The notes beneath the pieces are model-generated. The model made no database searches. It had not been told where the DNA came from and saw only the letters and a program-made list of their open reading frames with translations. A DNA stretch of 63,102 bases, filler included, from Stramenopiles sp. TOSAG23-3 (Eukaryota), in assembly GCA_900128585.1 (NCBI GenBank). It is 13 parts of 13 records of this genome, joined end to end, with 100 filler letters (N's around TTAATTAATTAA, not from the genome) between each part and the next. Parts side by side here need not be neighbours in the genome. Positions count along the whole stretch, not along the records: positions 32,572 to 38,960 come from LT643328.1; 12 more parts are not named here. One strand, given 5' to 3'. Position 1 is the stretch's first letter, and every line of letters starts with the position of its first letter. Made by a program: the position numbers and the translations under genes. This document shows, in pieces, positions 1 through 63,102 of the stretch.

Positions 1-2
1 CG

Positions 3-1022
3 GAAGAGGCTACGACTGTAACGCTCCCCCTTGCACGAAGCATGGCGTGCAGTTGGGACCAGATCAGATTCCACGCCATGCGAATTTCGTGCGATTTCGT
101 TATCAAGCAGCAGTATACCGATTTTTCAGAGTTTGTTCCCTGCTCGGTTCCTGCAGGCTTACTTCCAAGTGAAACGCCAGAGTTTAATCCGCCGATGATC
201 TTGCAAGACAGTCCAACGTTGATGTGTACAAAAATAAATGGCCTATTTGATAAACGCTTGTGCACTGAAATTCACGTGACGACCGACAACGGAGAAATGC
301 TGGAGTTGTACCCTAGCCTTGGGAAACATGACATTATCCCATCATTTGTAAACAATAGAGTCTTCGTTTACTTGAGCGACCTGGACGTGGCGATCCGGTC
401 GCTGCCTGTGGAAACGACAGCACCGGGAATTATCGAACCCATTCAACTGTGCTTGTTTTACGGGAAAACAATAAAAAAAGATCCGGTGAAAGTAACAAAA
501 ATCGAATTTCGGGTAAAGCGCAAACGGATGAATCGGTTAAGGAGCTGGCTTGTCTCGCCAAAGTTACCGGCGTGGGACAAGTACGCGAACAGTCTGAACG
601 AGAAAGCATGTGCAAATTCAAACATACTAGAAGTCGTGGATAAAATAAAGTCACTCGTGACCAACGAAGAGCTTAAGGAATTTTCACGTTTGAAAAAGCC
701 ATCGAAAGCCGCATTACTGTGTTTGACGCAGACCGTTCAAGGGGCGACTGGAATCCTTGAAGTTTCCGGTGGGTGGAAGGCGGCACAAAAGCAAATAAAA
801 AACGGTGTTTTGCTCCGAGCAGTGCTGTCGTGCAATTTGATGCATGTAAAGAGTACGAACTACGTGGAGGAGTTTTTAGGAAACCCGTCAAACAAAATAA
901 AGAGTTTATTCGCCAGTCCGAGTATTGCTGTAAAGTTACTGATGGAGTGGATTGTTGCTGTTGCCAAATGGAGGAAGACCATGTTAAAGCTGAAACCTGT
1001 CCCGTCATTGTCGCATGTATGA
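3..1022 (+). CDS. 5'-partial hypothetical protein with C-terminal dynein heavy-chain microtubule-binding (stalk-head)-like domain
   Basis: Frame is open from the window start (first ATG at 42). C-terminal ~120 aa (EELKEFSRLKKP...GWKAAQKQI...VEEFLGNP...SIAVKLLMEWIVAV) follow the dynein MTBD pattern E-[LI]-K-x-x-x-x-P...W-x-x-A-K...L-C-x-W-V-x-A. No AAA motifs in the visible part. Confidence 0.5.
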   Translation, partial: EEATTVTLPLARSMACSWDQIRFHAMRISCDFVIKQQYTDFSEFVPCSVPAGLLPSETPEFNPPMILQDSPTLMCTKINGLFDKRLCTEIHVTTDNGEMLELYPSLGKHDIIPSFVNNRVFVYLSDLDVAIRSLPVETTAPGIIEPIQLCLFYGKTIKKDPVKVTKIEFRVKRKRMNRLRSWLVSPKLPAWDKYANSLNEKACANSNILEVVDKIKSLVTNEELKEFSRLKKPSKAALLCLTQTVQGATGILEVSGGWKAAQKQIKNGVLLRAVLSCNLMHVKSTNYVEEFLGNPSNKIKSLFASPSIAVKLLMEWIVAVAKWRKTMLKLKPVPSLSHV

Positions 1023-1213
1023 CGTTAATTATAAATTAAGTGAGAAGTTGTACAATGATAATATGATATTAGTGTGTAATATTTACGACGAAGTAGATAA
1101 ACTGCGAAATACTAAAACGTTTTTTTTCCTTCCTATTTTTTTCTTTTGATTGATGAATATGTACACCACCGTGCTGGCACGCGGATCAATTAATTCTCCT
1201 CGCCCAGGCTTTC

Positions 1214-2074
1214 CTATTTCCCAATTCCGTCGCTGCTTTTGAGCACCCATTTCTTCTTTGCTCGGGAGTACATTGCAATCCTTTCCAACGACGGCCTGAG
1301 CCTTGCCTCCGAGAGGTTGAGCATTTCCATGAGCTTGTTTTTCGTGAAGCCTTCCGAGTCCCTTTCGAAGAAGTCCAAAAGTTTGCCGAGAATCTCGCTG
1401 TCCGTCATCGTCATGTTGTTCCTCGTTCCCGACTTTGGGTAAGTGTTCACCCCGCTCCCCTCCGCATCCTTTCTGTTAAGTTTCATGGCTGGTATCTCCT
1501 CGTTAAACATCAGCACATTGTTCTGCGTTTCGGTCACGTCCCCATCTTCCACAAACTTGAGCGAGGAGGCCCCGGCATCTTTCACGGACGTTTTCCGCAG
1601 CATTCCCACGCCAAACGACCGCTGGCCTCGAAACTGGCCTTTTACGTAGCCTTGAACAGCGCACTTCTGCTCCTTGTTCCTCGACACAAAAAAGACCCTC
1701 TCGGCATGCTCGCGCCTGGTAAATGTAAATTGCAAATCGGAAAGTTCGTGTTCGCACTTGCTCTTTGTCGATTCCGAGAACTTGAGGAAGGCCGGCCCGT
1801 CCGACGGGTCTTCGCACGTCGTTAGCGTCCCGACGACTAACGGGTTCGCTTTAAACTCTGCGGTCTTGTTTTTGTACTTGAGGAATTCCATGGACCTCTT
1901 GGGAAGTTTCACGATGAAAAGTTCCGAATTTTGATTTCTTAGCTTAAGGTCCGGCTTCTCCCGCGCGGGACGTTTCACGAACGGTTTGTACTTTCGTTTT
2001 TTAAACGCGGGCCGTCTCCCATTGTTCGCTTGATTTCGTTTACGCTTGAAATCGAACTTCTTCTTCGGCGGCAT
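1214..2074 (-). CDS. GTF2F2: General transcription factor TFIIF beta subunit (RAP30/Tfg2)-like
   Basis: N-terminal LFIVKLPK resembles RAP30 VWLVKVP. C-terminal winged helix ILGKLLDFFE...LMEMLNLSEARLRPSLERIAMYS...KWVLK matches the RAP30 tail. Start taken at the first ATG (MPPKKK). Confidence 0.7.
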   Translation of the reverse strand: MPPKKKFDFKRKRNQANNGRRPAFKKRKYKPFVKRPAREKPDLKLRNQNSELFIVKLPKRSMEFLKYKNKTAEFKANPLVVGTLTTCEDPSDGPAFLKFSESTKSKCEHELSDLQFTFTRREHAERVFFVSRNKEQKCAVQGYVKGQFRGQRSFGVGMLRKTSVKDAGASSLKFVEDGDVTETQNNVLMFNEEIPAMKLNRKDAEGSGVNTYPKSGTRNNMTMTDSEILGKLLDFFERDSEGFTKNKLMEMLNLSEARLRPSLERIAMYSRAKKKWVLKSSDGIGK

Positions 2075-2769
2075 GGTGGTATTGGATGACTCTGAGAAGA
2101 TGCGTTGTGTTGACAATTGTATCGTTCCGTTTCTGGCTTTCTTCCTTTCTTCCGTTCTTCTTGTTTCCTTTCTCTTGTCTGATTTCTTCCTATTTCATTT
2201 ACTTGTTTACATTCGTGTTTCTTTTCTCTACTATTTATCAAAAAATAATAATACACCAGTAAAATTAGCTTCTCATCATCATCATCTCAATAATTATTAT
2301 AAGTTTCTTTCTCTTCTTCCAATAAAAAATAATACACAACAAACAACATGCAACATTTTCTTATACCAAGAAGTATATTATTTTAATTTAATAAGGAAGG
2401 ATCAATACTCCTTCCTCCTTACTCGTCACTCGTACGCTCGTATGGCACACAATGTAATAATTTAGATAAAAAGGTTAATATTTTATACCAAATCCAGATA
2501 TAAAATAAGAAGTAAGAAGACAGGAGGAAAATAGAAATAATTATTATTATTAAAACATACACGCACACACAAGCTATTCAATGTGTATTAAATATCTATT
2601 TTATTTATATTTTTCTTCTTCTTCATGAAGTTGAATTATACTTGTATCAACCTATTGCCATAAACTAATAAACGTATAAATAGGAGACGCTATTAATACC
2701 CTATTCTTAACAAGAACTTTCTGGTTCACTCTATTAAATAATTTTGTCTTTTTTCTTTTTTTCTTATTT

Positions 2770-3376
2770 TTTGGCGGTGAAAACATGAAAATGGATTTGT
2801 ATTGTATTGTACTTTTATTTAATGTTATTTATATATAAATATGTATAGTTAATTTTCACAAAGCAGACAACGAGTACCTGAAATACTGTATGAATGCTGT
2901 ACGAGTGAGTATACTCCTTGTAATGTCATTAATACCATTGTAATAGGGCTGGACAAAATAATCCAATATTAAGGATATATATATATAGAAATAATATATA
3001 TGCTGTGTGTATGTAAAGATGTATATTTTATCACTTTTTAATTCTATTTTTATATTAAATGATTTCATCTAAATCCCTTCATCTACAATGACCTTATAAT
3101 TCCAAATGGTCTCATTTCGTTATCCCTATATACATATATCCTTAATTTTAAAGGTGGCTGGCTTATCTGATCCGTCCCCTGAATTACATTATCACATTGT
3201 AAAGCTATATACATATTTTAACATTTTTATTTTAAAAAAATAAAAAAAAGATCGAATTTCTACCTAATAATCCATCCATCCTACAGAAGATAACATAGAG
3301 GACTTAATAATAATATAGATATAGCATGGTAATTACCCAGTAGGTAAGCAAAAATTTGAGTAAATAGATTTGGCGG
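2770..3376 (+). promoter_or_regulatory. Two E2F-consensus sites (TTTGGCGG at 2770-2777 and 3369-3376) in the divergent TFIIF-beta/CDC45 spacer
   Basis: Exact matches to TTTSSCGS in an otherwise very AT-rich spacer upstream of CDC45, an E2F-regulated replication gene in other eukaryotes. Function is inferred. Confidence 0.3.
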
Positions 3377-3465
3377 CAATTCACTTCTCTTAAAAAGTAT
3401 AGTACTATTTATATATTAAAAATGTAATGTTATGACTATATTAATTATATAATAAAATAACGACA

Positions 3466-3770
3466 AGAAGAAGAAGAAGAAGAAGAAGAAGAAGAAGAAG
3501 AGAAGAGAAGGAAGAATTCAATAATAATAAAAAAAAAAATTAATAGAAATAATAAATAAAAAAAATTCAAATAGCTGAGGATATTTAAGTTAATTCTATT
3601 TTAAAGAGTTCCTACCGGTACTTCGTATTCACTAATCTAGTAATGATTACTATCCATAGTATTTAATTCTTTTGGGAAGAAACGGAACGAGATTATATAT
3701 TTACTGTATATATCTGTTTTGCAAAGTGTGACGAAAACAACGAGGTAGAGAGAGAGAGAGAGAGAGAGAG
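3466..3770. repeat. (GAA)n tract at about 3466-3499 and (AG)n tract at about 3748-3770
   Basis: Directly visible. Confidence 0.9.
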
Positions 3771-3884
3771 AAATACGAACGTACGGAGGTGGTATTCAAC
3801 TTCGAGGCAAAGTTTGTATTGCTTGCTTGAGAGTGCGGTTGTTGGAACGAAAGTGCGAAAGAACAGAGACATCGGCAAAGGACT

Positions 3885-6269
3885 ATGTTGTGGCCAAAGG
3901 AAGAGTATGACACGGCGTTTAAGAACATCAAGAGCTGCTCCCTGCTCGGGGGTTCGACGGCGCTGATCTTGGTGAACGCCACAACCGACTCCGTGTGTGC
4001 CTGCAGGATTTTGACGCAGCTGATGCAGCAAGAGCAAATTCCATACAAAATTAAAGCGGTGGGCAGCAACGACGACCTGAAAGCCGTCAGCCAGAGCGAC
4101 ATTGTCACTGACGACGAATTACAGACGGTAGTTCTCATCAACTGCGGGGCGATGATAGACTTGGCCGAGGACTTTCCGCTCGGGGAGACGACCGTGTGCT
4201 ACGTGATCGATAGTCGCAGGCCGGTGCATTTGAGCAACATTGGCGACAGCGACAGGCGCTACATTGTATTTTCCGATACTCTCTTGAACGAAGATGAGAT
4301 TCCTAGTGACATAGACGACACAAGGTTTTTGCGAGAAGGGGAGCGGCCTGTGCTGGACGAACACGGGAGTGTGCTCAAGGATAGGAACGGCAACGACGTC
4401 GTCGAGGCGTTTTTTTACTATTTGGACGGCCAGGGGAACGTCGTCGAGGAGGGCACGGAGCGCTTGGCCGACCGGAGCCGGAAAAGGGGGGGATATTTTG
4501 ACGATTCTTCGGACGAAGAGGATTTTGAAATGCCGGAGCAACGGTTCCAAGCCAACAGCGAGGCGGTCACCCCGGGGGGCGTGGCGCCGGGGCAGCAGCC
4601 GTCCAAGCGCCAGAAAACAACGGGCGGGATAAGTAACTTTTTTAGTAGCACCAGGGACGGGAGCAGCGCCTCGGAGCAGCAGTCGCCCACCGTCACGGGG
4701 GCCCTTCCCCCGGTCAGCCAGGCAGGGGAGAGCGATGGTGATGCGGAAAACCTCAGGGCCACCAACCCCCAGGGCGACGAGAACAACGACGTGGACGCCG
4801 GCGCCCGCGGGGACGACGAGAGTGGGGATGACGACGACGAAGAGACGGCGGCGCGCCCGGACGGCGCGGGGTCCCTGGCGCTGGCCGTTGCGTCGACCCC
4901 GGAATTCAACGCGAAACGGAACATCAACAGGAGGGACTACACGCGCATGAAGATCGACGAGCAGAGGCAGTACTACGTCGGAAGCTACTACGGGATGCCA
5001 TCCGCCTGCGTTATGTACGAGCTGGCGCGGCAGCTGAACCGCGACACGAATGACCTGCTCTGGATGGCCCTGGTTGGCTTAACCGACCATTACGTGCATG
5101 ATTTGATAGACCATGACACGTACGCCCACCTCGCCCAAGAGTACCGCCAAGAGGTGGTAGGCAAGAACTCCGAAGGGAGCCGGTTCACCCAAAACGCGGA
5201 AGGCGAGAACATCCCAGTGTCCGAAGCGGGGAAGATTTCGTTTACGGAAGAGTACCGATTCATGTTGCACCGGCACTGGTCCCTTTACGACGCGATGTAC
5301 TACAGCCGCTTCGTTTCCTCGCGCTTGAACATTTGGAAAATGGGCGGAAGGGAACAACTGAAGACCTTCATGGCCAAAATGGGGGTCAGCCTGAAAGAGG
5401 CCCAGCAGAATTTCTGCTACATGAGCATGGAGCTCAAAAGCCGCCTCCGGGACAAAATCGACGAGTACGCGGAGGAGTACAACCTGAAGGACATAGTGTA
5501 CGGGTCCTTCACCCGCTTGTTTGGGTTTGGGCACGTTTTTTCCGCGGCAGACTACGCCTTTGCAATCATGGCAGAGCTTGAGTGCGGCGGGGGGAGCAAC
5601 GCCGAGATGCTGGATGCAAAACAGCCGATGCGGTTGACCCTTCCCCAGGGCGGAGGGGTGGACCGCACCACCACCGAGCTTCAGCTGCAGGACTTTCGCT
5701 CGAAGCTTTCCGTGTTCGAGACTAAGCAGACGGAGCGGCGGTTTAACGCCGCGTACGGCATCGTCTCCAACGAGAACGTAGACACGCTGGTCCATTGCAT
5801 GAAAGCGTCGATGGAGGTCCAGCGCGCGGTCATTCGCCAGGGGATCGCAGTCATCGAACAGAAGAAGCTGGTGAACGCTGGGAAGTTTCGGTACACCTAC
5901 GTGGAGAACATGTCCGACGGGGACATTCAGTACTTTCAGCGCCCCGCACTGCTGACCAAGCTGGGGCTGTGGCTGGTAGAGGCAGCGCGGGAAGCTGGGA
6001 AACGGCAAGGGCGCGGGAAGCTTCCCATTGTCCTCTGCGTCTTGAACGAGATGAGGGGGAACTACCAGTGCGTTGGGGTAACCTGCCCGGAAGAGTTTGG
6101 GGCATTAGAGAAAAATAGTTTTGGGAACGCTTTCAAAAAGGCCGCCGAGCAAGTGAAGGTGCGGTACAATGCGAGCACGTTCGAGGCCTCGAGTGTTGAA
6201 GTCAAGAAGGACGACATTGTACGATTCATCGAGAGTTTGTATTTGGTAATGGAGGAACTCGACGAGTAA
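3885..6269 (+). CDS. CDC45: Cell division control protein 45 (CMG helicase component)
   Basis: DSVCACRIL, LINCGA, VIDSRRPVHLSN, long acidic insertion, LLWMALVGLTD, RFMLHRHWSLYDAM, AKMGVSL, NSFGNAF...FEASSVEV are all CDC45 signatures. Intronless. Confidence 0.97.
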   Translation: MLWPKEEYDTAFKNIKSCSLLGGSTALILVNATTDSVCACRILTQLMQQEQIPYKIKAVGSNDDLKAVSQSDIVTDDELQTVVLINCGAMIDLAEDFPLGETTVCYVIDSRRPVHLSNIGDSDRRYIVFSDTLLNEDEIPSDIDDTRFLREGERPVLDEHGSVLKDRNGNDVVEAFFYYLDGQGNVVEEGTERLADRSRKRGGYFDDSSDEEDFEMPEQRFQANSEAVTPGGVAPGQQPSKRQKTTGGISNFFSSTRDGSSASEQQSPTVTGALPPVSQAGESDGDAENLRATNPQGDENNDVDAGARGDDESGDDDDEETAARPDGAGSLALAVASTPEFNAKRNINRRDYTRMKIDEQRQYYVGSYYGMPSACVMYELARQLNRDTNDLLWMALVGLTDHYVHDLIDHDTYAHLAQEYRQEVVGKNSEGSRFTQNAEGENIPVSEAGKISFTEEYRFMLHRHWSLYDAMYYSRFVSSRLNIWKMGGREQLKTFMAKMGVSLKEAQQNFCYMSMELKSRLRDKIDEYAEEYNLKDIVYGSFTRLFGFGHVFSAADYAFAIMAELECGGGSNAEMLDAKQPMRLTLPQGGGVDRTTTELQLQDFRSKLSVFETKQTERRFNAAYGIVSNENVDTLVHCMKASMEVQRAVIRQGIAVIEQKKLVNAGKFRYTYVENMSDGDIQYFQRPALLTKLGLWLVEAAREAGKRQGRGKLPIVLCVLNEMRGNYQCVGVTCPEEFGALEKNSFGNAFKKAAEQVKVRYNASTFEASSVEVKKDDIVRFIESLYLVMEELDE

Positions 6270-6427
6270 ACGGCGTTAAATTAAATTTGTGATACTCGAT
6301 ACTCGTATCTTTTTATTCATATGTGAAGAATTACTGCAATTTTGTTTTATTTTAAATTAATAAAAACAAAAAATTGGCTGTTATTTCGCAGTAACAGCCA
6401 TTTTCTTATTTTTATTTTTTTAATAAA

Positions 6428-6527
6428 NNNNNNNNNNNNNNNNNNNNNNNNNNNNNNNNNNNNNNNNNNNNTTAATTAATTAANNNNNNNNNNNNNNNNN
6501 NNNNNNNNNNNNNNNNNNNNNNNNNNN
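6428..6527. other. Artificial contig linker N44-TTAATTAATTAA-N44; identical linkers at 12945-13044, 19462-19561, 25974-26073, 32472-32571, 38961-39060, 45448-45547, 51923-52022, 58398-58497, 59575-59674, 60751-60850, 61927-62026
   Basis: Identical 100-nt spacer with stops in all frames. The fragments between linkers decrease monotonically in length. Confidence 0.98.
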
Positions 6528-7050
6528 TGCCAAATAATTAAATTTCGGTAAATAAACAAACAAGCCACCCAGTTCTGATATTCGGAAAAAACTTGTGCTC
6601 AAATATGTAATAATTTTGTACAAATCTTCTGAAATTGTCGTGCACGCCCCTCGCCGTGCCTGCTGCTGGTCACCTGTGCCATCGCCGCGGCTCCAAATAA
6701 ATACAAAAAGAAGGCCTTATTATAATAATTTATAGTACACCACAGTACCACAGTAGTATATATATATTTAGTTTTTTCTATTAGTGCACACCACAGCATC
6801 GAAGTGACATTAACGGCTTTTTGATTTGTTTTTGCGACGATATTAATTTATTTACTGCTGTGTTTATGTCAATAATTTTTCTGTACTTGTTTTATACAAA
6901 AATCAGAAGATCTCGTATCAAACAAAATTACTTGAATTGTATATATATATTGAATGATGGCCAATAGATGTATTAAAATATCACTAAAACCGTAAGCAGA
7001 CATTTGTCTATTAACTCAACTATAAGTATACATACAGTTCGACCCATCAG

Positions 7051-8586
7051 TCAGGCCGAAAAGAACAAATCCACGAAAGGCCGGCTGGCGTGTTTCTTGG
7101 CTTCTGCGAAAGCGTCGAAAATTTCTTCGTGAAACTTCGGCACGTCCATATTTGACAACATCCTCCAGCACGGATGCATCGGAACTTGTGCTGCGTCACT
7201 TTCTTGCCCCTTGCTGCTGCTTCCCGACTGGAGCAACCGCTTCGCATCTTCGATACTATTTTGGTTCTTGAGCCGTGGCTTGCCTGGAGAGTAATGTGCT
7301 TTTTCTAAACGGTATCTGGCGTACTCACCATGAACGAACCGCTGCCTCTCGTGTTTTAAAATGCGGCGAAGACTGTTTGTTCGTGATGTGTTTGAAGGCT
7401 TAATTATTTGAGTCTCTTTCTTTCGCTTGCCAACTGCATTTAACAATTGTTGGATGTGTTTCTTGGAAGACATCCTGTACAAAGACTGCGCAGACCCCGC
7501 ATCTTCGCCTGCTGGGGGAACGCGCCTTTTGAAATCGATCAAAGCCAAAAGCTTTTCCTGGGTTTTTTCCCACCGCTTGGTCAACTTGGCAACTTCTTGT
7601 CGGCCTTCGTTCAATATTTTGTTATCACGATCCAACTCAGACTCTTCGGTGGACATGTGTCGTTGCTCGTTCTTCTTGGACGATCCCATGTTTTTTTGAG
7701 GGTCCCCCAACAAAACGATGGAATCCCAGATTTTCCCGAGACAAATAAGTCTGGCTTTTCGGCATCTCAAGAAGTGTCTGGCGTGCCGCTGAATTCGAAT
7801 GATTTTGTATCGATAAGACTTTACTATACTGGCGAATTGAGAATCATCCTGGTGATCTCGAAAAAAACTTCGAATGATGCCGGCAAAGCGCTTTCGTTTT
7901 GTAGTTCTTAAGTTTAGCCTAGCTTTCCATTCATACCTAACCAGTATTTTTGCTACAGTCTCGTACTTGACTTTCATCTTGTTGTTGTAATGCCTTCGAT
8001 GGGCATTCTGAATAGTTAATACTGCTTGCGACATTTTTTTGTGATTCTCTGCATCAGCTTTTTTGTCAAGGACATGAGCCTTCAGTTTATGTATGCTTGC
8101 AGCAATTGCAACCAATTTCAACCATTTTTTTTGCCGCGACTCATTTTCCCCTTTTTCGCGGACGGCAGAAATTCGTACTTTCTTGTCTTCTAGATTTTTT
8201 AACAGTTTTGCTCTCTTGTCTGCTTCCAGTAAAATTCGACGGTCTTTTGCGTTCTGTGCCTTTTCCCCCCACGCTTTGTTGGACGGTTTGATGGTTGATA
8301 ACGAAGGCAAACTTTTACGGACTTTAATCCCATGTTCGGCGTTGTGCAAATCTTCTATCGATTTTTGCATTCGTCGAACTGAGGACGGAACGGCCCTAAT
8401 TTTTGGTAGTTTGTCTACGGAAAACGTATGACGACCCTGGTGTCGTGAAAACGTATTTTTAGTATCCCCACGGGCAGTCGATGTTGTCTCGGCCACAGTT
8501 TCTGCGCGTTTGATTGCAGCCATTAGAGTTTGGACGCTCTGTCTTTTGCGAACCTTCCCAGCTGTGAGCATGGGTGGAGGTATCAT
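7051..8586 (-). CDS. Basic coiled-coil protein with IQ-like calmodulin-binding motifs
   Basis: 511-aa ORF. AVLTIQNAHRRH and IIRIQRHARHFL resemble IQ motifs. Lys/Arg-rich helical sequence. Confidence 0.55.
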   Translation of the reverse strand: MIPPPMLTAGKVRKRQSVQTLMAAIKRAETVAETTSTARGDTKNTFSRHQGRHTFSVDKLPKIRAVPSSVRRMQKSIEDLHNAEHGIKVRKSLPSLSTIKPSNKAWGEKAQNAKDRRILLEADKRAKLLKNLEDKKVRISAVREKGENESRQKKWLKLVAIAASIHKLKAHVLDKKADAENHKKMSQAVLTIQNAHRRHYNNKMKVKYETVAKILVRYEWKARLNLRTTKRKRFAGIIRSFFRDHQDDSQFASIVKSYRYKIIRIQRHARHFLRCRKARLICLGKIWDSIVLLGDPQKNMGSSKKNEQRHMSTEESELDRDNKILNEGRQEVAKLTKRWEKTQEKLLALIDFKRRVPPAGEDAGSAQSLYRMSSKKHIQQLLNAVGKRKKETQIIKPSNTSRTNSLRRILKHERQRFVHGEYARYRLEKAHYSPGKPRLKNQNSIEDAKRLLQSGSSSKGQESDAAQVPMHPCWRMLSNMDVPKFHEEIFDAFAEAKKHASRPFVDLFFSA

Positions 8587-9568
8587 GGTTGCAGTGGAAA
8601 CCTCAATGTGAAAACAGTAGCAGCAGTGTGATGTATTTCAAAGCACGGTAACCAGAAACGAAACCTGTCAACTTTAAATCTATTGAGCTTTCCCCCTTTG
8701 CTAAGTTTTAATGAACTGGTGGTAATTGTGACTGCAAAGCGTTGTTTTAGGCTTGTTCCCCTTGTGTTAGATGGAGTAATCAATATTTAACATTTGATTT
8801 CTCGTAATACATACAGCAAAGAACAGTTCAACTTCTCTTCTTTCAATTTGTCGTTCTACTCTCCTCCTCTTCTTCGCTCGTCTTTTCTTTCGTTCGTTGC
8901 AGTTGTCGTGTTGTTCATGATGGTTGGCTGTACTTTTTACTTTCTATTTACCCGCCTGTTCTGAGGTGGTCCTCAACTCTCTTTAGGAGCAAAAAAAGAA
9001 CTTTACGGGAAACTTCCACATTTAAGCATTCAAGTAAAGAAGTGAAAACAAATAACAATACTCACAAATGTCCTATTGAAATACAAAAAAAGAAAATATC
9101 CTTATTGAATAACTAAAGAAATAAGAAATCTGGAAAAACTCTTAGTTAGTCTAGCCTTCATTGAATCATTGAATTATTATTACATCCCACCATCGGAGGC
9201 AGTTATTTATTATTTATATTTTATTATTACTGTATATATATTAGATCATTAACAACGAACAATACAACAACAATCTTTTCAAATCGAGAACTCAACAATA
9301 TAAAAATAACAACAAAGAACAACAACAAAGAAGAAGAACGCGCAACACAACAACAAGCAACAAACAAATGTTTTGCAAAATTAATACTGATTGATGAATG
9401 AGAAACAACTAACTTCTTTCTACCTTCTCTTTTTCTGGCATTACATTTATAGTTGAAGTGCTTATCCCCAAACACTAGTGCTGTAAATACCATATGGAAG
9501 CGGTAGTCACTATATCAAATTAATCAAACAGAGAAATCGTTAAAAAAAAACGATTCAACTATATCTAT

Positions 9569-10075
9569 ATGGCAGAGGTTGTTGAAACGGATGAGGAAGT
9601 TTCTGCAAAACTGAATGTGCCACTCGCAGCTGTAAAAGAATGCCGGGAAATGTTTAACTTGATCGATCTGGATGGGGGCGGCAGTCTCGACGCAGAGGAG
9701 ATGATGAAGTTAATGGACTTAATGGGAATGATGGCTCTGGAGAGTGAAGTACAGGAATTAATAGAAAAGATCGATCAGACCGGAGAGGGCGAAGTTGTCT
9801 TCTCAGATTTTGTGCGAGTCACGACGCAGAGTGTAGACACAGACTATACAGCAAAAGACGTGTGTGAGGCGTTTGACTTTTTCTCGAAGTCGAAGCGCAG
9901 AAAAGCGGGCCACGTCACGGGTGCTGATTTGCGTGAAATTCTTACCCAATATGGAGAAGATACCTTCACGAAAGAGGACGCCGAGGAGCGTATCTCAAGC
10001 ATCCCCGGGGTAAACTCTGGTACGTTAGATAGAGAAGTAGATATTCGCTCTTTTGTTGAAAGCACCATGTTTTGA
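9569..10075 (+). CDS. Calmodulin/centrin-like EF-hand protein
   Basis: EF loops DLDGGGSLDAEE and DQTGEGEVVFSDF. C-lobe (EAFDFF...GHVTGADLREIL) is degenerate. 168 aa. Confidence 0.88.
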   Translation: MAEVVETDEEVSAKLNVPLAAVKECREMFNLIDLDGGGSLDAEEMMKLMDLMGMMALESEVQELIEKIDQTGEGEVVFSDFVRVTTQSVDTDYTAKDVCEAFDFFSKSKRRKAGHVTGADLREILTQYGEDTFTKEDAEERISSIPGVNSGTLDREVDIRSFVESTMF

Positions 10076-10212
10076 GACAGAGAACGTGCAACGTATCGAG
10101 GCGACAGGCTCTAATCTAAAACTTCCGCGCGCGTGTATTTTAAAGCCGGTACGAACGTTAATATTATTGTAAATTTTACATATTAAGCTCAACCATAATT
10201 TAACAGCATGTT

Positions 10213-11670
10213 TCAGTGACCTTCTGCAGCGGGTGGCACGCTTGTCATGTCGCTATTTACCGCGGATTCAGGGGCGACCGAAGATTTCTTTTTGGCATCT
10301 TTGTGATGCTTCGACTCCTCCTCCGTTTTTTTATGGGGCCCCAAATTCGAAGTCAAAGAGTACAACGGTATAACATTGTATGCGCAGTGAACTGCTACAA
10401 GTGTTGTTACTAAAGAGTTGATGATAATCCACACCCATGTTCTTTGCGATACGTAACATCCGGTAAAACCAGTCTTCATTATGAAAAAGATTGTGGTGCC
10501 GAACTCAGTCGAGTTGAGCCAAATGACCATTCGTATCATGTATAAAACAATGTCAGGATCTTTGCGCCAAAAAGTGGGCTCGATTTTTTTCAATTTTTCA
10601 GTTATTTCGTCAGATGCGCTTTGAAGCTTCTCAAACTCTGCTACACTGATATCCCCAGAATGGTCGACGTCGGCTAATTCAAATATATCTTCGCACATTT
10701 GAGCCTTTATCCTGTCTAGTTTTGATCCCGCAATCAAAATTATAAATACGGACATGTATACGCCATACCCAAAATCAAATAAATACGCCTTCAGAGCTAA
10801 TTGGCAGGACAGGATCATCCACATCCACCAGCTGACACCAATCAACTCGATATACCCGTGATCGTTGTCCTTCATTAGCTCCTCGAAGAAGCTAAAACCC
10901 TTCCCGCCCGTATTATCTTTCAGGGCCTTTTCATCACCCTTATTTTGTGCGAGAAAGGAATTCTTGACCGCGATAAACGTAAAGCTATCGACACTCTCAT
11001 GGAGTTGCGTCTGGCAGGAGCACAAAAATTTATTTTTGTAAACCACTGGTTTCACGATATCTGTTGATTTCACTGCTGCATCGCCCTCTTCCTCGAATGC
11101 TTTCCATGTAGCTACCCTTTTTGTGGCACCCACCATGACCATCATTGTCACCGCAATATGCGTGAGCATAATGCCGAAGATGTAAAAGTGAATGTCGTGT
11201 AACGCCTTGATCGAGATAAACGGGTGCTGGCCCGTGGCCGAACACTCCGGGTGAGGGAATCCGACGGTATTGTCAGGGCAACAATTTTGGAATCGATTGC
11301 AGGTGATTGCCGGGCCGCTACTACTTGCTCCAAGGAGCATTCTTCGAGCGGAAGAGTTGCCTACGACCGCGGAGGTATCGCACGCTGGTCTAGTATTCGG
11401 TATGCCGTGGCAGGCCTCGTTTATGCATAGGCTGACAATGTCTTCTTCAACCAGCAACAGCAAGATCGTTAGCACGCCTACGAGCATTATTTCGTCTTTG
11501 ACTTTCTCAAACACTTTAAGGAAAACTTCTTTTCTCTTCCAATGATGATGAATATGGTGATGGAGATTTTCCAGTGACACTTCAACGATCAAGGATATAA
11601 GTACGTACCCCATTAGCACTCCAACTAGTATACCCGCACTGGTACCGTCAAGGGGAACGCCTGCACCCAT
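10213..11670 (-). CDS. MLO: MLO-family seven-TM protein with internal EF-hand
   Basis: EKVKDEIMLVGVLTILL, Cys-rich first loop, PFISIKALHDIHFYIF, VATWKAFEEE, LIGVSWWMW, FWRKDP and IPLYSLTSNLG match MLO motifs. EF loop DVDHSGDISVAEF. Confidence 0.88.
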   Translation of the reverse strand: MGAGVPLDGTSAGILVGVLMGYVLISLIVEVSLENLHHHIHHHWKRKEVFLKVFEKVKDEIMLVGVLTILLLLVEEDIVSLCINEACHGIPNTRPACDTSAVVGNSSARRMLLGASSSGPAITCNRFQNCCPDNTVGFPHPECSATGQHPFISIKALHDIHFYIFGIMLTHIAVTMMVMVGATKRVATWKAFEEEGDAAVKSTDIVKPVVYKNKFLCSCQTQLHESVDSFTFIAVKNSFLAQNKGDEKALKDNTGGKGFSFFEELMKDNDHGYIELIGVSWWMWMILSCQLALKAYLFDFGYGVYMSVFIILIAGSKLDRIKAQMCEDIFELADVDHSGDISVAEFEKLQSASDEITEKLKKIEPTFWRKDPDIVLYMIRMVIWLNSTEFGTTIFFIMKTGFTGCYVSQRTWVWIIINSLVTTLVAVHCAYNVIPLYSLTSNLGPHKKTEEESKHHKDAKKKSSVAPESAVNSDMTSVPPAAEGH

Positions 11671-12067
11671 GTTGTAAACTTGTGGACGAAAGTTGTTAGG
11701 TGTGACTCTCGGCAATAGAAGTGTACGCGCCTCGTTGTTGGGTTAAATTAATAGGGTTCTTTCAGAATGTGCGTTTTCTTATTCTTTGAAAATTCCAAAG
11801 CAATTGAACGCTTTCATATTCATTTCGTAATGAATGGGAATCATTTGGACATGCCTTACTGCACCACAAAATACCATCAGAGCAGCAGTGAGTTTTGTTG
11901 TTGTTGTTGTTGTTGTTCGTTATGTATATTGTTGGTCTGTTAATAATAATAATAAAATTAAATGGCCATCATGCATGCTACTACAGTTATGTTGTTTACC
12001 AGTATTTGATATTTTATTAAAATAACTGTAAAACAGAAAGAAAATTCTAACTAACATAAAAATAGTA

Positions 12068-12120
12068 AGGGGGGCAGGGCAGGGCAGGGCAGGGCAGGGC
12101 GGTGGGGCGGTGGGGCGGGC
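12068..12120 (+). repeat. (GGGCA)n / GGGGCGGT G-run repeat, potential G-quadruplex
   Basis: About nine consecutive G3+ runs, about 400 nt upstream of the MLO start. Confidence 0.7.
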
Positions 12121-13044
12121 GTCTTCTTTTATTGTACATTATTAGACGATTTGGGTGCGCCATCAATATCATTCATACTATGAGGACGAATTGCCGTTTA
12201 TATTACATTATACAGTCTCTAATAAAACTGTCGTCGCAGCAGAGAGAGAAACACGAGGGAGGTTAAAGAGGCCCCTGCTCTGCTATAATATTTTATTTTA
12301 ATTATGCATCATGTTCGTCTAGTGATAAATAAGAGAGTAATTAAATAATATACACCACGACAATGTAATGAATACTTGAAAAATACCATTTCTGAAACTC
12401 CAGCAGCAGCTGCTGTGTCTGAGATTTCTTGTTGTCATCAGAGCTGATCTCTGCTGGGCACATTGATGGGAGGACTGCCAACAAAAATGATTACAGTTTA
12501 AGTTAAGTCATAAGTGCTATCGTAGAAGACGAAATAAGAGTTTATTAAACTCTCTCTATTTTAAATACTAACTATTACGTAGACGACTATTTAATTAAAA
12601 AACTAAGCAGGGAGTTAGTGTTACACAAAATAACACCTAATAACAGCTAAAATGACGAAAACACTTATAATATAATTTTAACCAAAACAAACAAAGTTCT
12701 CTTTTATTTTCACTATACCAATTTATATAGGACATTGTTACAAGTACAATATTTTAAGACTCTACCCGCAGTCAGTCCCGCCCCCCCCCTTCGGTTTTCA
12801 CTTCGACCTCGGTTACTTCGGAATTAAGGATGTATATGATATAAAGCTATATATACATAAATATTGTATTGAATGTAGTTATAGCGATGTGATAAAACCA
12901 GGATAATATCGATATTGAATACCTTACTATTTTGAAAAGCCTCCNNNNNNNNNNNNNNNNNNNNNNNNNNNNNNNNNNNNNNNNNNNNTTAATTAATTAA
13001 NNNNNNNNNNNNNNNNNNNNNNNNNNNNNNNNNNNNNNNNNNNN

Positions 13045-13092
<48 letters not shown>

Positions 13093-13093
13093 A
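13045..13093. repeat. (AAAG)n microsatellite at contig edge
   Basis: Directly visible. Confidence 0.95.
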
Positions 13094-13490
13094 ATACTCG
13101 ATTAATGATGGGTTGGTTGGGTAAGTGTGAAGGGGGATATGAATGCTGTGTTTATATATTTATATTTTGAGTTGAGGAGTTGAGGTGAAAAAATTATAAT
13201 AGTAGAAGAAGAAGAACACATCGAAAAATATTTATGTGTGTACACGACGAGGAAATAGAAAACCTATACCGTATATAGAAAGAAAAACAAACAAATAAAA
13301 GAAGAAACAATTGAACTTGAAATTGAAACGACAGTAGCAATAAAAAAAAGGAATACAGTGTTGTTCTTTTAGGGATACGTAGAAGTAAATTAAATTATTA
13401 TTAGGAAATAAAGGGGCTGTGCATTAACCCTTTTCTTCCGCCTTATTTTAGACGACAGCCGGTCCACAGTGAGTGCCTCCCTCGTCAGCC

Positions 13491-15326
13491 ATGGCAACGG
13501 GGTTTTCGCCGACGTCCTCAAACGGGAGCGACCCGTACGATGAGGTGTCGTATGACGGGCAGGACACTGCAGGAGCGCTGCGCGAATCCGTGAAACAGCC
13601 GTGGCTGCCGGATCATCAGGCATCCAAGTGCATGCACCGTGGATGTAGCGTTTCGTTCTCTCTGAGGACCCGTCGTCACCACTGCCGCACGTGTGGGAAG
13701 ATATTTTGCAGCACCCACACAGGATACACCATCCCTGACCCCGAGGACAACTCCCCTGGCAGGGTATGCAACGGGTGCTTTGTTGCGTACGAAGAACGGA
13801 ATAGAATTTTAGAGCAGAGGTCGCCATCGTCCGGGTTTTTGCGGTACGTCTCGAGGGAGGCGCTGCAAGAAAGGCAAGTGAACGCGGCAACGTCCCGCCT
13901 CCTGGGCACAGGGGTGGTAGCGTCCAGCGCCTACATTGCGGGCGTGGAAATTACCCACGGGCTGGAGCCTGCGTACATCGTGGACGTCCGTTCGCCCCGC
14001 AACAACCACCAAGACTCGTCCCAGGAGAAGTACAATTTTTGGTGCGTCAGGCGCCATTTTTCGGATTTTTTGTACTTGGTAAGGACCGTCAAGAACGGAA
14101 TAGACGTCTCCAATTTCAACACGGCCCCCCCAGACGGGACGGACCCCCAAGGCTTGAAGTCTTCCATCGAGCTGCTCAACAACGTCCTGGCGCTGTGCCT
14201 TAGATCGAAATGGAAACGGAACACCACCGTGCAAATGTTCCTGCGCGACTCGCCGATGTCCAGGCTTCACGTCGTGTCGGACCAAGCGGAAGGGGAGAAA
14301 AAAATAGACAAGGATTTCCCGCTGAGCATTCTGCGGGCGGAGATCGTGGACCAGAGGGAACAGTTCGTGGCCTTTGTGATCTGCACGTGCACGAGAAAGA
14401 AGGTATCGAGCCCGAAGGCGAGCGACGGGCGGACCAGGGGAAAAACATTTCTCGATGGAAAAATGGCGAGCGCCTTGGAGCAAGAGGAGAGCGATGAAGA
14501 GAAGGAGGACGACACCTCCTTTGTAGTCGTGAAACGACGGTACACGTATTTTCAAGTGCTTCACCAGCAGCTTCGCCGCCGTTTCTCGAAACAGAAGCGT
14601 ATCCTGAAGGAGCTGCCGAAGCTTCCAGGGAAAACATTGAGCGCGATTGGATCGGCGTTTAATGCCTCGCACGTTGAAAAGAAGCGCACAAACCTGGAGT
14701 TGTACTTGCACGAGCTGCTCCTGATCCCCGAGGTGTGCGCAAGCCCAGAGTTCCACGCCTTTTTGGCGGCTTCCCCAAACATGTCCTTCAGCAATTTAAG
14801 TTCCGGGCAGTTCGTGTCAGACGAGGAAAATGCGCTGAGCTGGGCGAGCGATTCGTCAGGCGATGGGAGCGGAAGCAGCGATGCACTGAAAGAGGACGAG
14901 GTTGTAAGGCCAGAAAACCGCGGCACGGTGACAGCAGGAACAGAGGGGAAGAAGAAGACGGAGTCGGACGAAGAGGCCCCGAGCGGCGGTGGCAATTTCC
15001 TTCTGTCCCAAATGGACGAAGGCCAGTACGCAGCGGAAGCCGGGAAAATGGAAACGACCGACGATAAGAAGACCCTGACGGCCAAATTCATCGCAGAGCT
15101 GCTGAAGCGCTCTTTGGAAGCGAAGCTAGAGCTCTCTTCCGTCCAGTCGGAGATGGCGGAAATGTTCAAAAGTTTGGAAGGAACGCAAGCGGAGCTGGAC
15201 AAAGAGAAAGCACTGAGATTGGCTGTCACGGAGGACAACAAGCGGCTTCGCCTCGAACTAGAGGAATGGAAAAAGCGCAACCAAAAGTACCCTCGCGGTG
15301 CCCTGAAGCAGTGGATGCGGGAATGA
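13491..15326 (+). CDS. FYVE zinc finger + PX domain(s) + coiled-coil protein (phosphoinositide-binding)
   Basis: WLPD...C..C...RRHHCRTCGKIFC...RVCNGC is a FYVE finger. VKRRYTYFQVLHQQL...LPKLPGK...KRTNLELYLHEL is a PX domain. A second, weaker PX lies at WCVRRHFSDF. C-terminal coiled coil. Confidence 0.9.
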   Translation: MATGFSPTSSNGSDPYDEVSYDGQDTAGALRESVKQPWLPDHQASKCMHRGCSVSFSLRTRRHHCRTCGKIFCSTHTGYTIPDPEDNSPGRVCNGCFVAYEERNRILEQRSPSSGFLRYVSREALQERQVNAATSRLLGTGVVASSAYIAGVEITHGLEPAYIVDVRSPRNNHQDSSQEKYNFWCVRRHFSDFLYLVRTVKNGIDVSNFNTAPPDGTDPQGLKSSIELLNNVLALCLRSKWKRNTTVQMFLRDSPMSRLHVVSDQAEGEKKIDKDFPLSILRAEIVDQREQFVAFVICTCTRKKVSSPKASDGRTRGKTFLDGKMASALEQEESDEEKEDDTSFVVVKRRYTYFQVLHQQLRRRFSKQKRILKELPKLPGKTLSAIGSAFNASHVEKKRTNLELYLHELLLIPEVCASPEFHAFLAASPNMSFSNLSSGQFVSDEENALSWASDSSGDGSGSSDALKEDEVVRPENRGTVTAGTEGKKKTESDEEAPSGGGNFLLSQMDEGQYAAEAGKMETTDDKKTLTAKFIAELLKRSLEAKLELSSVQSEMAEMFKSLEGTQAELDKEKALRLAVTEDNKRLRLELEEWKKRNQKYPRGALKQWMRE

Positions 15327-15395
15327 GAGCTGCCATGCCGGTTGGAGTTAGAAGAACATTTTTCTCTTTTTTATAATTCGTAATATATATATTTC

Positions 15396-15860
15396 TAGGG
15401 TATGAGGACGCTAAATTTAATTACTTATAAATAACAGCCAATTTTCTTGTTTTTTTTATATATTTCTGAAATTAAAAAATAAAATAAAAATTATATAATA
15501 CTCCTCGTATTATGAAACAAAATTACAGAACCAAGTTAGGATTAGGGTATGAGGAAGCTAAATTTAATTACTTANNNNNNNNNNNNNNNNNNNNNNNNNN
15601 NNNNNNNNNNNNNNNNNNNNNNNNNNNNNNNNNNNNNNNNNNNNNNNNNNNNNNNNNNNNNNNNNNNNNNNNNNNNNNAGAATAAGACTTCTGGTATTCA
15701 TCATTCAAACTAACATAAAATTGTTTGAGACAGTGGCTATTATTGTTTTGTTGAGGCCTGGCTCTATCCCAAAACGTATTATGATGATCATAATGATGAG
15801 TTTTTTTCAAGTCGTATACATTAGGTAATTACTTAAATAACAGCCAATTTTCTTGTTTTT
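15396..15860 (+). repeat. Local copies of a short dispersed AT-rich repeat (TAGGGTATGAGGAxGCTAAATTTAATTACTTA...AATAACAGCCAATTTTCTTGTTTTT)
   Basis: Near-identical segments at 15396-15457, 15536-15574 (cut by the N gap) and 15821-15860. Related copies occur on other fragments. Confidence 0.7.
15575..15678. other. Intra-scaffold assembly gap (104 N, no linker)
   Basis: N run lacks the TTAATTAATTAA core and is flanked by repeat copies. Confidence 0.9.
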
Positions 15861-15931
15861 ACTATATAATTTGTTTTTTTTTTAAACTCTCATTTATAAA
15901 TCGTTTGAAAGAGTTTGGTGCGCACACATTT

Positions 15932-18802
15932 TTACACAGCATTGTTTGGGAAACTCTTGATCTCAATTTTGTTCTCTTCGTACAGCTTTTGTTTGTGATG
16001 TTTCTTGTACAGAGCATTCAGTACCACGAGCTGGATGATTTGGATTGAAACTGCAAACAGCAGCAGGCCCCCCATGGCCATCGAGTTTCTCCGCACGGCT
16101 GCTACCATAAGATCAACGAATTGTTGGTAGCCCTTGACCCCTGTGGAGCAAAATTCTGCTTGGCACTCTTCTTGGTCAAACCCAATCACGTGCTCATCCA
16201 ATACTTTGCAAGCCGCTTTCGCCATTCCCTTGAACTGCCCCGTCTTTGAACTCGGGGTTCCACTTATTGATTCGCAAAATTTTGGACGGGAAGGGTCGGA
16301 CACATCAAGAATACCAGTGTTGATATCGCCATCGTGCGCTGTTAGGCAAACGCCGCTGTCAAGGGATGTGGTGCCGTTCGTGGCGTTCACACTTGAATCC
16401 AAACGAGTCCCATTCACGACCACCGGGTCCTCCGTAACGGCCCCTACCCCAGTCCCCTCCGACGCGAGGCGGGGGTCGCGGCAGCAGTTGCGGTAAGACT
16501 CGCAGACATAGTTTTCCACTTCCATCAAGGCATCGCTTCCAAGCTTTCCATCCCATTTTCCACCGCCGATCGCACTGTTCTCAATGCCATCGAGGCTGTG
16601 CAAGTAAAACAGCAAAAGGAGCGCAGCAACGATTTGAACGATGAGAAAAAGCACCGAAACGAAGGAGGCAGAGAATATGTAAAAGCGACTTGGCGAGACT
16701 GCGGCCTTCCACTGCAACACCCCTTGAAGTAGAATGGCAACACCGAAGCAGATCAACGCAATATTGGCTGCCTTCGACAACAGGTTCCCGTATACACCAT
16801 CGTTCCCCAATATATACACCCCGACCCCGCAGAGTGCTGCACCCAGCAACACAAACAAAGCTGAAATAAAGTGAGACGACCTGATTTTTCGCTCTTCTGT
16901 CCCGAACAGGCATTTGGAAATCATGCTCATTACGATGGAAACGATGAAGCTAGCAACGAGCGGAATTACAATGTACAATTCGGAGTTGAGGAAGGAACTC
17001 AGGCCTTCTTTCTCAGGCGCCATTCTGGGAGGACCAAGCAAGGCACCCGTTCCGTTCATGAGTGGTCGGTACTTCTTGTACTTGTCCGCGTTTGAGCCGA
17101 TCTGAACGATGCACTCCGGGTGGCATGTCGACTTCATGCCGCACCCGTCCGGCGCGCACCTTGAAAATGCGGTCCTCGCCGTGTAGGATTCAGCGGCAAA
17201 GTTTCTGTTGCACTCTTTCTGGTCTGTGGCGACATACTCTTGGTCCATGTCCTTGTTCCTTTCGCGGCACCGTGTGGCAATAAACTCGCAGCCCCTGTAA
17301 GCGCCGTAGTCCACGTACTCCGTCTTAGAATAATCCACCAAGTAGAGACCCATGTCTTCCAACGGGGCCAGGCCGAAAGGAGTCAGCCGCCCAACGTGTC
17401 CATAAGAAATTACGTCCTCCACAAGAATAAAACTGTTGTGGTGGCTGTCCCGGCCGGTCTCTGCCGACCCCATCAGGGGGAGCCCGTTCCATTTCGAATC
17501 GTCCTGACAGTCGAAATGAACCTTTGCGAGGGTCGAAACTCGGGTTGAGGGGTTGAAGTGCCAGAGGGCATCGTCCTTTTGCTTTGCAGCACCCGTCGTC
17601 GTGTAAACGTTTTTCAACTCAACGATGCCCGACCGCTGGAACATTTGAACGGTGAAACCGAGCCCATGAATTATTTCGTGGACCGAGAGGCTCGTGTACC
17701 GGTTCTCTTTAAGCTCTTTGAAGTCTGCGTCGGAAAGCTGCGCTTTCCGGCTGTTGATCGCCCGCAGGCCTGCCGCCAAGTCGACTCTCATATTGTAAAT
17801 CATGGTGATAGGGCGGCCGTATTGGTCGAACTCGCAGGGCCCGCCCGTGGCCCCACCGTTCATGACCGGGTTGTAGGTCAGGTAAACGACGGCGTTCGCG
17901 TCCACGCCGCCTCCACAGTAAGAGTCTGGGCTGGAGGCTCCGCACAAGTAGAACGTGTCCGCCCCACAACGCTGCGAGGAGGTGTCCCACCCCCAGGTGC
18001 CCGAGTACATGCTTGTGTACGTCCCCTGCGACTTTTGCAATTTTAGCTTCCCTGACATTTTCGGCACACGAAGCGCTGCTTCTAACTTATCAACGGCGTT
18101 GTCGACGCTTTCTTTGAAGTGCGCCCGCAGCTCTTCAGTAATGACGTCATCAGGCTGGCATTTGCCCCAGCACGGGGTCGTCGACACCGACGGCGGGCTG
18201 CACGTGGGGGCCGAGGGAATGTCGCTGGCGGTAACATACTCTGGGCCAGTGTAGTACCAGTCACCTGCGTTGAAGCATGTCTTGAAAGGTTTGGCGGACG
18301 CAAGATGCAGTTGGTCCCAGTTCACTTCTAGCTTTAGCGGAACCGTGTTGCTCGTAGTGAGGGTCGCGCCCTCAAGCTTGCGGGAATTTTCTCGCCTGCT
18401 TACGGCTTTCTCCACAACCCTTTGAAGGCTTCCCAAAATGCCGTCGTTCCGCCCGTAGTTTCCGTCCGCAGCCGCATTATATCGTTGGGGAGTGAAAGTC
18501 TCCGTCATGTGACGGTTTCCAAGCTTCTGGGCGACGCGGTGCTCGAACATCATAGCGCTGACGACCGGGCGCAAGGGCTCCAGCGGTTCCTTGGGGTTGG
18601 AAGCGCCTGTTGGCGAGGCTGACTTGTCACTTTCCTCCAACATTCTTCGCTCATGCTCGTACAGCTGCGGCATCCCCTCCCTGTGCACGTCTTCGATCGC
18701 TTTGCGTACAGCAGCATCCTCGTTGCTGGATACCCACACGTACGTGCCAGCGAAAAAGATGGCCGCCAGCACCGCCACGGAAACGAACTTGTGAGACGTC
18801 AT
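15932..18802 (-). CDS. Leishmanolysin/GP63 (peptidase M8) metalloprotease with C-terminal tetraspanin-like four-TM module
   Basis: N-terminal signal/anchor. DQYGRP, HEIIHGLGF zinc motif, HFDC, DSHH, LAPLEDMGLY and GAYRGCEF are M8 motifs. Then one TM, three further TMs, a Cys-rich loop (NCCRDP) and a final TM, as in tetraspanins. Confidence 0.85.
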   Translation of the reverse strand: MTSHKFVSVAVLAAIFFAGTYVWVSSNEDAAVRKAIEDVHREGMPQLYEHERRMLEESDKSASPTGASNPKEPLEPLRPVVSAMMFEHRVAQKLGNRHMTETFTPQRYNAAADGNYGRNDGILGSLQRVVEKAVSRRENSRKLEGATLTTSNTVPLKLEVNWDQLHLASAKPFKTCFNAGDWYYTGPEYVTASDIPSAPTCSPPSVSTTPCWGKCQPDDVITEELRAHFKESVDNAVDKLEAALRVPKMSGKLKLQKSQGTYTSMYSGTWGWDTSSQRCGADTFYLCGASSPDSYCGGGVDANAVVYLTYNPVMNGGATGGPCEFDQYGRPITMIYNMRVDLAAGLRAINSRKAQLSDADFKELKENRYTSLSVHEIIHGLGFTVQMFQRSGIVELKNVYTTTGAAKQKDDALWHFNPSTRVSTLAKVHFDCQDDSKWNGLPLMGSAETGRDSHHNSFILVEDVISYGHVGRLTPFGLAPLEDMGLYLVDYSKTEYVDYGAYRGCEFIATRCRERNKDMDQEYVATDQKECNRNFAAESYTARTAFSRCAPDGCGMKSTCHPECIVQIGSNADKYKKYRPLMNGTGALLGPPRMAPEKEGLSSFLNSELYIVIPLVASFIVSIVMSMISKCLFGTEERKIRSSHFISALFVLLGAALCGVGVYILGNDGVYGNLLSKAANIALICFGVAILLQGVLQWKAAVSPSRFYIFSASFVSVLFLIVQIVAALLLLFYLHSLDGIENSAIGGGKWDGKLGSDALMEVENYVCESYRNCCRDPRLASEGTGVGAVTEDPVVVNGTRLDSSVNATNGTTSLDSGVCLTAHDGDINTGILDVSDPSRPKFCESISGTPSSKTGQFKGMAKAACKVLDEHVIGFDQEECQAEFCSTGVKGYQQFVDLMVAAVRRNSMAMGGLLLFAVSIQIIQLVVLNALYKKHHKQKLYEENKIEIKSFPNNAV

Positions 18803-19561
18803 TCGTTGTTGGCTCGCAGTTGTCTTAAAAAAGAAGAGAAGAGTAGAGGTGTAAAAACTTATTACCGCAGAAGGACTTATTACAACGACAAACAAGTGCA
18901 ATGCAACGAACTGTTTTCGTCTGAATTTAATTTTTTTTTAAATGAACTCATGTAAAAAGATGCTCTCTTTTTAGAAATTGGTTCGTTTTCAAATCTATTA
19001 TTTATACACGATGATTATTACTAAATATTGTATACCTACGGCGGTAGTTAGTAGTAGTAGTAGTAGTAAAAAAAAAAAAAAGGAGGATGGATATTAAATC
19101 CTCTCTCTACACACGGCGGTACCAGGTATAAAATAAAAATACGGTACCCGGTACCTGTATTACCAGGTACCGATAATATAAATACGGGGTATCCTCACGT
19201 ACTTACTTCTACGAGGAATCAAAGACAAAATATTGATTCAATATATATAATAGTCTAAAATATTAATATACCCTATTATATTTATACTTTTTATCATCAT
19301 CATTCATCATGACGTTAATTTTTTTAATTTTTTAAAATTATTATTATTTTAATTTTATTTATTATACAGGTATAATACAGTATTAAAATAAATAAATAAT
19401 ATTCGTCTAAAATATAATAAAAGAGAGGAAGAAGAAGAAAGAAGAAGAAGAAAAAAAGAAGNNNNNNNNNNNNNNNNNNNNNNNNNNNNNNNNNNNNNNN
19501 NNNNNTTAATTAATTAANNNNNNNNNNNNNNNNNNNNNNNNNNNNNNNNNNNNNNNNNNNN

Positions 19562-19706
19562 GGGCTCGCGGGAGGGGGCGGCCCCCAGCTGGGGAAGCAC
19601 CAGAGACGAAAACATGGAGAGTACTGGGTGGGGCTCGCGGGAGGGGGCAGCCCCCGGCTGGGGAAGCACTCGAGACGAAAACACGGAGGTTGATGGTTGG
19701 GGAAGC
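19562..19706 (+). repeat. 69-nt (23-aa) tandem coding repeat carrying WG/GW motifs, truncated by the contig end
   Basis: Units at 19562-19630 and 19631-19699 encode GSREGAAP[SG]WGSTRDEN..E..GW. Confidence 0.9.
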
Positions 19707-22700
19707 AACAGAGCGCAAGATTTTCAAAAAGAGAAGATCGGGCAAGTAGAAAAAAAACAAGGGGCAGAAGACGACGGGGAAACGAAAGCGGCAGCGGAAA
19801 CCGGAGGGCTGGGAACGCGCAGAACTGCACCCCCGAACAACGTGCCTGTACAACACGAACGTTCCTCCAGCACGGCATCGCTGGAAAGAGCAGAGAAGTG
19901 GGGAATCGATAATTCCAACAGTCAAGCGCCGGCAGAGCGCACGTCCGGCAAGTTGGCGTCGAGCGGGAAAGGCGTATCTGCGCCCGCCGCCCCTGCTGCG
20001 TCTCCCGCCATGGCTGAAAGCGTGGGCGCAGGGCCTGGGACAGTCGTGCTCGACGGCGTGGCCTACGGGGACAAAAAGTTGGTTCAACAAAAATTTGTGG
20101 ATATATCGGATAGTGCCCAAGGTCGGTGGAAGCGGGACAGCAAGTGCGACATGGAGCTGCCAAGGGATGGCGCTGACTTTCGCTTCATTCTGGATTGTTT
20201 CCGGTTCAAGTTTGACGACGAAAACGAGTGGAAAGAATTCAAAGCGACGCTCGACGGCGTTTATTATGGCCCTTCCACATCGTTCAAGTACCGGCTGTCC
20301 CACCAAAGCCGAAAAAAATGGACAGATTTCAAATCGAAACACCGTGAATTTTGCTTGGAATGCATCAAGTTCCCGCTCACCATCAACAATGTCCCCTTCG
20401 GTTCAAAGGAAGAGTTACGAGACTGCTTGGAAAATATAAAATCCAAACGCTTTCGAAGGCACCTGAATGACGACGACAAGCAGGTTGTCCTCGAGCTCAG
20501 CAAGTATTGGGTCGAGACGATCGTGCACTCGGTGCGGGTTATTCAAAGGTGGTGGACCAGTCCAGAACGCATGCCTTTCTTCCGGCCCAAAGTTGACGGT
20601 GTCCTGGGAACGTTCTACCCAAAACTTTTTTACCGTAGTGGCGGGAAGTGCTTCAAGTTGGTCCGTCGCGCCTTGATGGGGAAGATGGGCTTCGTAGGAC
20701 CCAACAATAGCGTCGGCGTGCCGAAGCGAAAATTCTTACTCATGCCGCCGCCGTCCGTCGTGGACCAGGCAAGGGTGGAAAGGGACGTCACTCGTGCACC
20801 CGCCGAGGAGTTTCAACGACTGGACCGTATGCACCGAGCGTTTCTGGAACAAACACCAGACGCTCTGTTTCCAGAGGACGAGGACGATTTGAGGAAACGC
20901 GGCGTCGCAGCCTTTCGGGAAGAGCTGCGGGCAATGAAACTGCTCTCCATACGAAAGGAGTACGGCGAGAAGATGGATCAAAAAACAAAAAACGTTTTCA
21001 AGGGGTTGGCCGGCCTGCGCGGTATTAAGAACAGCAGCGTTGCTGCAGGGCTATTTATTCCTGCGCGCTCGCCCAGTGGTGAAATACTGGGAGCCCAAAT
21101 AAAGCCAATCAAACGAGCGCCCACGGAAGGGGGGGAGGAAAAGCAGGCGAAGTACAAGTGGTGGGGCGACTGCGTCAAAACAATAGCCAACGGTGGTCGC
21201 CCGACGAAACAATCGCATCAAATGATCTTTCGCGATTCCAAAAACGCAGGGCGCATCGAGAACCCTTTATTTTGCTGGAGAAATTTTGAGGGCCAAGTGG
21301 AGAGTGCAGAAACGATCGCTCTCTGCGAAGGTGCGTTGAAACCCGCGATTGCATACCTACTGGCCCAGGGCAAAACGTTCGCAGGGTGCGAGCAGGACGA
21401 TGGTGCCTCGTACTCGGTGGACGCCTGGATCGGTGCGGCCGGGGGGGCGTTCGAAGGTTCTCGCGTCATGCTGCACGAGTACTTGAGCAGGTTCGTACAA
21501 TTAAAGACCGTGATCTTGTTTCCAGATGCAAACACGGTCACACTGCTCTCCGAAACGGAGAGCGATTGGTCCTGTCTTCATAACATGACGATAGAGCTGG
21601 TGAAAGCGTTCGTCGTGCTCACAAATGATGTTGGCCTCAGAGAAGACCAGATCAAGGTGGCCTATTGGCCTCAGCAGAACATGGAGGCTGACAAGGGCGC
21701 GCTGGACATCGACGACCTATTGAACACTCTCGTGGGGGCAAAGGCTGTGCGGATCCATCCTTGGTCGTACTTTAAAGAGCACGTTGTTAACCTGAAAGGC
21801 GGGCCATCCTGGGCCACTAGGGATGCCATCCAGCGGAACTTTGATTATCATTTGTCCCGTTGGAAGGATGCGACGTCCCAGCAGCAAGGGTACGCGGGCG
21901 CCGTCGCTCGAACGAGCTTACCCTCGCCTCCCCAGACCGCCAAGAAGAGTCCGAGTAAGAGCTATCCTGGGATGGCCAAGGGGGCGACGTCCCAGCAGCG
22001 AGGGTACGCGGGCGCCGTCGCTCGAACGAGCTCCCCCTCGCCTCCCCAGACCGCCAAGAAGAGTCCGAGTAAGAGCCTTGCCAGTGAGAAAGAATTGGAA
22101 ATCGTAGATTCCGTGCGCAGAAAGCATCGCAGCATCGAAGACCGCTGCATGAAAGTGTTGGAAGGAAAGCCATCGGCGAGCCCTGAAGAGCAAATTGTAA
22201 AACTGACGAAAGACGAGATTAAATTCTACTTTGCCCTTCTGTCGTATCACCCAGACTGGGACACGAAAAGCGTTGGTGTAAAATCATTTACTTTCGGCCC
22301 GCACAGCCAATTGCAGGGCAGCACATTTTATGCAATACTGCTAGACTATGGGGACAGACACGACACGTTCAGCCTCAAAAAGATCCTGGCAATGATGCGG
22401 TCCAATGTGAATGCCGTCGGCATGAACAAGAACAAGGAAAATCAATTCGTACTTCGCGAATCAGGTCGTACGAAAGGACCCTCGCCTGCGTCCCACGATT
22501 CGGTCGAAGCGCTGCGCTCGAGGCTTGCCAAAGCGTCCACAGCCACAGAACTTTCCACAGCCCTTGCCAAAGCGTCTATTGATTCTATTCGGGCCCAGCA
22601 CAATCGCATCAGCGACCGTTGCCGGAAGGCCTGGGACGCCACGTCCCGAACTAAGCTTGATTATGTGGAACTAAGTGAGGATGAAATCAAATTCTACTTT

Positions 22701-25082
22701 GCCCTGCTACCGCACCACCCAAACTGGGACACGAAACGGATTGGCTTGGAATCGTTTACTTTTGGACCGAAAGGAAAGAACGTCGGAGTTCTCTTGGAGT
22801 ACGGGGACAGGAAGGACACCTTCAGCATCAACAAAATTTTAAAGACGGTAAGGCGCAGCCGTGAGCTCGTGCGCGAGTCCGAGAGCGAGGCGGCCGACTC
22901 GGCACCGCATTCGCACGGTGTGGAGAAACCCAAAAACGAGGGCAAGGCGACTTCAGCAGACTCGAAACCGTTTTCAGACACCCCAGTGGACGCTTCCGGG
23001 GCTGCGCCGTGCGCTACCGCAGCCGAGGAGCGTGGACCGGAGACGGAGAGGACCACGCCGACTGTATTCGAAAAGTTCAAACACTTAATTGAAATCCGCG
23101 AAATTGACTTGGCTGCCGAAAGGAAAGTCCGCACCCAGTTCAGGTGGCATGTCGTATCGGATACGCCCGACTACGCTGACACCGTGGACGCGACCATCCC
23201 TTATGACTTCAGCCGTCTCGAAGACGATGATCGCGAGTGCGTGTGGGACGATGACGCAGACGAACTGTACCAGTCCGACGTGAAGCAAAAATTGCTCAGG
23301 GTGGAGGTGGAGTACCTAGGGTCGACCCCCGTCGCTTTCGACCGACGGCAATGGAAGCAGCTTCTGGACGTGGACTTTATTATGTTAAAAAACAACAAAT
23401 CGGAGAGGGACGAGTACGTTGTTCCAGACATATACCAGACGGGGGAGTCGGCCGATCTGTTCCTCGAGTCGCTGGATCGTTTTTTGGTCGAGGATGTCGC
23501 CGACGTCCTCTCTGTCGGAGAAACCAAATCGGAAGCGGCCCCTTTCAAAATTGCAGACGGAGTGTTCCGTCACGGGGCCGTCCTGTTCGGTACCTCTCTG
23601 CGGGACGTTCGTAAGGTGGTCTCCCCGCAGCTCGTGACCAAAAGTCTGTCTTCGACGGCGTACCGGAAAGGAAAAGAGAGGGTTACCCACAAGGATCACT
23701 ACCGCAAGAAAAACGTTGTGTTGTGCCACCATCACCAGCCGTTTCTTCAAGTGGCGGCATTTCCGAACACTGTTGGGCAGAACAGTTCGAAAACCCAACG
23801 GTCCGACTTCCTACCCTCGGAAATTCTTAAGTTTCACAAAACACTCAGGCAGTTCCACTACACTCCTATTAAATTTTTAAAAAGGTGGCTGAAGGGCTTG
23901 CACGAGCGCGGTGTGGTGAGGGCCGAGATAATGGAGAAGGTCCAAGCGTCGGATTGGAACGGTTTCTCCCTTCGGTTGAAGGACGAGGCCCTGAGCCAGG
24001 AGGCGCACATGCACGGCTCGTTCAGTTCCGTTGCAAGAATATTTGACGGTGACAACGGAGTGGATTTCCTCAGCTACGAGCGGCTGGAAAAGCTGGGCGA
24101 TGCCGTTCTTGAGTACTGCGTGATTACACTGCTTGCGGGAACGATGCCAAGCAACCTCATGTGGGCGGTGCCCTTCGTTCGTTCGGCCCTGTGCAGCAAC
24201 AGATACCTTGCCTGCGTCAACCGGAAGTTCGGCATCTACGACTTTGCGTTCAAGAAAAATCTGCCGAAGCATGTCGAAGCGGTCGCCGACAAGCTGTTGG
24301 CCGACCAGGTGGAAGCGTGGATCGGCGCAAAGTACACCGACGAAGGCGGACCAACAAAGCAGGGCATTGCGGTGGTGAGGGCGCACGTCGCTCACCTGAT
24401 CTCGTCGTGCAGCCATGCGGACATGGTCGACGCGTTCGGGTCAGCCAGCGAGCGTCTGTCTCGGACGTCTGAGTCCATGAAGAAAGAAATTTGCGATCTC
24501 GTGAGCCGGTGGTCGGATCATTCCCCGGGTGCCGCACCGTTCAACGTCCAAGCAGTCGAACGACGGATAGTCTTTCAAAGCTTTTACAGCAAACGGCTCC
24601 TCCGAGTGTGGGGAACGGTGCTGAAAAAGTTGGGCATCACCGACCACGCGTTTCGGCGGACTTACTTTTGCAACTCAAAGAAGGTTTGGCGAAAGTTCGA
24701 CGAAGGGCACATACACGCCGTCCAGATCCTTCTGGAGTTCAAAGAGATCATTCAAAAAAATGTCCTGCAGTCTGGGATCGTGAAGGCGAAGCCACCGGAG
24801 CACTTGGGCGGGGAAGACCCGAGCACGTACGCCACGTACGAGTTCTTTATGATCCTGGCCGCGACGGACGCAAAGTCCGGGTTTGAAGAAGCGATTCGTC
24901 TGATCAGGACGCACATGATCCAGCCTTTGTTCGGTGGTACCGGCGACCTGACGTCCCTCTCACCCGACGACATCGAGAAGAGAATAAAAGAAAACTGGAC
25001 CTCCCCTCAGCTGGGTCGGCACCAGATAGCTTGGATTGTGCTTGATAATTTGTACGGAGAGGGCCAGTATATAATGCCATAA
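19563..25082 (+). CDS. 5'-partial large multidomain protein: WG/GW repeats - DCL/DUF3223-like - Toprim primase-like (CyRepA1/DUF3854-like) - 2x DCL/DUF3223 - RNase III
   Basis: Frame is open from the contig edge (first ATG 19614). Motifs: GWG repeats; LCEGALKP / WIGAAGG / LFPDAN / VAYWPQ / DIDDL (Toprim); two YHPDWDTK..GV.SFTFG...DTFS units (DUF3223); YERLEKLGDAVLE and LADQVEAWIGA (RNase III). Confidence 0.85.
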   Translation, partial: GSREGAAPSWGSTRDENMESTGWGSREGAAPGWGSTRDENTEVDGWGSNRAQDFQKEKIGQVEKKQGAEDDGETKAAAETGGLGTRRTAPPNNVPVQHERSSSTASLERAEKWGIDNSNSQAPAERTSGKLASSGKGVSAPAAPAASPAMAESVGAGPGTVVLDGVAYGDKKLVQQKFVDISDSAQGRWKRDSKCDMELPRDGADFRFILDCFRFKFDDENEWKEFKATLDGVYYGPSTSFKYRLSHQSRKKWTDFKSKHREFCLECIKFPLTINNVPFGSKEELRDCLENIKSKRFRRHLNDDDKQVVLELSKYWVETIVHSVRVIQRWWTSPERMPFFRPKVDGVLGTFYPKLFYRSGGKCFKLVRRALMGKMGFVGPNNSVGVPKRKFLLMPPPSVVDQARVERDVTRAPAEEFQRLDRMHRAFLEQTPDALFPEDEDDLRKRGVAAFREELRAMKLLSIRKEYGEKMDQKTKNVFKGLAGLRGIKNSSVAAGLFIPARSPSGEILGAQIKPIKRAPTEGGEEKQAKYKWWGDCVKTIANGGRPTKQSHQMIFRDSKNAGRIENPLFCWRNFEGQVESAETIALCEGALKPAIAYLLAQGKTFAGCEQDDGASYSVDAWIGAAGGAFEGSRVMLHEYLSRFVQLKTVILFPDANTVTLLSETESDWSCLHNMTIELVKAFVVLTNDVGLREDQIKVAYWPQQNMEADKGALDIDDLLNTLVGAKAVRIHPWSYFKEHVVNLKGGPSWATRDAIQRNFDYHLSRWKDATSQQQGYAGAVARTSLPSPPQTAKKSPSKSYPGMAKGATSQQRGYAGAVARTSSPSPPQTAKKSPSKSLASEKELEIVDSVRRKHRSIEDRCMKVLEGKPSASPEEQIVKLTKDEIKFYFALLSYHPDWDTKSVGVKSFTFGPHSQLQGSTFYAILLDYGDRHDTFSLKKILAMMRSNVNAVGMNKNKENQFVLRESGRTKGPSPASHDSVEALRSRLAKASTATELSTALAKASIDSIRAQHNRISDRCRKAWDATSRTKLDYVELSEDEIKFYFALLPHHPNWDTKRIGLESFTFGPKGKNVGVLLEYGDRKDTFSINKILKTVRRSRELVRESESEAADSAPHSHGVEKPKNEGKATSADSKPFSDTPVDASGAAPCATAAEERGPETERTTPTVFEKFKHLIEIREIDLAAERKVRTQFRWHVVSDTPDYADTVDATIPYDFSRLEDDDRECVWDDDADELYQSDVKQKLLRVEVEYLGSTPVAFDRRQWKQLLDVDFIMLKNNKSERDEYVVPDIYQTGESADLFLESLDRFLVEDVADVLSVGETKSEAAPFKIADGVFRHGAVLFGTSLRDVRKVVSPQLVTKSLSSTAYRKGKERVTHKDHYRKKNVVLCHHHQPFLQVAAFPNTVGQNSSKTQRSDFLPSEILKFHKTLRQFHYTPIKFLKRWLKGLHERGVVRAEIMEKVQASDWNGFSLRLKDEALSQEAHMHGSFSSVARIFDGDNGVDFLSYERLEKLGDAVLEYCVITLLAGTMPSNLMWAVPFVRSALCSNRYLACVNRKFGIYDFAFKKNLPKHVEAVADKLLADQVEAWIGAKYTDEGGPTKQGIAVVRAHVAHLISSCSHADMVDAFGSASERLSRTSESMKKEICDLVSRWSDHSPGAAPFNVQAVERRIVFQSFYSKRLLRVWGTVLKKLGITDHAFRRTYFCNSKKVWRKFDEGHIHAVQILLEFKEIIQKNVLQSGIVKAKPPEHLGGEDPSTYATYEFFMILAATDAKSGFEEAIRLIRTHMIQPLFGGTGDLTSLSPDDIEKRIKENWTSPQLGRHQIAWIVLDNLYGEGQYIMP
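21870..22076 (+). repeat. 114-nt (38-aa) tandem duplication within the CDS
   Basis: ATSQQ[QR]GYAGAVARTS[LS]PSPPQTAKKSPSKS occurs twice, starting at 21870 and 21984, nearly identical at DNA level. Confidence 0.95.
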
Positions 25083-25252
25083 AAATATATAATTGTAATT
25101 CAACAGACATTCACATAAATTATTATTTTAATACCAAGTAATCAAGCCACAATGCAATTCCATGTAATTTTCTCATCGTTCTTTAGAAAATAAAAACACG
25201 ACCGTCGTTGTTTTTTTTTAAGTAAAGGTCGTTGGTAGGCGCCTGTTCTGTA

Positions 25253-25693
25253 AAGTGTTCAGTGTCCTTGGCGCGAAAAAAAATCCGACTCGATTTTCAA
25301 AGTATGGAAGCTTGAGAGCGGACAACGACAAAACAAAGCAAGAGGAACGCTTGTCCATATAAGTTTAGATCACGCGGCCGCTCCTGGCACAATTTCCGCG
25401 TCTGAACGAACGTTTATAAATTGTTTGCCCTAAAATGACTTGGAATTTCGGTTCCTAGGGACAATTTTTTGTTAATTCCGCGATTTAACCAATACGCTAC
25501 CCGGACAAACATGTGTTTCTTTGAAAGCTTTAGAAAATTGAACCGTACGTGGATACTTTCTCATATCTAAAAATAATTTTGACCCGTTAAATTTATTTAA
25601 AAAACTCTTTTTTCACAAAGATCTCTTCGTTTGAAATAGTTAACACAAAGCCCATTACCATTTTTCAATTCCGCGCCAAAGATACTTGCACTG
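25253..25693. mobile_element. Candidate MITE / non-autonomous element with imperfect terminal inverted repeats
   Basis: AGTGTCCTTGGCGCGAAA (25261-25278) versus the reverse complement of 25669-25686 (AGTATCTTTGGCGCGGAA), 15/18 identical. Interior is non-coding. No clear TSD. Confidence 0.3.
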
Positions 25694-26419
25694 ATAAAAA
25701 CTCGTCCTCCATCCTCCTCTCCTCCTCTCTTCATTCTTCATTCTTCTCTCCAAATTATTTGATGATCCAACGCATCCTCCCAACTCTCAAAAAAGGATAA
25801 AAAGAAAGAGAAGATATTAATTACATAAAAAATTAAAACAACTACTACTACTATACCACACAGTAGGGTAAAAAATAAAAAATAATAATACAGCAGAGAG
25901 AGAGAGAGAGAGAGAGATGAGAGAGAGAGAACGGTATTTATTTATTTAGTTTAATTAAAAGTTTAAAGTCGTTNNNNNNNNNNNNNNNNNNNNNNNNNNN
26001 NNNNNNNNNNNNNNNNNTTAATTAATTAANNNNNNNNNNNNNNNNNNNNNNNNNNNNNNNNNNNNNNNNNNNNATGATTGATGGATTATTAGTTAGCTTG
26101 CCCCCCCTCCTCCTCCGAATTCTTCCACGACACACACCACCCCACTCCACTCAACAAAGAAAATAATAATGATAAAATACTACACACTGTGTAGTAGTAT
26201 ACTAATAATAATAAAATAATATAATAAATAATAATAATAAATATACTACTTCTTAAAAATATTTGAATAGACAACAAACAATAAATGAATTAAGATTTAT
26301 GTTTGAATGAATGGCATGTATAGAACGATCATTTGTAAAAGTAATACGTGATATTCGATTAGCCCCCGGCCGCCCCAGTTTGTCTCTTTGTTATATACCG
26401 CGAGGAGCTTTTGAAAAGA

Positions 26420-27334
26420 ATGTACCTTCGGCGACGCTTGGACTGTCGGCTTCTACCAAAATCCTGTTGGAGGTCGTCTTCCACGGTGAAGAAGGGCGAT
26501 TGGTACAACTTTGTTGGGGAAGTGAAGGAAACTGATGAGAGTGGTGATCTAAGTATGAATGTTTTTGGGGGGTTTGCTGATGAATATGACGTTGCGAGGC
26601 CTTTCTATCCAAAAGAAATGTGGGACAATTTGGTGCTGGACGCAGGCGAAGGCGCGAAAGTAGCTGCTGACATTGCTGCAGGGACAGGTCGGGGCTGTTT
26701 GGAGCTTGCCCGCCGCAATTTTGATGCTACTGCCATTGATCTAGACCCTGGGATGCTGGAACAGGTTAAAACACACGCGGCCACGCAAGGACTCGACGTT
26801 AGCACGATTAAGGCTCCAGCAGAATCGACCACGTTGGAAGACAATTCCGTGGATGCTCTAGTATGTTTGCAGGCTTTTCATTGGTTTGATTCACAAAAAG
26901 CTGTTGCGGAGTTTCACCGGATTTTGAGAAACGAAAACGGTATTGCTGTCGTTGCGTGGAACGACAGGGACCTCAGTGTACCCTGGGTTGCCGAAGTAGA
27001 AGATGTGTACGAAAAGTACAACCCATTGTACAGCAGAGACTTGAAACTCGCAGAGTACGTCGTTGACAACGGCAACAAATTTACAGAGACGGGGCACTTC
27101 GACATTGACTCTGTACGGTTTTACAATAACCCAACAAAGTCCATGACAGCGGAATCCTTGATTGACTTGACGTGGACTTTTAGTTACGTCCGCGGCCCTT
27201 TTGAGGGTGAAAGCGACGAGAAGGTTGCAGAATTCGAAGAGGAATTGAGGAGCATAGTCCGGCGCCACCACGGAGATGCCCCATTCGAATTGCCCTGGGT
27301 ATGCAAGGCTTACACTCTACGGCCAAAAGCATAA
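26420..27334 (+). CDS. Class I SAM-dependent methyltransferase (Methyltransf_11-like)
   Basis: YDVARPFYP, ADIAAGTG (motif I), AIDLDPGML, APAEST, VCLQAFHWFD, EFHRIL. The Arg-rich N-terminus may be an organellar presequence. Confidence 0.9.
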   Translation: MYLRRRLDCRLLPKSCWRSSSTVKKGDWYNFVGEVKETDESGDLSMNVFGGFADEYDVARPFYPKEMWDNLVLDAGEGAKVAADIAAGTGRGCLELARRNFDATAIDLDPGMLEQVKTHAATQGLDVSTIKAPAESTTLEDNSVDALVCLQAFHWFDSQKAVAEFHRILRNENGIAVVAWNDRDLSVPWVAEVEDVYEKYNPLYSRDLKLAEYVVDNGNKFTETGHFDIDSVRFYNNPTKSMTAESLIDLTWTFSYVRGPFEGESDEKVAEFEEELRSIVRRHHGDAPFELPWVCKAYTLRPKA

Positions 27335-27940
27335 CTTTTAAAATGACATCCTCTGTGACATTTCTTGGGGGCTCCTCCTGTACCCTAGAGTATTTTTTTA
27401 CATGCTTATAGTTCGAGGACGGTGCGTGCTGAGAGCTCGGTATTAATATCGAAAAAAACAGCGAGCAAAGTATTTTTTGTATGCACCAAAATGGGCTGGG
27501 TGCACTTTCGGGATTCGTGGTGTTTTATGATGAAACTTTTAAACTTTTTATCAAACAAAATTAAAATGTTCTACGAAGTACTACGTTAGACACTACACGG
27601 ACGTTAAATCAGAAAAATGGAAACCACACATTTTTAAAACAGAGAAAAAATTGGCTGTTAATTAAAATTAATGTACTGCGAACTGAAATCTATCTTTGCT
27701 CTTTTGGTCTTACTAATCGATATACCCTTGTCACTTAGTATTGACTATCATTCTCAGAGATGTACTCCCTTTGTGACCTGAATCGGTAGATGGATTAACA
27801 CAGCTTCCACATGACCCATAATCAACTTCCTCATCCGGTGTTCCACTCGTAGATGGTTCATTCCTTGTGTGATCTTCAAAGACTTAAAGTATAAAACTGA
27901 ATTAGGTTTTTGTTTGTTCTAATTAAAGTTTAAGTGAAGT

Positions 27941-30900
27941 TTAGCCCCAATGAGAACATTGCTTGCACGGAAGCCCTTCCGTGAACGGCGGGGCGGCCTT
28001 TGAAAAGTCGATATAAGGTTGCCCACAGCATGTCCATAGCTGTTCTTTCACCCCCGTTTCTCCGGGAGTCGGGGTTTCTCCTTCAAGGCAATCGCGCACT
28101 CGAAAAATTCGCTTTCCTGGGTGGTACGAACACACATCTCCGCGGTTCGTATCGTCCGTAAAAAACTTTAGACATGAAGCCCGTCTGCACTGTTTTTGCC
28201 GTTGCGGGGAACAGCTCAACTGGATAGATGCCATCATTTCACGAATGTGCTCTGGATATTCCCCCAAGGCCTTCTCCGGATCGTGGCTTCCCCTATAGCT
28301 CTTGAACATTGTCTTGATTTCAGGAGTTTCTGCGTCACCAAGCATTGATTGATCTTCACCATCTTGGGAAAACGGAGACCGCATGTCTTGCTCGATGGCA
28401 GTCCCTTTCAACCCATAGCCCCACTCGTCGTCTTCTGCGAGGGAGTCGTCACTTGGCAATTCTTCTTCGCTGACGTATCCCGAAATAATAATTTGCGATT
28501 CTCCGACGGCGATATCGTCTTTGTTCATCGAATCTTCCGCTGAATCATTGTCCTTCTCTTCGTCGGATTCAACAACTTCTTGCCCGCGAAGGCGCACCGG
28601 CTTCTTAGCCGTTCGTAGCATTCCAATCGCCTTTATCGGAAACCCGTACAAGTCTTCCAGATTCGGGAACTCAAACCTTTCAGTTCGCATTGTGGCCTCG
28701 GCTTTGAACGCGAGCTCAGCCTTGTACGCCGACACACCGTCCTTTTCCATCCGGAGCGCCACCTGCGTCGCCTTGTCGTAGATTTCCAGCTCTTTGACAC
28801 CATCTTCGTCCGTAACAAGAAAGTTCACTATTGTGCTCCCTTCTTTGATATTTTCGAGGATTAGCCCATAAAGTGGGCATTTGATGTTCTTTGATATGTC
28901 AAGCTTCACCTTGGTTGTGAATTTTTCGTAGGATTGGAGAGCCGTCCCGTAATCCAGTTCGAGGGTCACCTGGGCCCGGAAGCCCTTCTGAAAAACTTCT
29001 TCAATATTTCTATCGTATTCTACCTCTTCGCAACGAACGGCTTCCCCAAGGGCAAAGTTGTCCATCACAGGGCACATCAACATAGTGTTTTGGTGTAGCA
29101 TTTCAGCATACGCGTGGTTCTCATGAGTTCCGTAGTTCTCTTTATTCTTAAAAGTAATAAGCAAAGGTTCACGCACGCTGCACATGTAAAAATTCGGCTC
29201 CATGGCATATCGGCGTCCCCACCCCAGGACGCCGCCGTACCCAAACGCGGCTGTCATCATTGAAATAGGGAACAAAAAGTACATGAATGGTGGGATTTCC
29301 AAGAAGAAATCAACGTCGATTATCCAAAAGACAAAGAAAACCAGGCCACTGGTTGGGAAGGCCACGCCCGCCAGCACTCCCCCAACCGTCATGCACCGCC
29401 GACTGCAGCATCCGTTTGCAAATTCTCTAATGTTGTCCTGCCGAAGCTCGATGAACCAGGGGTATATCAAAAGAAATTTATGCAGGAGCATAGGCCCACC
29501 AAACAGCTTCAGGCACGCGAAGAGGGATATCAGCAGCGTAATGCCACTCGGCAAAAATTCACTGGTCAAGAACATCAAGAGCCCCCAAGGAAACGATGAT
29601 ATGACCAAGAACGCCGCCGAGACTTTCGTCCACATAATGGTGGCTTCCTCGGTGCTCATAATTCGCTCACAGAATATTGGGTTTTCCTCGTCCCCGTTGA
29701 TTATTAACCTGTCCATTGTAATTAACTCGTTCTTTGGCAGATCATCTGTTCTGTGAAACACCTGAAACGTGGGAGTGCGAGACAAGAACGGGATACCTAC
29801 CCGCACCCACGATACATACCATGAAAGTGGCACTTCGATTAGCACTAAAATGATTGCTAGGAGCAGTGGGTTGGCATTGAAGTTAATATCAAGAAAGTAC
29901 TCCCAAAAGACAATGGGATGAACGGACTTTACCTCTGCCGTCAAACTGGTCGCAGTGTCTATACGAATGGTGCCGCGGTTCAAAGCACGGAGCACAGCCA
30001 GGGCGGCCAGGCATGAAGCGTTCAGTGGGATAATGGTAAAGAAGAAATTCTGCCATCTCCTGTCTTCATCAGGGGTAAACGTGATTACTTCCATCTTACT
30101 GTTCGACAGTGAGGTTTCTACCAAGTACCTGTGTTTGTGCTCCTTGCGTTCCCTCACCTCGTGTGCCGGAGGGAGCCGGGACTCTCGTGTAGGCTTATGG
30201 CGTAAGCCTAAGCGTGCCATCAAATTTCGCAGAAATTTGTGATTTGTGTATTTGGTGTCTATTGCACACCCTAAGAGAACACTCACAAGCCACATTAGCA
30301 CCATGGACTCCCCCGTAGTCGCCATCTGCGTCTCTTCGGCAAAATTATAATGGCCAGAGTAGACCCCGCACTCTTCCGAAGTGGGCTTTTCTGGTTTTGC
30401 GGCCCCGTAGCCTTTTGCACACTTTCGGCTATTGAAACAGCACTGGGCGTCGGCATCATTTGAGATGGAAGCAGCTTTCGCGTCCCTCCACGGATCCAAG
30501 GTCTCCCAATCGGGCGGGAGTGCGTTGGCAATGATGGTGACATTGTCCAAGGCAACAAAATCGTCAGAAATTTTAAAATCGCGTTGCTCAAACCGAATGT
30601 ACGTTGAAGTGGTCCATGCCCGCTTCGGAATGTCGACCGTCAAATTGAAAAACCACGGCGATTTGTAGACTTGGGCTCCAAACTGTTCAATGGGCTGCCA
30701 CGATGCTTGGTTGTCAATGCTATACACGAGAAACATGTCCCCGTTGAAGGCCGCACGGCAGAATTCATCGTGTGGTTTACCAGTGTCGTAGATAAAGCCC
30801 CCGAATTTAATAGAAAATGAAATGTAGCCCCCGTACTCAATGTTCAGTGCGTAGGTCGTTATGTCGCGGAACTTTTGTCCCGCAAAGACCATTGCCTGCT

Positions 30901-31750
30901 TGCCTTTTGCGCTGCCGCAAATGTCAAGCGGGTTGCCGTTGCGCACGTCGGACCACAGCGCACTGATCCGGTAGGAGGGGTTCCCACCTTTGAAGAAGGT
31001 CCAGTCACTGTTTATTTCGTTCCCACGACGAACGTATTCCGCGTTGAAATCTGCATCGAACTTCAGGCTCGGCTCTTCCCCTTTGGGAACTTGCACGTCT
31101 CCTTCAAAGTTGTCGTTCACGACAACTATTTCTTGATTGAACGGTATCTTGCACATGTCAAGGCCCATCCTACCCCGTGTTTTCGCGTACACCCGTTCGT
31201 CAATGACGCAAGCCTTCGTGCACAGTCGGCGGCACCGTTCCTTGGAACCACAGCCGGCTTCTGGAAAGGGGTCGGAATACCGCGAACCATTTTCCAGAAT
31301 CCCTACAAAGTTCACACATAGCTCATACTTACATGGCGGGAAGTACCCGACGCATTTGTACCCATGCAAGGTATCGTCGTTTGCCAGCTGGGAGATGAAG
31401 TAAGTGAAGGGCCAGCCGATAATGTTAAGCCACACAACAAACTTTACAAAGATCGCCCCTGCAACTTGGAAATTGTTGGAGCTTAGGTCTTCGACTATGC
31501 GGCCCAGTTTGTCTTTGTGCACGGTCCCTGACTTTCCCTTCCCGTCCACAGAATCCCCGCACGAGGGACACTCGCCTGTGCGATAGTAACACGAGTTGCA
31601 GTACCATGTGCCGCAACAAAGTCTGTAAATCGCGTCTTCTAAGCAGAGGCGGCACTCGTCGTGCGCGTCGTCGAGGACTTGAGCAACGATTTGGTTTGAT
31701 TTGGTCTTCCGTCGTTTGCGGCAGGGATTTCGGCAGCGGCACTGTACCAT
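27941..31750 (-). CDS. Large membrane protein: RING-like Cys cluster - TM - reelin-like subrepeat - multi-TM - C-terminal CHORD-like zinc domain
   Basis: CRLC...LCCGTWYCNSC...CPSC; ICGS...AMVFAG...YSIDNQASW...TYIRFEQ...ALDNV (reelin/BNR-like); many hydrophobic helices; CRRASC...CSYHPG...WTCC...C...H (CHORD-like). Confidence 0.7.
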   Translation of the reverse strand: MVQCRCRNPCRKRRKTKSNQIVAQVLDDAHDECRLCLEDAIYRLCCGTWYCNSCYYRTGECPSCGDSVDGKGKSGTVHKDKLGRIVEDLSSNNFQVAGAIFVKFVVWLNIIGWPFTYFISQLANDDTLHGYKCVGYFPPCKYELCVNFVGILENGSRYSDPFPEAGCGSKERCRRLCTKACVIDERVYAKTRGRMGLDMCKIPFNQEIVVVNDNFEGDVQVPKGEEPSLKFDADFNAEYVRRGNEINSDWTFFKGGNPSYRISALWSDVRNGNPLDICGSAKGKQAMVFAGQKFRDITTYALNIEYGGYISFSIKFGGFIYDTGKPHDEFCRAAFNGDMFLVYSIDNQASWQPIEQFGAQVYKSPWFFNLTVDIPKRAWTTSTYIRFEQRDFKISDDFVALDNVTIIANALPPDWETLDPWRDAKAASISNDADAQCCFNSRKCAKGYGAAKPEKPTSEECGVYSGHYNFAEETQMATTGESMVLMWLVSVLLGCAIDTKYTNHKFLRNLMARLGLRHKPTRESRLPPAHEVRERKEHKHRYLVETSLSNSKMEVITFTPDEDRRWQNFFFTIIPLNASCLAALAVLRALNRGTIRIDTATSLTAEVKSVHPIVFWEYFLDINFNANPLLLAIILVLIEVPLSWYVSWVRVGIPFLSRTPTFQVFHRTDDLPKNELITMDRLIINGDEENPIFCERIMSTEEATIMWTKVSAAFLVISSFPWGLLMFLTSEFLPSGITLLISLFACLKLFGGPMLLHKFLLIYPWFIELRQDNIREFANGCCSRRCMTVGGVLAGVAFPTSGLVFFVFWIIDVDFFLEIPPFMYFLFPISMMTAAFGYGGVLGWGRRYAMEPNFYMCSVREPLLITFKNKENYGTHENHAYAEMLHQNTMLMCPVMDNFALGEAVRCEEVEYDRNIEEVFQKGFRAQVTLELDYGTALQSYEKFTTKVKLDISKNIKCPLYGLILENIKEGSTIVNFLVTDEDGVKELEIYDKATQVALRMEKDGVSAYKAELAFKAEATMRTERFEFPNLEDLYGFPIKAIGMLRTAKKPVRLRGQEVVESDEEKDNDSAEDSMNKDDIAVGESQIIISGYVSEEELPSDDSLAEDDEWGYGLKGTAIEQDMRSPFSQDGEDQSMLGDAETPEIKTMFKSYRGSHDPEKALGEYPEHIREMMASIQLSCSPQRQKQCRRASCLKFFTDDTNRGDVCSYHPGKRIFRVRDCLEGETPTPGETGVKEQLWTCCGQPYIDFSKAAPPFTEGLPCKQCSHWG

Positions 31751-32394
31751 GTTCCCTAGGGCGTTTTTGAACGGACCAAAACCGGAAATGCTACGGAAGA
31801 AAACCAAGCAAGGTTGAAGTCTAGATTCTGGTGATACGTTGCATTAAAATGGATTTCACTTTTGTTACTCATTATATGTGCACTGGCAGTCAAATCGATT
31901 CAAAACTGAAAGAAGAAAGAAAGAAAGAATGCAATGAATTATTAAAGCTAATGTATTATGTATTATTATTATATATAGTCGACTGCCATCGTAATAGCTG
32001 TTTTATAGTTCCTACCGTACTACCTGTATTATTATATAATAAATAATAAAATGAAGAATAATATTAAGTAAAAAATCACATCATCATCCAGACTATTATT
32101 TTCTTATTATTAATTCTCATTGGTTTTTTAAAAAAGAAAAAAGGTTTTTCTTTTTCAAAATGATACAGTAATATAGACACAGCAGGATTGTGTTTGCCTT
32201 TTGTATTGTACAATATAGCACTTGAGGTAGTCAATCTGAGCAAGTTTTGATTTTGCCTTTTTTTTTTGCCTGCTGGTTTTTGTACAGTTATTTATTAGAC
32301 GACTATTATAATATAAATAATAATAATAAATAAAGACTTCGTAATGAATAACTTACCTATAAATACTACTAATAATAAATGAAAGTTGCAGACG

Positions 32395-32395
<1 letters not shown>

Positions 32396-32469
<74 letters not shown>

Positions 32470-32471
32470 TC
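32396..32471. repeat. (TTTC)n microsatellite at contig edge
   Basis: Directly visible. Confidence 0.95.
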
Positions 32472-32914
32472 NNNNNNNNNNNNNNNNNNNNNNNNNNNNN
32501 NNNNNNNNNNNNNNNTTAATTAATTAANNNNNNNNNNNNNNNNNNNNNNNNNNNNNNNNNNNNNNNNNNNNTTTTTTTGCCCCCCCCCCCCCCCCCTGGA
32601 CGAAGAAGACGAAAAAGAAATAATAATAAATAAAAAATAATATTATTATTAATTATATTATTTATAAAATAAATTGTATCTTTTTTTTTTCTTTTCTATA
32701 TATTAATTGTTTTTTTCATAACAAAAATAAATGGATTATAAAGTTAATACTCAAAGAAAAAAATTGCCACCGCCAAGGTGCCTTTAAAATTATTTAAAGA
32801 TTTATCCCGAACAACAAAATATTGTTAATATTGTTAATGTAATAAACACCAAGGGATAAGTCTGAAGGAAAACGATTGATAAAGAGTAAGCGTGTTATTA
32901 TTGCGATAAGTGGC

Positions 32915-34843
32915 ATGAACGACAACCGCGACCGCTTGGACAGCCGTCTTAAAAGTGCAAAGGCAGCCGAAGCTGATTTGCCGTTCGACGTCGACGAAGT
33001 GCGTGCTAGGTACGATCATGAAAGGGAGATTCGCTTAAATCGACGCCCAGAAGGAAATGCACAATACAGTTCTTTGCCAGAACTGGCAAAAAAAGACGAC
33101 AGGTTTGCAGCAATGCTGCGGGACCGTTGGACGCCCGTCGTGCCCCGGGCACCTTTGACCGACAGCGTGCAGGTTCTTGTGATCGGTGCTGGCTACGGGG
33201 GCTTACTTGCCGGCGCGCGATTGGTCCAACAAGGAATTGACTCTAAATCTATTCGGCTTCTAGACGTAGCTGGAGACGTTGGCGGAACATGGTATTTCAA
33301 CCGATACCCAGGGGCCATGTGCGACATCGAATCGTACACGTACATGCCGTTGCTGGAGGATCTGGGATACGTTCCTAGTGAAAAGTATGCACACCAACCA
33401 GAACTGCTCCATCATTCTCAGCTTATAGCGAAAAAATACGGTTTGTACGAAAACGCTTGTTTTAATACAACATGCACGGGGTTGGAGTGGAACGAGTCAC
33501 GAAGGATGTGGAGTGTGATCACTAATCGCGGCGACAGATTCCATGCACAATTCGTCATCATGAATTTTGGGACGCTGACGCAACCGAAACTCCCCGGGGC
33601 TCCGGGGGTAGAAAAGTTTCGGGGGCACATGTTTCACACCAGCCGCTGGGATTACGACTACACGGGTGGGGATACGACGGGGGGGCTGGCGAACCTCCAC
33701 AACAAACGGGTAGCAATTGTTGGCACCGGCGCCACCGCCATTCAGGTAGTCCCGCACTTGGGTGCTGATTCGAAGCGTTTGACAGTGTTTCAGCGCACTC
33801 CGAGCAGCGTGGACGTGCGCGACAATCGTGCAACGACGCCAGATTTTGCCTCTTCTTACTTAAAGAAACCTGGCTGGCAAAAAGAGCGCATGGACAATTT
33901 CACTCTTATCACCCAGGCAAACGTGCCAGGCATTCCAGATTTGATCCAAGACGGTTGGACTAAAGTCACGCGCAATTTAAACCATGAATTTAGAGTTTTT
34001 CGAAAGAACCAGACAAAGTTAAAGTTGGACCCCAAAAGCATCGGCCGCATGATAGAGGTGGCTGACATGAAGCAAATGCATTCCGTTCGCACGCGTGCTG
34101 AGATGGTCGTTAAAGACCCAGAAACAGCAGAAAAATTAAAACCGTGGTACCAGCAATTCTGCAAACGCCCTTGCTTCCACGATGAATATTTGCCGACATT
34201 CAACCGCGCAAACGTGGAGCTTGTTCACGACCCCCACGGCATAGAAAGAATCACGGCGGATGGCATCGTGTCAAATGGGAAGGAATACGCCGTTGACTGC
34301 ATAGTATTTGCCACCGGTTTCGAGGTCGGCTTTCAAGCCTCCGAGCGCGGTTTTATGGTAGGTGGCTACGACATTGTGGGACGGGGAGGCGTAAAACTCT
34401 CGGAGAAATGGTCCAAGGGCCCCAGAACATTGAAAAGTTTTAGCACACATGGCTTCCCAAATTTCTTTATGCAAAATGCGCCTCAAGGTACTTTCACCAC
34501 AAATTTTGTACAGAAGTTAGATGAAGAAGCGCAGCACGTGGGATACCTAATCGGTAAAATGAATCGAGAAGGAATCGTGGTCTACGATCCATCGAAAAAA
34601 GCGGAGGACAAATGGTGTGATGCAATCTACCGGCGCAGTGGACGTGGAGCAAAATTTTTGAAGCGCTGCACGCCAGGGTATTATAACAGGGAAGGGAAAA
34701 TCTCTGAAGGGAAGACATTGAATTCAACCTGGGGCAATTCATTTTTGGGGAATCCTCTTCATTTTTTTGAATTGTTGCGAAAAGAAAGGGACGAAAATAC
34801 TGTGTTTGACGAAATTGACATAGAATATGCGGCGAAGTTATGA
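32915..34843 (+). CDS. Type I Baeyer-Villiger monooxygenase (FAD/NADPH) with C-terminal PTS1 (AKL)
   Basis: GAGYGG, GGTWYFNRYPGAMCD, BVMO fingerprint FRGHMFHTSRW, GTGATA, FQRTP, CKRPCFHDEYL, ATGF, CTPGYYN. Ends YAAKL*. Confidence 0.95.
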   Translation: MNDNRDRLDSRLKSAKAAEADLPFDVDEVRARYDHEREIRLNRRPEGNAQYSSLPELAKKDDRFAAMLRDRWTPVVPRAPLTDSVQVLVIGAGYGGLLAGARLVQQGIDSKSIRLLDVAGDVGGTWYFNRYPGAMCDIESYTYMPLLEDLGYVPSEKYAHQPELLHHSQLIAKKYGLYENACFNTTCTGLEWNESRRMWSVITNRGDRFHAQFVIMNFGTLTQPKLPGAPGVEKFRGHMFHTSRWDYDYTGGDTTGGLANLHNKRVAIVGTGATAIQVVPHLGADSKRLTVFQRTPSSVDVRDNRATTPDFASSYLKKPGWQKERMDNFTLITQANVPGIPDLIQDGWTKVTRNLNHEFRVFRKNQTKLKLDPKSIGRMIEVADMKQMHSVRTRAEMVVKDPETAEKLKPWYQQFCKRPCFHDEYLPTFNRANVELVHDPHGIERITADGIVSNGKEYAVDCIVFATGFEVGFQASERGFMVGGYDIVGRGGVKLSEKWSKGPRTLKSFSTHGFPNFFMQNAPQGTFTTNFVQKLDEEAQHVGYLIGKMNREGIVVYDPSKKAEDKWCDAIYRRSGRGAKFLKRCTPGYYNREGKISEGKTLNSTWGNSFLGNPLHFFELLRKERDENTVFDEIDIEYAAKL

Positions 34844-34976
34844 AAAAATGGGACCTCTTGTATTAAATATCCAGTAAAAACAGTTTTACGAAACTTTTAA
34901 GTTAAAAATAATGTGTTTTTTATGTAAAAATAAAGTAGAGTTCAGTTCGCAGTACATTAATTTTAAGCCGTTTTCT

Positions 34977-36626
34977 TCATAGCTTTGCGGATTGATGTAA
35001 AACTTGCAGAGTGGCGAGTCTTTGGTAAGCTTCTTTGTTCCTAAAAGTAAGTTTTAACGGTAGACCGAGTTTTGGGCCAAGCGTAATGTCAGCTCTTTCT
35101 TCAATTGCCTTCCCACCGTTGGAAACTTCAATCTTAAAATGTTTGATCAGCGATGCTAGAATGACTGCAGATTCTAACAGTGCTAGCCTTTGCCCAGGAC
35201 AGGTACGTTTGCCCGCTCCAAAGGGTGCGAACCCAAACAGCCGACGGGCAACATCTGGGTTGTCGCCATCTTTGATCGGGGGGCAGCCTTTTGGCATTGA
35301 CTGCATCAATTCCAAAGAATAACCTTCCCGGTTGAATCGATCCGGCTTATATGTGTCTGCATCGCTCCCCCATAAGTCTTTCCTTCGGTTCAGTGCAGAC
35401 TGAGACACAAAGACATACGTTCCGGCTGGAAGATCGTATCCACCCAGTGTAGTGTCCTTCACGGACAGTCGGGGAAAGGAGGGCACAGTGGGATACAAGC
35501 GAAGGGTTTCATACAAGCAGCATTTCGTAAAGCTTAAGTTTTCAACTTCTTCAAAAGTTGGCGTAAGTCCTGTAATGTACTTTTTGGTTTCCTCAAACAG
35601 CATTTGTTGCTGGTCTTGGTGTTGTGCGAGCAACAAAAGCGCCCAAGACAATGTGTTGCTCGTCGTTTCGTGGCCAGCACCTCTAATTGTGATGAATTCA
35701 TCGATGACTTCTTGCTCCGTTAGCCTCGCACCGTCTTCGTCGACCGCATTTCGCATTGCTTGGACCATATTATTGGCAGTATCTTTGCCAGACTTGCCAT
35801 TTCTACCTTTTTGGCCAAGTGCAAGACCTATACGATCTGTAGTTTCTTTGTATCCTGATTCACGGATACGTGACTCTCGCGATACGTCCTCAGAGGAAGA
35901 CAGCCATCGAAGGGCGTTGGCGCCGAGAGCAGAGGACATAGCGGCCCGGCGCATCATGAAGGCCGTGTCTTTTACATCCATATTTTCTTCTTCGCGAATG
36001 AGTTGGGAGCCAAACCGCTGACCAAGTCCTATCAGACCAATAATTTCGTGTGTACAACATGCCAGATCGTAATGTGCATTCACAACAGTGCCTTCTGACG
36101 CCGCTTGCCCCCATTTGTGGACGAGAACGATGGTTTCTGCTCGCACCGTTCCAGTGTACTTGACCAAATGCTTGTCCGTCAGTAAAGAGCCTATGATGCG
36201 CCGATGGAACGAATGCCGCGATCCAGTGGGCAATTCGACAAGGCCTTCGCCAACGGTATCAGACAGTCCAGACTTTCCGCGTGTTGGAAATGTCTTGCTG
36301 TCTTGCAAAACTTGTTTTACCAACTCGGGATCACTGATGTTGACGACTAACTTTACAAGGCCTCCTCCCATCGCAGGCGGTGGTACCATGCAATAAATAT
36401 GGCCCATCTCAACGACTAACTCACGGTCTATTTTATGTCGGCCCCATATGGAGTATTTCCGAAGCTTGTCTGCAAGTATTCCCGCGTGCGCAACAGGCGG
36501 GAGTTTTACGTCGTTTTTCCCGTTTTCAGTTCCAAACAAATATCGACGAATTATAGGGATTCCCGTCAGCGCCCGAGTGCTGAGGTTTAGGATGGGGGAG
36601 ATAACGTAGCCACTGAACGTGTCCAT
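34977..36626 (-). CDS. Cytochrome P450 with C-terminal PTS1 (AKL)
   Basis: I-helix GAGHETT, K-helix ETLRLYP, PDRF, heme motif FGAGKRTCPG. Ends QSAKL*. No clear hydrophobic N-terminal ER anchor. Confidence 0.95.
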   Translation of the reverse strand: MDTFSGYVISPILNLSTRALTGIPIIRRYLFGTENGKNDVKLPPVAHAGILADKLRKYSIWGRHKIDRELVVEMGHIYCMVPPPAMGGGLVKLVVNISDPELVKQVLQDSKTFPTRGKSGLSDTVGEGLVELPTGSRHSFHRRIIGSLLTDKHLVKYTGTVRAETIVLVHKWGQAASEGTVVNAHYDLACCTHEIIGLIGLGQRFGSQLIREEENMDVKDTAFMMRRAAMSSALGANALRWLSSSEDVSRESRIRESGYKETTDRIGLALGQKGRNGKSGKDTANNMVQAMRNAVDEDGARLTEQEVIDEFITIRGAGHETTSNTLSWALLLLAQHQDQQQMLFEETKKYITGLTPTFEEVENLSFTKCCLYETLRLYPTVPSFPRLSVKDTTLGGYDLPAGTYVFVSQSALNRRKDLWGSDADTYKPDRFNREGYSLELMQSMPKGCPPIKDGDNPDVARRLFGFAPFGAGKRTCPGQRLALLESAVILASLIKHFKIEVSNGGKAIEERADITLGPKLGLPLKLTFRNKEAYQRLATLQVLHQSAKL

Positions 36627-37057
36627 AATATCTTTGCTAGTCTTCCAATGAGAAAAAGAGACACGAAAAAGTCCGTGCTATCTTTTGGAATGCTTCAGCA
36701 AAAAGAAAAGTGCTTCAACTTTTGTTGCATGCAGAGAAATGTGTAAAGTAGCTATTTAGTAGGAAGATGGCCTAAAAACATCAACCCCTTCTTCTTCTCC
36801 TTCCCTTCTTCACTTCCCATCCTACCAACTTGGGTACCAGAAGAGACTTATTATTCGGTTTGTACACACTTTTCTTCGTTTTTGTTGGATATTTTTTTTT
36901 CTTTTTTTTTTTTTTTACTAATTTTATTAGGGCAATCTTAAACACGCACTGTGTCTATATTACATTGTAATAGAATAATAATACTATATACAGTAACAAA
37001 AATTATTATTAAACTTCAACTTCTTTTATTTGTTGTACTTTATTGGGCTGAACCTTG

Positions 37058-37972
37058 TTACAATTTGCTCATCGCACCTCGCAACGCCTTTGCGTTCCTG
37101 CGAATCTGCCCAACAGGCACAACAGCCTTGCACACTGCCTCAGCTCTGGCACGAATGGCAAAATCCGTGATCATAGAGTGAGTGTTGATGTACAATACGT
37201 CCCCCTTTCGAATGGCGTCGAACACCGCTTCTGCGACGGCGGCCGGGCTGAGTGCACCGGGCATACGGGCAAACGTGTCAATTTCTGCTGCCGTTGGCAG
37301 TCTTTCTCCGTGATTTTCCTCGTACTTGCTCTGGTTAAGAATGTTTGTGACAACCATGGCAGGGCATAGACACGACACGCCAACACGAGGAAACACGTCC
37401 GCATTGAAGACATCCTGAAGCAATCGCTCGGTCACAGCGACGCACGCACTCTTAGATGCCGAGTAAGCTCCTAAAAACCCACTGATGTACGCCGCCATGG
37501 ATGCAGTGTTGCACACATGTCCCTCGTATGTTTCATCCTCTTGGGCACGAGATATCATCCATTTACCAAATGTATGGCAGCCGTAGAGAACGCTCCAAAA
37601 ATTTACGCCCATGACCCATTCCCACTTTGCAATATCAGCGTTAGCGACAGACTTAGCCCCGTCCCCACCGCCCACACCCGCATTATTGAATAGTACGTTG
37701 ACTGTTCCAAACTTGTCGAGCGTAATGCGCAGGAGCCGTTGGAGGTCTGCCAGGCGAGAGACGTTCGTACGCACAGCGATTATAGAAGTAATGACATCGT
37801 GTTTGTCACCGAGGCGGCCACGAAGTGCCGCAACGGTTTTGTTCAGATCCCCACTAATGTCTGCGAGAACAACGCCACGAGCCCCTTCCTCGATTGCTCT
37901 TTCTGCTAGGGCTAGCCCGATTCCCATGGCAGCACCAGTAACGACGACAATCTTTCCATGAAGTGTTTTCAT
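37058..37972 (-). CDS. Classical short-chain dehydrogenase/reductase with C-terminal PTS1 (SKL)
   Basis: TGAAMGIG, NNAG, NTAS, catalytic YSASK. Ends AMSKL*. Confidence 0.95.
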   Translation of the reverse strand: MKTLHGKIVVVTGAAMGIGLALAERAIEEGARGVVLADISGDLNKTVAALRGRLGDKHDVITSIIAVRTNVSRLADLQRLLRITLDKFGTVNVLFNNAGVGGGDGAKSVANADIAKWEWVMGVNFWSVLYGCHTFGKWMISRAQEDETYEGHVCNTASMAAYISGFLGAYSASKSACVAVTERLLQDVFNADVFPRVGVSCLCPAMVVTNILNQSKYEENHGERLPTAAEIDTFARMPGALSPAAVAEAVFDAIRKGDVLYINTHSMITDFAIRARAEAVCKAVVPVGQIRRNAKALRGAMSKL

Positions 37973-39496
37973 TCTGTATTTGTGCTTTTTGAGGATAGAG
38001 TCTTTTTCCGACTTTGCTTTATCTTGCTCGAATTGTCTTCAAATTTTCAAAAGCCGTATTTTCTCAATTACACAGAAGTACCGGTGCAGGTACAATTATA
38101 CCGATATGGTGCAGGATACTACAATTATTACGGACTGTGCTTTTTTTAATAATAAAAAAATAATAAAAAAAAAAAATTAATAATAATTATTAATAATAGA
38201 GACTAGTCTAATAAAATAATAATAAAAAAATTATTTGGATTTTTTTTCAGATGCCCTACCTACCTAACCCTATCGGTACCCGAACCTATACAATCCTCGT
38301 ACGAGGCGCAGCTGTTGTTTAAAAAAAAACAAATTAACTCGTCCTTGTTATTGTAATGTATTTGTTACCTACGTAGTCTACGAGGCGTAGCTACCAAGCA
38401 GTTAGCTTTTCCAACCAAAAAAAGATCTTGTTGCTTCGATCGATGACCACACACCATTACTTTATAGACCGGCCAGCTACTCCTCGTACGTATTATAGCT
38501 AATGATACTGTACACTAATCCGGGAATACCAAGTAGTCTTTCCTCGTAGTCGTCTGAACCATCATCTTATTCCCCCTTCATCATCCGCCCTCCAACATAA
38601 TTATTAGACCGACTAGTAGGATAGCAAATGGTGATCAATCACAAAATGATGCATTATGAAAGTGTCAGTCTCTCGGTGCACTTCGACTGTTTTCATAGAC
38701 AGAAAAGTCTAACAGAAGTAAGAAAAAAGAAGGAGAAGAGTTCGAATCCACACCTGCCTCGGGCTCTTATCGCAAAACAGCAATCGTAGCATTTAAAAGT
38801 ACAGCATGGAGAGTGAACGAAGGTCGCAACAGTTCGACGTCTATGGCCCACTGTTTGGCAGCTGGACTAAAGTTGCGGAATATAGGGATGGGCAACTCTC
38901 TTCGTTTGAAACAATTTATTGCGTAATTTTGAGCAATATGGGCGTTCTAGGGGTTCGGTCNNNNNNNNNNNNNNNNNNNNNNNNNNNNNNNNNNNNNNNN
39001 NNNNTTAATTAATTAANNNNNNNNNNNNNNNNNNNNNNNNNNNNNNNNNNNNNNNNNNNNTCTCCAAAGATGGTTGATATTATCACGGATTTTGACTGGG
39101 ATTCGGGTCGCTTTGTTGAGTTCAAATCGCCTTTCACAAAAAAAAGAAATATTATCACCTGGTAATAATTCTTCTCGTTGGAATAAAAATAATTCCTCTG
39201 TGATGATTGACAATCATCCACGACGAAACGACGAAACGAAACCTAAAAATCAAATTAAAAAATGAAACTAAAAGTCAAGATAGGATTAGGGTTGGAACTG
39301 AAATTGTTGTAATTGATTTAAAATTTCATATGATAATCAGCCAATTATTTTCTTGTTTTTAAATTTAAAACTGGGCTTTCGATAATAAATATCTTATATT
39401 TTCAGATGAGAAATGTACTCACAAATTAAATGTGTCGACTTTGCTCCTTATTCTTATAAAAATGAGATGCATCAAATGGGTGAAACGCAGAGGGTT

Positions 39497-40771
39497 TCAA
39501 TTCTGCGTCGCTTCCAACTGTGCCATTAAGTCATCAAGTGACTGTGACTCGTCGGTTTTCACCGTGTCCTCCACCGCCGCGCTCGTCTGTTTGGGATCTT
39601 GTTCAAAGGCGAATTTCAGTCCAGAACTAAGTTCTTGGTTGGAGGCACTTGCGGGGGCGGCCTCCTCCACCTCGTTGGGCTCGCACTCAATTCCCCATTC
39701 GTTATCCTCGTGCGTGATCTCTTGGCCCAATCGCGCCAGCTCCTCCGGGGATTGCCAGACTTGCGGAGACCAAGTGGACACCAAGTCTGGCCCCTGGTAC
39801 TCGGCCTGCCGGGCTCTGCAAGCCCGGTTAACACACTCGAAATTCGGGCGCACCACTTGGGACGGGAAAAAATTGTTCATCGCGTTGTACCCTAGGTAGT
39901 ACGAGGTTTGCCCAAACTCCAGCAAATACTTCAGCGTGTTCTGTACCAACATCCCGGCAACGATCCCCATCGTCGTCGGCAGCGAGGCTGCGCACACCCC
40001 TTCGCGTTTCAGGGTTTTCTCGTCGATCCCGGACGCAACGATCAGGGGAGGCACGCACTGGAAGCAGGCAGTGCGCCCGGGGAGGAGCGTTTGGATGTGC
40101 CCGCTGACGGCGTCTTCGCTGACCCCGCTCTCCATCCACGGCTGGTTCAATTCGTTGCAGGCCTGGTTGATGGAGAGACGGGCGGCGTAGTTATCGACGC
40201 AGCTCAGCACCAGATTTACGGGCGTCTCCCCCAGCCCCCCTTTGGACACCCGCCCAAGAAAGTGTTCAAAATTCTCCGAGGTCGTAATGTCGTAGTTGTA
40301 CGCCTCGAACACAACGTCCGGGTTGATGTTCTCCAAAGTTTGCTTTGCGGCGTTTGTTTTCGTCATCCCGGCCTGATGGGGCTGAAAGAACAGCCGGTTC
40401 ATGTTTGCTAATTCGACGGTGTCGTAGTCGAAGAGGATCAGCTTTCCAATGCCGCACCTAGTTAACATTTCTGCTGCCACAGAGCCAATTCCACCGATCC
40501 CGACAATAATCACAGTATACTTTCTAATATTCTCGTAGTTGTCCACGATGCCCATGCGCTTCAGGGCCATCAACCGGCTGTACGGGTTCGTATCTACGAC
40601 CTCGCTACTCATCTTGTCGATTTTTTTACGGGCAACAACAACGGCCGTCTGCCCCGAGCCCCCAGCCTGGGCTTCGTACTGCTGCAGGGACTGCATAAGG
40701 GCTTCGACCTTTGCTTTCAAGCGTTCGTTCTCCACCTTCAACGACTGTTCATTGTCCGCAAGTGAAGCCAT
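39497..40771 (-). CDS. UBA5: UFM1-activating enzyme (E1)
   Basis: [71 protein letters not shown] (UFM1-interacting), SLDDLMAQL (UFC1-binding). Confidence 0.98.
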
Positions 40772-41012
40772 GATTGATGAGGTTGGGGTTACGCAAAGAT
40801 GGATGTTTTCACTGCAATGTAACCAATACAGTAATCCTAAAAAAAAAGACAAACCTTTCATTTCCTTTCTTCTTTCTCCTATATACATAAAATATACACA
40901 CATACAGATATAATACACATATATAATAAATTTACAAATTATTTAATAACAAAAATAGTCATCTGTATGTCGTCGTCTATCCTTTCTTTCTTCTTTTTTT
41001 ATTATTATTGAT

Positions 41013-41262
41013 GAAGAAGAAGAAGAAAGAAGAAGAAGAAAAGATGATGGATGGATTATTATTATTTATTATAATATTGGTCGGAAGGAAGAAGGAGGAT
41101 AAATAAAAGAAAGAAAGAAAGAAAGAAGAAGAAAGAAGAAAGAAGAAAGAAGAAAGAAGAAACAAGAAACAAGAAACAAGAAAGAAGAAAGAAGAAAGAA
41201 GAAAGAACAAGAAACAAGAAAGAAGAAAGAAGAAAGAAGAAAGAAGAAAGAAGAAAGAAGAA
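41013..41262. repeat. Purine-rich (AAGAAAG/AAGAAAC)n low-complexity tract
   Basis: Directly visible in the UBA5/DNAAF1 divergent spacer. Confidence 0.9.
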
Positions 41263-42208
41263 TAAATTTAATATTTAATTATTTATTAATATAGTCTATA
41301 TATAGGTAAATATTGTAATTATTATAATTAATAATAAAATTGATTTTTTAGTTTTTAGATTATAAAGTATAATTTCTAGTTGTTATTATATTTAATCTAT
41401 TAGAATATTTATAGAACTGATTACGTAGTCCTATAGTATTCCTACCTTAATTCTAATTCTAAATCTTTTTTATTTGAATTCTTTTTTTTTTCTTCTTCTT
41501 TCTTCTTTCAGGGCTTCAAAAGGACAGCTGATTTTTCAAAAATCATAGTCTTATATATTATAAGTACATATTCTACCTATCTATCTACATAAATTGTATT
41601 TTTAGTATTTTCAATTCTTCCTTTTTTTTTTATTTTTTTTATTCTTCCTTTTTTTTTTATTTTTTTTAGTATTTTTTTATATTTTATTGCGCCATTTATT
41701 ATAATTAATATATTAAGGTATATAATGTATATTGAATAAAATTAATAAAAAAGTGTATTCCCTTTCGTCTTGATAAAGCCATTGTAGAAATAGGAAAATC
41801 ATTTTCCTATTTTAATACATATGCTATACAGTATTAAATAATTTTAGTTCAAACCCAAATTCCATTTTTAATATATATACACACAGCATATAAATAAACC
41901 TAGATAAATACCTACATAATTATAATATATATATACCTTAATTATATCGTATTGGGCAATTTTTTTTTATATTAAAAAAATTTTTAATTTTATTATTTTG
42001 TTGGTTGGGTGGACGATTTGGTGTCAAAACAGATTAAAATTAATGGATAAGTAAACCCTACCTAAACGATTTTTTACAATAGAATTTAATAAGAAGGAAT
42101 AGCTTCTGTTTTCGTTTGGTTTGGTATCACTCTTTTCCTTTAGAGTTGAAAGATTTTGAAAACTTTGCTTTCGTTTCAATACTCCATAGATACCGGTTCC
42201 CAAGCAAC

Positions 42209-44350
42209 ATGGCACAAATAGCAGAGTATTTGAAAAAACGCGACCTGGAACGCCAACGTGCGCTGGTTTTTGACGCCTCTGGGCTGCCGGTGATGAATGC
42301 GGCGGCGATCAAACTCAGTTGCCTGGAACATGACGGGTACGAGACGCCCCATTTGAACGAAAAGCTGTACTTGCACTTTCGTGGGTACCGCAAAATTGAA
42401 AACTTGGAAGACTATGCAAACGTCAAAACGCTGTTTTTGGAGAGCAACGGGCTCAAGAAAATTGAAAACATCTCTCACTTGACCGGTATGCGGTGCCTGT
42501 ACTTGCACCAGAACTTGATCGATACCATGGAAGGCCTGGAAGGGCTCTCCGAGCTGGCAACGGTAAACCTGAGCCAGAACCGGGTGAAATCGGTCACGGG
42601 ACTGGAAACGTTGCAGAACCTTGGGACGCTGAACCTTGCCAAGAACTGCCTCTCCACCACGGAAGACCTGGAAGGGCTGCTCAAGTGCCCGTCGATTACG
42701 AATTTGGACTTGAGCGGGAACTCCCTCGAGGATCCGGAGATCGTAGAGAAGGTGTTGAAGAAACTACCGAAGCTGTCTGCCCTGTACCTGAAGGGAAACC
42801 CCGTTGTGCGAAAGATTAAGCATTACCGCAAAACGCTCCTGAACGCAATGCCGAACTTGGCGTACTTGGACGATCGCCCCGTGTTTGAGCTGGAAAAGGT
42901 GGCGGTGAAGGCGTGGGCCGAGGGTGGGGTGGAGGCGGAGCGGGCCGCCCGAAAGGCGTTCCAAACGAACAAAGTCGAGAAAGACCGAGAAAGCATGCGC
43001 TCGTTTCGCCGCTGGAAGGATGAGCGCCGGGCGGCGCGGCAAGCCGAAATCGAGAAATGCAAGAAGGAAGGCCGCGCGGTGCCCCAGCCCAAGAAATACG
43101 TGTCGTACCGGGAGATGGCCGACTCGGAGATGGACGAGGCGGATAGGATGCGCGCGGCCCTCGCAAAGGCTGAAAAGAACGTTGGGGCCAACGACATCAA
43201 GGCGCTGGGGCGTGAGTACTGGAAGAACGAGGGGGTGCCTGTGTTCGACGAGAACGGGCGGCGCGTCGAAGAGGCCGCCGACGCGCAGCCTGCTGCGCCC
43301 GAGCCTGCCGTCGAGATCGCCGTCCAGGAAGAGGCCGCCCCTGCGCCTGCGCCGCCGCCGGCCCCTTCGACGAAAGCGGCCGCGAAGCCGCCGGTCCCCC
43401 CGACGTCGCCCATCACCACGCAGAAGACCGCGCCGGCCGACGAAGAGGAGAAGAAGGCGAGCGCGGCGGAGGAAGAGATCGACGCCGACCGCCAAAACCG
43501 TGTGGCCGAATCCCTCCGCATGTACCAACAGCAACGGCAGCAAGCCGCGTCGAAGCAACAGAAGCTCGACCGCGCCGAGACGGTCGGGCGTCGCGGCGGA
43601 AACCCGTTTCTTCGCCCGAACAAGTACGGCAACTCTGGCGCAATCCTGTCCAAAATGGTGGAAGAAGAGCGTGGCTTGACCCCGGAGGAAAGGGAGAAGC
43701 TGGAAAAGCGTGTGCAAGAGGCAGAAGAAGAGGAAGACAACTACCGGAGCGCTCGTTCGCAAATGAAAAACCAAGCTAGAAACATGTCGACCCGGAAGAA
43801 GGGTCAAGGTTGGAACAACGTTGCAGATGAAAAGCTTCAAGCCTTGGTCATTGAGTGTGTCTTCGATTTTGACACTGTTGCGAAAAAGCTCGGGCGATCT
43901 CCGGAGGAGTGCCGCTTGCGGTTTGCTCTGCTCGATAAGAGAAGTAGGCATGGGCCTATGTTCCCGTCCTCAAGCTCGACTTCGTCGGGAAAGAACGTTG
44001 GCGCCCAAAAGAGCACGAGTGCCCGCCGCGCAGAAATTCCTGCTTCCAGGACTACGACGGCTTCGAAGAAGCCCACATTTTACCCCCCGCGATCCACCAG
44101 CACGTCGGACCCGTTTGCGTCGTTTGCGGCGGCGTCTTCTGGTGTATCGTCCGTGACGGTCGACTTTGCCAAGCTTCCGTCCATGTCCGTGTCAGACGGG
44201 GAAGACAGTGACGAAAACGACAGTGACGACCCCGGCATGTTTCAAAATGCAGTGCGCTCCAGCGATATTCACCGACAAGTGTTTGGCGACGCTGCCAGTG
44301 CTGGTGGTGCTTCGTCGTCGGCACAAACGGACGTTGATGGTCTGGACTAA
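42209..44350 (+). CDS. DNAAF1: Dynein axonemal assembly factor 1 (LRRC50/ODA7)-like with C-terminal Myb/SANT-like segment
   Basis: [26 protein letters not shown]22-type LRRs, [18 protein letters not shown]...[19 protein letters not shown]. Tail contains WNNVADEKL...[21 protein letters not shown]. Confidence 0.92.
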
Positions 44351-44592
44351 GATGAGGCTGTGATATGGTACAAGATTTACAGAGATGGAAAAGTGTTAAA
44401 TTTAAATAAAATTACACAGATTTTTTTATTTTTAAAAATACACCTCAGTAGGGTCCGTGTATTTTAAGACTCATAAATTAATATAAATTAATAATTTTAA
44501 AATCTACCACCTACCGTACGCTCTACGCGTTGCTTGCAACTTTCTGAAAAATTCCTTTGAGAGGAGGGCACAAATCTCGTTGTTTATAACAA

Positions 44593-45372
44593 TTACTCTG
44601 CCTTTGTTTTGAAATGCTCGTCGGATTGCAGCCTCGCCATGTACTGGAAGTAACCCTTTACGACCATTCCGAAGGTGCTGATTTCAACCTTTTCGCCGCT
44701 CTCTTCTAAGAATTCGTTGATGACCGACACGAACGTTTTGTCTAAAAAGTGAAAGTGGGAAATGCCAGGCAGGAGATGGTGGTAGGTCTGAAAGTTCAAG
44801 AAAATACTAATTGCGCTAATGAGCAAACTGTCGTGGTCGTAGTCAAAGCAGGATTTGATTTGGTGCTTTGTGAAGTTCGGCGGCTTTGCGAGCAGCTTCT
44901 CCTGGTCGATGCAGGCCTCCTGAATGTGGCTTAGCTGCGTGATGAAGACAAACACCAGCCCGAACATTGCAATCGGAACGTATGCCAGAAAGAAACTCCC
45001 GTTCAACAAATAGTGCGTCCCAAATACTCCCAGGAGGGAGCCGAGGTAGATCAAGGACGTCTGCTTGTACTTTGCCCAGAGTTCAAAATTCATCGGGTGG
45101 CTCAAGCACACGAATATGGAGAGAACGTTGATGGAGAACGCTTGTACCCGGTGGAACAACGACAGTTTGTTCAAATGGTGGTGTCGCAGTATACTCCCCT
45201 CCAGCTGAATGTCTTCGTCCATCAGTGTGTTCGTGTTCGGGTGGTGCTCGATAACGTGCTTGAACATCCACACTTCTGGATGCCCCCATGGCAGCAACAT
45301 GCAGGCCCCCATGCGGTTGACCCACTTGTTGTTCGATATCGCGTTGTGAGAGCCTTCATGTTGAATGAAGCA
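44593..45372 (-). CDS. Front-end-type fatty acid desaturase, N-terminally incomplete (possible pseudogene, exon or chimera)
   Basis: His boxes QHEGSH (in frame upstream of the listed ATG at 45312), HVIEHH and QTYHH. Upstream of box 1 the frame becomes AT-rich and hits a TGA at about 45406-45408. Confidence 0.8.
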   Translation of the reverse strand, partial: CFIQHEGSHNAISNNKWVNRMGACMLLPWGHPEVWMFKHVIEHHPNTNTLMDEDIQLEGSILRHHHLNKLSLFHRVQAFSINVLSIFVCLSHPMNFELWAKYKQTSLIYLGSLLGVFGTHYLLNGSFFLAYVPIAMFGLVFVFITQLSHIQEACIDQEKLLAKPPNFTKHQIKSCFDYDHDSLLISAISIFLNFQTYHHLLPGISHFHFLDKTFVSVINEFLEESGEKVEISTFGMVVKGYFQYMARLQSDEHFKTKAE

Positions 45373-45547
45373 TTTGTTTTTTATAGTAATGTGTTTTAAG
45401 AACTCTCACGTTAAGATCTCCTCGTAGATGTTTTATGATATTTTGATNNNNNNNNNNNNNNNNNNNNNNNNNNNNNNNNNNNNNNNNNNNNTTAATTAAT
45501 TAANNNNNNNNNNNNNNNNNNNNNNNNNNNNNNNNNNNNNNNNNNNN

Positions 45548-46282
45548 TTCTTTACACGGCCCAAGAACCAGCGGGGATATCGCCCGTTCTGGCTGCTCCA
45601 AGGCCCCCAGGAAAAATACTTTGAAGAGGAAATCGGCGCGCTTGGTGACAGCGGATTCGATCCCTACGAACATTTCTTTGCAGCGCCGTCCCACAGCATC
45701 CCGGACTTTGCAACCACTTCCAAGTATTACGGAAAGCGCCCAGCCCCAGTTTTGCTGCAGGGGGTGGTGCAGCACCCGGCCGTGGAACTGCTCATATCGT
45801 CTGGGGATATATCGGACGTGCAGAAAGCTTTGCTCGAGTGCATACCGGTGATTATCGTCCCGTTCTTGCCAGAGCACGTAGATTTAGGCAAGAGAATTGA
45901 GCGCCTCGAAGCTGGAATTTTGATTCGCCCGAACCAAGGCAGGGCCACCACGGATTGGTTGGTGGAGCAGGCCGTGGAAGAGATTTTGACCAACAAGCGG
46001 GTGGCTTACAAGCGGGCAGCATGCCAAGCAGGCGCCCGGATACGAGGCGGTGGGGGCATTAAAAAATCAACCAACATTTTGGAGACTGTCTCAAGCCTGG
46101 GATCTGGTGCTTTTGTACAGCACAACGTGGGACTTCCGTGGTACGCTGCCTCGTCCATCGATGTATATTTGGTGTATTTGGCCGTCCTGAGTGGAATTTG
46201 GATGATCTGCAAAACGTGTCTCGGAACGTGCACGGCGCTATGGTCTGGAATCGTTTCCAACCAAAACCAGAATTCCTGGTAA
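45548..46282 (+). CDS. 5'-partial UDP-glycosyltransferase (GT1/UDPGT)-like protein with C-terminal TM helix
   Basis: Frame is open from the contig edge. QHPAVELLISSG...ALLECIPVIIVPFLPEH...LEAG aligns with the UGT signature in divergent form. LPWYAASSIDV followed by a TM resembles animal-type UGT tails. Confidence 0.75.
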   Translation, partial: FFTRPKNQRGYRPFWLLQGPQEKYFEEEIGALGDSGFDPYEHFFAAPSHSIPDFATTSKYYGKRPAPVLLQGVVQHPAVELLISSGDISDVQKALLECIPVIIVPFLPEHVDLGKRIERLEAGILIRPNQGRATTDWLVEQAVEEILTNKRVAYKRAACQAGARIRGGGGIKKSTNILETVSSLGSGAFVQHNVGLPWYAASSIDVYLVYLAVLSGIWMICKTCLGTCTALWSGIVSNQNQNSW

Positions 46283-46612
46283 ATAATATGATACGAATAA
46301 AAACAAAAAAATGGCTGTAACGAAGTATTTAAGTACAATTAAAATTTATCTTTTCTTCCAAAAACAAAATAATTGTTTTGTACGAAAACCTGTTATTATA
46401 TTTACTATAAGCATATGATACTACTATATAATTTGTTTTTTATATTTACTATATATATTATAATTTTGTTTTTTAATCTTAAGTTAATACGAAGTATGAC
46501 TACCTCTCGAAATGTCCAATCCACCCTTCTTTGCAAATAGTGTGTTCAAATAATGCGTCATTCTTACGATTAAAAACGGTTTTAGTTCAAAACAAAGCGT
46601 GCCATCCAATGT

Positions 46613-48094
46613 TCAAGGCACAACTTTGCAGTCATTGCCAACAAAAATTACAGACCTCTTCAGCTCCATGGCACGAAACATATCCAGTGATCTGACGTAT
46701 TCGCGTGACGCCAAGTCCGCTTGGCGGATAGGCACGGGGATTCTGAATTTCGGGCTGCAGCGGGACACGAGCGCAACGGCCGTGCTCGTCGATATCCTGT
46801 GCCCAGGACTGACATAGACGGGTTTCTTTACCCCCGCCTTGCTGAACGCTGCCCCCAGAACTTCCCCGGTAAATTTACTCACGATGTTCATGTGGCCCTC
46901 TTCAAAAACGGACACCGTTTTCTGCATTTCCTTTTCGACTTCTTTGGCAGCAAGACCGTCGCAGTTCAAAAACGATTTTCCAACCCCCAATGTTGGAAGA
47001 TCCATCAAAACACCCAGGTGGGACGCGGCCCCGACCCGATTGGGGTGCAATATTCCGTTTCCATCGCACATCAACAATCCGGGGTAGTATTCTGGGTTTT
47101 TTTCTTTCAGCTCTTCTAGCAAAACTTGGAAGTATTCCACTTCCCGAAATGCCAGAAAACCAGAAATATACGGGTGCGTCAACTCAATCCTGCGGTACGC
47201 TTCATATACTAACTTCAGCCCAGGAAACTCGAAGACCACCAGGCCACTAACTGCATCCACGTCGCTATTGTTTACAAATGAAATGTCGCACCCACCAACG
47301 TATTTCAGTTTTTGAACATCAAATTTGTCTTGAACAACAACTTTCTTTCTCACTTCGTTCTGTATCGTTTCCCATTCCCGGAGGATGTTCGATTCTTGGA
47401 TTGGCTTTTCCGGCACGCCGGCTGCTTTTGCAGTTTCACTCTTAGGCTGTGAGAAAAATGTTTTCATGAACGATCTCCCTTTTGATTCTTGTTCCCAAAG
47501 TTTCAGTCCATGATCAAAGCTTGGCCAGTTCAGCCCCGTACCTTTTTGCAATTTGATAGCGCACACACCAATAGAATGCGCCAATCGAACGTTGTATGAC
47601 ATGTCATCGAAAAATATTATGTCGTGGTTGCAAATCCTTTGCTTGCTGCAGAAGGAAAGTATTTTTTGGAAATGCTTTGCTTTGCCATCACCCGAACCGC
47701 GTTGAACACAGACCAAAGCAGGAGTGAAATATTTATAAACACCAAACGCCCGCAGAGCGTTCGCGGCGTGCGAAATATCTGGGCTGCTCGATGCAACGCC
47801 CATTAGAACACCGTTACCTTTCAAACTTTCAAGGATTTCCACGACATCCGGAAACAAGTGAACGGTTTTTCGTTCCGGGCGCGAGTCTCTCTCTTTCGAA
47901 TTGCAAACGGCAGCACCCGCACCATCCCCCGTTTGAAAAGGACCACTCAGATGTTCAAAAACAAAAAACGGCCATAAAGTATAATCCAGGTCAAACACAC
48001 AGACTTTTGGCCACTTTGAAGGTGTATATCTCGACCCCGATATACGCCGTTTACGGCAAGTGCGTGTCGGGGAACAGGAAACCAAGGACGACAT
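46613..48094 (-). CDS. ENDOV: Magnesium-dependent phosphatase-1 (HAD) - endonuclease V fusion
   Basis: N-half: VFDLDYTLWP, GVASS, K..HF, IFFDD. C-half: GGCDISF, PYISGFLAFRE, MCDGNGILHP, GVGK, PVYVSPGH, RIPVPIRQADL. One ORF. Confidence 0.92.
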   Translation of the reverse strand: MSSLVSCSPTRTCRKRRISGSRYTPSKWPKVCVFDLDYTLWPFFVFEHLSGPFQTGDGAGAAVCNSKERDSRPERKTVHLFPDVVEILESLKGNGVLMGVASSSPDISHAANALRAFGVYKYFTPALVCVQRGSGDGKAKHFQKILSFCSKQRICNHDIIFFDDMSYNVRLAHSIGVCAIKLQKGTGLNWPSFDHGLKLWEQESKGRSFMKTFFSQPKSETAKAAGVPEKPIQESNILREWETIQNEVRKKVVVQDKFDVQKLKYVGGCDISFVNNSDVDAVSGLVVFEFPGLKLVYEAYRRIELTHPYISGFLAFREVEYFQVLLEELKEKNPEYYPGLLMCDGNGILHPNRVGAASHLGVLMDLPTLGVGKSFLNCDGLAAKEVEKEMQKTVSVFEEGHMNIVSKFTGEVLGAAFSKAGVKKPVYVSPGHRISTSTAVALVSRCSPKFRIPVPIRQADLASREYVRSLDMFRAMELKRSVIFVGNDCKVVP

Positions 48095-48370
48095 ATTTAA
48101 ATTATTTCAAAAAAAATCTAGCATTGTAAAAATACAAACCTGATCTAACGGATGTGACTATATCTCCAAGCAACCATATGCATCCCATGTACTTAAGTAT
48201 ATAAATACGTACATACGTGCACTCTTTTGTTTGCTTTACACTTTCATTTCAAGTGTAGTATGCATGCATCTCATTAAAATAAAAGCAAATCTTTTTTGTA
48301 TAATATTTTATTATTATTTTTTTGCGCAACAATAATAATATTTATTATTACTGATGCTGTGTATATGTAT

Positions 48371-48610
48371 AAGAGAAGAGAAAAGAAAAGAAGAGAAGAG
48401 AAGAGAAGAGAAAAGAAGAGAAAAGAAAAGAAGAGAAGAGAAAAGAAAAGAAAAGAAAAGAAGAGAAGAGAAAAGAAAAGAAGAGAAGAGAAAAGAAGAG
48501 AAGAAGAGAAGAGAAGAGAAGAGAAGAGAAAAGAAAAGAAAAAAAGAAGAAAAGAAAAGAAGAGAAGAGAAGAAGAAGAGAAGATAAAAGAAGAGAAGAG
48601 AAGAAGAGAA
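48371..48610. repeat. (AAGAG/AAAAG)n polypurine tract
   Basis: Directly visible; source of the spurious KRREE ORFs. Confidence 0.95.
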
Positions 48611-49035
48611 TAAATAAGCCTATCTTATATCTACCTGGTAGAGCGCTTACGTCTCTCTCTTTTTTGTCTTCTTCGATGATTTGTTTTTTGTTGCCTTCTG
48701 TCTATGATGGGGGTGGTCTTAGTCTCTTAATAATTCTTAATTATATTTCTCTTCTTCTTCTTCTATAAAAAAATAATAAATCATTTCTTTTTATAGTCAC
48801 TTGAATTGTAGTAGATTTATAAATATCCAAAAAGAAGAAAAAGAAAGAAAGAAATAAACACACACTCCTAATTAGAAGAGTAAGATCAAGAGCTATATAA
48901 ACAACCGCGGGGAGCATATTCAAGAAATTGAAAAGAGGTTACGGTACGTGGATTACTTTATTTTTTTGGCACATGTGAGTGGACTTTTTTCTGCCAGCAG
49001 ACACACAAAGGAGGGGTAGGACGACCGTTGGCAAG

Positions 49036-51852
49036 ATGGAAACGCACGAGGAGGTGCCGTTTGAATTGCTTGTCACGACAAATTTTATTGGCATCGAGCT
49101 TTACGTTACACCAAAGGGAAAGGGCGCTTTCGTTGGTGGCTTTCGGCAGCAACCAAAACGGTTTGGGATGTCGTCGGAGACGCGCGGTCCTGCAGAGCTG
49201 AGTGGCCTTGTTAGGCCAGGGGACCTCCTATTGAGGGCCAACTCTATCGTGGTGAAGGACATGAAGTTGACGGAAATAGTGCAGACCATAACAAAGTTGG
49301 GGAGGCCCGTGAGCCTGCTATTGCAGCATACATCGTTTTTGGATCCTGCAATGGCCGATATGGAAACGTTCTTGAAAGACTCGGCGCAGGTGGAAGCCTA
49401 CTTTCGGTACATCGAGAATAAATTCGAGCCACGCGGGACGGATCGAAAGGAGATTGCTGTCATGCGCGACCGTCTTCGTTTTGAACAGACGAAAATAATG
49501 TTCTTGCTCGAAGCGATACACTACGAGACGATCAACGATGCGTCCGTGCGCGCCCAAGTTGCAATGAAGTTGCACGAGAAATTCTTTTCTTCAAAGAGTA
49601 AATTTCAACTGGAAAAATCGATTCGGGTCAAAGGGGAAGTGATCATTTCAAATAGCAAAATCGACGCGCAGACGAGCACGCCCATGGCGGGCTTCAATAC
49701 AAGTGGGTGGGGAATGGCTGGCGACGGGCTTCATTATCGTTGGGCGACCGAGAAGCTCATGAATCCTATTGTAAACGACGTAAAGCTGAGTTTAATCCAC
49801 CTGTTTTGCACGTTCAAACAGCAGTACAAACGAACTGCGCGCCGATCGCCCACCAGCATGATCGAATGGTCCCTTCAGGACGTGTTGAAGCGCAGGGGGT
49901 GGAAGAGTTACTTTTTGACGTTTCTGTTGCAAACGAGGCAGCACAACAGTTTTTTGCTTTGGGAAGCGATAAATAAGGTGTGCGGGAGCGAGGGGTCGGA
50001 CCAGTATATGGGGGTCAACTTTGAGCACCACCGCACCACCATCAATCGCCGATTTGTCAGGCCGAACGCTCCGTGCTTCGTCTTATGCCTCGGCGCGGAC
50101 CTTCGACGGAGTCTCTTGGGGCGAGAGCAAACGAAGGAGGGATACCTTGGCTTACTCTCCGAGGCCAAGGAGCAAATAATGGCGTATCTAACACAGTTTT
50201 TGGTGGGATTTCAATCCAACGGCCTCCACACCCTTATGGAAGAGCACAAGCCCCCTAGCACGCCTATTTCTTGCACAAAACTCCTTCAAATTTTACGAAT
50301 GAAATCAATGTACGGGCATGGCCTGTCCGTAAAGCAAGTCGGCCGGAAGGACGCGACGCTAATTCCAACGGCGCCCCGGGCCACACCTAATGCAATTATG
50401 CAAGGGTTTTTTGTTATGCAGCAGCATCACTGCGACGACGAAAAAACAAAAATTGTGCCAATATTTTCTTCCATGAATCAACCGGACGTCGGCGTGACTT
50501 ACCACAATCTAGACTCCTTTTTCTTGGCAGACAAGAAACTGCTGCGGGAACTAGACAAGCAAACGCTGGAGTGCTTTCATTTTGTTTTGTCAGGAAATTA
50601 CCGGTCCCAAATCGGGGGGTACACATACGCCACGTGCTTACGGTACACGACTTCGGTCAACATCCCGACACCACTACCAGCTCTTCAGAAATCGAGAACC
50701 AGCTCCGTGAGCACGAAAGCGGCACACGTGCAGGAGGACAACGACGAAGCAGGACGCTCAGGCGAACCGTGTGCAGCAGCGAGGAATGAAATAGAATTGA
50801 CCGAACAGAGGGTTAGATCGTTCTCGAGCTCTGTGGCGGACCAGTCTAGCAACCACGCAGACACACGGGGTGAATGTAGCGAGAGCAAGACTCCCTATGG
50901 CCAGAGCGCTGTCATTACAACAGGAGTTATGCTGCTCAGCAGCGCACCAAGCTCCATCGCTACATTAAGGCCAAAGATGATCCGGCTATTTCACGAGAGC
51001 GACTCGTTTCGCGATTTAATTTTGAAGCCGAAGATTCAAGGAGAGGACATTGATGCGCTGGAGCAGGTTTTGGCGGGCATCAGCAGCGACGTCGCAGACG
51101 ACGAGGGCAGCAGCCTTCTTTTTCGCAAAAGACAAGAAAAGCTAATTTATGCGTTACTCTCGCCGCATTTGATTGCTCGAGTGGTGTGCCACATTTTGCT
51201 GGAGCGAAAAATCGTGTTCGTTTGCTCGAACAAGACGACACTGGTGTACGTTGCAGAGTACTTTCGGTCGGTGTTAGAGCCGGTATTAACCTGGCCACAT
51301 GTGTACGCCCCAGTACTGCCCGATTCGATGCTGACAAATTTAGAGTGCCCAACACCTTTCATTATGGGCACCGTGGGGCACGTTAGAAAGCACGGGCTTC
51401 TTTTCAAATTGATGAAGCAAGACGAGAGCATGTGCATCATTGATTTGAACGAAAGCACCATGTTTGCTAGCCATTCTGCAGAAAAGGTTATAACATCCAT
51501 GGTGGCCAGCCTATCGGGGGATATTACGACGCAGATAGAGCGGGAATCTGCTTGCGAAGACAATTGTACTATTACCGATAAAACGCGCAGGGCCCTGCAC
51601 GAAATCATAGGAGATACCGTGCTCGAAGTTACGAGAGGCTACAGGGACTGCACCGTTGAATTTGAGACTGAGGATCCCAAGGCGACCGAAAAAGGTTTGA
51701 TGAGGAAGAAGAAATTAAAGGTGGGGAACGTTATCGTTTTTGACGAAGTTGCGTACAAAAAGTGCCACAAGAAGCTCATGGATGTTTTTCTGTCTTCGTT
51801 TGTACAGACGCAGTTGTTTTCGAATCTAGTCACTGAAAATTACAAGGTGTAA
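49036..51852 (+). CDS. PDZ - RGS-like - DENN domain protein
   Basis: GPAELSGLVRPGDLLLRAN is PDZ. FLKDS...YFRYI...IMFLLEA...LHEKF and LQDVLKRR...FLTFL...FLLWEAI are RGS-like. ILLERKIVFV...WPHVYAPVLP...LECPTPFIMG and FLSSFVQTQLF are DENN/dDENN. Confidence 0.8.
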   Translation: METHEEVPFELLVTTNFIGIELYVTPKGKGAFVGGFRQQPKRFGMSSETRGPAELSGLVRPGDLLLRANSIVVKDMKLTEIVQTITKLGRPVSLLLQHTSFLDPAMADMETFLKDSAQVEAYFRYIENKFEPRGTDRKEIAVMRDRLRFEQTKIMFLLEAIHYETINDASVRAQVAMKLHEKFFSSKSKFQLEKSIRVKGEVIISNSKIDAQTSTPMAGFNTSGWGMAGDGLHYRWATEKLMNPIVNDVKLSLIHLFCTFKQQYKRTARRSPTSMIEWSLQDVLKRRGWKSYFLTFLLQTRQHNSFLLWEAINKVCGSEGSDQYMGVNFEHHRTTINRRFVRPNAPCFVLCLGADLRRSLLGREQTKEGYLGLLSEAKEQIMAYLTQFLVGFQSNGLHTLMEEHKPPSTPISCTKLLQILRMKSMYGHGLSVKQVGRKDATLIPTAPRATPNAIMQGFFVMQQHHCDDEKTKIVPIFSSMNQPDVGVTYHNLDSFFLADKKLLRELDKQTLECFHFVLSGNYRSQIGGYTYATCLRYTTSVNIPTPLPALQKSRTSSVSTKAAHVQEDNDEAGRSGEPCAAARNEIELTEQRVRSFSSSVADQSSNHADTRGECSESKTPYGQSAVITTGVMLLSSAPSSIATLRPKMIRLFHESDSFRDLILKPKIQGEDIDALEQVLAGISSDVADDEGSSLLFRKRQEKLIYALLSPHLIARVVCHILLERKIVFVCSNKTTLVYVAEYFRSVLEPVLTWPHVYAPVLPDSMLTNLECPTPFIMGTVGHVRKHGLLFKLMKQDESMCIIDLNESTMFASHSAEKVITSMVASLSGDITTQIERESACEDNCTITDKTRRALHEIIGDTVLEVTRGYRDCTVEFETEDPKATEKGLMRKKKLKVGNVIVFDEVAYKKCHKKLMDVFLSSFVQTQLFSNLVTENYKV

Positions 51853-52618
51853 GAAATTTAAATTGTAAATTTGCGAAATAATTTCAGTCTATTTTAACAA
51901 ATGCCAGAAAGGGCACATACTTNNNNNNNNNNNNNNNNNNNNNNNNNNNNNNNNNNNNNNNNNNNNTTAATTAATTAANNNNNNNNNNNNNNNNNNNNNN
52001 NNNNNNNNNNNNNNNNNNNNNNCAGCTGTTTGTATTCTTAGTATATATAACTATAACTTAAATGATAACCTATTATAAATCATATAGAAGAAGGAACCGA
52101 ATTAAACTTGAAAGAAAGGTGGTTTTGTGGTGATGGATGATGATGTCATCATATTTTTATATAATAAATAAATAAATAAAAGCTGAAGAGAAAAAAAGAA
52201 GAAGAGAATAGTAATATAATACAAGAACAATATAATACCACCATAATACCATCCATAACAACACAACACAAACACACCACCAACACTCCGCCTCCCTCCT
52301 CTCCTCCTCCTCCTACGGTATTATACCAGGTTTTAATACCGGTACCGTCCGTACCTCCTCTCCCACAAAAAAAAAAAAAAAGAAGAAGAAGAAGAAGAAG
52401 AAGAAAGAAAGCGCATGCAGCGCATCCCCATCAAAACAATTGATTTATTTTATGAAATGTAATTTTGCTATACTCTGATCAATTGTTCGATCATCGACCT
52501 AATTCGTATCAAATTGTACACTTATGAAATAAACTGGCAAAAGTTACATACAATACCGATTAACAAGTTCTTCTGTTCGGTTGGTTATATACAGCTTCAA
52601 CAAGTACTGTTGTACACC

Positions 52619-53278
52619 ATGGACGATGCAAGTTTGACCAAGCTCGTTTCTTCTTTGGAGGAGAAAACGGCGAAACGTGGGGGGAAACGTGGAGGGCTCG
52701 GGGTTGGTTCAGAGGCCATGTCGTACAGGTTCGCTGGGGTTAAACGAACGCTTGAAGAGGATGGTAGCATGTCTGTAAAGAGAGATAAGATGAAACGAAC
52801 AATGGGCCATGCTAATTTTTGCTTTGTTAGGTTTGTTAGGGAGGGAGAGGCTCCAGAAACGGAAGGGGCGGGGCCATCGACAATAGCAGACGATCAGAGA
52901 AAAAAGTTTAATGATAGTGACGCGTCGTCTAGCAGCAGTTCCAGCAGCTCTAGCAGTAGTTCAAGCTCCTCGAGTAGCAGTAGTAGCAGCAGCAGCAGCT
53001 CAGACGATGAACCAGCGGCCCAGGCTCCTCCTCCGCCTTCAACGCCCGAGCCGAAAACTGACTGGCGATGGAAACGTGAAATATATAAATGCGCAAAAGT
53101 CATGGGACGGGGGGAGGGGGTGAAAATGAAGGTGTTGCAAAGAAAGGTCATCTCAAAGTACCTGCAGAAGCATATTACCAGTCCAATGACGGACAAAGAG
53201 TTGAAAGATATATTTCAAACAAAGCTAAAGAGCTCCATCAAATTAAAATTGGGCGATGGAAAGGTTTCTTTAAAGTAG
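52619..53278 (+). CDS. Small basic protein with poly-Ser tract and LYAR-like C-terminal winged-helix domain
   Basis: WRWKREIYKC...VKMKVLQRKVISKY...ELKDIFQTKLKS...GKVSL resembles the LYAR C-terminal domain. No LYAR zinc fingers. Confidence 0.55.
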   Translation: MDDASLTKLVSSLEEKTAKRGGKRGGLGVGSEAMSYRFAGVKRTLEEDGSMSVKRDKMKRTMGHANFCFVRFVREGEAPETEGAGPSTIADDQRKKFNDSDASSSSSSSSSSSSSSSSSSSSSSSSSSDDEPAAQAPPPPSTPEPKTDWRWKREIYKCAKVMGRGEGVKMKVLQRKVISKYLQKHITSPMTDKELKDIFQTKLKSSIKLKLGDGKVSLK

Positions 53279-53685
53279 ATTTTTTGTGATGAAACAAGAG
53301 AAATAAACGAAGGAAGTGTGTAGTAAAATCTCAAATCCATTCTTCTTCGCAATACCTATAATTACACTAATAATAATAACAACACACAACAAGAACAACA
53401 ATGTTTTAATAAAATAACTACTTACTATCATTTTAATAATTAATTAAAATAGAATACTACTACTACCACAAACAACAACAACAACAAAAAATAATTTAAA
53501 AAAAAAAAAGAAAAGAAGAAGAAAGAACAGGGGGAGGAGAGGAGGAGGATGAGGGAAGAAGAAGAAGAAGAAGAAGAAGAAGAAGAAGGTCGTGAAAGAG
53601 AAGAAAAAAAGCGCGTATCTTTCACACTTTCTAAACGTATAATGCAAAGGATCTAAAATAAAAAGGAAGAGAAAATCAGAAGGAA

Positions 53686-56600
53686 ATGAAGTACAGAACA
53701 AGGAACAATATTTGTTTGAGAATTACTTGTTTGGAAAAGTTCAGGGCCTTCAGTGGGCACCTACAGAGCGGCATGTACGTATTTTCCCACCTGAGGGTAT
53801 CTGCGGGACCAAATGCCTGCACTTTGCTACGGCACGGGCGGTCATCGGTGCGGCTCTGCTGGCCTGGCACGGCAACAAGGTCGCCGTTTGTAGCCTGCAG
53901 CCGGGGGGGGGGAGGCTTCCATCCTGCAAGTACGCAATCCAGAGCCTCGCCATCGGTAGCGGTGAAATCAGAAACCGACCCTGGTATTTTTGAGACAACC
54001 CTGTACAGTGACCCAGAATACATAAAATTTGCGGACAACGAACCCCACCCAGTGGTCCTCAGACATGTACAGCGTTTTTGGCCGCTGCGCTCGTCTTCTC
54101 GGCGCATGATTCCGCTGTTGGCCCATTCTAGCACAGGAAATCCTCTTGGTTTTGCAACTTCACAGGAGCGGCGAAGCGGAACGTTGTTTGATTTCGTGTG
54201 CGGGGAGAAAGAGCGCTACCCGGACAAAGTATTGCTGGTGCGAGTAGGAGAATTCTACGAAGCGTTCGGGTTTGACGCGATTCTTCTCGTGGAACACTGC
54301 GGGCTTAACCCGATGGGTTCAAAGGCCAGGGCCGGCTTTCCCATAAAAAACATCCAGCAGACACTGGATGGGCTGACGGACGTTGGGTTGAGCGTGGTGG
54401 TCTACGAAGAAGGGGGTGAGGGCACGGTAAAAGGTGAGCCTGGGGACGGGGAGCACATTCCTCGCAGCGGGACCATCAAGAGCCGCTTCTTGTCCCAGAT
54501 TATCACGCCAGGAAGCTCAACGTACATCTATAATTCTGCGCTGAGAACGGATGACATAGAGTACCGAGAAGGGTCATCCTATATTGGCATCCAAATCAGT
54601 GGAGGGGGGGGGGCAGTCGCATCGAGCGTGTCCAATACGAAAAGCGGTAGCCGGGCGGACGGTTCGCTGCACTACACCCTGTACGACGTGCGGCTGGACT
54701 CCAGGCTTGTCCGCATTCACGAACGCCTCACTGAAGATGCAGCACGGTGTATTATTGAGGCGTCGTCTAGAAGCAAACGGCTGGAACATATCTATGGGAA
54801 CCGGGCGGGGCAGTACCTGGGCGCTGGCACGGAACCTGAAGGCATCGAGTACAGCGATGCGCCCGATAGCGTGCGGGGGGGGGGGGGCATGTTCTACGTT
54901 GCAAGGACAGGGGGTGGGGACATCCCAGCTCGGACGAAACGCGTGGTGTTTGGGAATGCGGGAATGAACGGAAACCATGTCGGGGCGATGCGCAGTGGCC
55001 AAGGGAGCGGCATCACCCGCCTTCGGCGTGCAGAAAAAGACCCGCAAGCATTCTTGGAAGAATTCCTAGCGCATTTGGCGAGAGATATGGAAGCGGAAGA
55101 CGTTGCGGACGTTACAAATTTTCGTGTCGTCGGATCGTCGGACCTTTCCGCGGCCGATGACTTCGGGGCTGTGGGGAAACAGCCACGGCCGCTGTACGCC
55201 CCGACGGCGCAACAGCTGGGAATATTGCCATCTGCCCAAGTTCCCGACTTGGTCAGCTACTTGCTTCCCCCGAGCGATTCCCCAAGCAGTGCTCGCGACT
55301 ATTTGCGGCGCTGGCTGCTGCGCCCCCCACCTTACAAAATTGCTGACCAAATGCAATCTTTGCTGAAAGGTCTGACATCTATGAATCATGGGCTGCCGCC
55401 CCTGCGCACCGTGGTCAGCACTGGGAAAATGGTCAGTCTGGTGTACTCCAAGCAAGCAAATGCAAACTTGTTTCGCGATGTGGCAGAGCTGTTGGAGTCC
55501 GTCATATCTATATTAGACTCTACAAATGAGGATACCGCCGGACTCTTGTCGCCGTTGACGGCCATCGTTAGTTATGAGTGTGGTTTTACAGTAGAACCCG
55601 TTCAATTGCGGGAGGATACGAAAGATGCACTGAGGGAGATCGACAGAACTGTCAGAAGACAAAACTTTGTTCCAGAAGCAGACTGGGCCCCGACCGTCGA
55701 AGAATCTGGCTGCAACGTTTCCTCTGCTGCATATGAATCGCTTCGAGACATGTTTATAAGCGGGAAAGAAAATGGGAGGGGGGCGCCCAGCGGCGATCCA
55801 AGCCCTGGTTTTTTTCTGGACAACATGTTCAGGAAGAATGAATACGACTTCCGAAGTGCCGTGATTCCAACTGCCTCTCGTACACTGGAGGATTATTTTC
55901 ACAAGGTCAATGTTGCACGGACGGAGCTAATTGAATCTATCCGTGCAGATCTCGTGGCACCCTTTCAAAATAGAGAAGGCCAAAAGGCTGGGCTGTCGCC
56001 CTTTTTTTCTTCTGGGAATGAACTAAAGTACGACATGCTGAATAACAAAATCATGTTTTACAAGAAGCCGGCGGCAGCTACTGGACAAGAAAACACCGCC
56101 CCCGAGTGGGTCCACCCACTTGACCGGCTCGGGCGGCAGATGCCAGCACGGTTTACCACAAAATCCATAGAGGTGGCCACATCCAACTACTTAGGAGCGT
56201 GCGAAGACGCAAGGGTTGCGGCTCGAGCTGAGCTGCGAAGTCTCAGTGCCCGCTTCGTTCAAAAACAACATTTGTTGGCGTCGGTCGCGTCCGTCCAATT
56301 CAACGAAACTTTGCTTGCCGTCAGCCTGCATGCCCGGGAGGCGTCCAGGAAACAGTGGGAAATACCAGCGTTGGAGCGTCTCTATAGTAGCGCAATCGAA
56401 GAGAATGGGTATGGGGAAAGCGCCAACAATCGCTCCCGTATACAATTGAGCCTGCCGAACCTGGTGCCTTACTGGCTGTCTGCACAAGATGGCGCCGTTG
56501 AAAACACCATTGAGCTCCAGGGCCAATGGCTGCTCACTGGCTCGAATATGTCCGGGAAGTCCACCCTGTTGAGGAGCGTCACCGCTGCGGCTTTGCTTGC

Positions 56601-57660
56601 GAATTGTGGGCTGGCCGTTCCGATTCGTCGGATCCGCGCGGAATTATCGGACAGAGATATTGGCCACAAAAACATTGACGAGGTGCCCATCCCGCGTATC
56701 GATGGTTTTTTTCTAAGAACGAACGGGGCAGACTGTCCGTCGGAAGGTTTGAGCGCATTTGCTCTGGAAGCGGACGACATGCGGATACTGCTGCGTGACC
56801 TGACGCCCAGGTCCATTGCCGCCGTCGATGAACTTGGTCGGGGCACCTCCCCGCAGGAAGGTGCTGCCATTGTTGGTGCCATCCTTGAAGAATTAGACCG
56901 ACGGGGTTGTGCGTCTATTTTTGCAACACATTTGCACGCCGAACTTTCCCGTTTGATGGATTGTGGTAGCCCCGGGGAGACGAACTCGCTGCAGTTTCAC
57001 AACACTACTTTTAAAGCCATGGCTGTCGTTGCGGACGACATGGAACATGGAAACGTAAGCTGGACGTACAAGTTAATCGAGGGCATGTCAAAAAATGCGC
57101 ATTCCATTGCTACCGCAAGGGCCCATCGAGTTCCAGAATATGTACTGGAGCGCGCAACCGAACTTCAAAAGATAGAAGGCCCCTGCACAGACGCTTCTTC
57201 CCCTCTCGTTAGAAGAGGGGACGAGGCTGGCAGTGCTGTGGCAGAGTGCGAGGATTCGCCCCCTATCCCTTCGTCTGTTTCTATCGATACCGTAATGGGT
57301 GCGTTGCAGGGCACTTCTTTTTATGCGGAGAACGAACACAAGCTTGGGACGACAGTCATTTTGGATAATGGATGGGAGCCGCCCCCTCGCATGGCAGAGA
57401 ACGTGCCGTGTGTGTACGTTCTTCTGATAGAGCCTCTGGGGGATTTGTACGTTGGAGAAACGGTATCTTTAAGCCAACGATTAAAGCAGCACCGGAGCCG
57501 ATATGGTAGCAAATTGAATAAAATTGGGGTAATCCCGGTGGAGGATGGCAACGGACGATCAACCCAGAGGAGCAGGATGGACGCGAAATATTTAGAAACA
57601 TACTTCATCAATTTTCTCCAACGCACGGGCTTCAATTTGGTCAATGTCAAACAAGAGTGA
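53686..57660 (+). CDS. MSH1: Plant-type organellar MutS homolog with C-terminal GIY-YIG nuclease
   Basis: RVGEFYEAFGFDAILLVEHCGLNPMG..ARAGFP (MutS domain I with FxE), LLTGSNMSGKST, SAFALE, VDELGRGT, FATHLH, CVYVL...LYVGET...RLKQHR (GIY-YIG). N-terminus resembles a presequence; true start may be 53773. Confidence 0.95.
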   Translation: MKYRTRNNICLRITCLEKFRAFSGHLQSGMYVFSHLRVSAGPNACTLLRHGRSSVRLCWPGTATRSPFVACSRGGGGFHPASTQSRASPSVAVKSETDPGIFETTLYSDPEYIKFADNEPHPVVLRHVQRFWPLRSSSRRMIPLLAHSSTGNPLGFATSQERRSGTLFDFVCGEKERYPDKVLLVRVGEFYEAFGFDAILLVEHCGLNPMGSKARAGFPIKNIQQTLDGLTDVGLSVVVYEEGGEGTVKGEPGDGEHIPRSGTIKSRFLSQIITPGSSTYIYNSALRTDDIEYREGSSYIGIQISGGGGAVASSVSNTKSGSRADGSLHYTLYDVRLDSRLVRIHERLTEDAARCIIEASSRSKRLEHIYGNRAGQYLGAGTEPEGIEYSDAPDSVRGGGGMFYVARTGGGDIPARTKRVVFGNAGMNGNHVGAMRSGQGSGITRLRRAEKDPQAFLEEFLAHLARDMEAEDVADVTNFRVVGSSDLSAADDFGAVGKQPRPLYAPTAQQLGILPSAQVPDLVSYLLPPSDSPSSARDYLRRWLLRPPPYKIADQMQSLLKGLTSMNHGLPPLRTVVSTGKMVSLVYSKQANANLFRDVAELLESVISILDSTNEDTAGLLSPLTAIVSYECGFTVEPVQLREDTKDALREIDRTVRRQNFVPEADWAPTVEESGCNVSSAAYESLRDMFISGKENGRGAPSGDPSPGFFLDNMFRKNEYDFRSAVIPTASRTLEDYFHKVNVARTELIESIRADLVAPFQNREGQKAGLSPFFSSGNELKYDMLNNKIMFYKKPAAATGQENTAPEWVHPLDRLGRQMPARFTTKSIEVATSNYLGACEDARVAARAELRSLSARFVQKQHLLASVASVQFNETLLAVSLHAREASRKQWEIPALERLYSSAIEENGYGESANNRSRIQLSLPNLVPYWLSAQDGAVENTIELQGQWLLTGSNMSGKSTLLRSVTAAALLANCGLAVPIRRIRAELSDRDIGHKNIDEVPIPRIDGFFLRTNGADCPSEGLSAFALEADDMRILLRDLTPRSIAAVDELGRGTSPQEGAAIVGAILEELDRRGCASIFATHLHAELSRLMDCGSPGETNSLQFHNTTFKAMAVVADDMEHGNVSWTYKLIEGMSKNAHSIATARAHRVPEYVLERATELQKIEGPCTDASSPLVRRGDEAGSAVAECEDSPPIPSSVSIDTVMGALQGTSFYAENEHKLGTTVILDNGWEPPPRMAENVPCVYVLLIEPLGDLYVGETVSLSQRLKQHRSRYGSKLNKIGVIPVEDGNGRSTQRSRMDAKYLETYFINFLQRTGFNLVNVKQE

Positions 57661-58497
57661 GCTGAGCGTCCTGGACTTTCCTAGTTGTTTGCCAAACTTC
57701 AGGATATTAGTAAAGAGAGTAGGAGGATATTAGTAGAAGCGAAAGTTTTCGATTGTACATTACCCGTAAACCTTTGCAACACGATTTAAAAGCGTTTTAA
57801 TATTTATTAATTAAGCATTTCGTAAATCTAAACACTCTTAAAAAACCCCTCCCCCATTTACTAAGCCCCCCTGTCAAGACAAGGACTCCAGTTGCAATTC
57901 TGCCCTACGTTTGTGGCTAACGTCGTGGAGATTCTACTGACAGAGAGCCTGGTTCGAACGAGAGTTAGAAGATAGCATATTCCAGAAGAAAGAGTTTTCA
58001 GGAGAGTAATAATGCTTTGTTATAGTTGTTTAAAGCGCATTTACAGTGTACAAAATTTATTTTTGTACGTATTATAGATTAAGTGTTACAAAACCAGGGT
58101 CTGGCACCCGCCCTCTTTGCCATTATTAGACGGGGAGGGCAAAGGTTTTCAAGGGGTTGTGGTACTTGCGAAAGGGCGTGCCGGTGGTGGATCCAAACAG
58201 CTAGGAGAAGGAACTGAAACTTTTCGGGACACCTTTAAAGCTTTTGTTTTGTATATAAGAACGTGGTTTGAGGATGGTTAGACTGTTTTTTTTGTTGAAA
58301 GTCAGAATATATTTGTAGTGTAATATTGCATGGGAACGTGCGCGGCGGCCATTTGTAGGGTGTTTGTTGGTAGGGCATGGGGTTGAGTGTGTGGGTGNNN
58401 NNNNNNNNNNNNNNNNNNNNNNNNNNNNNNNNNNNNNNNNNTTAATTAATTAANNNNNNNNNNNNNNNNNNNNNNNNNNNNNNNNNNNNNNNNNNNN

Positions 58498-58612
58498 AGA
58501 CTATGCAGTACGGATCGGCCCAACCGACCGTGTCGACTTTCTTCAAGTTGTCTGCCCCCATGACACGTATGTGGAGCACTTGGTGAGCCGTGTCAGCCGC
58601 TTGTTCTGCCAT
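58498..58612 (-). CDS. 3'-partial C2-domain protein (not in the ORF track)
   Basis: ATG at 58612 reads MAEQAADTAHQVLHIRVMGADNLKKVDTVGWADPYCIV to the contig end, a typical C2 start (LxxxVxxAxxLxxxDxxGxxDPY). Confidence 0.75.
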
Positions 58613-59128
58613 GGTCTACTCTGTATCTCCTTGCTTGGCGACGCGAAAGTAGTGAGCTACAAATAACGATGGACAAAGAACCCCGTTAATTGTACATGAA
58701 CGAATGTACTCTTGGTGTTTTCAAATTGTAAACCCAACTTTCACCGTTCGAATCGAAGCTCAGAAAGAAGTTGTGGATCCTACCAACAATCAATCCAAAC
58801 AGTAATGTTCAACAAATTCTTTACATGTGCTAAAATGCAACGAGGGGTACAGAAAGAAGAAATAATTATTGTTGCGGTGTTGTTGTGGTCGATCATCAGA
58901 TTTTAGCAGTAGTATCCCAACTCATTCCTATTTAAGGTATATAAATATATATATATATTAATAATAAAACCATTTATTATATCAAATTAAAATAAATAAT
59001 AATATATAACCCTTAATTAATCAAAGAAACCCCATTTTAATTCCAAGATATTCTTTCTTTGTTTAGATAGTACTTACAATTTTAACTCCACACAGCACAC
59101 AACTTGTTTTTGTACAAGTTAAAATCAT

Positions 59129-59286
59129 CTTTCTTTGTTTCTTTGTTTCTTTGTTTCTTTGTTTCTTTCTTTCTTTTTTTCTTTGTTTCTTTGTTTCTTT
59201 GTTTCTTTCTTTCTTTGTTTCTTTGTTTCCTTCCTTCTTTCTTTCTTTCTTTCTTTCGACTCTTTCTTTCTTTCTTTCTTTCTTTC
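59129..59286. repeat. (TTTC)/(TTTG) compound microsatellite
   Basis: Directly visible. Confidence 0.95.
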
Positions 59287-59674
59287 GAGGTTGGTTTGGT
59301 GTTTGGTATAATATTTATATATTAGTTCTAGTCTTTAATGCTGTATAGATATATGTATAGAAGATGTTGTTCATTCTTCTTCCTATTTACGGAATTAAGA
59401 AATAAGAAACAACATTATTTGTTTGACGTTTGACGTTTGACCTCGCGCCGACGCTGTCGTCTCAGGAGCAGCCCCACCCCACCGCCGCCACACTTCTTCA
59501 TTCTAGAAGAAAGAAGAAAATGAAGAAGAAGAAGAACGAAGAAGACAGAAGAAAAGAGAAGAAAGAAGAAAAGANNNNNNNNNNNNNNNNNNNNNNNNNN
59601 NNNNNNNNNNNNNNNNNNTTAATTAATTAANNNNNNNNNNNNNNNNNNNNNNNNNNNNNNNNNNNNNNNNNNNN

Positions 59675-60750
59675 GCGTCGTCATCGGCACTGTCATGGTC
59701 AACAACCTTGCTCTCATCTACCACCTCATCGGTTTCAGCGTTGTCATCTTCTTGGGCGGACTGGCCATCCTCGGACTTCTCCTCCTCCATTTCATCGTTG
59801 TCGACCGATTCGTTGCCACTCGCTTCTTCATTTATATCATTTTCGGGAAGCGAACCCCCGCCTGGCTTTTCCTGGTTGTTTGATGTACCTGGTCGACTCG
59901 ATGATTCAGAAAAAATTCCGGTCATGGCAGTCCCGGGGCGACTGAACCCGTGCTCTGAGTCATCATTGTCATCGTCGGAATCCGCCGAGCTCCGTCTGGC
60001 GACTATTGAGGCAGCCTCAGGGGTAATGACTTCGCTCACTGGAGGCGGAAGTTCCAATTTTATACGCTCTTGAGGTGTGCCAATGCGAACAAAACTCTCA
60101 AACTCATTGCGCTGCAAGGTTTGCCGTGGTTTCTTAACTAAACCAGATTGCCACATAGAATACGTTGACGACAACAACGACTCTTTGCGAGGGTCATACG
60201 ACGATTTGTAGTGCGTCGCAGCTTTGAAACTTTCGTTCAATTTTGTCGGGCTCACCAATTGCATTTTCTCCATTAAGGGGTTGGTTGTTCGATTTCTAAT
60301 TCCCCTTTTCAAATATAAATATTTGTCTCTGTAAGGATAATCCGGCGCATCCTCGAGTTTTGGGGCCTCTTCTTCTTCTACTGGTTCCGACTTGGTACTC
60401 TCGGAATTCGCGGATTCCTCACTGTTGTCCTCTTCATCTGAATTGGAATTCTCCTCTTCCTCAGCAACCGTTTTCTTCTGCTCATCGCTGGCTTGCTTTG
60501 GGGCCGCAGAAGGTTCCCCCGGCTCACCATTATAATGGCCTTCGTAGATAGATTTGTCTTTGTACAAAATGTATACAGCTCCACAAGGTCGCCCGTTTTC
60601 AAAAAAGCCTTCTATGGTGTGGTAGATTGCCCAGGTTTTTCTGTTTGCTTGTGAAGATGGGGTTGCATAGAGGTCGCCTTTTAAAAAAATCGCGTATCCT
60701 TGGCCATGAGGCTGGCCTTTTTTGTTCCATGTGCCATGGTACATTGCTAG
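59675..60750 (-). CDS. Internal fragment of a MORN-repeat-like protein with acidic low-complexity regions
   Basis: Frame spans the whole fragment. YHGTWNKKGQPHGQG and IEGFFENGRPCG resemble MORN units. Confidence 0.6.
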
Positions 60751-60852
60751 NNNNNNNNNNNNNNNNNNNNNNNNNNNNNNNNNNNNNNNNNNNNTTAATT
60801 AATTAANNNNNNNNNNNNNNNNNNNNNNNNNNNNNNNNNNNNNNNNNNNNTG

Positions 60853-61527
60853 TGCCTGCTTTACCTGCGTTACTTTTTGGTGGGCGGTATCATTTATGGC
60901 AGCAATTCTATTCTCGCAATCTACTTTCAAGGCACCGTGCAAGTAACGGACTTGGCAGAGAATCTAGGGGCGGACGGCCTACAAGGAAGCTCGGTGAAAG
61001 AGGTTCCATTCTTCTACCTTACTGTCGACTTGCCGAAAACGACAGGGCTCTTCTCAGATGGAAGGAAAGGTGTCCTAGGGCAATTCCTGCTCGAAGATCT
61101 TTTGAAAAAGTTTGATGGGGAAACGGTTTCGGTGGTGGCATCGAAGCAGTCGGTGGCCAAGAAGAAGTACGCCATAACCAAGTCGCCACCATACTTACTG
61201 CTTCACGTTCAGCGTTTTACAAAAAACAATTTTTTTGTGGAGAAAAACAACAGCATCGTAAAGTTTCCCATCGCAGGTCTCCACTTTCATAATTCCGAGT
61301 ACGACCTTCTCGCGAGCGTTGTTCACACGTTACCAGACGGCGTTAAAATTGGCGAAGACCCCAGCGGTGGCCATGATATTGGATCGTACAAAGTTCACGT
61401 ACAACATGAAGGCGATGACAAAACATTTTGGATGGAGATCGAAGACTTACGGGTTACTAAAATCATGCCTCAATTGGTCAGTTTAGCAGAAACATCCATT
61501 TTACTCTATAAAAAACGTCATGAATAA
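60853..61527 (+). CDS. USP39: 5'-partial U4/U6.U5 tri-snRNP-associated protein 2 (inactive USP)
   Basis: PFFYLTVDLP...LF, LLKKFDGET, PPYLLLHVQRFTKNNFFVEKN, YDLLASVVH, WMEIEDLRVTKIMPQLVSLAET match the USP39/Sad1 C-terminus. Confidence 0.9.
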   Translation, partial: CLLYLRYFLVGGIIYGSNSILAIYFQGTVQVTDLAENLGADGLQGSSVKEVPFFYLTVDLPKTTGLFSDGRKGVLGQFLLEDLLKKFDGETVSVVASKQSVAKKKYAITKSPPYLLLHVQRFTKNNFFVEKNNSIVKFPIAGLHFHNSEYDLLASVVHTLPDGVKIGEDPSGGHDIGSYKVHVQHEGDDKTFWMEIEDLRVTKIMPQLVSLAETSILLYKKRHE

Positions 61528-62038
61528 TTTAATAATAATGTACAATTATTTGCTTTTTTTATACTACCCAATAATATTCCCAATATTAACACCCTATTTT
61601 AAACACTAATCATGCCTTCGGTGTTCTTCATACTCCACTATTTAATTATAAATACTCAAATCGGTATTCTAATAAATTTGTTCTAAGAAGCTCTTTTATG
61701 TTCGAACTCATAGTCGTCTATCTATCATCATCATCATCAAGATGATTTTTGACAAAAAAAAATAAATGATATAATACTACAACAACATTTGTATCTTAGA
61801 AGTAATATAATCACAGTACAGTTTCATGTGAATTATTGTTGTTGGTTTTTAATAATAATAATAATCCTATTGGTGGTTTTGATTAGTAAATTTTTTCACC
61901 CCCCCCCCCCCCCCCCCCCCCCCCCCNNNNNNNNNNNNNNNNNNNNNNNNNNNNNNNNNNNNNNNNNNNNTTAATTAATTAANNNNNNNNNNNNNNNNNN
62001 NNNNNNNNNNNNNNNNNNNNNNNNNNTGACATAAAAAT

Positions 62039-62923
62039 ATGACTAGTGAGGCTTGGCAATGTCCCACGTGTTTCAACTCGAAAAACACTAGCTACGATGC
62101 ATTTTGTACTACTTGTAAACGACCGGCCCCAGAGGGAACGTACTTGTTGAACCGAACACAGAAAGGCGATCGCTTTGATAGGCTTTTGATGCTAAGCAGT
62201 GATAGTGAAGAAAGTGAAGACGAAGAAGAGCTAGAGCGGGAGCGGGAGGAAAAGTTGGAAAACGAGAGACGCGAAAAAGCGGAAGCGGACGCAATAGCAA
62301 AAAAGAAAGCGGAAGAAGCGGCTAGGATTGCGGCCATCAAAGTTTGGGCTTGTAAGATGTGTGGATTGAAAGATAATTTGTGGGATAATATTGCTTGTAG
62401 AGTATGCGGTCGTGCAAAACCTGGATGCGAAGACCAAGTGAAGGCTGGACCAAAGAGACCTAAGCATTTTAAAAGCGAATGGCCAGATTCCCGCAGGATT
62501 GCACGAAGGGTAACGGTGAAGTGGACGATGCACAACGGGAAAAGTAAACGAGATGTACCAAAGAATATGGTTATTTTTGATGGAATGGGATCTGATGACA
62601 AGATAAAACGACTGAAAGAGCGTATCACAGAAAAATGGCGAATTCCATCAAAGGATCAAACGCTAACGGCGCCATCCTTTAAGAGACGGTTGCTGGATGA
62701 TATGTTCCTTGATGAACTGAAAGACATTGTCCCAGCTGAAGAATGGGGCCCGTCGTATGCAATTTTTTTGTCCACCTTCCGGGTAAGTAAGAGGGCGCTA
62801 CGAGAGAGGAAAAAGAAGTCTAAGTGGGGCAATGTAAAGAGTCATGTAAAAACGCACAGAAGTTTCAATGAAAATGCAACTGTGAAGGTAATTCAACACT
62901 TTAAAATTCGTGGGGAGGATTAA
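62039..62923 (+). CDS. Protein with two RanBP2/NZF-type zinc fingers and a ubiquitin-like domain
   Basis: WQCPTC...N...CTTC and WACKMC...N...CRVC; DKIKRLKERITEKWRIPSKDQTL...LLDD is ubiquitin-like. Confidence 0.7.
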   Translation: MTSEAWQCPTCFNSKNTSYDAFCTTCKRPAPEGTYLLNRTQKGDRFDRLLMLSSDSEESEDEEELEREREEKLENERREKAEADAIAKKKAEEAARIAAIKVWACKMCGLKDNLWDNIACRVCGRAKPGCEDQVKAGPKRPKHFKSEWPDSRRIARRVTVKWTMHNGKSKRDVPKNMVIFDGMGSDDKIKRLKERITEKWRIPSKDQTLTAPSFKRRLLDDMFLDELKDIVPAEEWGPSYAIFLSTFRVSKRALRERKKKSKWGNVKSHVKTHRSFNENATVKVIQHFKIRGED

Positions 62924-63102
62924 GAACTTTAGTTCATAATTTTAAATTTTGAAGAAAAAAAACCTAAGATTTAATTTTCTTTTTTCTATCTTTGAACGCG
63001 TCCGTAATCAAAAAAAAAATTTTAAAACTAATGATATAGTATGTTTTAAGACTCTCAAGATTATCCCAATTGTAAAACTGATCTAATTTTGCAACTGCTA
63101 AA

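Follow-up and report, generated by a model that had tools for sequence, protein, structure and literature searches.

The window, a joined stretch of 63,102 nucleotides (filler included) from Stramenopiles sp. TOSAG23-3 (GCA_900128585.1), encodes a protein in which a leishmanolysin (M8) protease is joined through one linking helix to a tetraspanin-like domain. This fusion, proposed in an earlier note on the same DNA, was found to be real and conserved: it lies within one ORF, its two halves are joined in RNA contigs, and M8 was present upstream in all 16 of the C-terminal-domain homologues (n = 119) that have at least 250 upstream residues. By analogy, we propose that the protein may be a protease tethered to the membrane, with the loop of its own tetraspanin holding and orienting the active site close to the membrane and sorting it within the cell, a reading to which we give about an even chance.

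Gene, transcripts, and protein layout

The gene was found to be a single-exon, intron-free ORF on the minus strand, encoding 956 amino acids (P0001) with no internal stops. The order of its parts is signal segment, prodomain, M8 protease, Cys-rich stalk, linking helix (TM0), and four helices (Table 1). Hydropathy analysis located the N-terminal segment at residues 5 to 26 and five further helices at approximately residues 609 to 632, 645 to 666, 678 to 698, 709 to 734, and 907 to 931. The single linking helix followed by four others, as described in the earlier note, was recovered both by hydropathy and in the AlphaFold model. The first Cys of P0001 is residue 176; the prodomain region was Cys-free in 21 of 24 alignment rows, some of which are N-terminal fragments, and a basic motif preceded the mature start in 12 of the 24. 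Judged from its sequence, the R-K-L site closing the prodomain is likely to be the maturation cut. A prodomain without Cys is also one without a cysteine switch of the GP63 type.

RNA contigs spanned positions 15889-18844 in pieces, and single contigs covering 15889-18183 and 16385-17778 (the latter oligo-dT) joined the HEIIH and CC motifs. Such bridging contigs were obtained in 2 of 4 runs and 2 of 3 studies, and the earlier note's refuting case of transcripts that separate the halves was not borne out. Compared with the window, all four runs had three additional bases at 16975, in frame, corresponding to one extra residue before TM0. Positions 18856-18982 had no RNA cover in 4/4 runs, which hints only weakly at a transcript boundary.

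Table 1. Features of the fusion gene, in positions of the window
Feature	Position	Strand	Basis or remark
M8 protease-TM0-tetraspanin fusion (P0001)	15932..18802	(-)	ORF, Pfam, and RNA contigs
Hydrophobic N-terminal stretch (likely a signal peptide or signal anchor), aa 1-26	18725..18802	(-)	hydropathy
Likely prodomain, aa 27-142	18377..18724	(-)	Cys-free; basic R-K-L site at end
M8 (leishmanolysin) N-terminal and central domains, aa ~150-515	17258..18355	(-)	Pfam profile positions 98-355 of 529
HEIIH zinc-binding/catalytic motif, aa 375-379	17666..17680	(-)	H, E, H in 29/29 covering rows
Third zinc ligand, His454	17441..17443	(-)	aligns to GP63 third His; His in 32/32 covering rows
Met-turn position, Ile465 in place of Met	17408..17410	(-)	alignment
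Cys-rich stalk, aa 516-608, replacing GP63 C-terminal domain	16979..17257	(-)	five conserved Cys
Linking helix TM0, aa ~609-632	16907..16978	(-)	hydropathy, AlphaFold model
Tetraspanin TM1, small loop, TM2, TM3, aa ~645-734	16601..16870	(-)	Pfam PF00335 and profile matches
Large extracellular loop, aa 738-906	16085..16591	(-)	8 conserved Cys
CCR (aa 773-775) where canonical CCG sits	16478..16486	(-)	Arg in 57/96 rows, Gly in 1/96
Tetraspanin TM4, aa 907-931, polar Q921/Q924	16010..16084	(-)	hydropathy and AlphaFold model
Short basic tail, aa 932-956, likely cytosolic, poorly conserved	15935..16009	(-)	sequence

Protease domain

The Pfam profile Peptidase_M8 (PF01457) matched residues 214 to 517 (E 3.1e-15), and the family profile matched positions 25 to 300 of the 478 in the 1LML chain (E 2.5e-30). 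The GP63 C-terminal domain was unmatched in P0001, the Pfam match ending within the profile at position 355. The HExxHxxG motif is present with the third His 72 residues past the Gly; H375, E376, H379, and H454 are retained, and the catalytic H-E-H-H set was preserved in every covering row. The P0001 family is M8-derived, and P0001 deviates at the Met-turn. The previous description of an intact HEIIH zinc site was exact in its coordinates (17666-17680) and correct for the zinc ligands; it did not hold for the Met-turn, where Met is replaced by Ile465. Among 35 family rows, the Met-turn residue was Met in 18, Glu in 8, Leu in 5, Ile in 3, and Ala in 1, and Met was missing from 10/10 rows of the clade that includes the named stramenopiles (Glu in 7, Ile in 2, Ala in 1). 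Such a remodelled Met-turn may mean that activity is altered in the stramenopile branch. A Met-to-Ile change at the Met-turn was reported to compromise the kinetics of protease C, and MMP-2 was reported to tolerate Leu or Ser (PMC1266349).

P0001 shares with GP63 (MEROPS M8, PDB 1LML) and invadolysin the N-terminal and central domains, the HExxHxxG motif, the distant third His, and a prodomain. It differs from both in having no propeptide Cys, no C-terminal-domain match, and no GPI signal, and in having Ile at the Met-turn, five membrane helices, and a polytopic C terminus. GP63 proper is described as having a propeptide cysteine switch, a C-terminal domain, and a GPI anchor (bioRxiv 10.1101/2024.02.17.580826).

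Tetraspanin domain

The Pfam Tetraspanin profile matched residues 645 to 754 (E 9.3e-8; 32.4 bits against a cut-off of 32.1), reaching only from TM1 through TM3 into the first part of the large loop. The score rose to 37.4 bits when the C-terminal 342 residues were searched alone, and in most homologues it fell under the cut-off. Profile matches to solved tetraspanins, mainly over TM1 to TM3, were obtained for CD53 (E 1.9e-10), Tspan7 (E 3.5e-9), and Tspan15 (E 1.5e-6). The four helices do have the tetraspanin spacing claimed for them, with hydropathy giving loops of approximately 11, 8 to 10, and 170 residues. The large Cys-rich loop with its CC was likewise present: its eight Cys, one of which precedes the CC, were conserved in 93 to 96 of 96 rows, and its motifs include C-x2-Y-x2-C-C, D-P-S-x3-F-C, and H-x-G. 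An insert in this loop (residues 780 to 816) is variable, was modelled with low confidence, and contains three N-glycosylation sequons. The polar Q reported in TM4 corresponds to Q921; of the 90 rows that have a residue at this position, 72 show Q or E. The reading of CCR for canonical CCG was also correct, and since the CCG Gly is missing, the C-terminal part is taken to be a non-canonical domain of predicted tetraspanin fold.

TspanC8 tetraspanins, which bind ADAM10, are characterized by CCG plus a particular Cys spacing. Tspan15 has both, whereas P0001 has C-x2-Y-x2-CC-R. Membership of P0001 in TspanC8 was rejected on the basis of the absent CCG Gly, the different Cys spacing, and the presence of one Cys before the CC.

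An AlphaFold model (pLDDT 84.7, pTM 0.79) predicted that residues 634 to 940 fold as a tetraspanin. With 48,161 chains compared, the model matched CD53 (Z 13.1, rmsd 3.5, 184 aligned), Tspan15 (Z 12.9, rmsd 3.5, 192 aligned), and CD9 (Z 12.3, rmsd 4.4, 188 aligned), and the next match was at Z 8.9; CD81 against the predicted model gave Z 13.6 (rmsd 7.0, 169 aligned), a Z of about 13 being borderline for helical bundles according to the comparison tool's note. In these fold matches, Tspan15 was tied with CD53 and CD9, not ahead of them. Foldseek ranks 1 to 6 were all tetraspanin-family chains, with every E above 0.001 and best TM-scores of 0.37/0.48; the Tspan15 chain of 8ESV was its top match and was tied for the top by VIA. 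The fold check proposed in the earlier note thus gave tetraspanins as the best matches of the model, and the note's refuting case of no tetraspanin fold was likewise not borne out. A single-sequence AlphaFold prediction (pLDDT 50), for which Foldseek ranked tetraspanins 1 to 4 at E 0.14 or worse, was given no weight, and a search of the ESM Atlas yielded no usable match.

Stalk, linking helix, and conservation

The stalk Cys residues (C531, C549, C554, C560, and C564) were 97 to 100% conserved. The length of the stalk, taken from C512 to TM0, was 96 to 134 residues in 24/24 rows, and the distance from TM0 to TM1 was 31 to 45 residues in the same number. A hydrophobic helix was found ahead of TM1 in 42 of 44 testable homologues. 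The crossing of TM0 implies that the protease would share a face with the large loop of the tetraspanin. Positions at least 90% conserved numbered 19 in the large loop and 9 in the stalk versus 0 in the five helices, which fits an extracellular interface under selection.

Homologues and phylogeny

An M8 match lay upstream in 20 of 21 homologues with at least 200 upstream residues and in 27 of 32 with at least 130. The five lacking it were P0097, P0121, P0135, P0152, and P0171; four of these start in a Cys-rich stalk-like segment and appear fragment-like by eye, the exception being P0121, a tetraspanin with 206 upstream residues and no M8. The search for the same fusion in other protists that the earlier note had suggested found it to recur in distant plankton groups, the named full fusions coming from an entry with a MAST-4 label, Parmales, haptophytes, and one dinoflagellate. 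A second homologue search (A1 profile) added 5 proteins. The M8 clade of P0001 also contains, nested within it, two proteins that each have an FN2 domain but lack membrane helices (P0061 and P0062), from which it follows that an M8 of this clade can exist without a tetraspanin. The M8 tree (36 input rows, one long-branch outgroup, midpoint root) fits one or two origins of the fusion families; P0109 was dropped as its motif was unmatched, and fragments without HExxH, P0059, and P0067 (P0195 in its place) were left out.

Proposed mechanism and alternatives

The human ADAM10-Tspan15 complex (PDB 8ESV) resembles P0001 in that a Cys-rich stalk and a single helix carry the metzincin ectodomain, and in having a four-helix tetraspanin whose 8-Cys large loop lies on the protease's face. 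The complex consists of two proteins whereas P0001 is one chain, and ADAM10 is an M12B protease whereas P0001 is M8; since these are different metzincin families, the analogy is by convergence only. Contact and ruler function have been demonstrated for ADAM10 and are proposed for P0001 by analogy. The Tspan15 loop is reported to wedge against ADAM10, with the zinc about 20 Å from the membrane (bioRxiv 10.1101/2022.10.22.513345). A further precedent, weak and indirect, is an Entamoeba gp63 reported to come down with the tetraspanin partner TBP55 in 2 of 3 pull-downs (6.4 versus 0 in the mock; PMC11478834).

By the same analogy, the tetraspanin of P0001 would steer its protease as TspanC8 steers ADAM10. 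The signal segment would export the protease, TM0 would cross back, and TM1 to TM4 would follow, so that the protease and the large loop would share one face, outer or luminal. Cleavage at the basic site would remove the prodomain, no cysteine switch being involved. A short disulfide-rich stalk would replace the GP63 C-terminal domain, and the catalytic domain would rest on the 8-Cys loop specific to the fusion. The substrates would presumably be membrane-close proteins, on the cell's own surface or on attached prey, and cleavage could take place either on the cell surface or inside the food vacuole.

It is possible, at a probability we set on the low side, that the tetraspanin serves only as an address label and anchor, carrying an ordinary digestive M8 to tetraspanin-rich membranes (food vacuole, lysosome, or extracellular vesicles) with no ruler contact. 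Tetraspanins are sorting and vesicle proteins, and the named carrier groups are phagotrophic or mixotrophic, both of which would suit such a role. An M8 orthogroup, not equated with that of the fusion, is reported among 28 phagotrophy indicators from 30 stramenopile genomes (PMC8163842). Left unexplained would be the fixed stalk length and the fact that the eight Cys, H-x-G, and D-P-S-x3-F-C of the loop outrank the helices in conservation; moreover, an ordinary GP63 ending in a hydrophobic tail (L009) is already encoded in the genome.

It appears improbable that the protease of the stramenopile branch is weakened or dead and that the protein is a peptide-binding receptor or adhesion molecule signalling via its five-helix membrane part. 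The Met-turn residues of that clade favor such a loss, as a Glu beneath the zinc site would be drastic, but the general-base Glu and the three His are kept in every covering row. T. cruzi GP63 group G1 is reported to have a Met-to-Leu change, indicating that M8 tolerates some change (bioRxiv 10.1101/2024.02.17.580826), and ADAM pseudopeptidases are described as losing zinc-site residues while keeping the Met-turn (PMC11266112), opposite to the pattern in the P0001 clade.

GP63 has released forms, and P0001 has a Cys-free stretch of approximately 45 residues from the last stalk Cys to TM0, which would accommodate a precursor chain from which the protease is cut and released in the stalk, leaving the five-helix tetraspanin to work separately. 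This we consider very unlikely, as no conserved cleavage motif was seen in the Cys-free stretch and the fixed spacing speaks for a retained geometry.

Finally, while the assembly is fragmented (7,088 contigs) and 2 of the first 10 homologues (P0008 and P0009) stop before TM0, there is scarcely any chance that the fusion arose as an artefact of assembly or gene calling, or that its four-helix part is an unrelated helical bundle, given the bridging RNA contigs, the full fusions in records of cultured species, the truncated form at L018 that runs into a GT-AG intron and is followed by an exon encoding the tetraspanin half, and the agreement of sequence and fold on tetraspanins. The split form itself was rejected at L018, where the intron is 137 bases long; this was the one matching locus of 2 loci from 177 candidate stretches, and P0059 (467 aa) lies outside it.

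Related architectures and significance

A second family (L015, L016/L017, and P0208-P0213), also represented in this genome, combines M8 with two tandem tetraspanin-like modules. It resembles the P0001 family in its M8, linking helix, tetraspanin-like helices, and shared Met-turn-S-Y-G context but belongs to an M8 clade of its own (100/98). The GP63 C-terminal domain and the Met-turn Met, both missing from P0001, are retained in this second family, which has about eight further helices, no CC loop, and tetraspanin scores under the Pfam cut-off. Three stand-alone tetraspanins of this genome (L001, L005, and L006) share C-T-Y-x2-C-C without Gly with the fusion, and A2 matched L001 from TM1 to TM4 (probability 96.6%, E 5.4e-10, 233 columns). 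They differ in being unfused, in lacking D-P-S-x3-F-C, and in their loop Cys pattern; they are the likely source family of the fused tetraspanin.

Tetraspanins are small stand-alone organizers, and in animals a metalloprotease steered by them is known to carry out regulated shedding. That a covalent pairing with an unrelated metzincin is conserved suggests that the protease-tetraspanin pairing is a repeated solution, and the fusion offers a one-chain model for the molecular-ruler idea. In its widest form, put forward tentatively and with the balance against it, the hypothesis is that marine protists have a single-chain sheddase, M8 with its own tetraspanin ruler, convergent with ADAM10-TspanC8 and common to stramenopiles, haptophytes, and dinoflagellates; that the two M8-tetraspanin architectures mark a general, unrecognised GP63/invadolysin-tetraspanin partnership; and that the stramenopile branch has a metzincin without the Met-turn Met. 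A further expectation from the fusion is that M8 proteases not joined to a tetraspanin (GP63, invadolysin, and those on the Entamoeba surface) may make use of tetraspanins in trans. The natural Met-turn variants (Glu, Ile, Ala, and Leu) with an otherwise intact zinc site bear on a long-standing question of metzincin chemistry, and the carriers of the fusion include abundant ocean grazers and bloom-forming algae.

No paper with an M8-tetraspanin fusion as its subject was found in targeted literature searches, judged by title and start of abstract, and the papers listed included none on stramenopile non-CCG tetraspanins. Both Pfam labels were precomputed for several homologues, and databases may list the architecture.

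The fusion gene and its tetraspanin domain

The M8 (leishmanolysin) protease and the tetraspanin part were encoded in a single open frame of 956 aa. Its neighbours encode a FYVE-PX protein and an RNase III-domain protein, and the window is densely packed with genes and largely lacks introns. The HEIIH zinc motif lay exactly where the earlier note had placed it, and hydropathy gave a signal-like segment followed by five helices, matching the linking helix (TM0) and four further helices (TM1 to TM4) proposed there. The two domains and a working analogue were already known; targeted searches of open-access literature turned up no publication on the covalent M8-tetraspanin architecture.

Positions of the fusion gene's features and of related loci in the genome
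Feature	Position	Strand	Remark
Fusion gene	15932-18802	-	
HEIIH motif	nt 17680-17666	-	from sequence
Peptidase_M8	aa 214-517	-	Pfam, E 3.1e-15
Tetraspanin	aa 645-754	-	Pfam, E 9.3e-8, barely above cut-off
Met-turn position	17408-17410	-	Glu, Ile or Ala in place of Met throughout 10-row clade, zinc ligands invariant
Second fusion family	L015:407-4204	-	M8, linking helix, ~8 more helices
Second fusion family	L016:1-2700	+	with L017 at contig end
Stand-alone tetraspanin, non-CCG	L001:799-1647		C-T-Y-x2-C-C, no Gly
Stand-alone tetraspanin, non-CCG	L005:1513-2181		C-T-Y-x2-C-C, no Gly
Stand-alone tetraspanin, non-CCG	L006 (ORF)	-	C-T-Y-x2-C-C, no Gly
Stand-alone tetraspanins, canonical CCG	L002, L003		

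The tetraspanin fold claimed for the C-terminal region was examined with an alignment of 96 rows, which comprised the query, 84 of 119 search matches, and 11 other homologues and excluded short fragments and the proteins P0109 and P0121. The resulting predicted model (pLDDT 84.7, pTM 0.79, low confidence confined to the loop insert) was compared with 48,161 chains and best matched CD53 (Z 13.1, rmsd 3.5, 184 aligned), Tspan15 (Z 12.9, rmsd 3.5, 192 aligned), and CD9 (Z 12.3, rmsd 4.4, 188 aligned), the next chain scoring only 8.9. Tetraspanin-family chains filled Foldseek ranks 1 to 6, none reaching E 0.001, and the domain profile matched CD53, Tspan7, Tspan15, CD9, and CD81 (E 1.9e-10 to 3.6e-5), mainly over TM1 to TM3. 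It was concluded that the domain, as modeled, has a tetraspanin fold.

The motif C-x2-Y-x2-C-C was present in 96/96 rows, a partly circular count as rows were picked by similarity; eight loop Cys were almost invariant, and Gly followed CC in a single row. CCG serves as a tetraspanin criterion (excerpt of PMC6895871), and by its sequence the large loop is non-canonical. Seven further PF00335 matches were found in the genome, among them three stand-alone tetraspanins lacking the Gly, assigned to a putative non-CCG protist subfamily, and two with CCG. Since the fused loop has no Gly, these three share C-T-Y-x2-C-C, and L001 aligned with the tetraspanin part of the fusion over the whole stretch between TM1 and TM4 (probability 96.6%, E 5.4e-10), the domain likely originated in this non-CCG branch rather than in TspanC8.

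Conservation and host

A full-length search gave 10 relatives, 8 of which extended into the tetraspanin part; at L018, the locus matching the two short relatives, the frame stops at a GT-AG intron with the tetraspanin part beyond. Among the 119 matches found from the tetraspanin side, M8 lay upstream in 16/16 with at least 250 upstream residues, 20/21 with at least 200, and 27/32 with at least 130; TM0 was found in 42 of 44 testable matches. An organism or lineage name was attached to 7 of 26 family clusters checked. Both domains were confirmed in records from Triparma verrucosa, T. strigata, Tetraparma gracilis, Emiliania huxleyi (partial), Prymnesium parvum, Yihiella yeosuensis, and a MAST-4 label; the Cladocopium goreaui record was a protease-only fragment with fused cluster mates. 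The pairing is probably not obligate: P0061 and P0062 fall in the same M8 clade and have an FN2 (fibronectin type II) domain but lack membrane helices, and the tetraspanin of P0121 is preceded by a non-M8 region.

A marine stramenopile resembling MAST-4 is the likely host, as a cluster 56% identical to the fusion protein includes a member labelled Stramenopile-MAST_4 and the sequencing runs containing the gene were marine or aquatic wherever a source was named.

P0109, called at 1351 aa, combines M8 and tetraspanin domains with PA and rhomboid ones; it is either an additional protease fusion or the result of gene calls being merged. On the cytosolic tail, the Parmales-type members P0064 and P0195 bear a zinc finger of the RanBP2 type.

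Proposed arrangement at the membrane

Since the N terminus of a tetraspanin is cytosolic, an outer protease requires exactly one extra helix, which TM0 would supply. This helix, together with basic residues concentrated in the tail and in the segments joining TM0 to TM1 and TM2 to TM3, argues that the protease and large loop likely share one face. Conserved positions were concentrated in the loop and stalk, not in the helices. In the ADAM10-Tspan15 complex, the loop is wedged between the catalytic and Cys-rich domains with the zinc ~20 A from the membrane (excerpt of bioRxiv 10.1101/2022.10.22.513345). By analogy, the fusion's own tetraspanin loop may hold its protease in cis in a similar way, a reading to which we give even chances. 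Co-purification of gp63 with a tetraspanin partner in Entamoeba (excerpt of PMC11478834) is a weak hint that M8-tetraspanin pairing may also occur in trans. The main rival, that the tetraspanin serves sorting only and the protease digestion in food vacuoles, is consistent with an M8 orthogroup marking phagotrophic stramenopiles (excerpt of PMC8163842) and was considered rather unlikely.

The protease site

The earlier description of the zinc site as intact held for H375, E376, and H379 (29/29 covering rows), H454 was kept in 32/32, and at the Met-turn the GP63 Met falls on Ile465 (profile alignment to 1LML). Over 35 rows this position was Met in 18, Glu in 8, Leu in 5, Ile in 3, and Ala in 1, and Met was absent from a 10-row clade (100/100) containing the fusion protein and every named stramenopile row. 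The MMP-2 Met-turn accepts Leu or Ser, and Met-to-Ile compromised protease C (excerpt of PMC1266349). Leu occurs in T. cruzi GP63 group G1 (excerpt of bioRxiv 10.1101/2024.02.17.580826), whose Gly-to-third-His distance of 69-74 is near the 72 of the fusion protein. A pseudo-protease acting as a receptor would suit the missing Met and was judged improbable; ADAM pseudopeptidases lose ligands or Glu and retain Met (excerpt of PMC11266112), whereas the fusion clade keeps the ligands and loses Met. We read the fusion protease as probably active with a remodelled site.

The M8 match ended at position 355 of the 529 in the profile (for 1LML, at residue 300 of the 478 in the chain), and a stalk with five conserved Cys stands in place of the GP63 C-terminal domain; the prodomain has no Cys. 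Spacing was fixed in 24/24 rows (stalk 96-134 aa, TM0 to TM1 31-45 aa), and that the protein is a precursor that gets cleaved was regarded as very improbable.

Transcripts

RNA evidence came from four runs in three studies, as contigs rather than reads, with DNA carry-over possible. Transcripts separating the halves had been named as grounds for rejection; in 2/4 runs one contig spanned everything from the zinc site to the CC motif (15889-18183 and, from an oligo-dT library, 16385-17778), and the contigs of the other two were interrupted near 17204-17280, where there is an allele bubble, or at other points. All four runs carried an in-frame 3-base insertion at 16975 relative to the window, and the ORF interior contains no joint between window parts; an artefact is scarcely credible. 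Allele differences clustered at 17234-17252, the start of the stalk, and AT-rich intergenic repeats (15396-15575 and 15680-15870) were matched by many RNA contigs from other loci.

A second fusion family and other genes

Five M8 loci (6 matches) were found in the genome. L009 was of the ordinary GP63 type; L015 (1265 aa, two IQ motifs at its end) and L016, which probably continues L017 across a contig break, formed with six database relatives a separate clade (100/98). Their helices resemble two small-loop tetraspanin modules; one of two tested modules in each matched Tetraspanin under the cut-off (E 3e-5 to 8e-4), and the family profile matched CD53 (E 8.8e-7) and, weakly in a second stretch, CD81/CD9.

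Elsewhere the window encodes an MLO-family protein with an EF-hand match (10213-11670, -), an 1822-aa protein with two internal repeats and, close to its C terminus, a single RNase III domain, the remainder being free of Pfam matches (19614-25082, +), an acid phosphatase-endonuclease V fusion (46613-48094, -), a PDZ-RGS-DENN fusion (49036-51852, +), and a MutS I/V plus GIY-YIG protein (53686-57660, +), an architecture known from plant-type MSH1.

Follow-up and report, generated by a model that had tools for sequence, protein, structure and literature searches.

Gene content and layout of the locus

The window, by which we mean the whole analysed stretch of 63,102 nucleotides, contains three adjacent genes of an uncultured marine protist that encode a type I Baeyer-Villiger monooxygenase (BVMO), a cytochrome P450 and a short-chain dehydrogenase/reductase (SDR). 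All three are intronless single-exon ORFs and together they span 5.06 kb (Table 1). The BVMO and P450 genes are convergent with 133 nt from stop to stop, and the P450 and SDR genes are arranged in tandem with 431 nt between the P450 start and the SDR stop. Apart from antisense shadows, no ORF of at least 100 aa is located between them. Positions and protein endings of the ORFs agree with the preliminary description, which had reported three neighbouring oxidoreductase genes with these gaps and the C-terminal tripeptides AKL, AKL and SKL. The catalytic motifs are complete in all three enzymes, the Pfam families are as expected, and the trio is a gene cluster in the sense of at least three non-homologous enzyme genes side by side. 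The trio is located among genes that encode CDC45, Mlo, an RNase III/Dicer-like, a ThiF/UBA5-like and a MutS protein. Because these are ordinary eukaryotic nuclear genes, a bacterial contaminant as source of the region was rejected.

Contigs from four RNA-library runs (X15, X16, X18 and X19) were counted at an identity of at least 95%. Such contigs, which neither prove transcription nor rank expression, were found in all three genes in two of the four runs, X15 (polyA) and X18 (oligo-dT); run X19 provided contigs inside BVMO and P450, and run X16 covered the full SDR. No splice joints were present in the contigs over the trio, and no contig of any run matched the spacer 38110-38960. The 5' UTR of the BVMO gene extends to at least position 32884, the start of an X19 contig. 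Taken together, the trio consists of native nuclear genes that are present in polyA and oligo-dT RNA libraries.

A comparison of the three promoters revealed no common motif beyond AT-rich low-complexity k-mers. The convergent spacer contains a 28-nt element with a second copy at 27666-27693 on the minus strand (two mismatches), behind the stop of the gene at 27941..31750; none of 100 shuffles gave two matches. This element also occurs in high-depth RNA-library contigs with differing flanks.

Table 1. Features of the oxidoreductase locus, with positions counted along the window.
Feature	Position	Strand	Basis
AT-rich region upstream of BVMO, GC 0.26	32572..32914	+	composition; N mask just upstream at 32472-32571
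Type I BVMO gene, long-N-terminus subfamily	32915..34843	+	ORF, 642 aa, ends ...YAAKL
Possible decayed PTS2 nonapeptide, BVMO residues 7-15 (R-L-x5-S-A), N-terminal extension	32933..32959	+	alignment
BVMO C-terminal AKL, PTS1-type tripeptide	34832..34840	+	ORF end; common to P0002 and P0003
Repeated 28-nt element, 92 nt past the BVMO stop, within the 133-nt spacer of the convergent genes	34935..34962	+	repeat search
Cytochrome P450 gene	34977..36626	-	ORF, 549 aa, ends ...QSAKL
P450 C-terminal AKL, PTS1-type tripeptide, end of variable tail	34980..34988	-	orthologue endings
P450 heme-thiolate loop FGAGKRTCPG, residues 469-478	35193..35222	-	motif scan
431-nt spacer: SDR 3' UTR (to ~36930) and P450 promoter/5' UTR (from ~36660)	36627..37057	.	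X16 contig end at 36930; X19 reaches 36660
Single 1180-nt RNA-library contig, whole SDR and short flanks	36930..38108	-	run X16, record 16, 0 differences
Classical SDR gene, putative NAD-type Asp closing beta-2	37058..37972	-	ORF, 304 aa, ends ...AMSKL
SDR C-terminal SKL (PTS1)	37061..37069	-	orthologue endings

Enzyme classes and nearest relatives

The P450 is a member of the cytochrome P450 superfamily by Pfam score and by the defining motifs, namely the Cys-ligand loop FxxGxRxCxG, ExxR and [A/G]Gx[D/E]T[T/S] in the I-helix. It reached 228.3 bits with the model p450 (PF00067; cut-off 22.8, E 2.1e-67) and contains the motifs AGHETT, ETLR and PDRF in addition to the heme loop, in which nine of ten positions are invariant in the orthologue alignment and only position 473 varies (K, I or N). 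The top solved relative is the heme domain of P450 BM3 (CYP102A1; E 1.1e-34). This similarity is distant, and the fused reductase domain of BM3 is absent from the window P450. Its motifs for oxygen activation and heme binding follow the canonical pattern, as in fatty-acid hydroxylases of the BM3 and CYP4 types. P450s are assigned to one CYP family above 40% identity. Membership in CYP102 was rejected, with BM3 matching only at E 1e-34 and the nearest non-orthologous relatives at 41% identity or less; in a 50%-identity library the whole clade of PTS1-bearing P450s is a single representative. The top NCBIfam model is PtlI (NF045812), but with 138.7 bits against an equivalog cut-off of 800 the assignment as PtlI was also rejected. 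A CYP4-like cluster was observed among the nearest language-model neighbours, which we regard as a lead only.

Type I BVMOs are characterized by two Rossmann dinucleotide motifs and the fingerprints FxGxxxHxxxW[P/D] and [A/G]GxWxxxx[F/Y]P[G/M]xxxD. The window protein is such an enzyme according to both motifs and full-length homology: it shows the Pfam match FMO-like/Pyr_redox_3, the Rossmann motifs GAGYGG (residues 91-96) and GTGATA (residues 270-275), and the fingerprints FRGHMFHTSRWD at residues 235-246 and GGTWYFNRYPGAMCD at residues 123-137. Its top solved structure is 5mq6_A (E 6.6e-123), which aligns over residues 21-596 with the N-terminal extension included; for the structures of phenylacetone, cyclohexanone and steroid monooxygenase the E values ranged from 1e-75 to 1e-57. 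The PDB record of 5mq6 says oxidoreductase-like protein. This fungal enzyme is presumably the Thermothelomyces thermophila polycyclic ketone monooxygenase, which prefers bulky substrates, and the long-N-terminus subfamily is known for bulky ketones. The top NCBIfam model PtlE (NF045818) gave 662.7 bits, below its cut-off of 1100, so that the protein is only a relative and was rejected as an equivalog of the lactone synthases PtlE/PenE/PntE.

The third protein is a classical SDR with the glycine motif TGxxxGxG (TGAAMGIG, residues 12-19), NNAG (96-99) and YxxxK (YSASK, 170-174); the catalytic Ser was read by eye in the stretch NTASMAAY upstream of YSASK. The Pfam model adh_short matched with 110.7 bits (E 8e-32), and the stretch VLAD suggests a preference for NAD. 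With PRK06194, the top NCBIfam model, the protein reached 180 bits compared to a cut-off of 308; PtlF (NF045814) was the eighth-ranked model with 88.6 bits versus 450.

Peroxisomal signals in the three protein families

As consensus for PTS1 we applied (S/A/C)(K/R/H)(L/M), as quoted in a diatom study (PMC3178647). The endings of the trio are all inside this consensus, and they are the only ones to be so among the window's 54 single-exon ORFs that start with ATG and have 100 aa or more. To this extent the earlier statement that no other complete annotated protein ends this way held. Over all six frames there are 3822 frame ends, and at 8 of them [SA]KL stands before the stop; this number includes the trio. 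Since such endings are rare, three consecutive ones are far beyond chance.

For the P450, all seven relatives with at least 54% identity are tagged (ANL, SNL, SRL and four times SKL), and the linker in front of the tripeptide varies by 0-14 residues. A strict PTS1 was found in only five of the 110 listed P450 homologues, the window's own model and four members of the group with at least 54% identity, and in none of 140 further library representatives. A 307-aa P450 fragment with 47-50% identity (P0139) ends without PTS1. In a weak predicted model the C-terminal tail has a pLDDT below 50. A similar pattern was obtained for the SDR: the four orthologues, with identities of 79-45%, all carry a tag (SKL in P0232, P0233 and P0234, SRL in P0235), compared to one PTS1-type ending (AKM) in the other 115 listed homologues. 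The SDR begins directly with the Rossmann motif, and no rival presequence is present. The claim that [SA]KL acts here as PTS1 is thus strengthened, with tripeptides kept in the P450 and SDR orthologues and nearly absent from remoter homologues, and the endings of the trio look like selected peroxisomal signals.

The N-terminus of the P450, conserved among orthologues from M1 onward, needs separate consideration. A helix, a basic pair (RR) and an LPP hinge follow each other in a layout that recalls the anchor of microsomal P450s. The P450 might then not be imported at all: the helix would anchor the protein in the ER or at the cytosolic membrane face, and the tripeptide would be ineffective, leaving SDR and BVMO as the only peroxisomal enzymes and any pathway divided between compartments. 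The weaker endings ANL and SNL in two orthologues fit this possibility, as does a window without a reductase or ferredoxin as redox partner of the P450. In addition, a literature search retrieved no described peroxisomal-matrix P450, and the phrase 'peroxisomal cytochrome P450' was unmatched. However, hydrophobicity of the helix is weak (KD19 at most 1.36), and the peaks of the clade (1.2-1.5, and 0.37 in P0127) are under the usual transmembrane values. Moreover, the N-terminus falls short of that in paralogues of 38% identity by about 30-75 residues, the clade having lost the longer form, the tripeptide was kept in every orthologue despite the freely varying linker, and strict PTS1 is absent outside the orthologue group. 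Anchoring of the P450 is highly improbable in our judgement.

The history of the BVMO signal appears to be different. The AKL ending is kept in both close relatives (P0002 and P0003, 80-81% identity), and these two form with the window protein one subclade inside a eukaryote-like clade of 17 rows. None of the other 14 rows has an AKL/PTS1 ending; one ends with HKL, outside the consensus used. As a new observation, ten of the 17 rows contain a PTS2-like nonapeptide at the same N-terminal position, six of them in agreement with the consensus and four in a relaxed form, versus none of 102 bacterial-like homologues; the background was 3 matches in 1444 internal windows. Neither signal was detected in P0004, P0005 and P0011, two of which are the nearest non-AKL relatives. 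Residues 7-15 of the window BVMO align with the PTS2-like nonapeptides of the clade, do not fit the PTS2 consensus, and are possibly a decayed remnant. The N-terminus as a whole aligns to the extension of 5mq6, and there is no rival presequence. From the PTS2-like signals of the clade, together with AKL and the possible remnant in the window protein, the BVMO looks anciently peroxisomal, with a signal swapped from PTS2 to PTS1 in the window's lineage. The preliminary description had looked to related genomes for conservation of PTS1, and for the BVMO this was found in two of two close relatives, complemented by PTS2-like signals in 10 of the 14 other clade rows.

A candidate oxidation pathway and its counterparts

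The linkage of the genes was compared in the two P450 loci with readable flanks. In L002 (P450 58% identical) unrelated ORFs occupy 3.1 kb on the downstream and 650 nt on the upstream side, with neither BVMO nor SDR among them, and in L005 (59% identical) 2.5 kb downstream contain unrelated ORFs without BVMO. The synteny that had been proposed as a check was hence not seen in these loci. Among the closest bacterial homologues of the BVMO, 80 loci were compared: none contains the trio (0/80) or a P450 homologue, an SDR homologue is present in five, within 1 kb in only two, and the immediate neighbours are heterogeneous. Linkage of the trio looks lineage-specific. The search for an esterase or lactonase, likewise suggested before, found none within the window, nor any other hydrolase. 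Descent of the trio from a bacterial operon of hydroxylase, ADH, BVMO and esterase does not appear likely, since the window contains no hydrolase and the 80 bacterial loci no P450.

The missing linkage in L002 and L005 would also be expected if all three enzymes were peroxisomal but independent oxidoreductases, engaged in detoxification or in side activities of lipid breakdown, which became neighbours by rearrangement or within a chromatin domain. The lack of a common promoter motif, of an esterase and of a redox partner nearby, and the very mixed neighbours of the bacterial homologues, point in the same direction. On the other hand, three consecutive PTS1 genes among 54 ORFs are very unlikely by chance, the enzyme classes exactly match a known chemical chain, with PtlI and PtlE as top models and PtlF among those of the SDR, and all three genes occur together in two of the four RNA libraries. 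We consider independent enzymes unlikely. The earlier proposal of a clustered pathway stood with regard to the adjacency of the genes and the conserved tags, and failed with regard to the linkage in these two relatives.

We favour, with a confidence a little above even, that the PTS1-imported trio acts as one peroxisomal oxidation module. The trio is probably a real, functional peroxisomal hydroxylase/dehydrogenase/BVMO module with a chemical logic that is already known, and its enzyme classes fit the previously suggested order from C-H via alcohol and ketone to ester or lactone. From the sequences we infer localisation, reaction order, substrate class and a catabolic role as follows. Three separately transcribed nuclear genes would give rise to enzymes that enter the peroxisomal matrix via their C-terminal PTS1 tripeptides. 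The P450, a canonical O2-activating enzyme nearest to BM3/CYP4-like fatty-acid hydroxylases, would hydroxylate a lipophilic substrate at an unactivated carbon, and this substrate may be a long-chain acyl, an isoprenoid, or a cyclic terpenoid or steroid skeleton. From the resulting secondary alcohol the presumed NAD-type SDR would form a ketone, into which the BVMO would insert oxygen to yield an ester or lactone, and an esterase encoded outside the window would hydrolyse the ester to fragments for peroxisomal beta-oxidation. The P450 and SDR orthologue groups would have used PTS1 throughout and the BVMO clade PTS2 earlier, with the switch to PTS1 in the window's lineage; the linkage would be a lineage-specific assembly within the eukaryote and not an inherited bacterial operon.

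The same module could be biosynthetic and start from a cyclic terpenoid, a sterol or an oxylipin, which it would turn into a signal or defence lactone assembled in the peroxisome. In favour of this, the BVMO subfamily has 5mq6 and the lactone synthase model PtlE as its nearest relatives, the pentalenolactone pathway is built from the same three enzyme classes, a lineage-specific cluster is usual for specialised metabolites, and the domoic-acid cluster described below is a precedent in a protist. Against this, the window has no scaffold-forming enzyme (terpene cyclase or PKS), every NCBIfam match is far under its equivalog cut-off, and PTS1-bearing orthologues of P450 and SDR are found down to identities of about 45-54%, suggestive of a broader role. 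A biosynthetic role seems quite improbable to us, and the catabolic module remains our preferred reading.

To our knowledge, neither P450 nor BVMO enzyme types are known to work inside peroxisomes. Tentatively, and with more doubt than for the module itself, the trio could represent the first P450 lineage of the peroxisomal matrix in any eukaryote, together with a protist-wide peroxisomal BVMO clade (PTS2 mostly, PTS1 here) and a self-contained 'subterminal oxidation' route. If this is true, the peroxisomal route would open carbon skeletons that are otherwise not beta-oxidisable, such as isoprenoid or cyclic lipids. A P450 in the matrix whose acid-alcohol pair is normal requires an electron donor, and the proposal would imply an undiscovered peroxisomal electron-transfer partner of the P450 or the use of peroxisomal H2O2.

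In the pentalenolactone pathway of Streptomyces, PtlI (P450), PtlF (SDR) and PtlE (BVMO) have successive roles on a terpenoid. The chain of P450, SDR and BVMO ending in a lactone is the same, and the corresponding models match the trio; unlike that pathway, the window lacks both a terpene cyclase and an Fe/2OG hydroxylase. In the marine protist Pseudo-nitzschia, the domoic-acid (dab) cluster is reportedly a small cluster of metabolic enzymes that are not homologous to each other, among them a P450 (PMC11499653). It is biosynthetic for a toxin, its enzyme set is unlike that of the trio, and we know of no common organelle signal in it. In light of this cluster, the earlier view that protists have few described metabolic gene clusters is fair without being absolute.

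According to a study of diatoms, GFP-SKL is imported into peroxisomes, matrix import is PTS1-only, the predicted peroxisomal malate synthase ends with AKL, and enzymes that bear PTS2 elsewhere carry PTS1 (Gonzalez et al. 2011, PMC3178647). The words P450 and monooxygenase are both absent from the main text of this article. The diatom pattern of PTS2 to PTS1 parallels that of the window BVMO clade, although the window's own lineage may differ.

For bacteria, subterminal oxidation of alkanes and ketones has been proposed in Thalassolituus oleivorans MIL-1 (PMC6304351). In contrast to bacterial subterminal oxidation, the trio is eukaryotic, its genes would be transcribed singly, each protein carries a peroxisomal signal and no esterase is adjacent. 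The order of enzyme classes in the bacterial route (hydroxylase, secondary alcohol dehydrogenase, BVMO and esterase) is the same, and it likewise leads from C-H to an ester with products directed to beta-oxidation.

The BVMO, P450 and SDR genes and their surroundings

The preliminary description had placed a Baeyer-Villiger monooxygenase (BVMO), a cytochrome P450 and an SDR gene side by side, and this layout was confirmed: uninterrupted ORFs were found for all three. BVMO and P450 are convergent with a spacer of 133 nt, and P450 and SDR lie in tandem, 431 nt apart. The endings AKL, AKL and SKL were also as described. The window contains 54 ATG-initiated ORFs with 100 aa or more, and a strict C-terminal peroxisomal targeting signal (PTS1, here [SAC][KRH][LM]) occurs in 3 of these, the three of the trio; in all six frames together, 8 of 3822 frame ends have [SA]KL directly before the stop.

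Genes of the trio, with positions in the window
Gene	Product length	Position	Strand	C-terminus	Pfam match
BVMO (flavoprotein)	642 aa	32915..34843	+	AAKL	FMO-like/Pyr_redox_3
P450	549 aa	34977..36626	-	SAKL	p450, 2.1e-67
SDR	304 aa	37058..37972	-	MSKL	adh_short, 8e-32

The neighbours of the trio are ordinary eukaryotic genes (CDC45, Mlo, RNase III/Dicer-like, ThiF/UBA5-like E1, MutS, DENN and others). Bacterial contamination as the source of the trio was rejected on account of these surroundings and of the matching RNA-library contigs. In a check for foreign codon usage, the GC3 of the trio genes (0.48-0.54) was at the bottom of the range for the genes of the window (0.51-0.77), and a search for a promoter motif common to the three genes revealed nothing beyond AT-rich k-mers. 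The region 32572-38960 is free of the regular 44-nt N masks found otherwise in the window. Such runs occur in pairs every ~6.5 kb between 6428 and 62026, one pair (32472-32571) being located directly upstream of the BVMO promoter beside a C17 tract, and a single 104-nt run covers 15575-15678; the N runs look like masking and not like biology. Elsewhere in the window, an ORF of 493 aa (46613-48094, minus strand) shows an unusual fusion of an acid-phosphatase/HAD domain (28-202) with a full Endonuclease V domain (247-460). Also on the minus strand, a 956-aa ORF (15932-18802) contains a leishmanolysin (M8) peptidase domain and a tetraspanin domain, and a 1269-aa ORF (27941-31750) a Reelin subrepeat-B domain together with many predicted hydrophobic stretches.

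DNA of the window was detected in marine or seawater metagenomes, in 13 runs that come from 10 or more studies, and also in two runs of one sample that is its likely source; the organism is therefore not rare. Contigs of four RNA libraries from four studies were aligned to 32572-38960, and they indicate presence only, neither an expression level nor proof of transcription. Contig pieces from the polyA library X15 and the oligo-dT library X18 lie within all three genes, those of library X19 within BVMO and P450, and library X16 provided one contig of 1180 nt (36930-38108) with the whole SDR gene and short flanks. Over 32572-38960 these contigs gave no sign of splice joints. The segment 38110-38960 and parts of each trio gene were uncovered, which is not evidence of silence. 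A 28-nt element is present twice, with 2 mismatches, at 34935-34962 (plus strand) and 27666-27693 (minus strand), each copy following closely on a stop codon and having the orientation of the gene upstream of it. It recurs with differing flanks in short high-depth contigs of all four RNA libraries; it may be a small repeat in this organism or else a common 3'-end/terminator motif.

Enzyme families of the three proteins

Both Rossmann motifs are present in the BVMO, as are the two fingerprints of type I BVMOs. Among solved structures it is closest to 5mq6_A (E 6.6e-123), with the N-terminal extension within the alignment; this entry corresponds to the polycyclic-ketone monooxygenase, although the PDB record itself gives a generic name. 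Next come phenylacetone, cyclohexanone and steroid monooxygenases, at E 1e-75 or weaker. The P450 has a canonical heme loop, ExxR, PxRF and the I-helix motif AGHETT, and with these motifs intact it has the appearance of a normal O2-activating monooxygenase. The heme domain of P450 BM3 is the nearest relative of solved structure (E 1.1e-34). The motifs TGxxxGxG, NNAG and YxxxK identify the SDR as a classical SDR, and its cofactor may be NAD, judging by the Asp that ends beta-2. Its closest relatives are uncharacterised bacterial SDRs; the protein-atlas neighbours are likewise bacterial SDRs for this protein and generic P450s for the P450.

Among the NCBIfam models, the PtlE lactone synthase was the top match of the BVMO (662.7 bits versus a cut-off of 1100) and pentalenene oxygenase that of the P450 (138.7 versus 800), and PtlF was among the matches of the SDR (88.6 versus 450). 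None of the three proteins reached the equivalog threshold of these Ptl models, and they are therefore relatives, not members, of the named families.

Predicted peroxisomal targeting signals

The preliminary description had named conservation of PTS1 as a check of its peroxisomal reading, and P450 and SDR orthologues do keep PTS1-type endings, while nearly all distant homologues are without them. Among P450 relatives the ending is ANL at 81% identity, SNL at 66% and SKL at 59, 58, 57 and 54%; a copy at the metagenome locus L005 (59%), probably with introns, has SRL. In the alignment the last positions are kept as [SA][KNR]L, and the tail from the last fold element to this tripeptide varies by 0-14 residues. 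A strict PTS1 was found in 5 of the 110 listed P450 homologues, all within the group of the window's P450, and in none of 140 further library representatives. In the exhaustive library this group forms a single 50% representative, the next relatives having at most 41% identity. A 307-aa P450 fragment (P0139, 47-50% identity) has a C-terminus without signal. The SDR relatives have SKL at 79, 70 and 52% identity and SRL at 45%; only one of the remaining 115 listed homologues has a PTS1-type ending (AKM).

At the N-termini, the SDR starts at once with its nucleotide-binding motif, and the extension typical of the family explains the start of the BVMO. Orthologues of the P450 keep its N-terminus (helix, RR, LPP hinge), which is only weakly hydrophobic, with a maximum KD19 of 1.2-1.5, and 0.37 in P0127. 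In the 38% paralogues this part is longer by about 30-75 residues. An AlphaFold model of the P450, built from 7 sequences, had a mean pLDDT of 60.8, too weak for a fold search, and its C-terminal tail was of low confidence.

For the BVMO, the AKL ending is common to the window's protein and its two 80-81% relatives alone. A FastTree phylogeny with midpoint root only was calculated from 53 of the 120 listed homologues (the first 40 without P0012, a fragment of 497 aa, and 14 more distributed over the lower ranks). The AKL proteins form one starred subclade nested in a eukaryote-like clade of 17 rows, apart from 36 bacterial-like rows. The N-terminal peroxisomal signal PTS2, as [RK][LVI]x5[HQ][LA], was detected in 6 of the 17 rows at residues 6-10, except for one model with extra 5' sequence (residue 35), and four further rows contain the pattern with V or I at its end. 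PTS2-like nonapeptides thus occupy a fixed N-terminal spot in 10 of the 17 proteins (among P0006-P0016 and P0031). One row ends in HKL, and P0004, P0005 and P0011 lack PTS1 and PTS2 patterns alike. The motif is located in the N-terminal extension, which bacterial BVMOs do not have; the first 45 residues of the 102 bacterial-like homologues were free of such a pattern, and the background was 3 in 1444 internal 45-residue windows. At the same spot the window's BVMO has R-L-x5-S-A. P0038, labelled as the ochrophyte alga Phaeothamnion confervicola, groups within the bacterial-like clade and lacks the N-terminal extension, which may reflect contamination or a separate transfer.

Judged from these patterns, the eukaryotic BVMO clade looks anciently peroxisomal via PTS2, and the distribution suggests a protist-wide peroxisomal family. 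In our reading the lineage of the window would have exchanged PTS2 for a four-residue C-terminal addition. According to PMC3178647, diatoms are without the PTS2 route, and proteins using PTS2 elsewhere bear PTS1 there; in Phaeodactylum GFP-SKL is imported, and a predicted peroxisomal malate synthase ends in AKL. The BVMO pattern resembles this replacement; an origin of the window from a diatom or another PTS2-less lineage is only suggested.

Assembly of the cluster and the proposed route

A metagenome scan with the P450 alignment yielded 8 loci. The clustering seen by the preliminary description did not extend to the two readable distant relatives: the trio is unlinked there, because the flanking ORFs are unrelated (3.1 kb downstream and 650 nt upstream at L002, whose P450 has 58% identity and ends in SSKL; 2.5 kb downstream at L005, 59% identity) and tblastn with BVMO and SDR gave no match at either locus even at E 10. 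At L001 (66%) the 503 nt upstream are without an ORF and too short to judge linkage. The P450 orthologue at L005 (13-1353) was matched in at least 4 tblastn segments and is thus likely to contain introns, which the copy in the window does not have.

Inheritance of the trio as a bacterial operon was examined at the 80 bacterial loci with the best BVMO matches (46-51% identity, up to 10 kb of flank as the contig permits) and rejected. With a limit of E 1e-10, P450 homologues are absent from all of them, and five contain an SDR homologue (30-36% identity), two of these within 1 kb. At 58 loci (the other 22, with less than 3 kb of flank on one side, were excluded) the 116 nearest ORFs are mixed, with 3 esterases or alpha/beta-hydrolases, 2 SDRs, 2 distant P450s, 3 PhyH proteins, 4 enoyl-CoA hydratases and 4 second flavin monooxygenases. 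The arrangement therefore appears to have been put together within a eukaryote and not inherited from bacteria. Phytanoyl-CoA dioxygenase-family genes adjoin the BVMO at 3 of the 58 loci (L021, L028 and L040) and enoyl-CoA hydratases at 4, which hints weakly that the substrates of the BVMO family are lipids of branched-chain or isoprenoid type.

The best-supported reading of the sequences is a P450-SDR-BVMO route in the peroxisomal matrix. The three proteins would be imported, the P450 would hydroxylate an unactivated carbon, the SDR would produce the ketone and the BVMO would yield an ester or lactone, whose cleavage would be completed by a hydrolase encoded elsewhere. Its weak points are that the window contains neither an electron donor for a matrix P450 nor an esterase. 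Long-chain, isoprenoid or cyclic lipids are only a lead as substrates, since the P450 is akin to BM3/CYP4-like hydroxylases and the BVMO to bulky-ketone BVMOs.

Peroxisomes contain oxidases, catalase and beta-oxidation; to our knowledge, neither P450 nor Baeyer-Villiger chemistry is among their known functions. In a literature search with subscription journals outside its scope, we found no description of a peroxisomal cytochrome P450 by that name, nothing relevant on a PTS1-bearing P450 in diatoms and nothing of use on P450s of stramenopiles. Among the matches listed in it, none described a peroxisomal BVMO by title or abstract opening, or a diatom BVMO by title or abstract. In one study, on viriditoxin, a polyketide synthase was shown not to be peroxisomal. 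The chemistry and the targeting signals of the trio are each well known already. The search gave no account of a P450 clade in which a peroxisomal signal is conserved, of a clade of eukaryotic BVMOs bearing PTS2 or PTS1, or of the physical clustering of such a P450 and BVMO with the intermediate dehydrogenase.

If the signals work, as is suggested by their conservation, marine protists would own a matrix route that renders C-C bonds cleavable in lipids which beta-oxidation by itself cannot attack. This would bear on the recycling of isoprenoid, sterol or hydrocarbon carbon by abundant plankton and would pose the question of how electrons are supplied to a P450 inside the peroxisome. The BVMO clade would be a clean natural case of a swap from PTS2 to PTS1, and the trio a compact case of a metabolic cluster built within a protist genome. 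The same chemical order is known from the pentalenolactone pathway, which is echoed in the NCBIfam matches of the trio. The proposed order of reactions also follows the established bacterial subterminal oxidation (PMC6304351).
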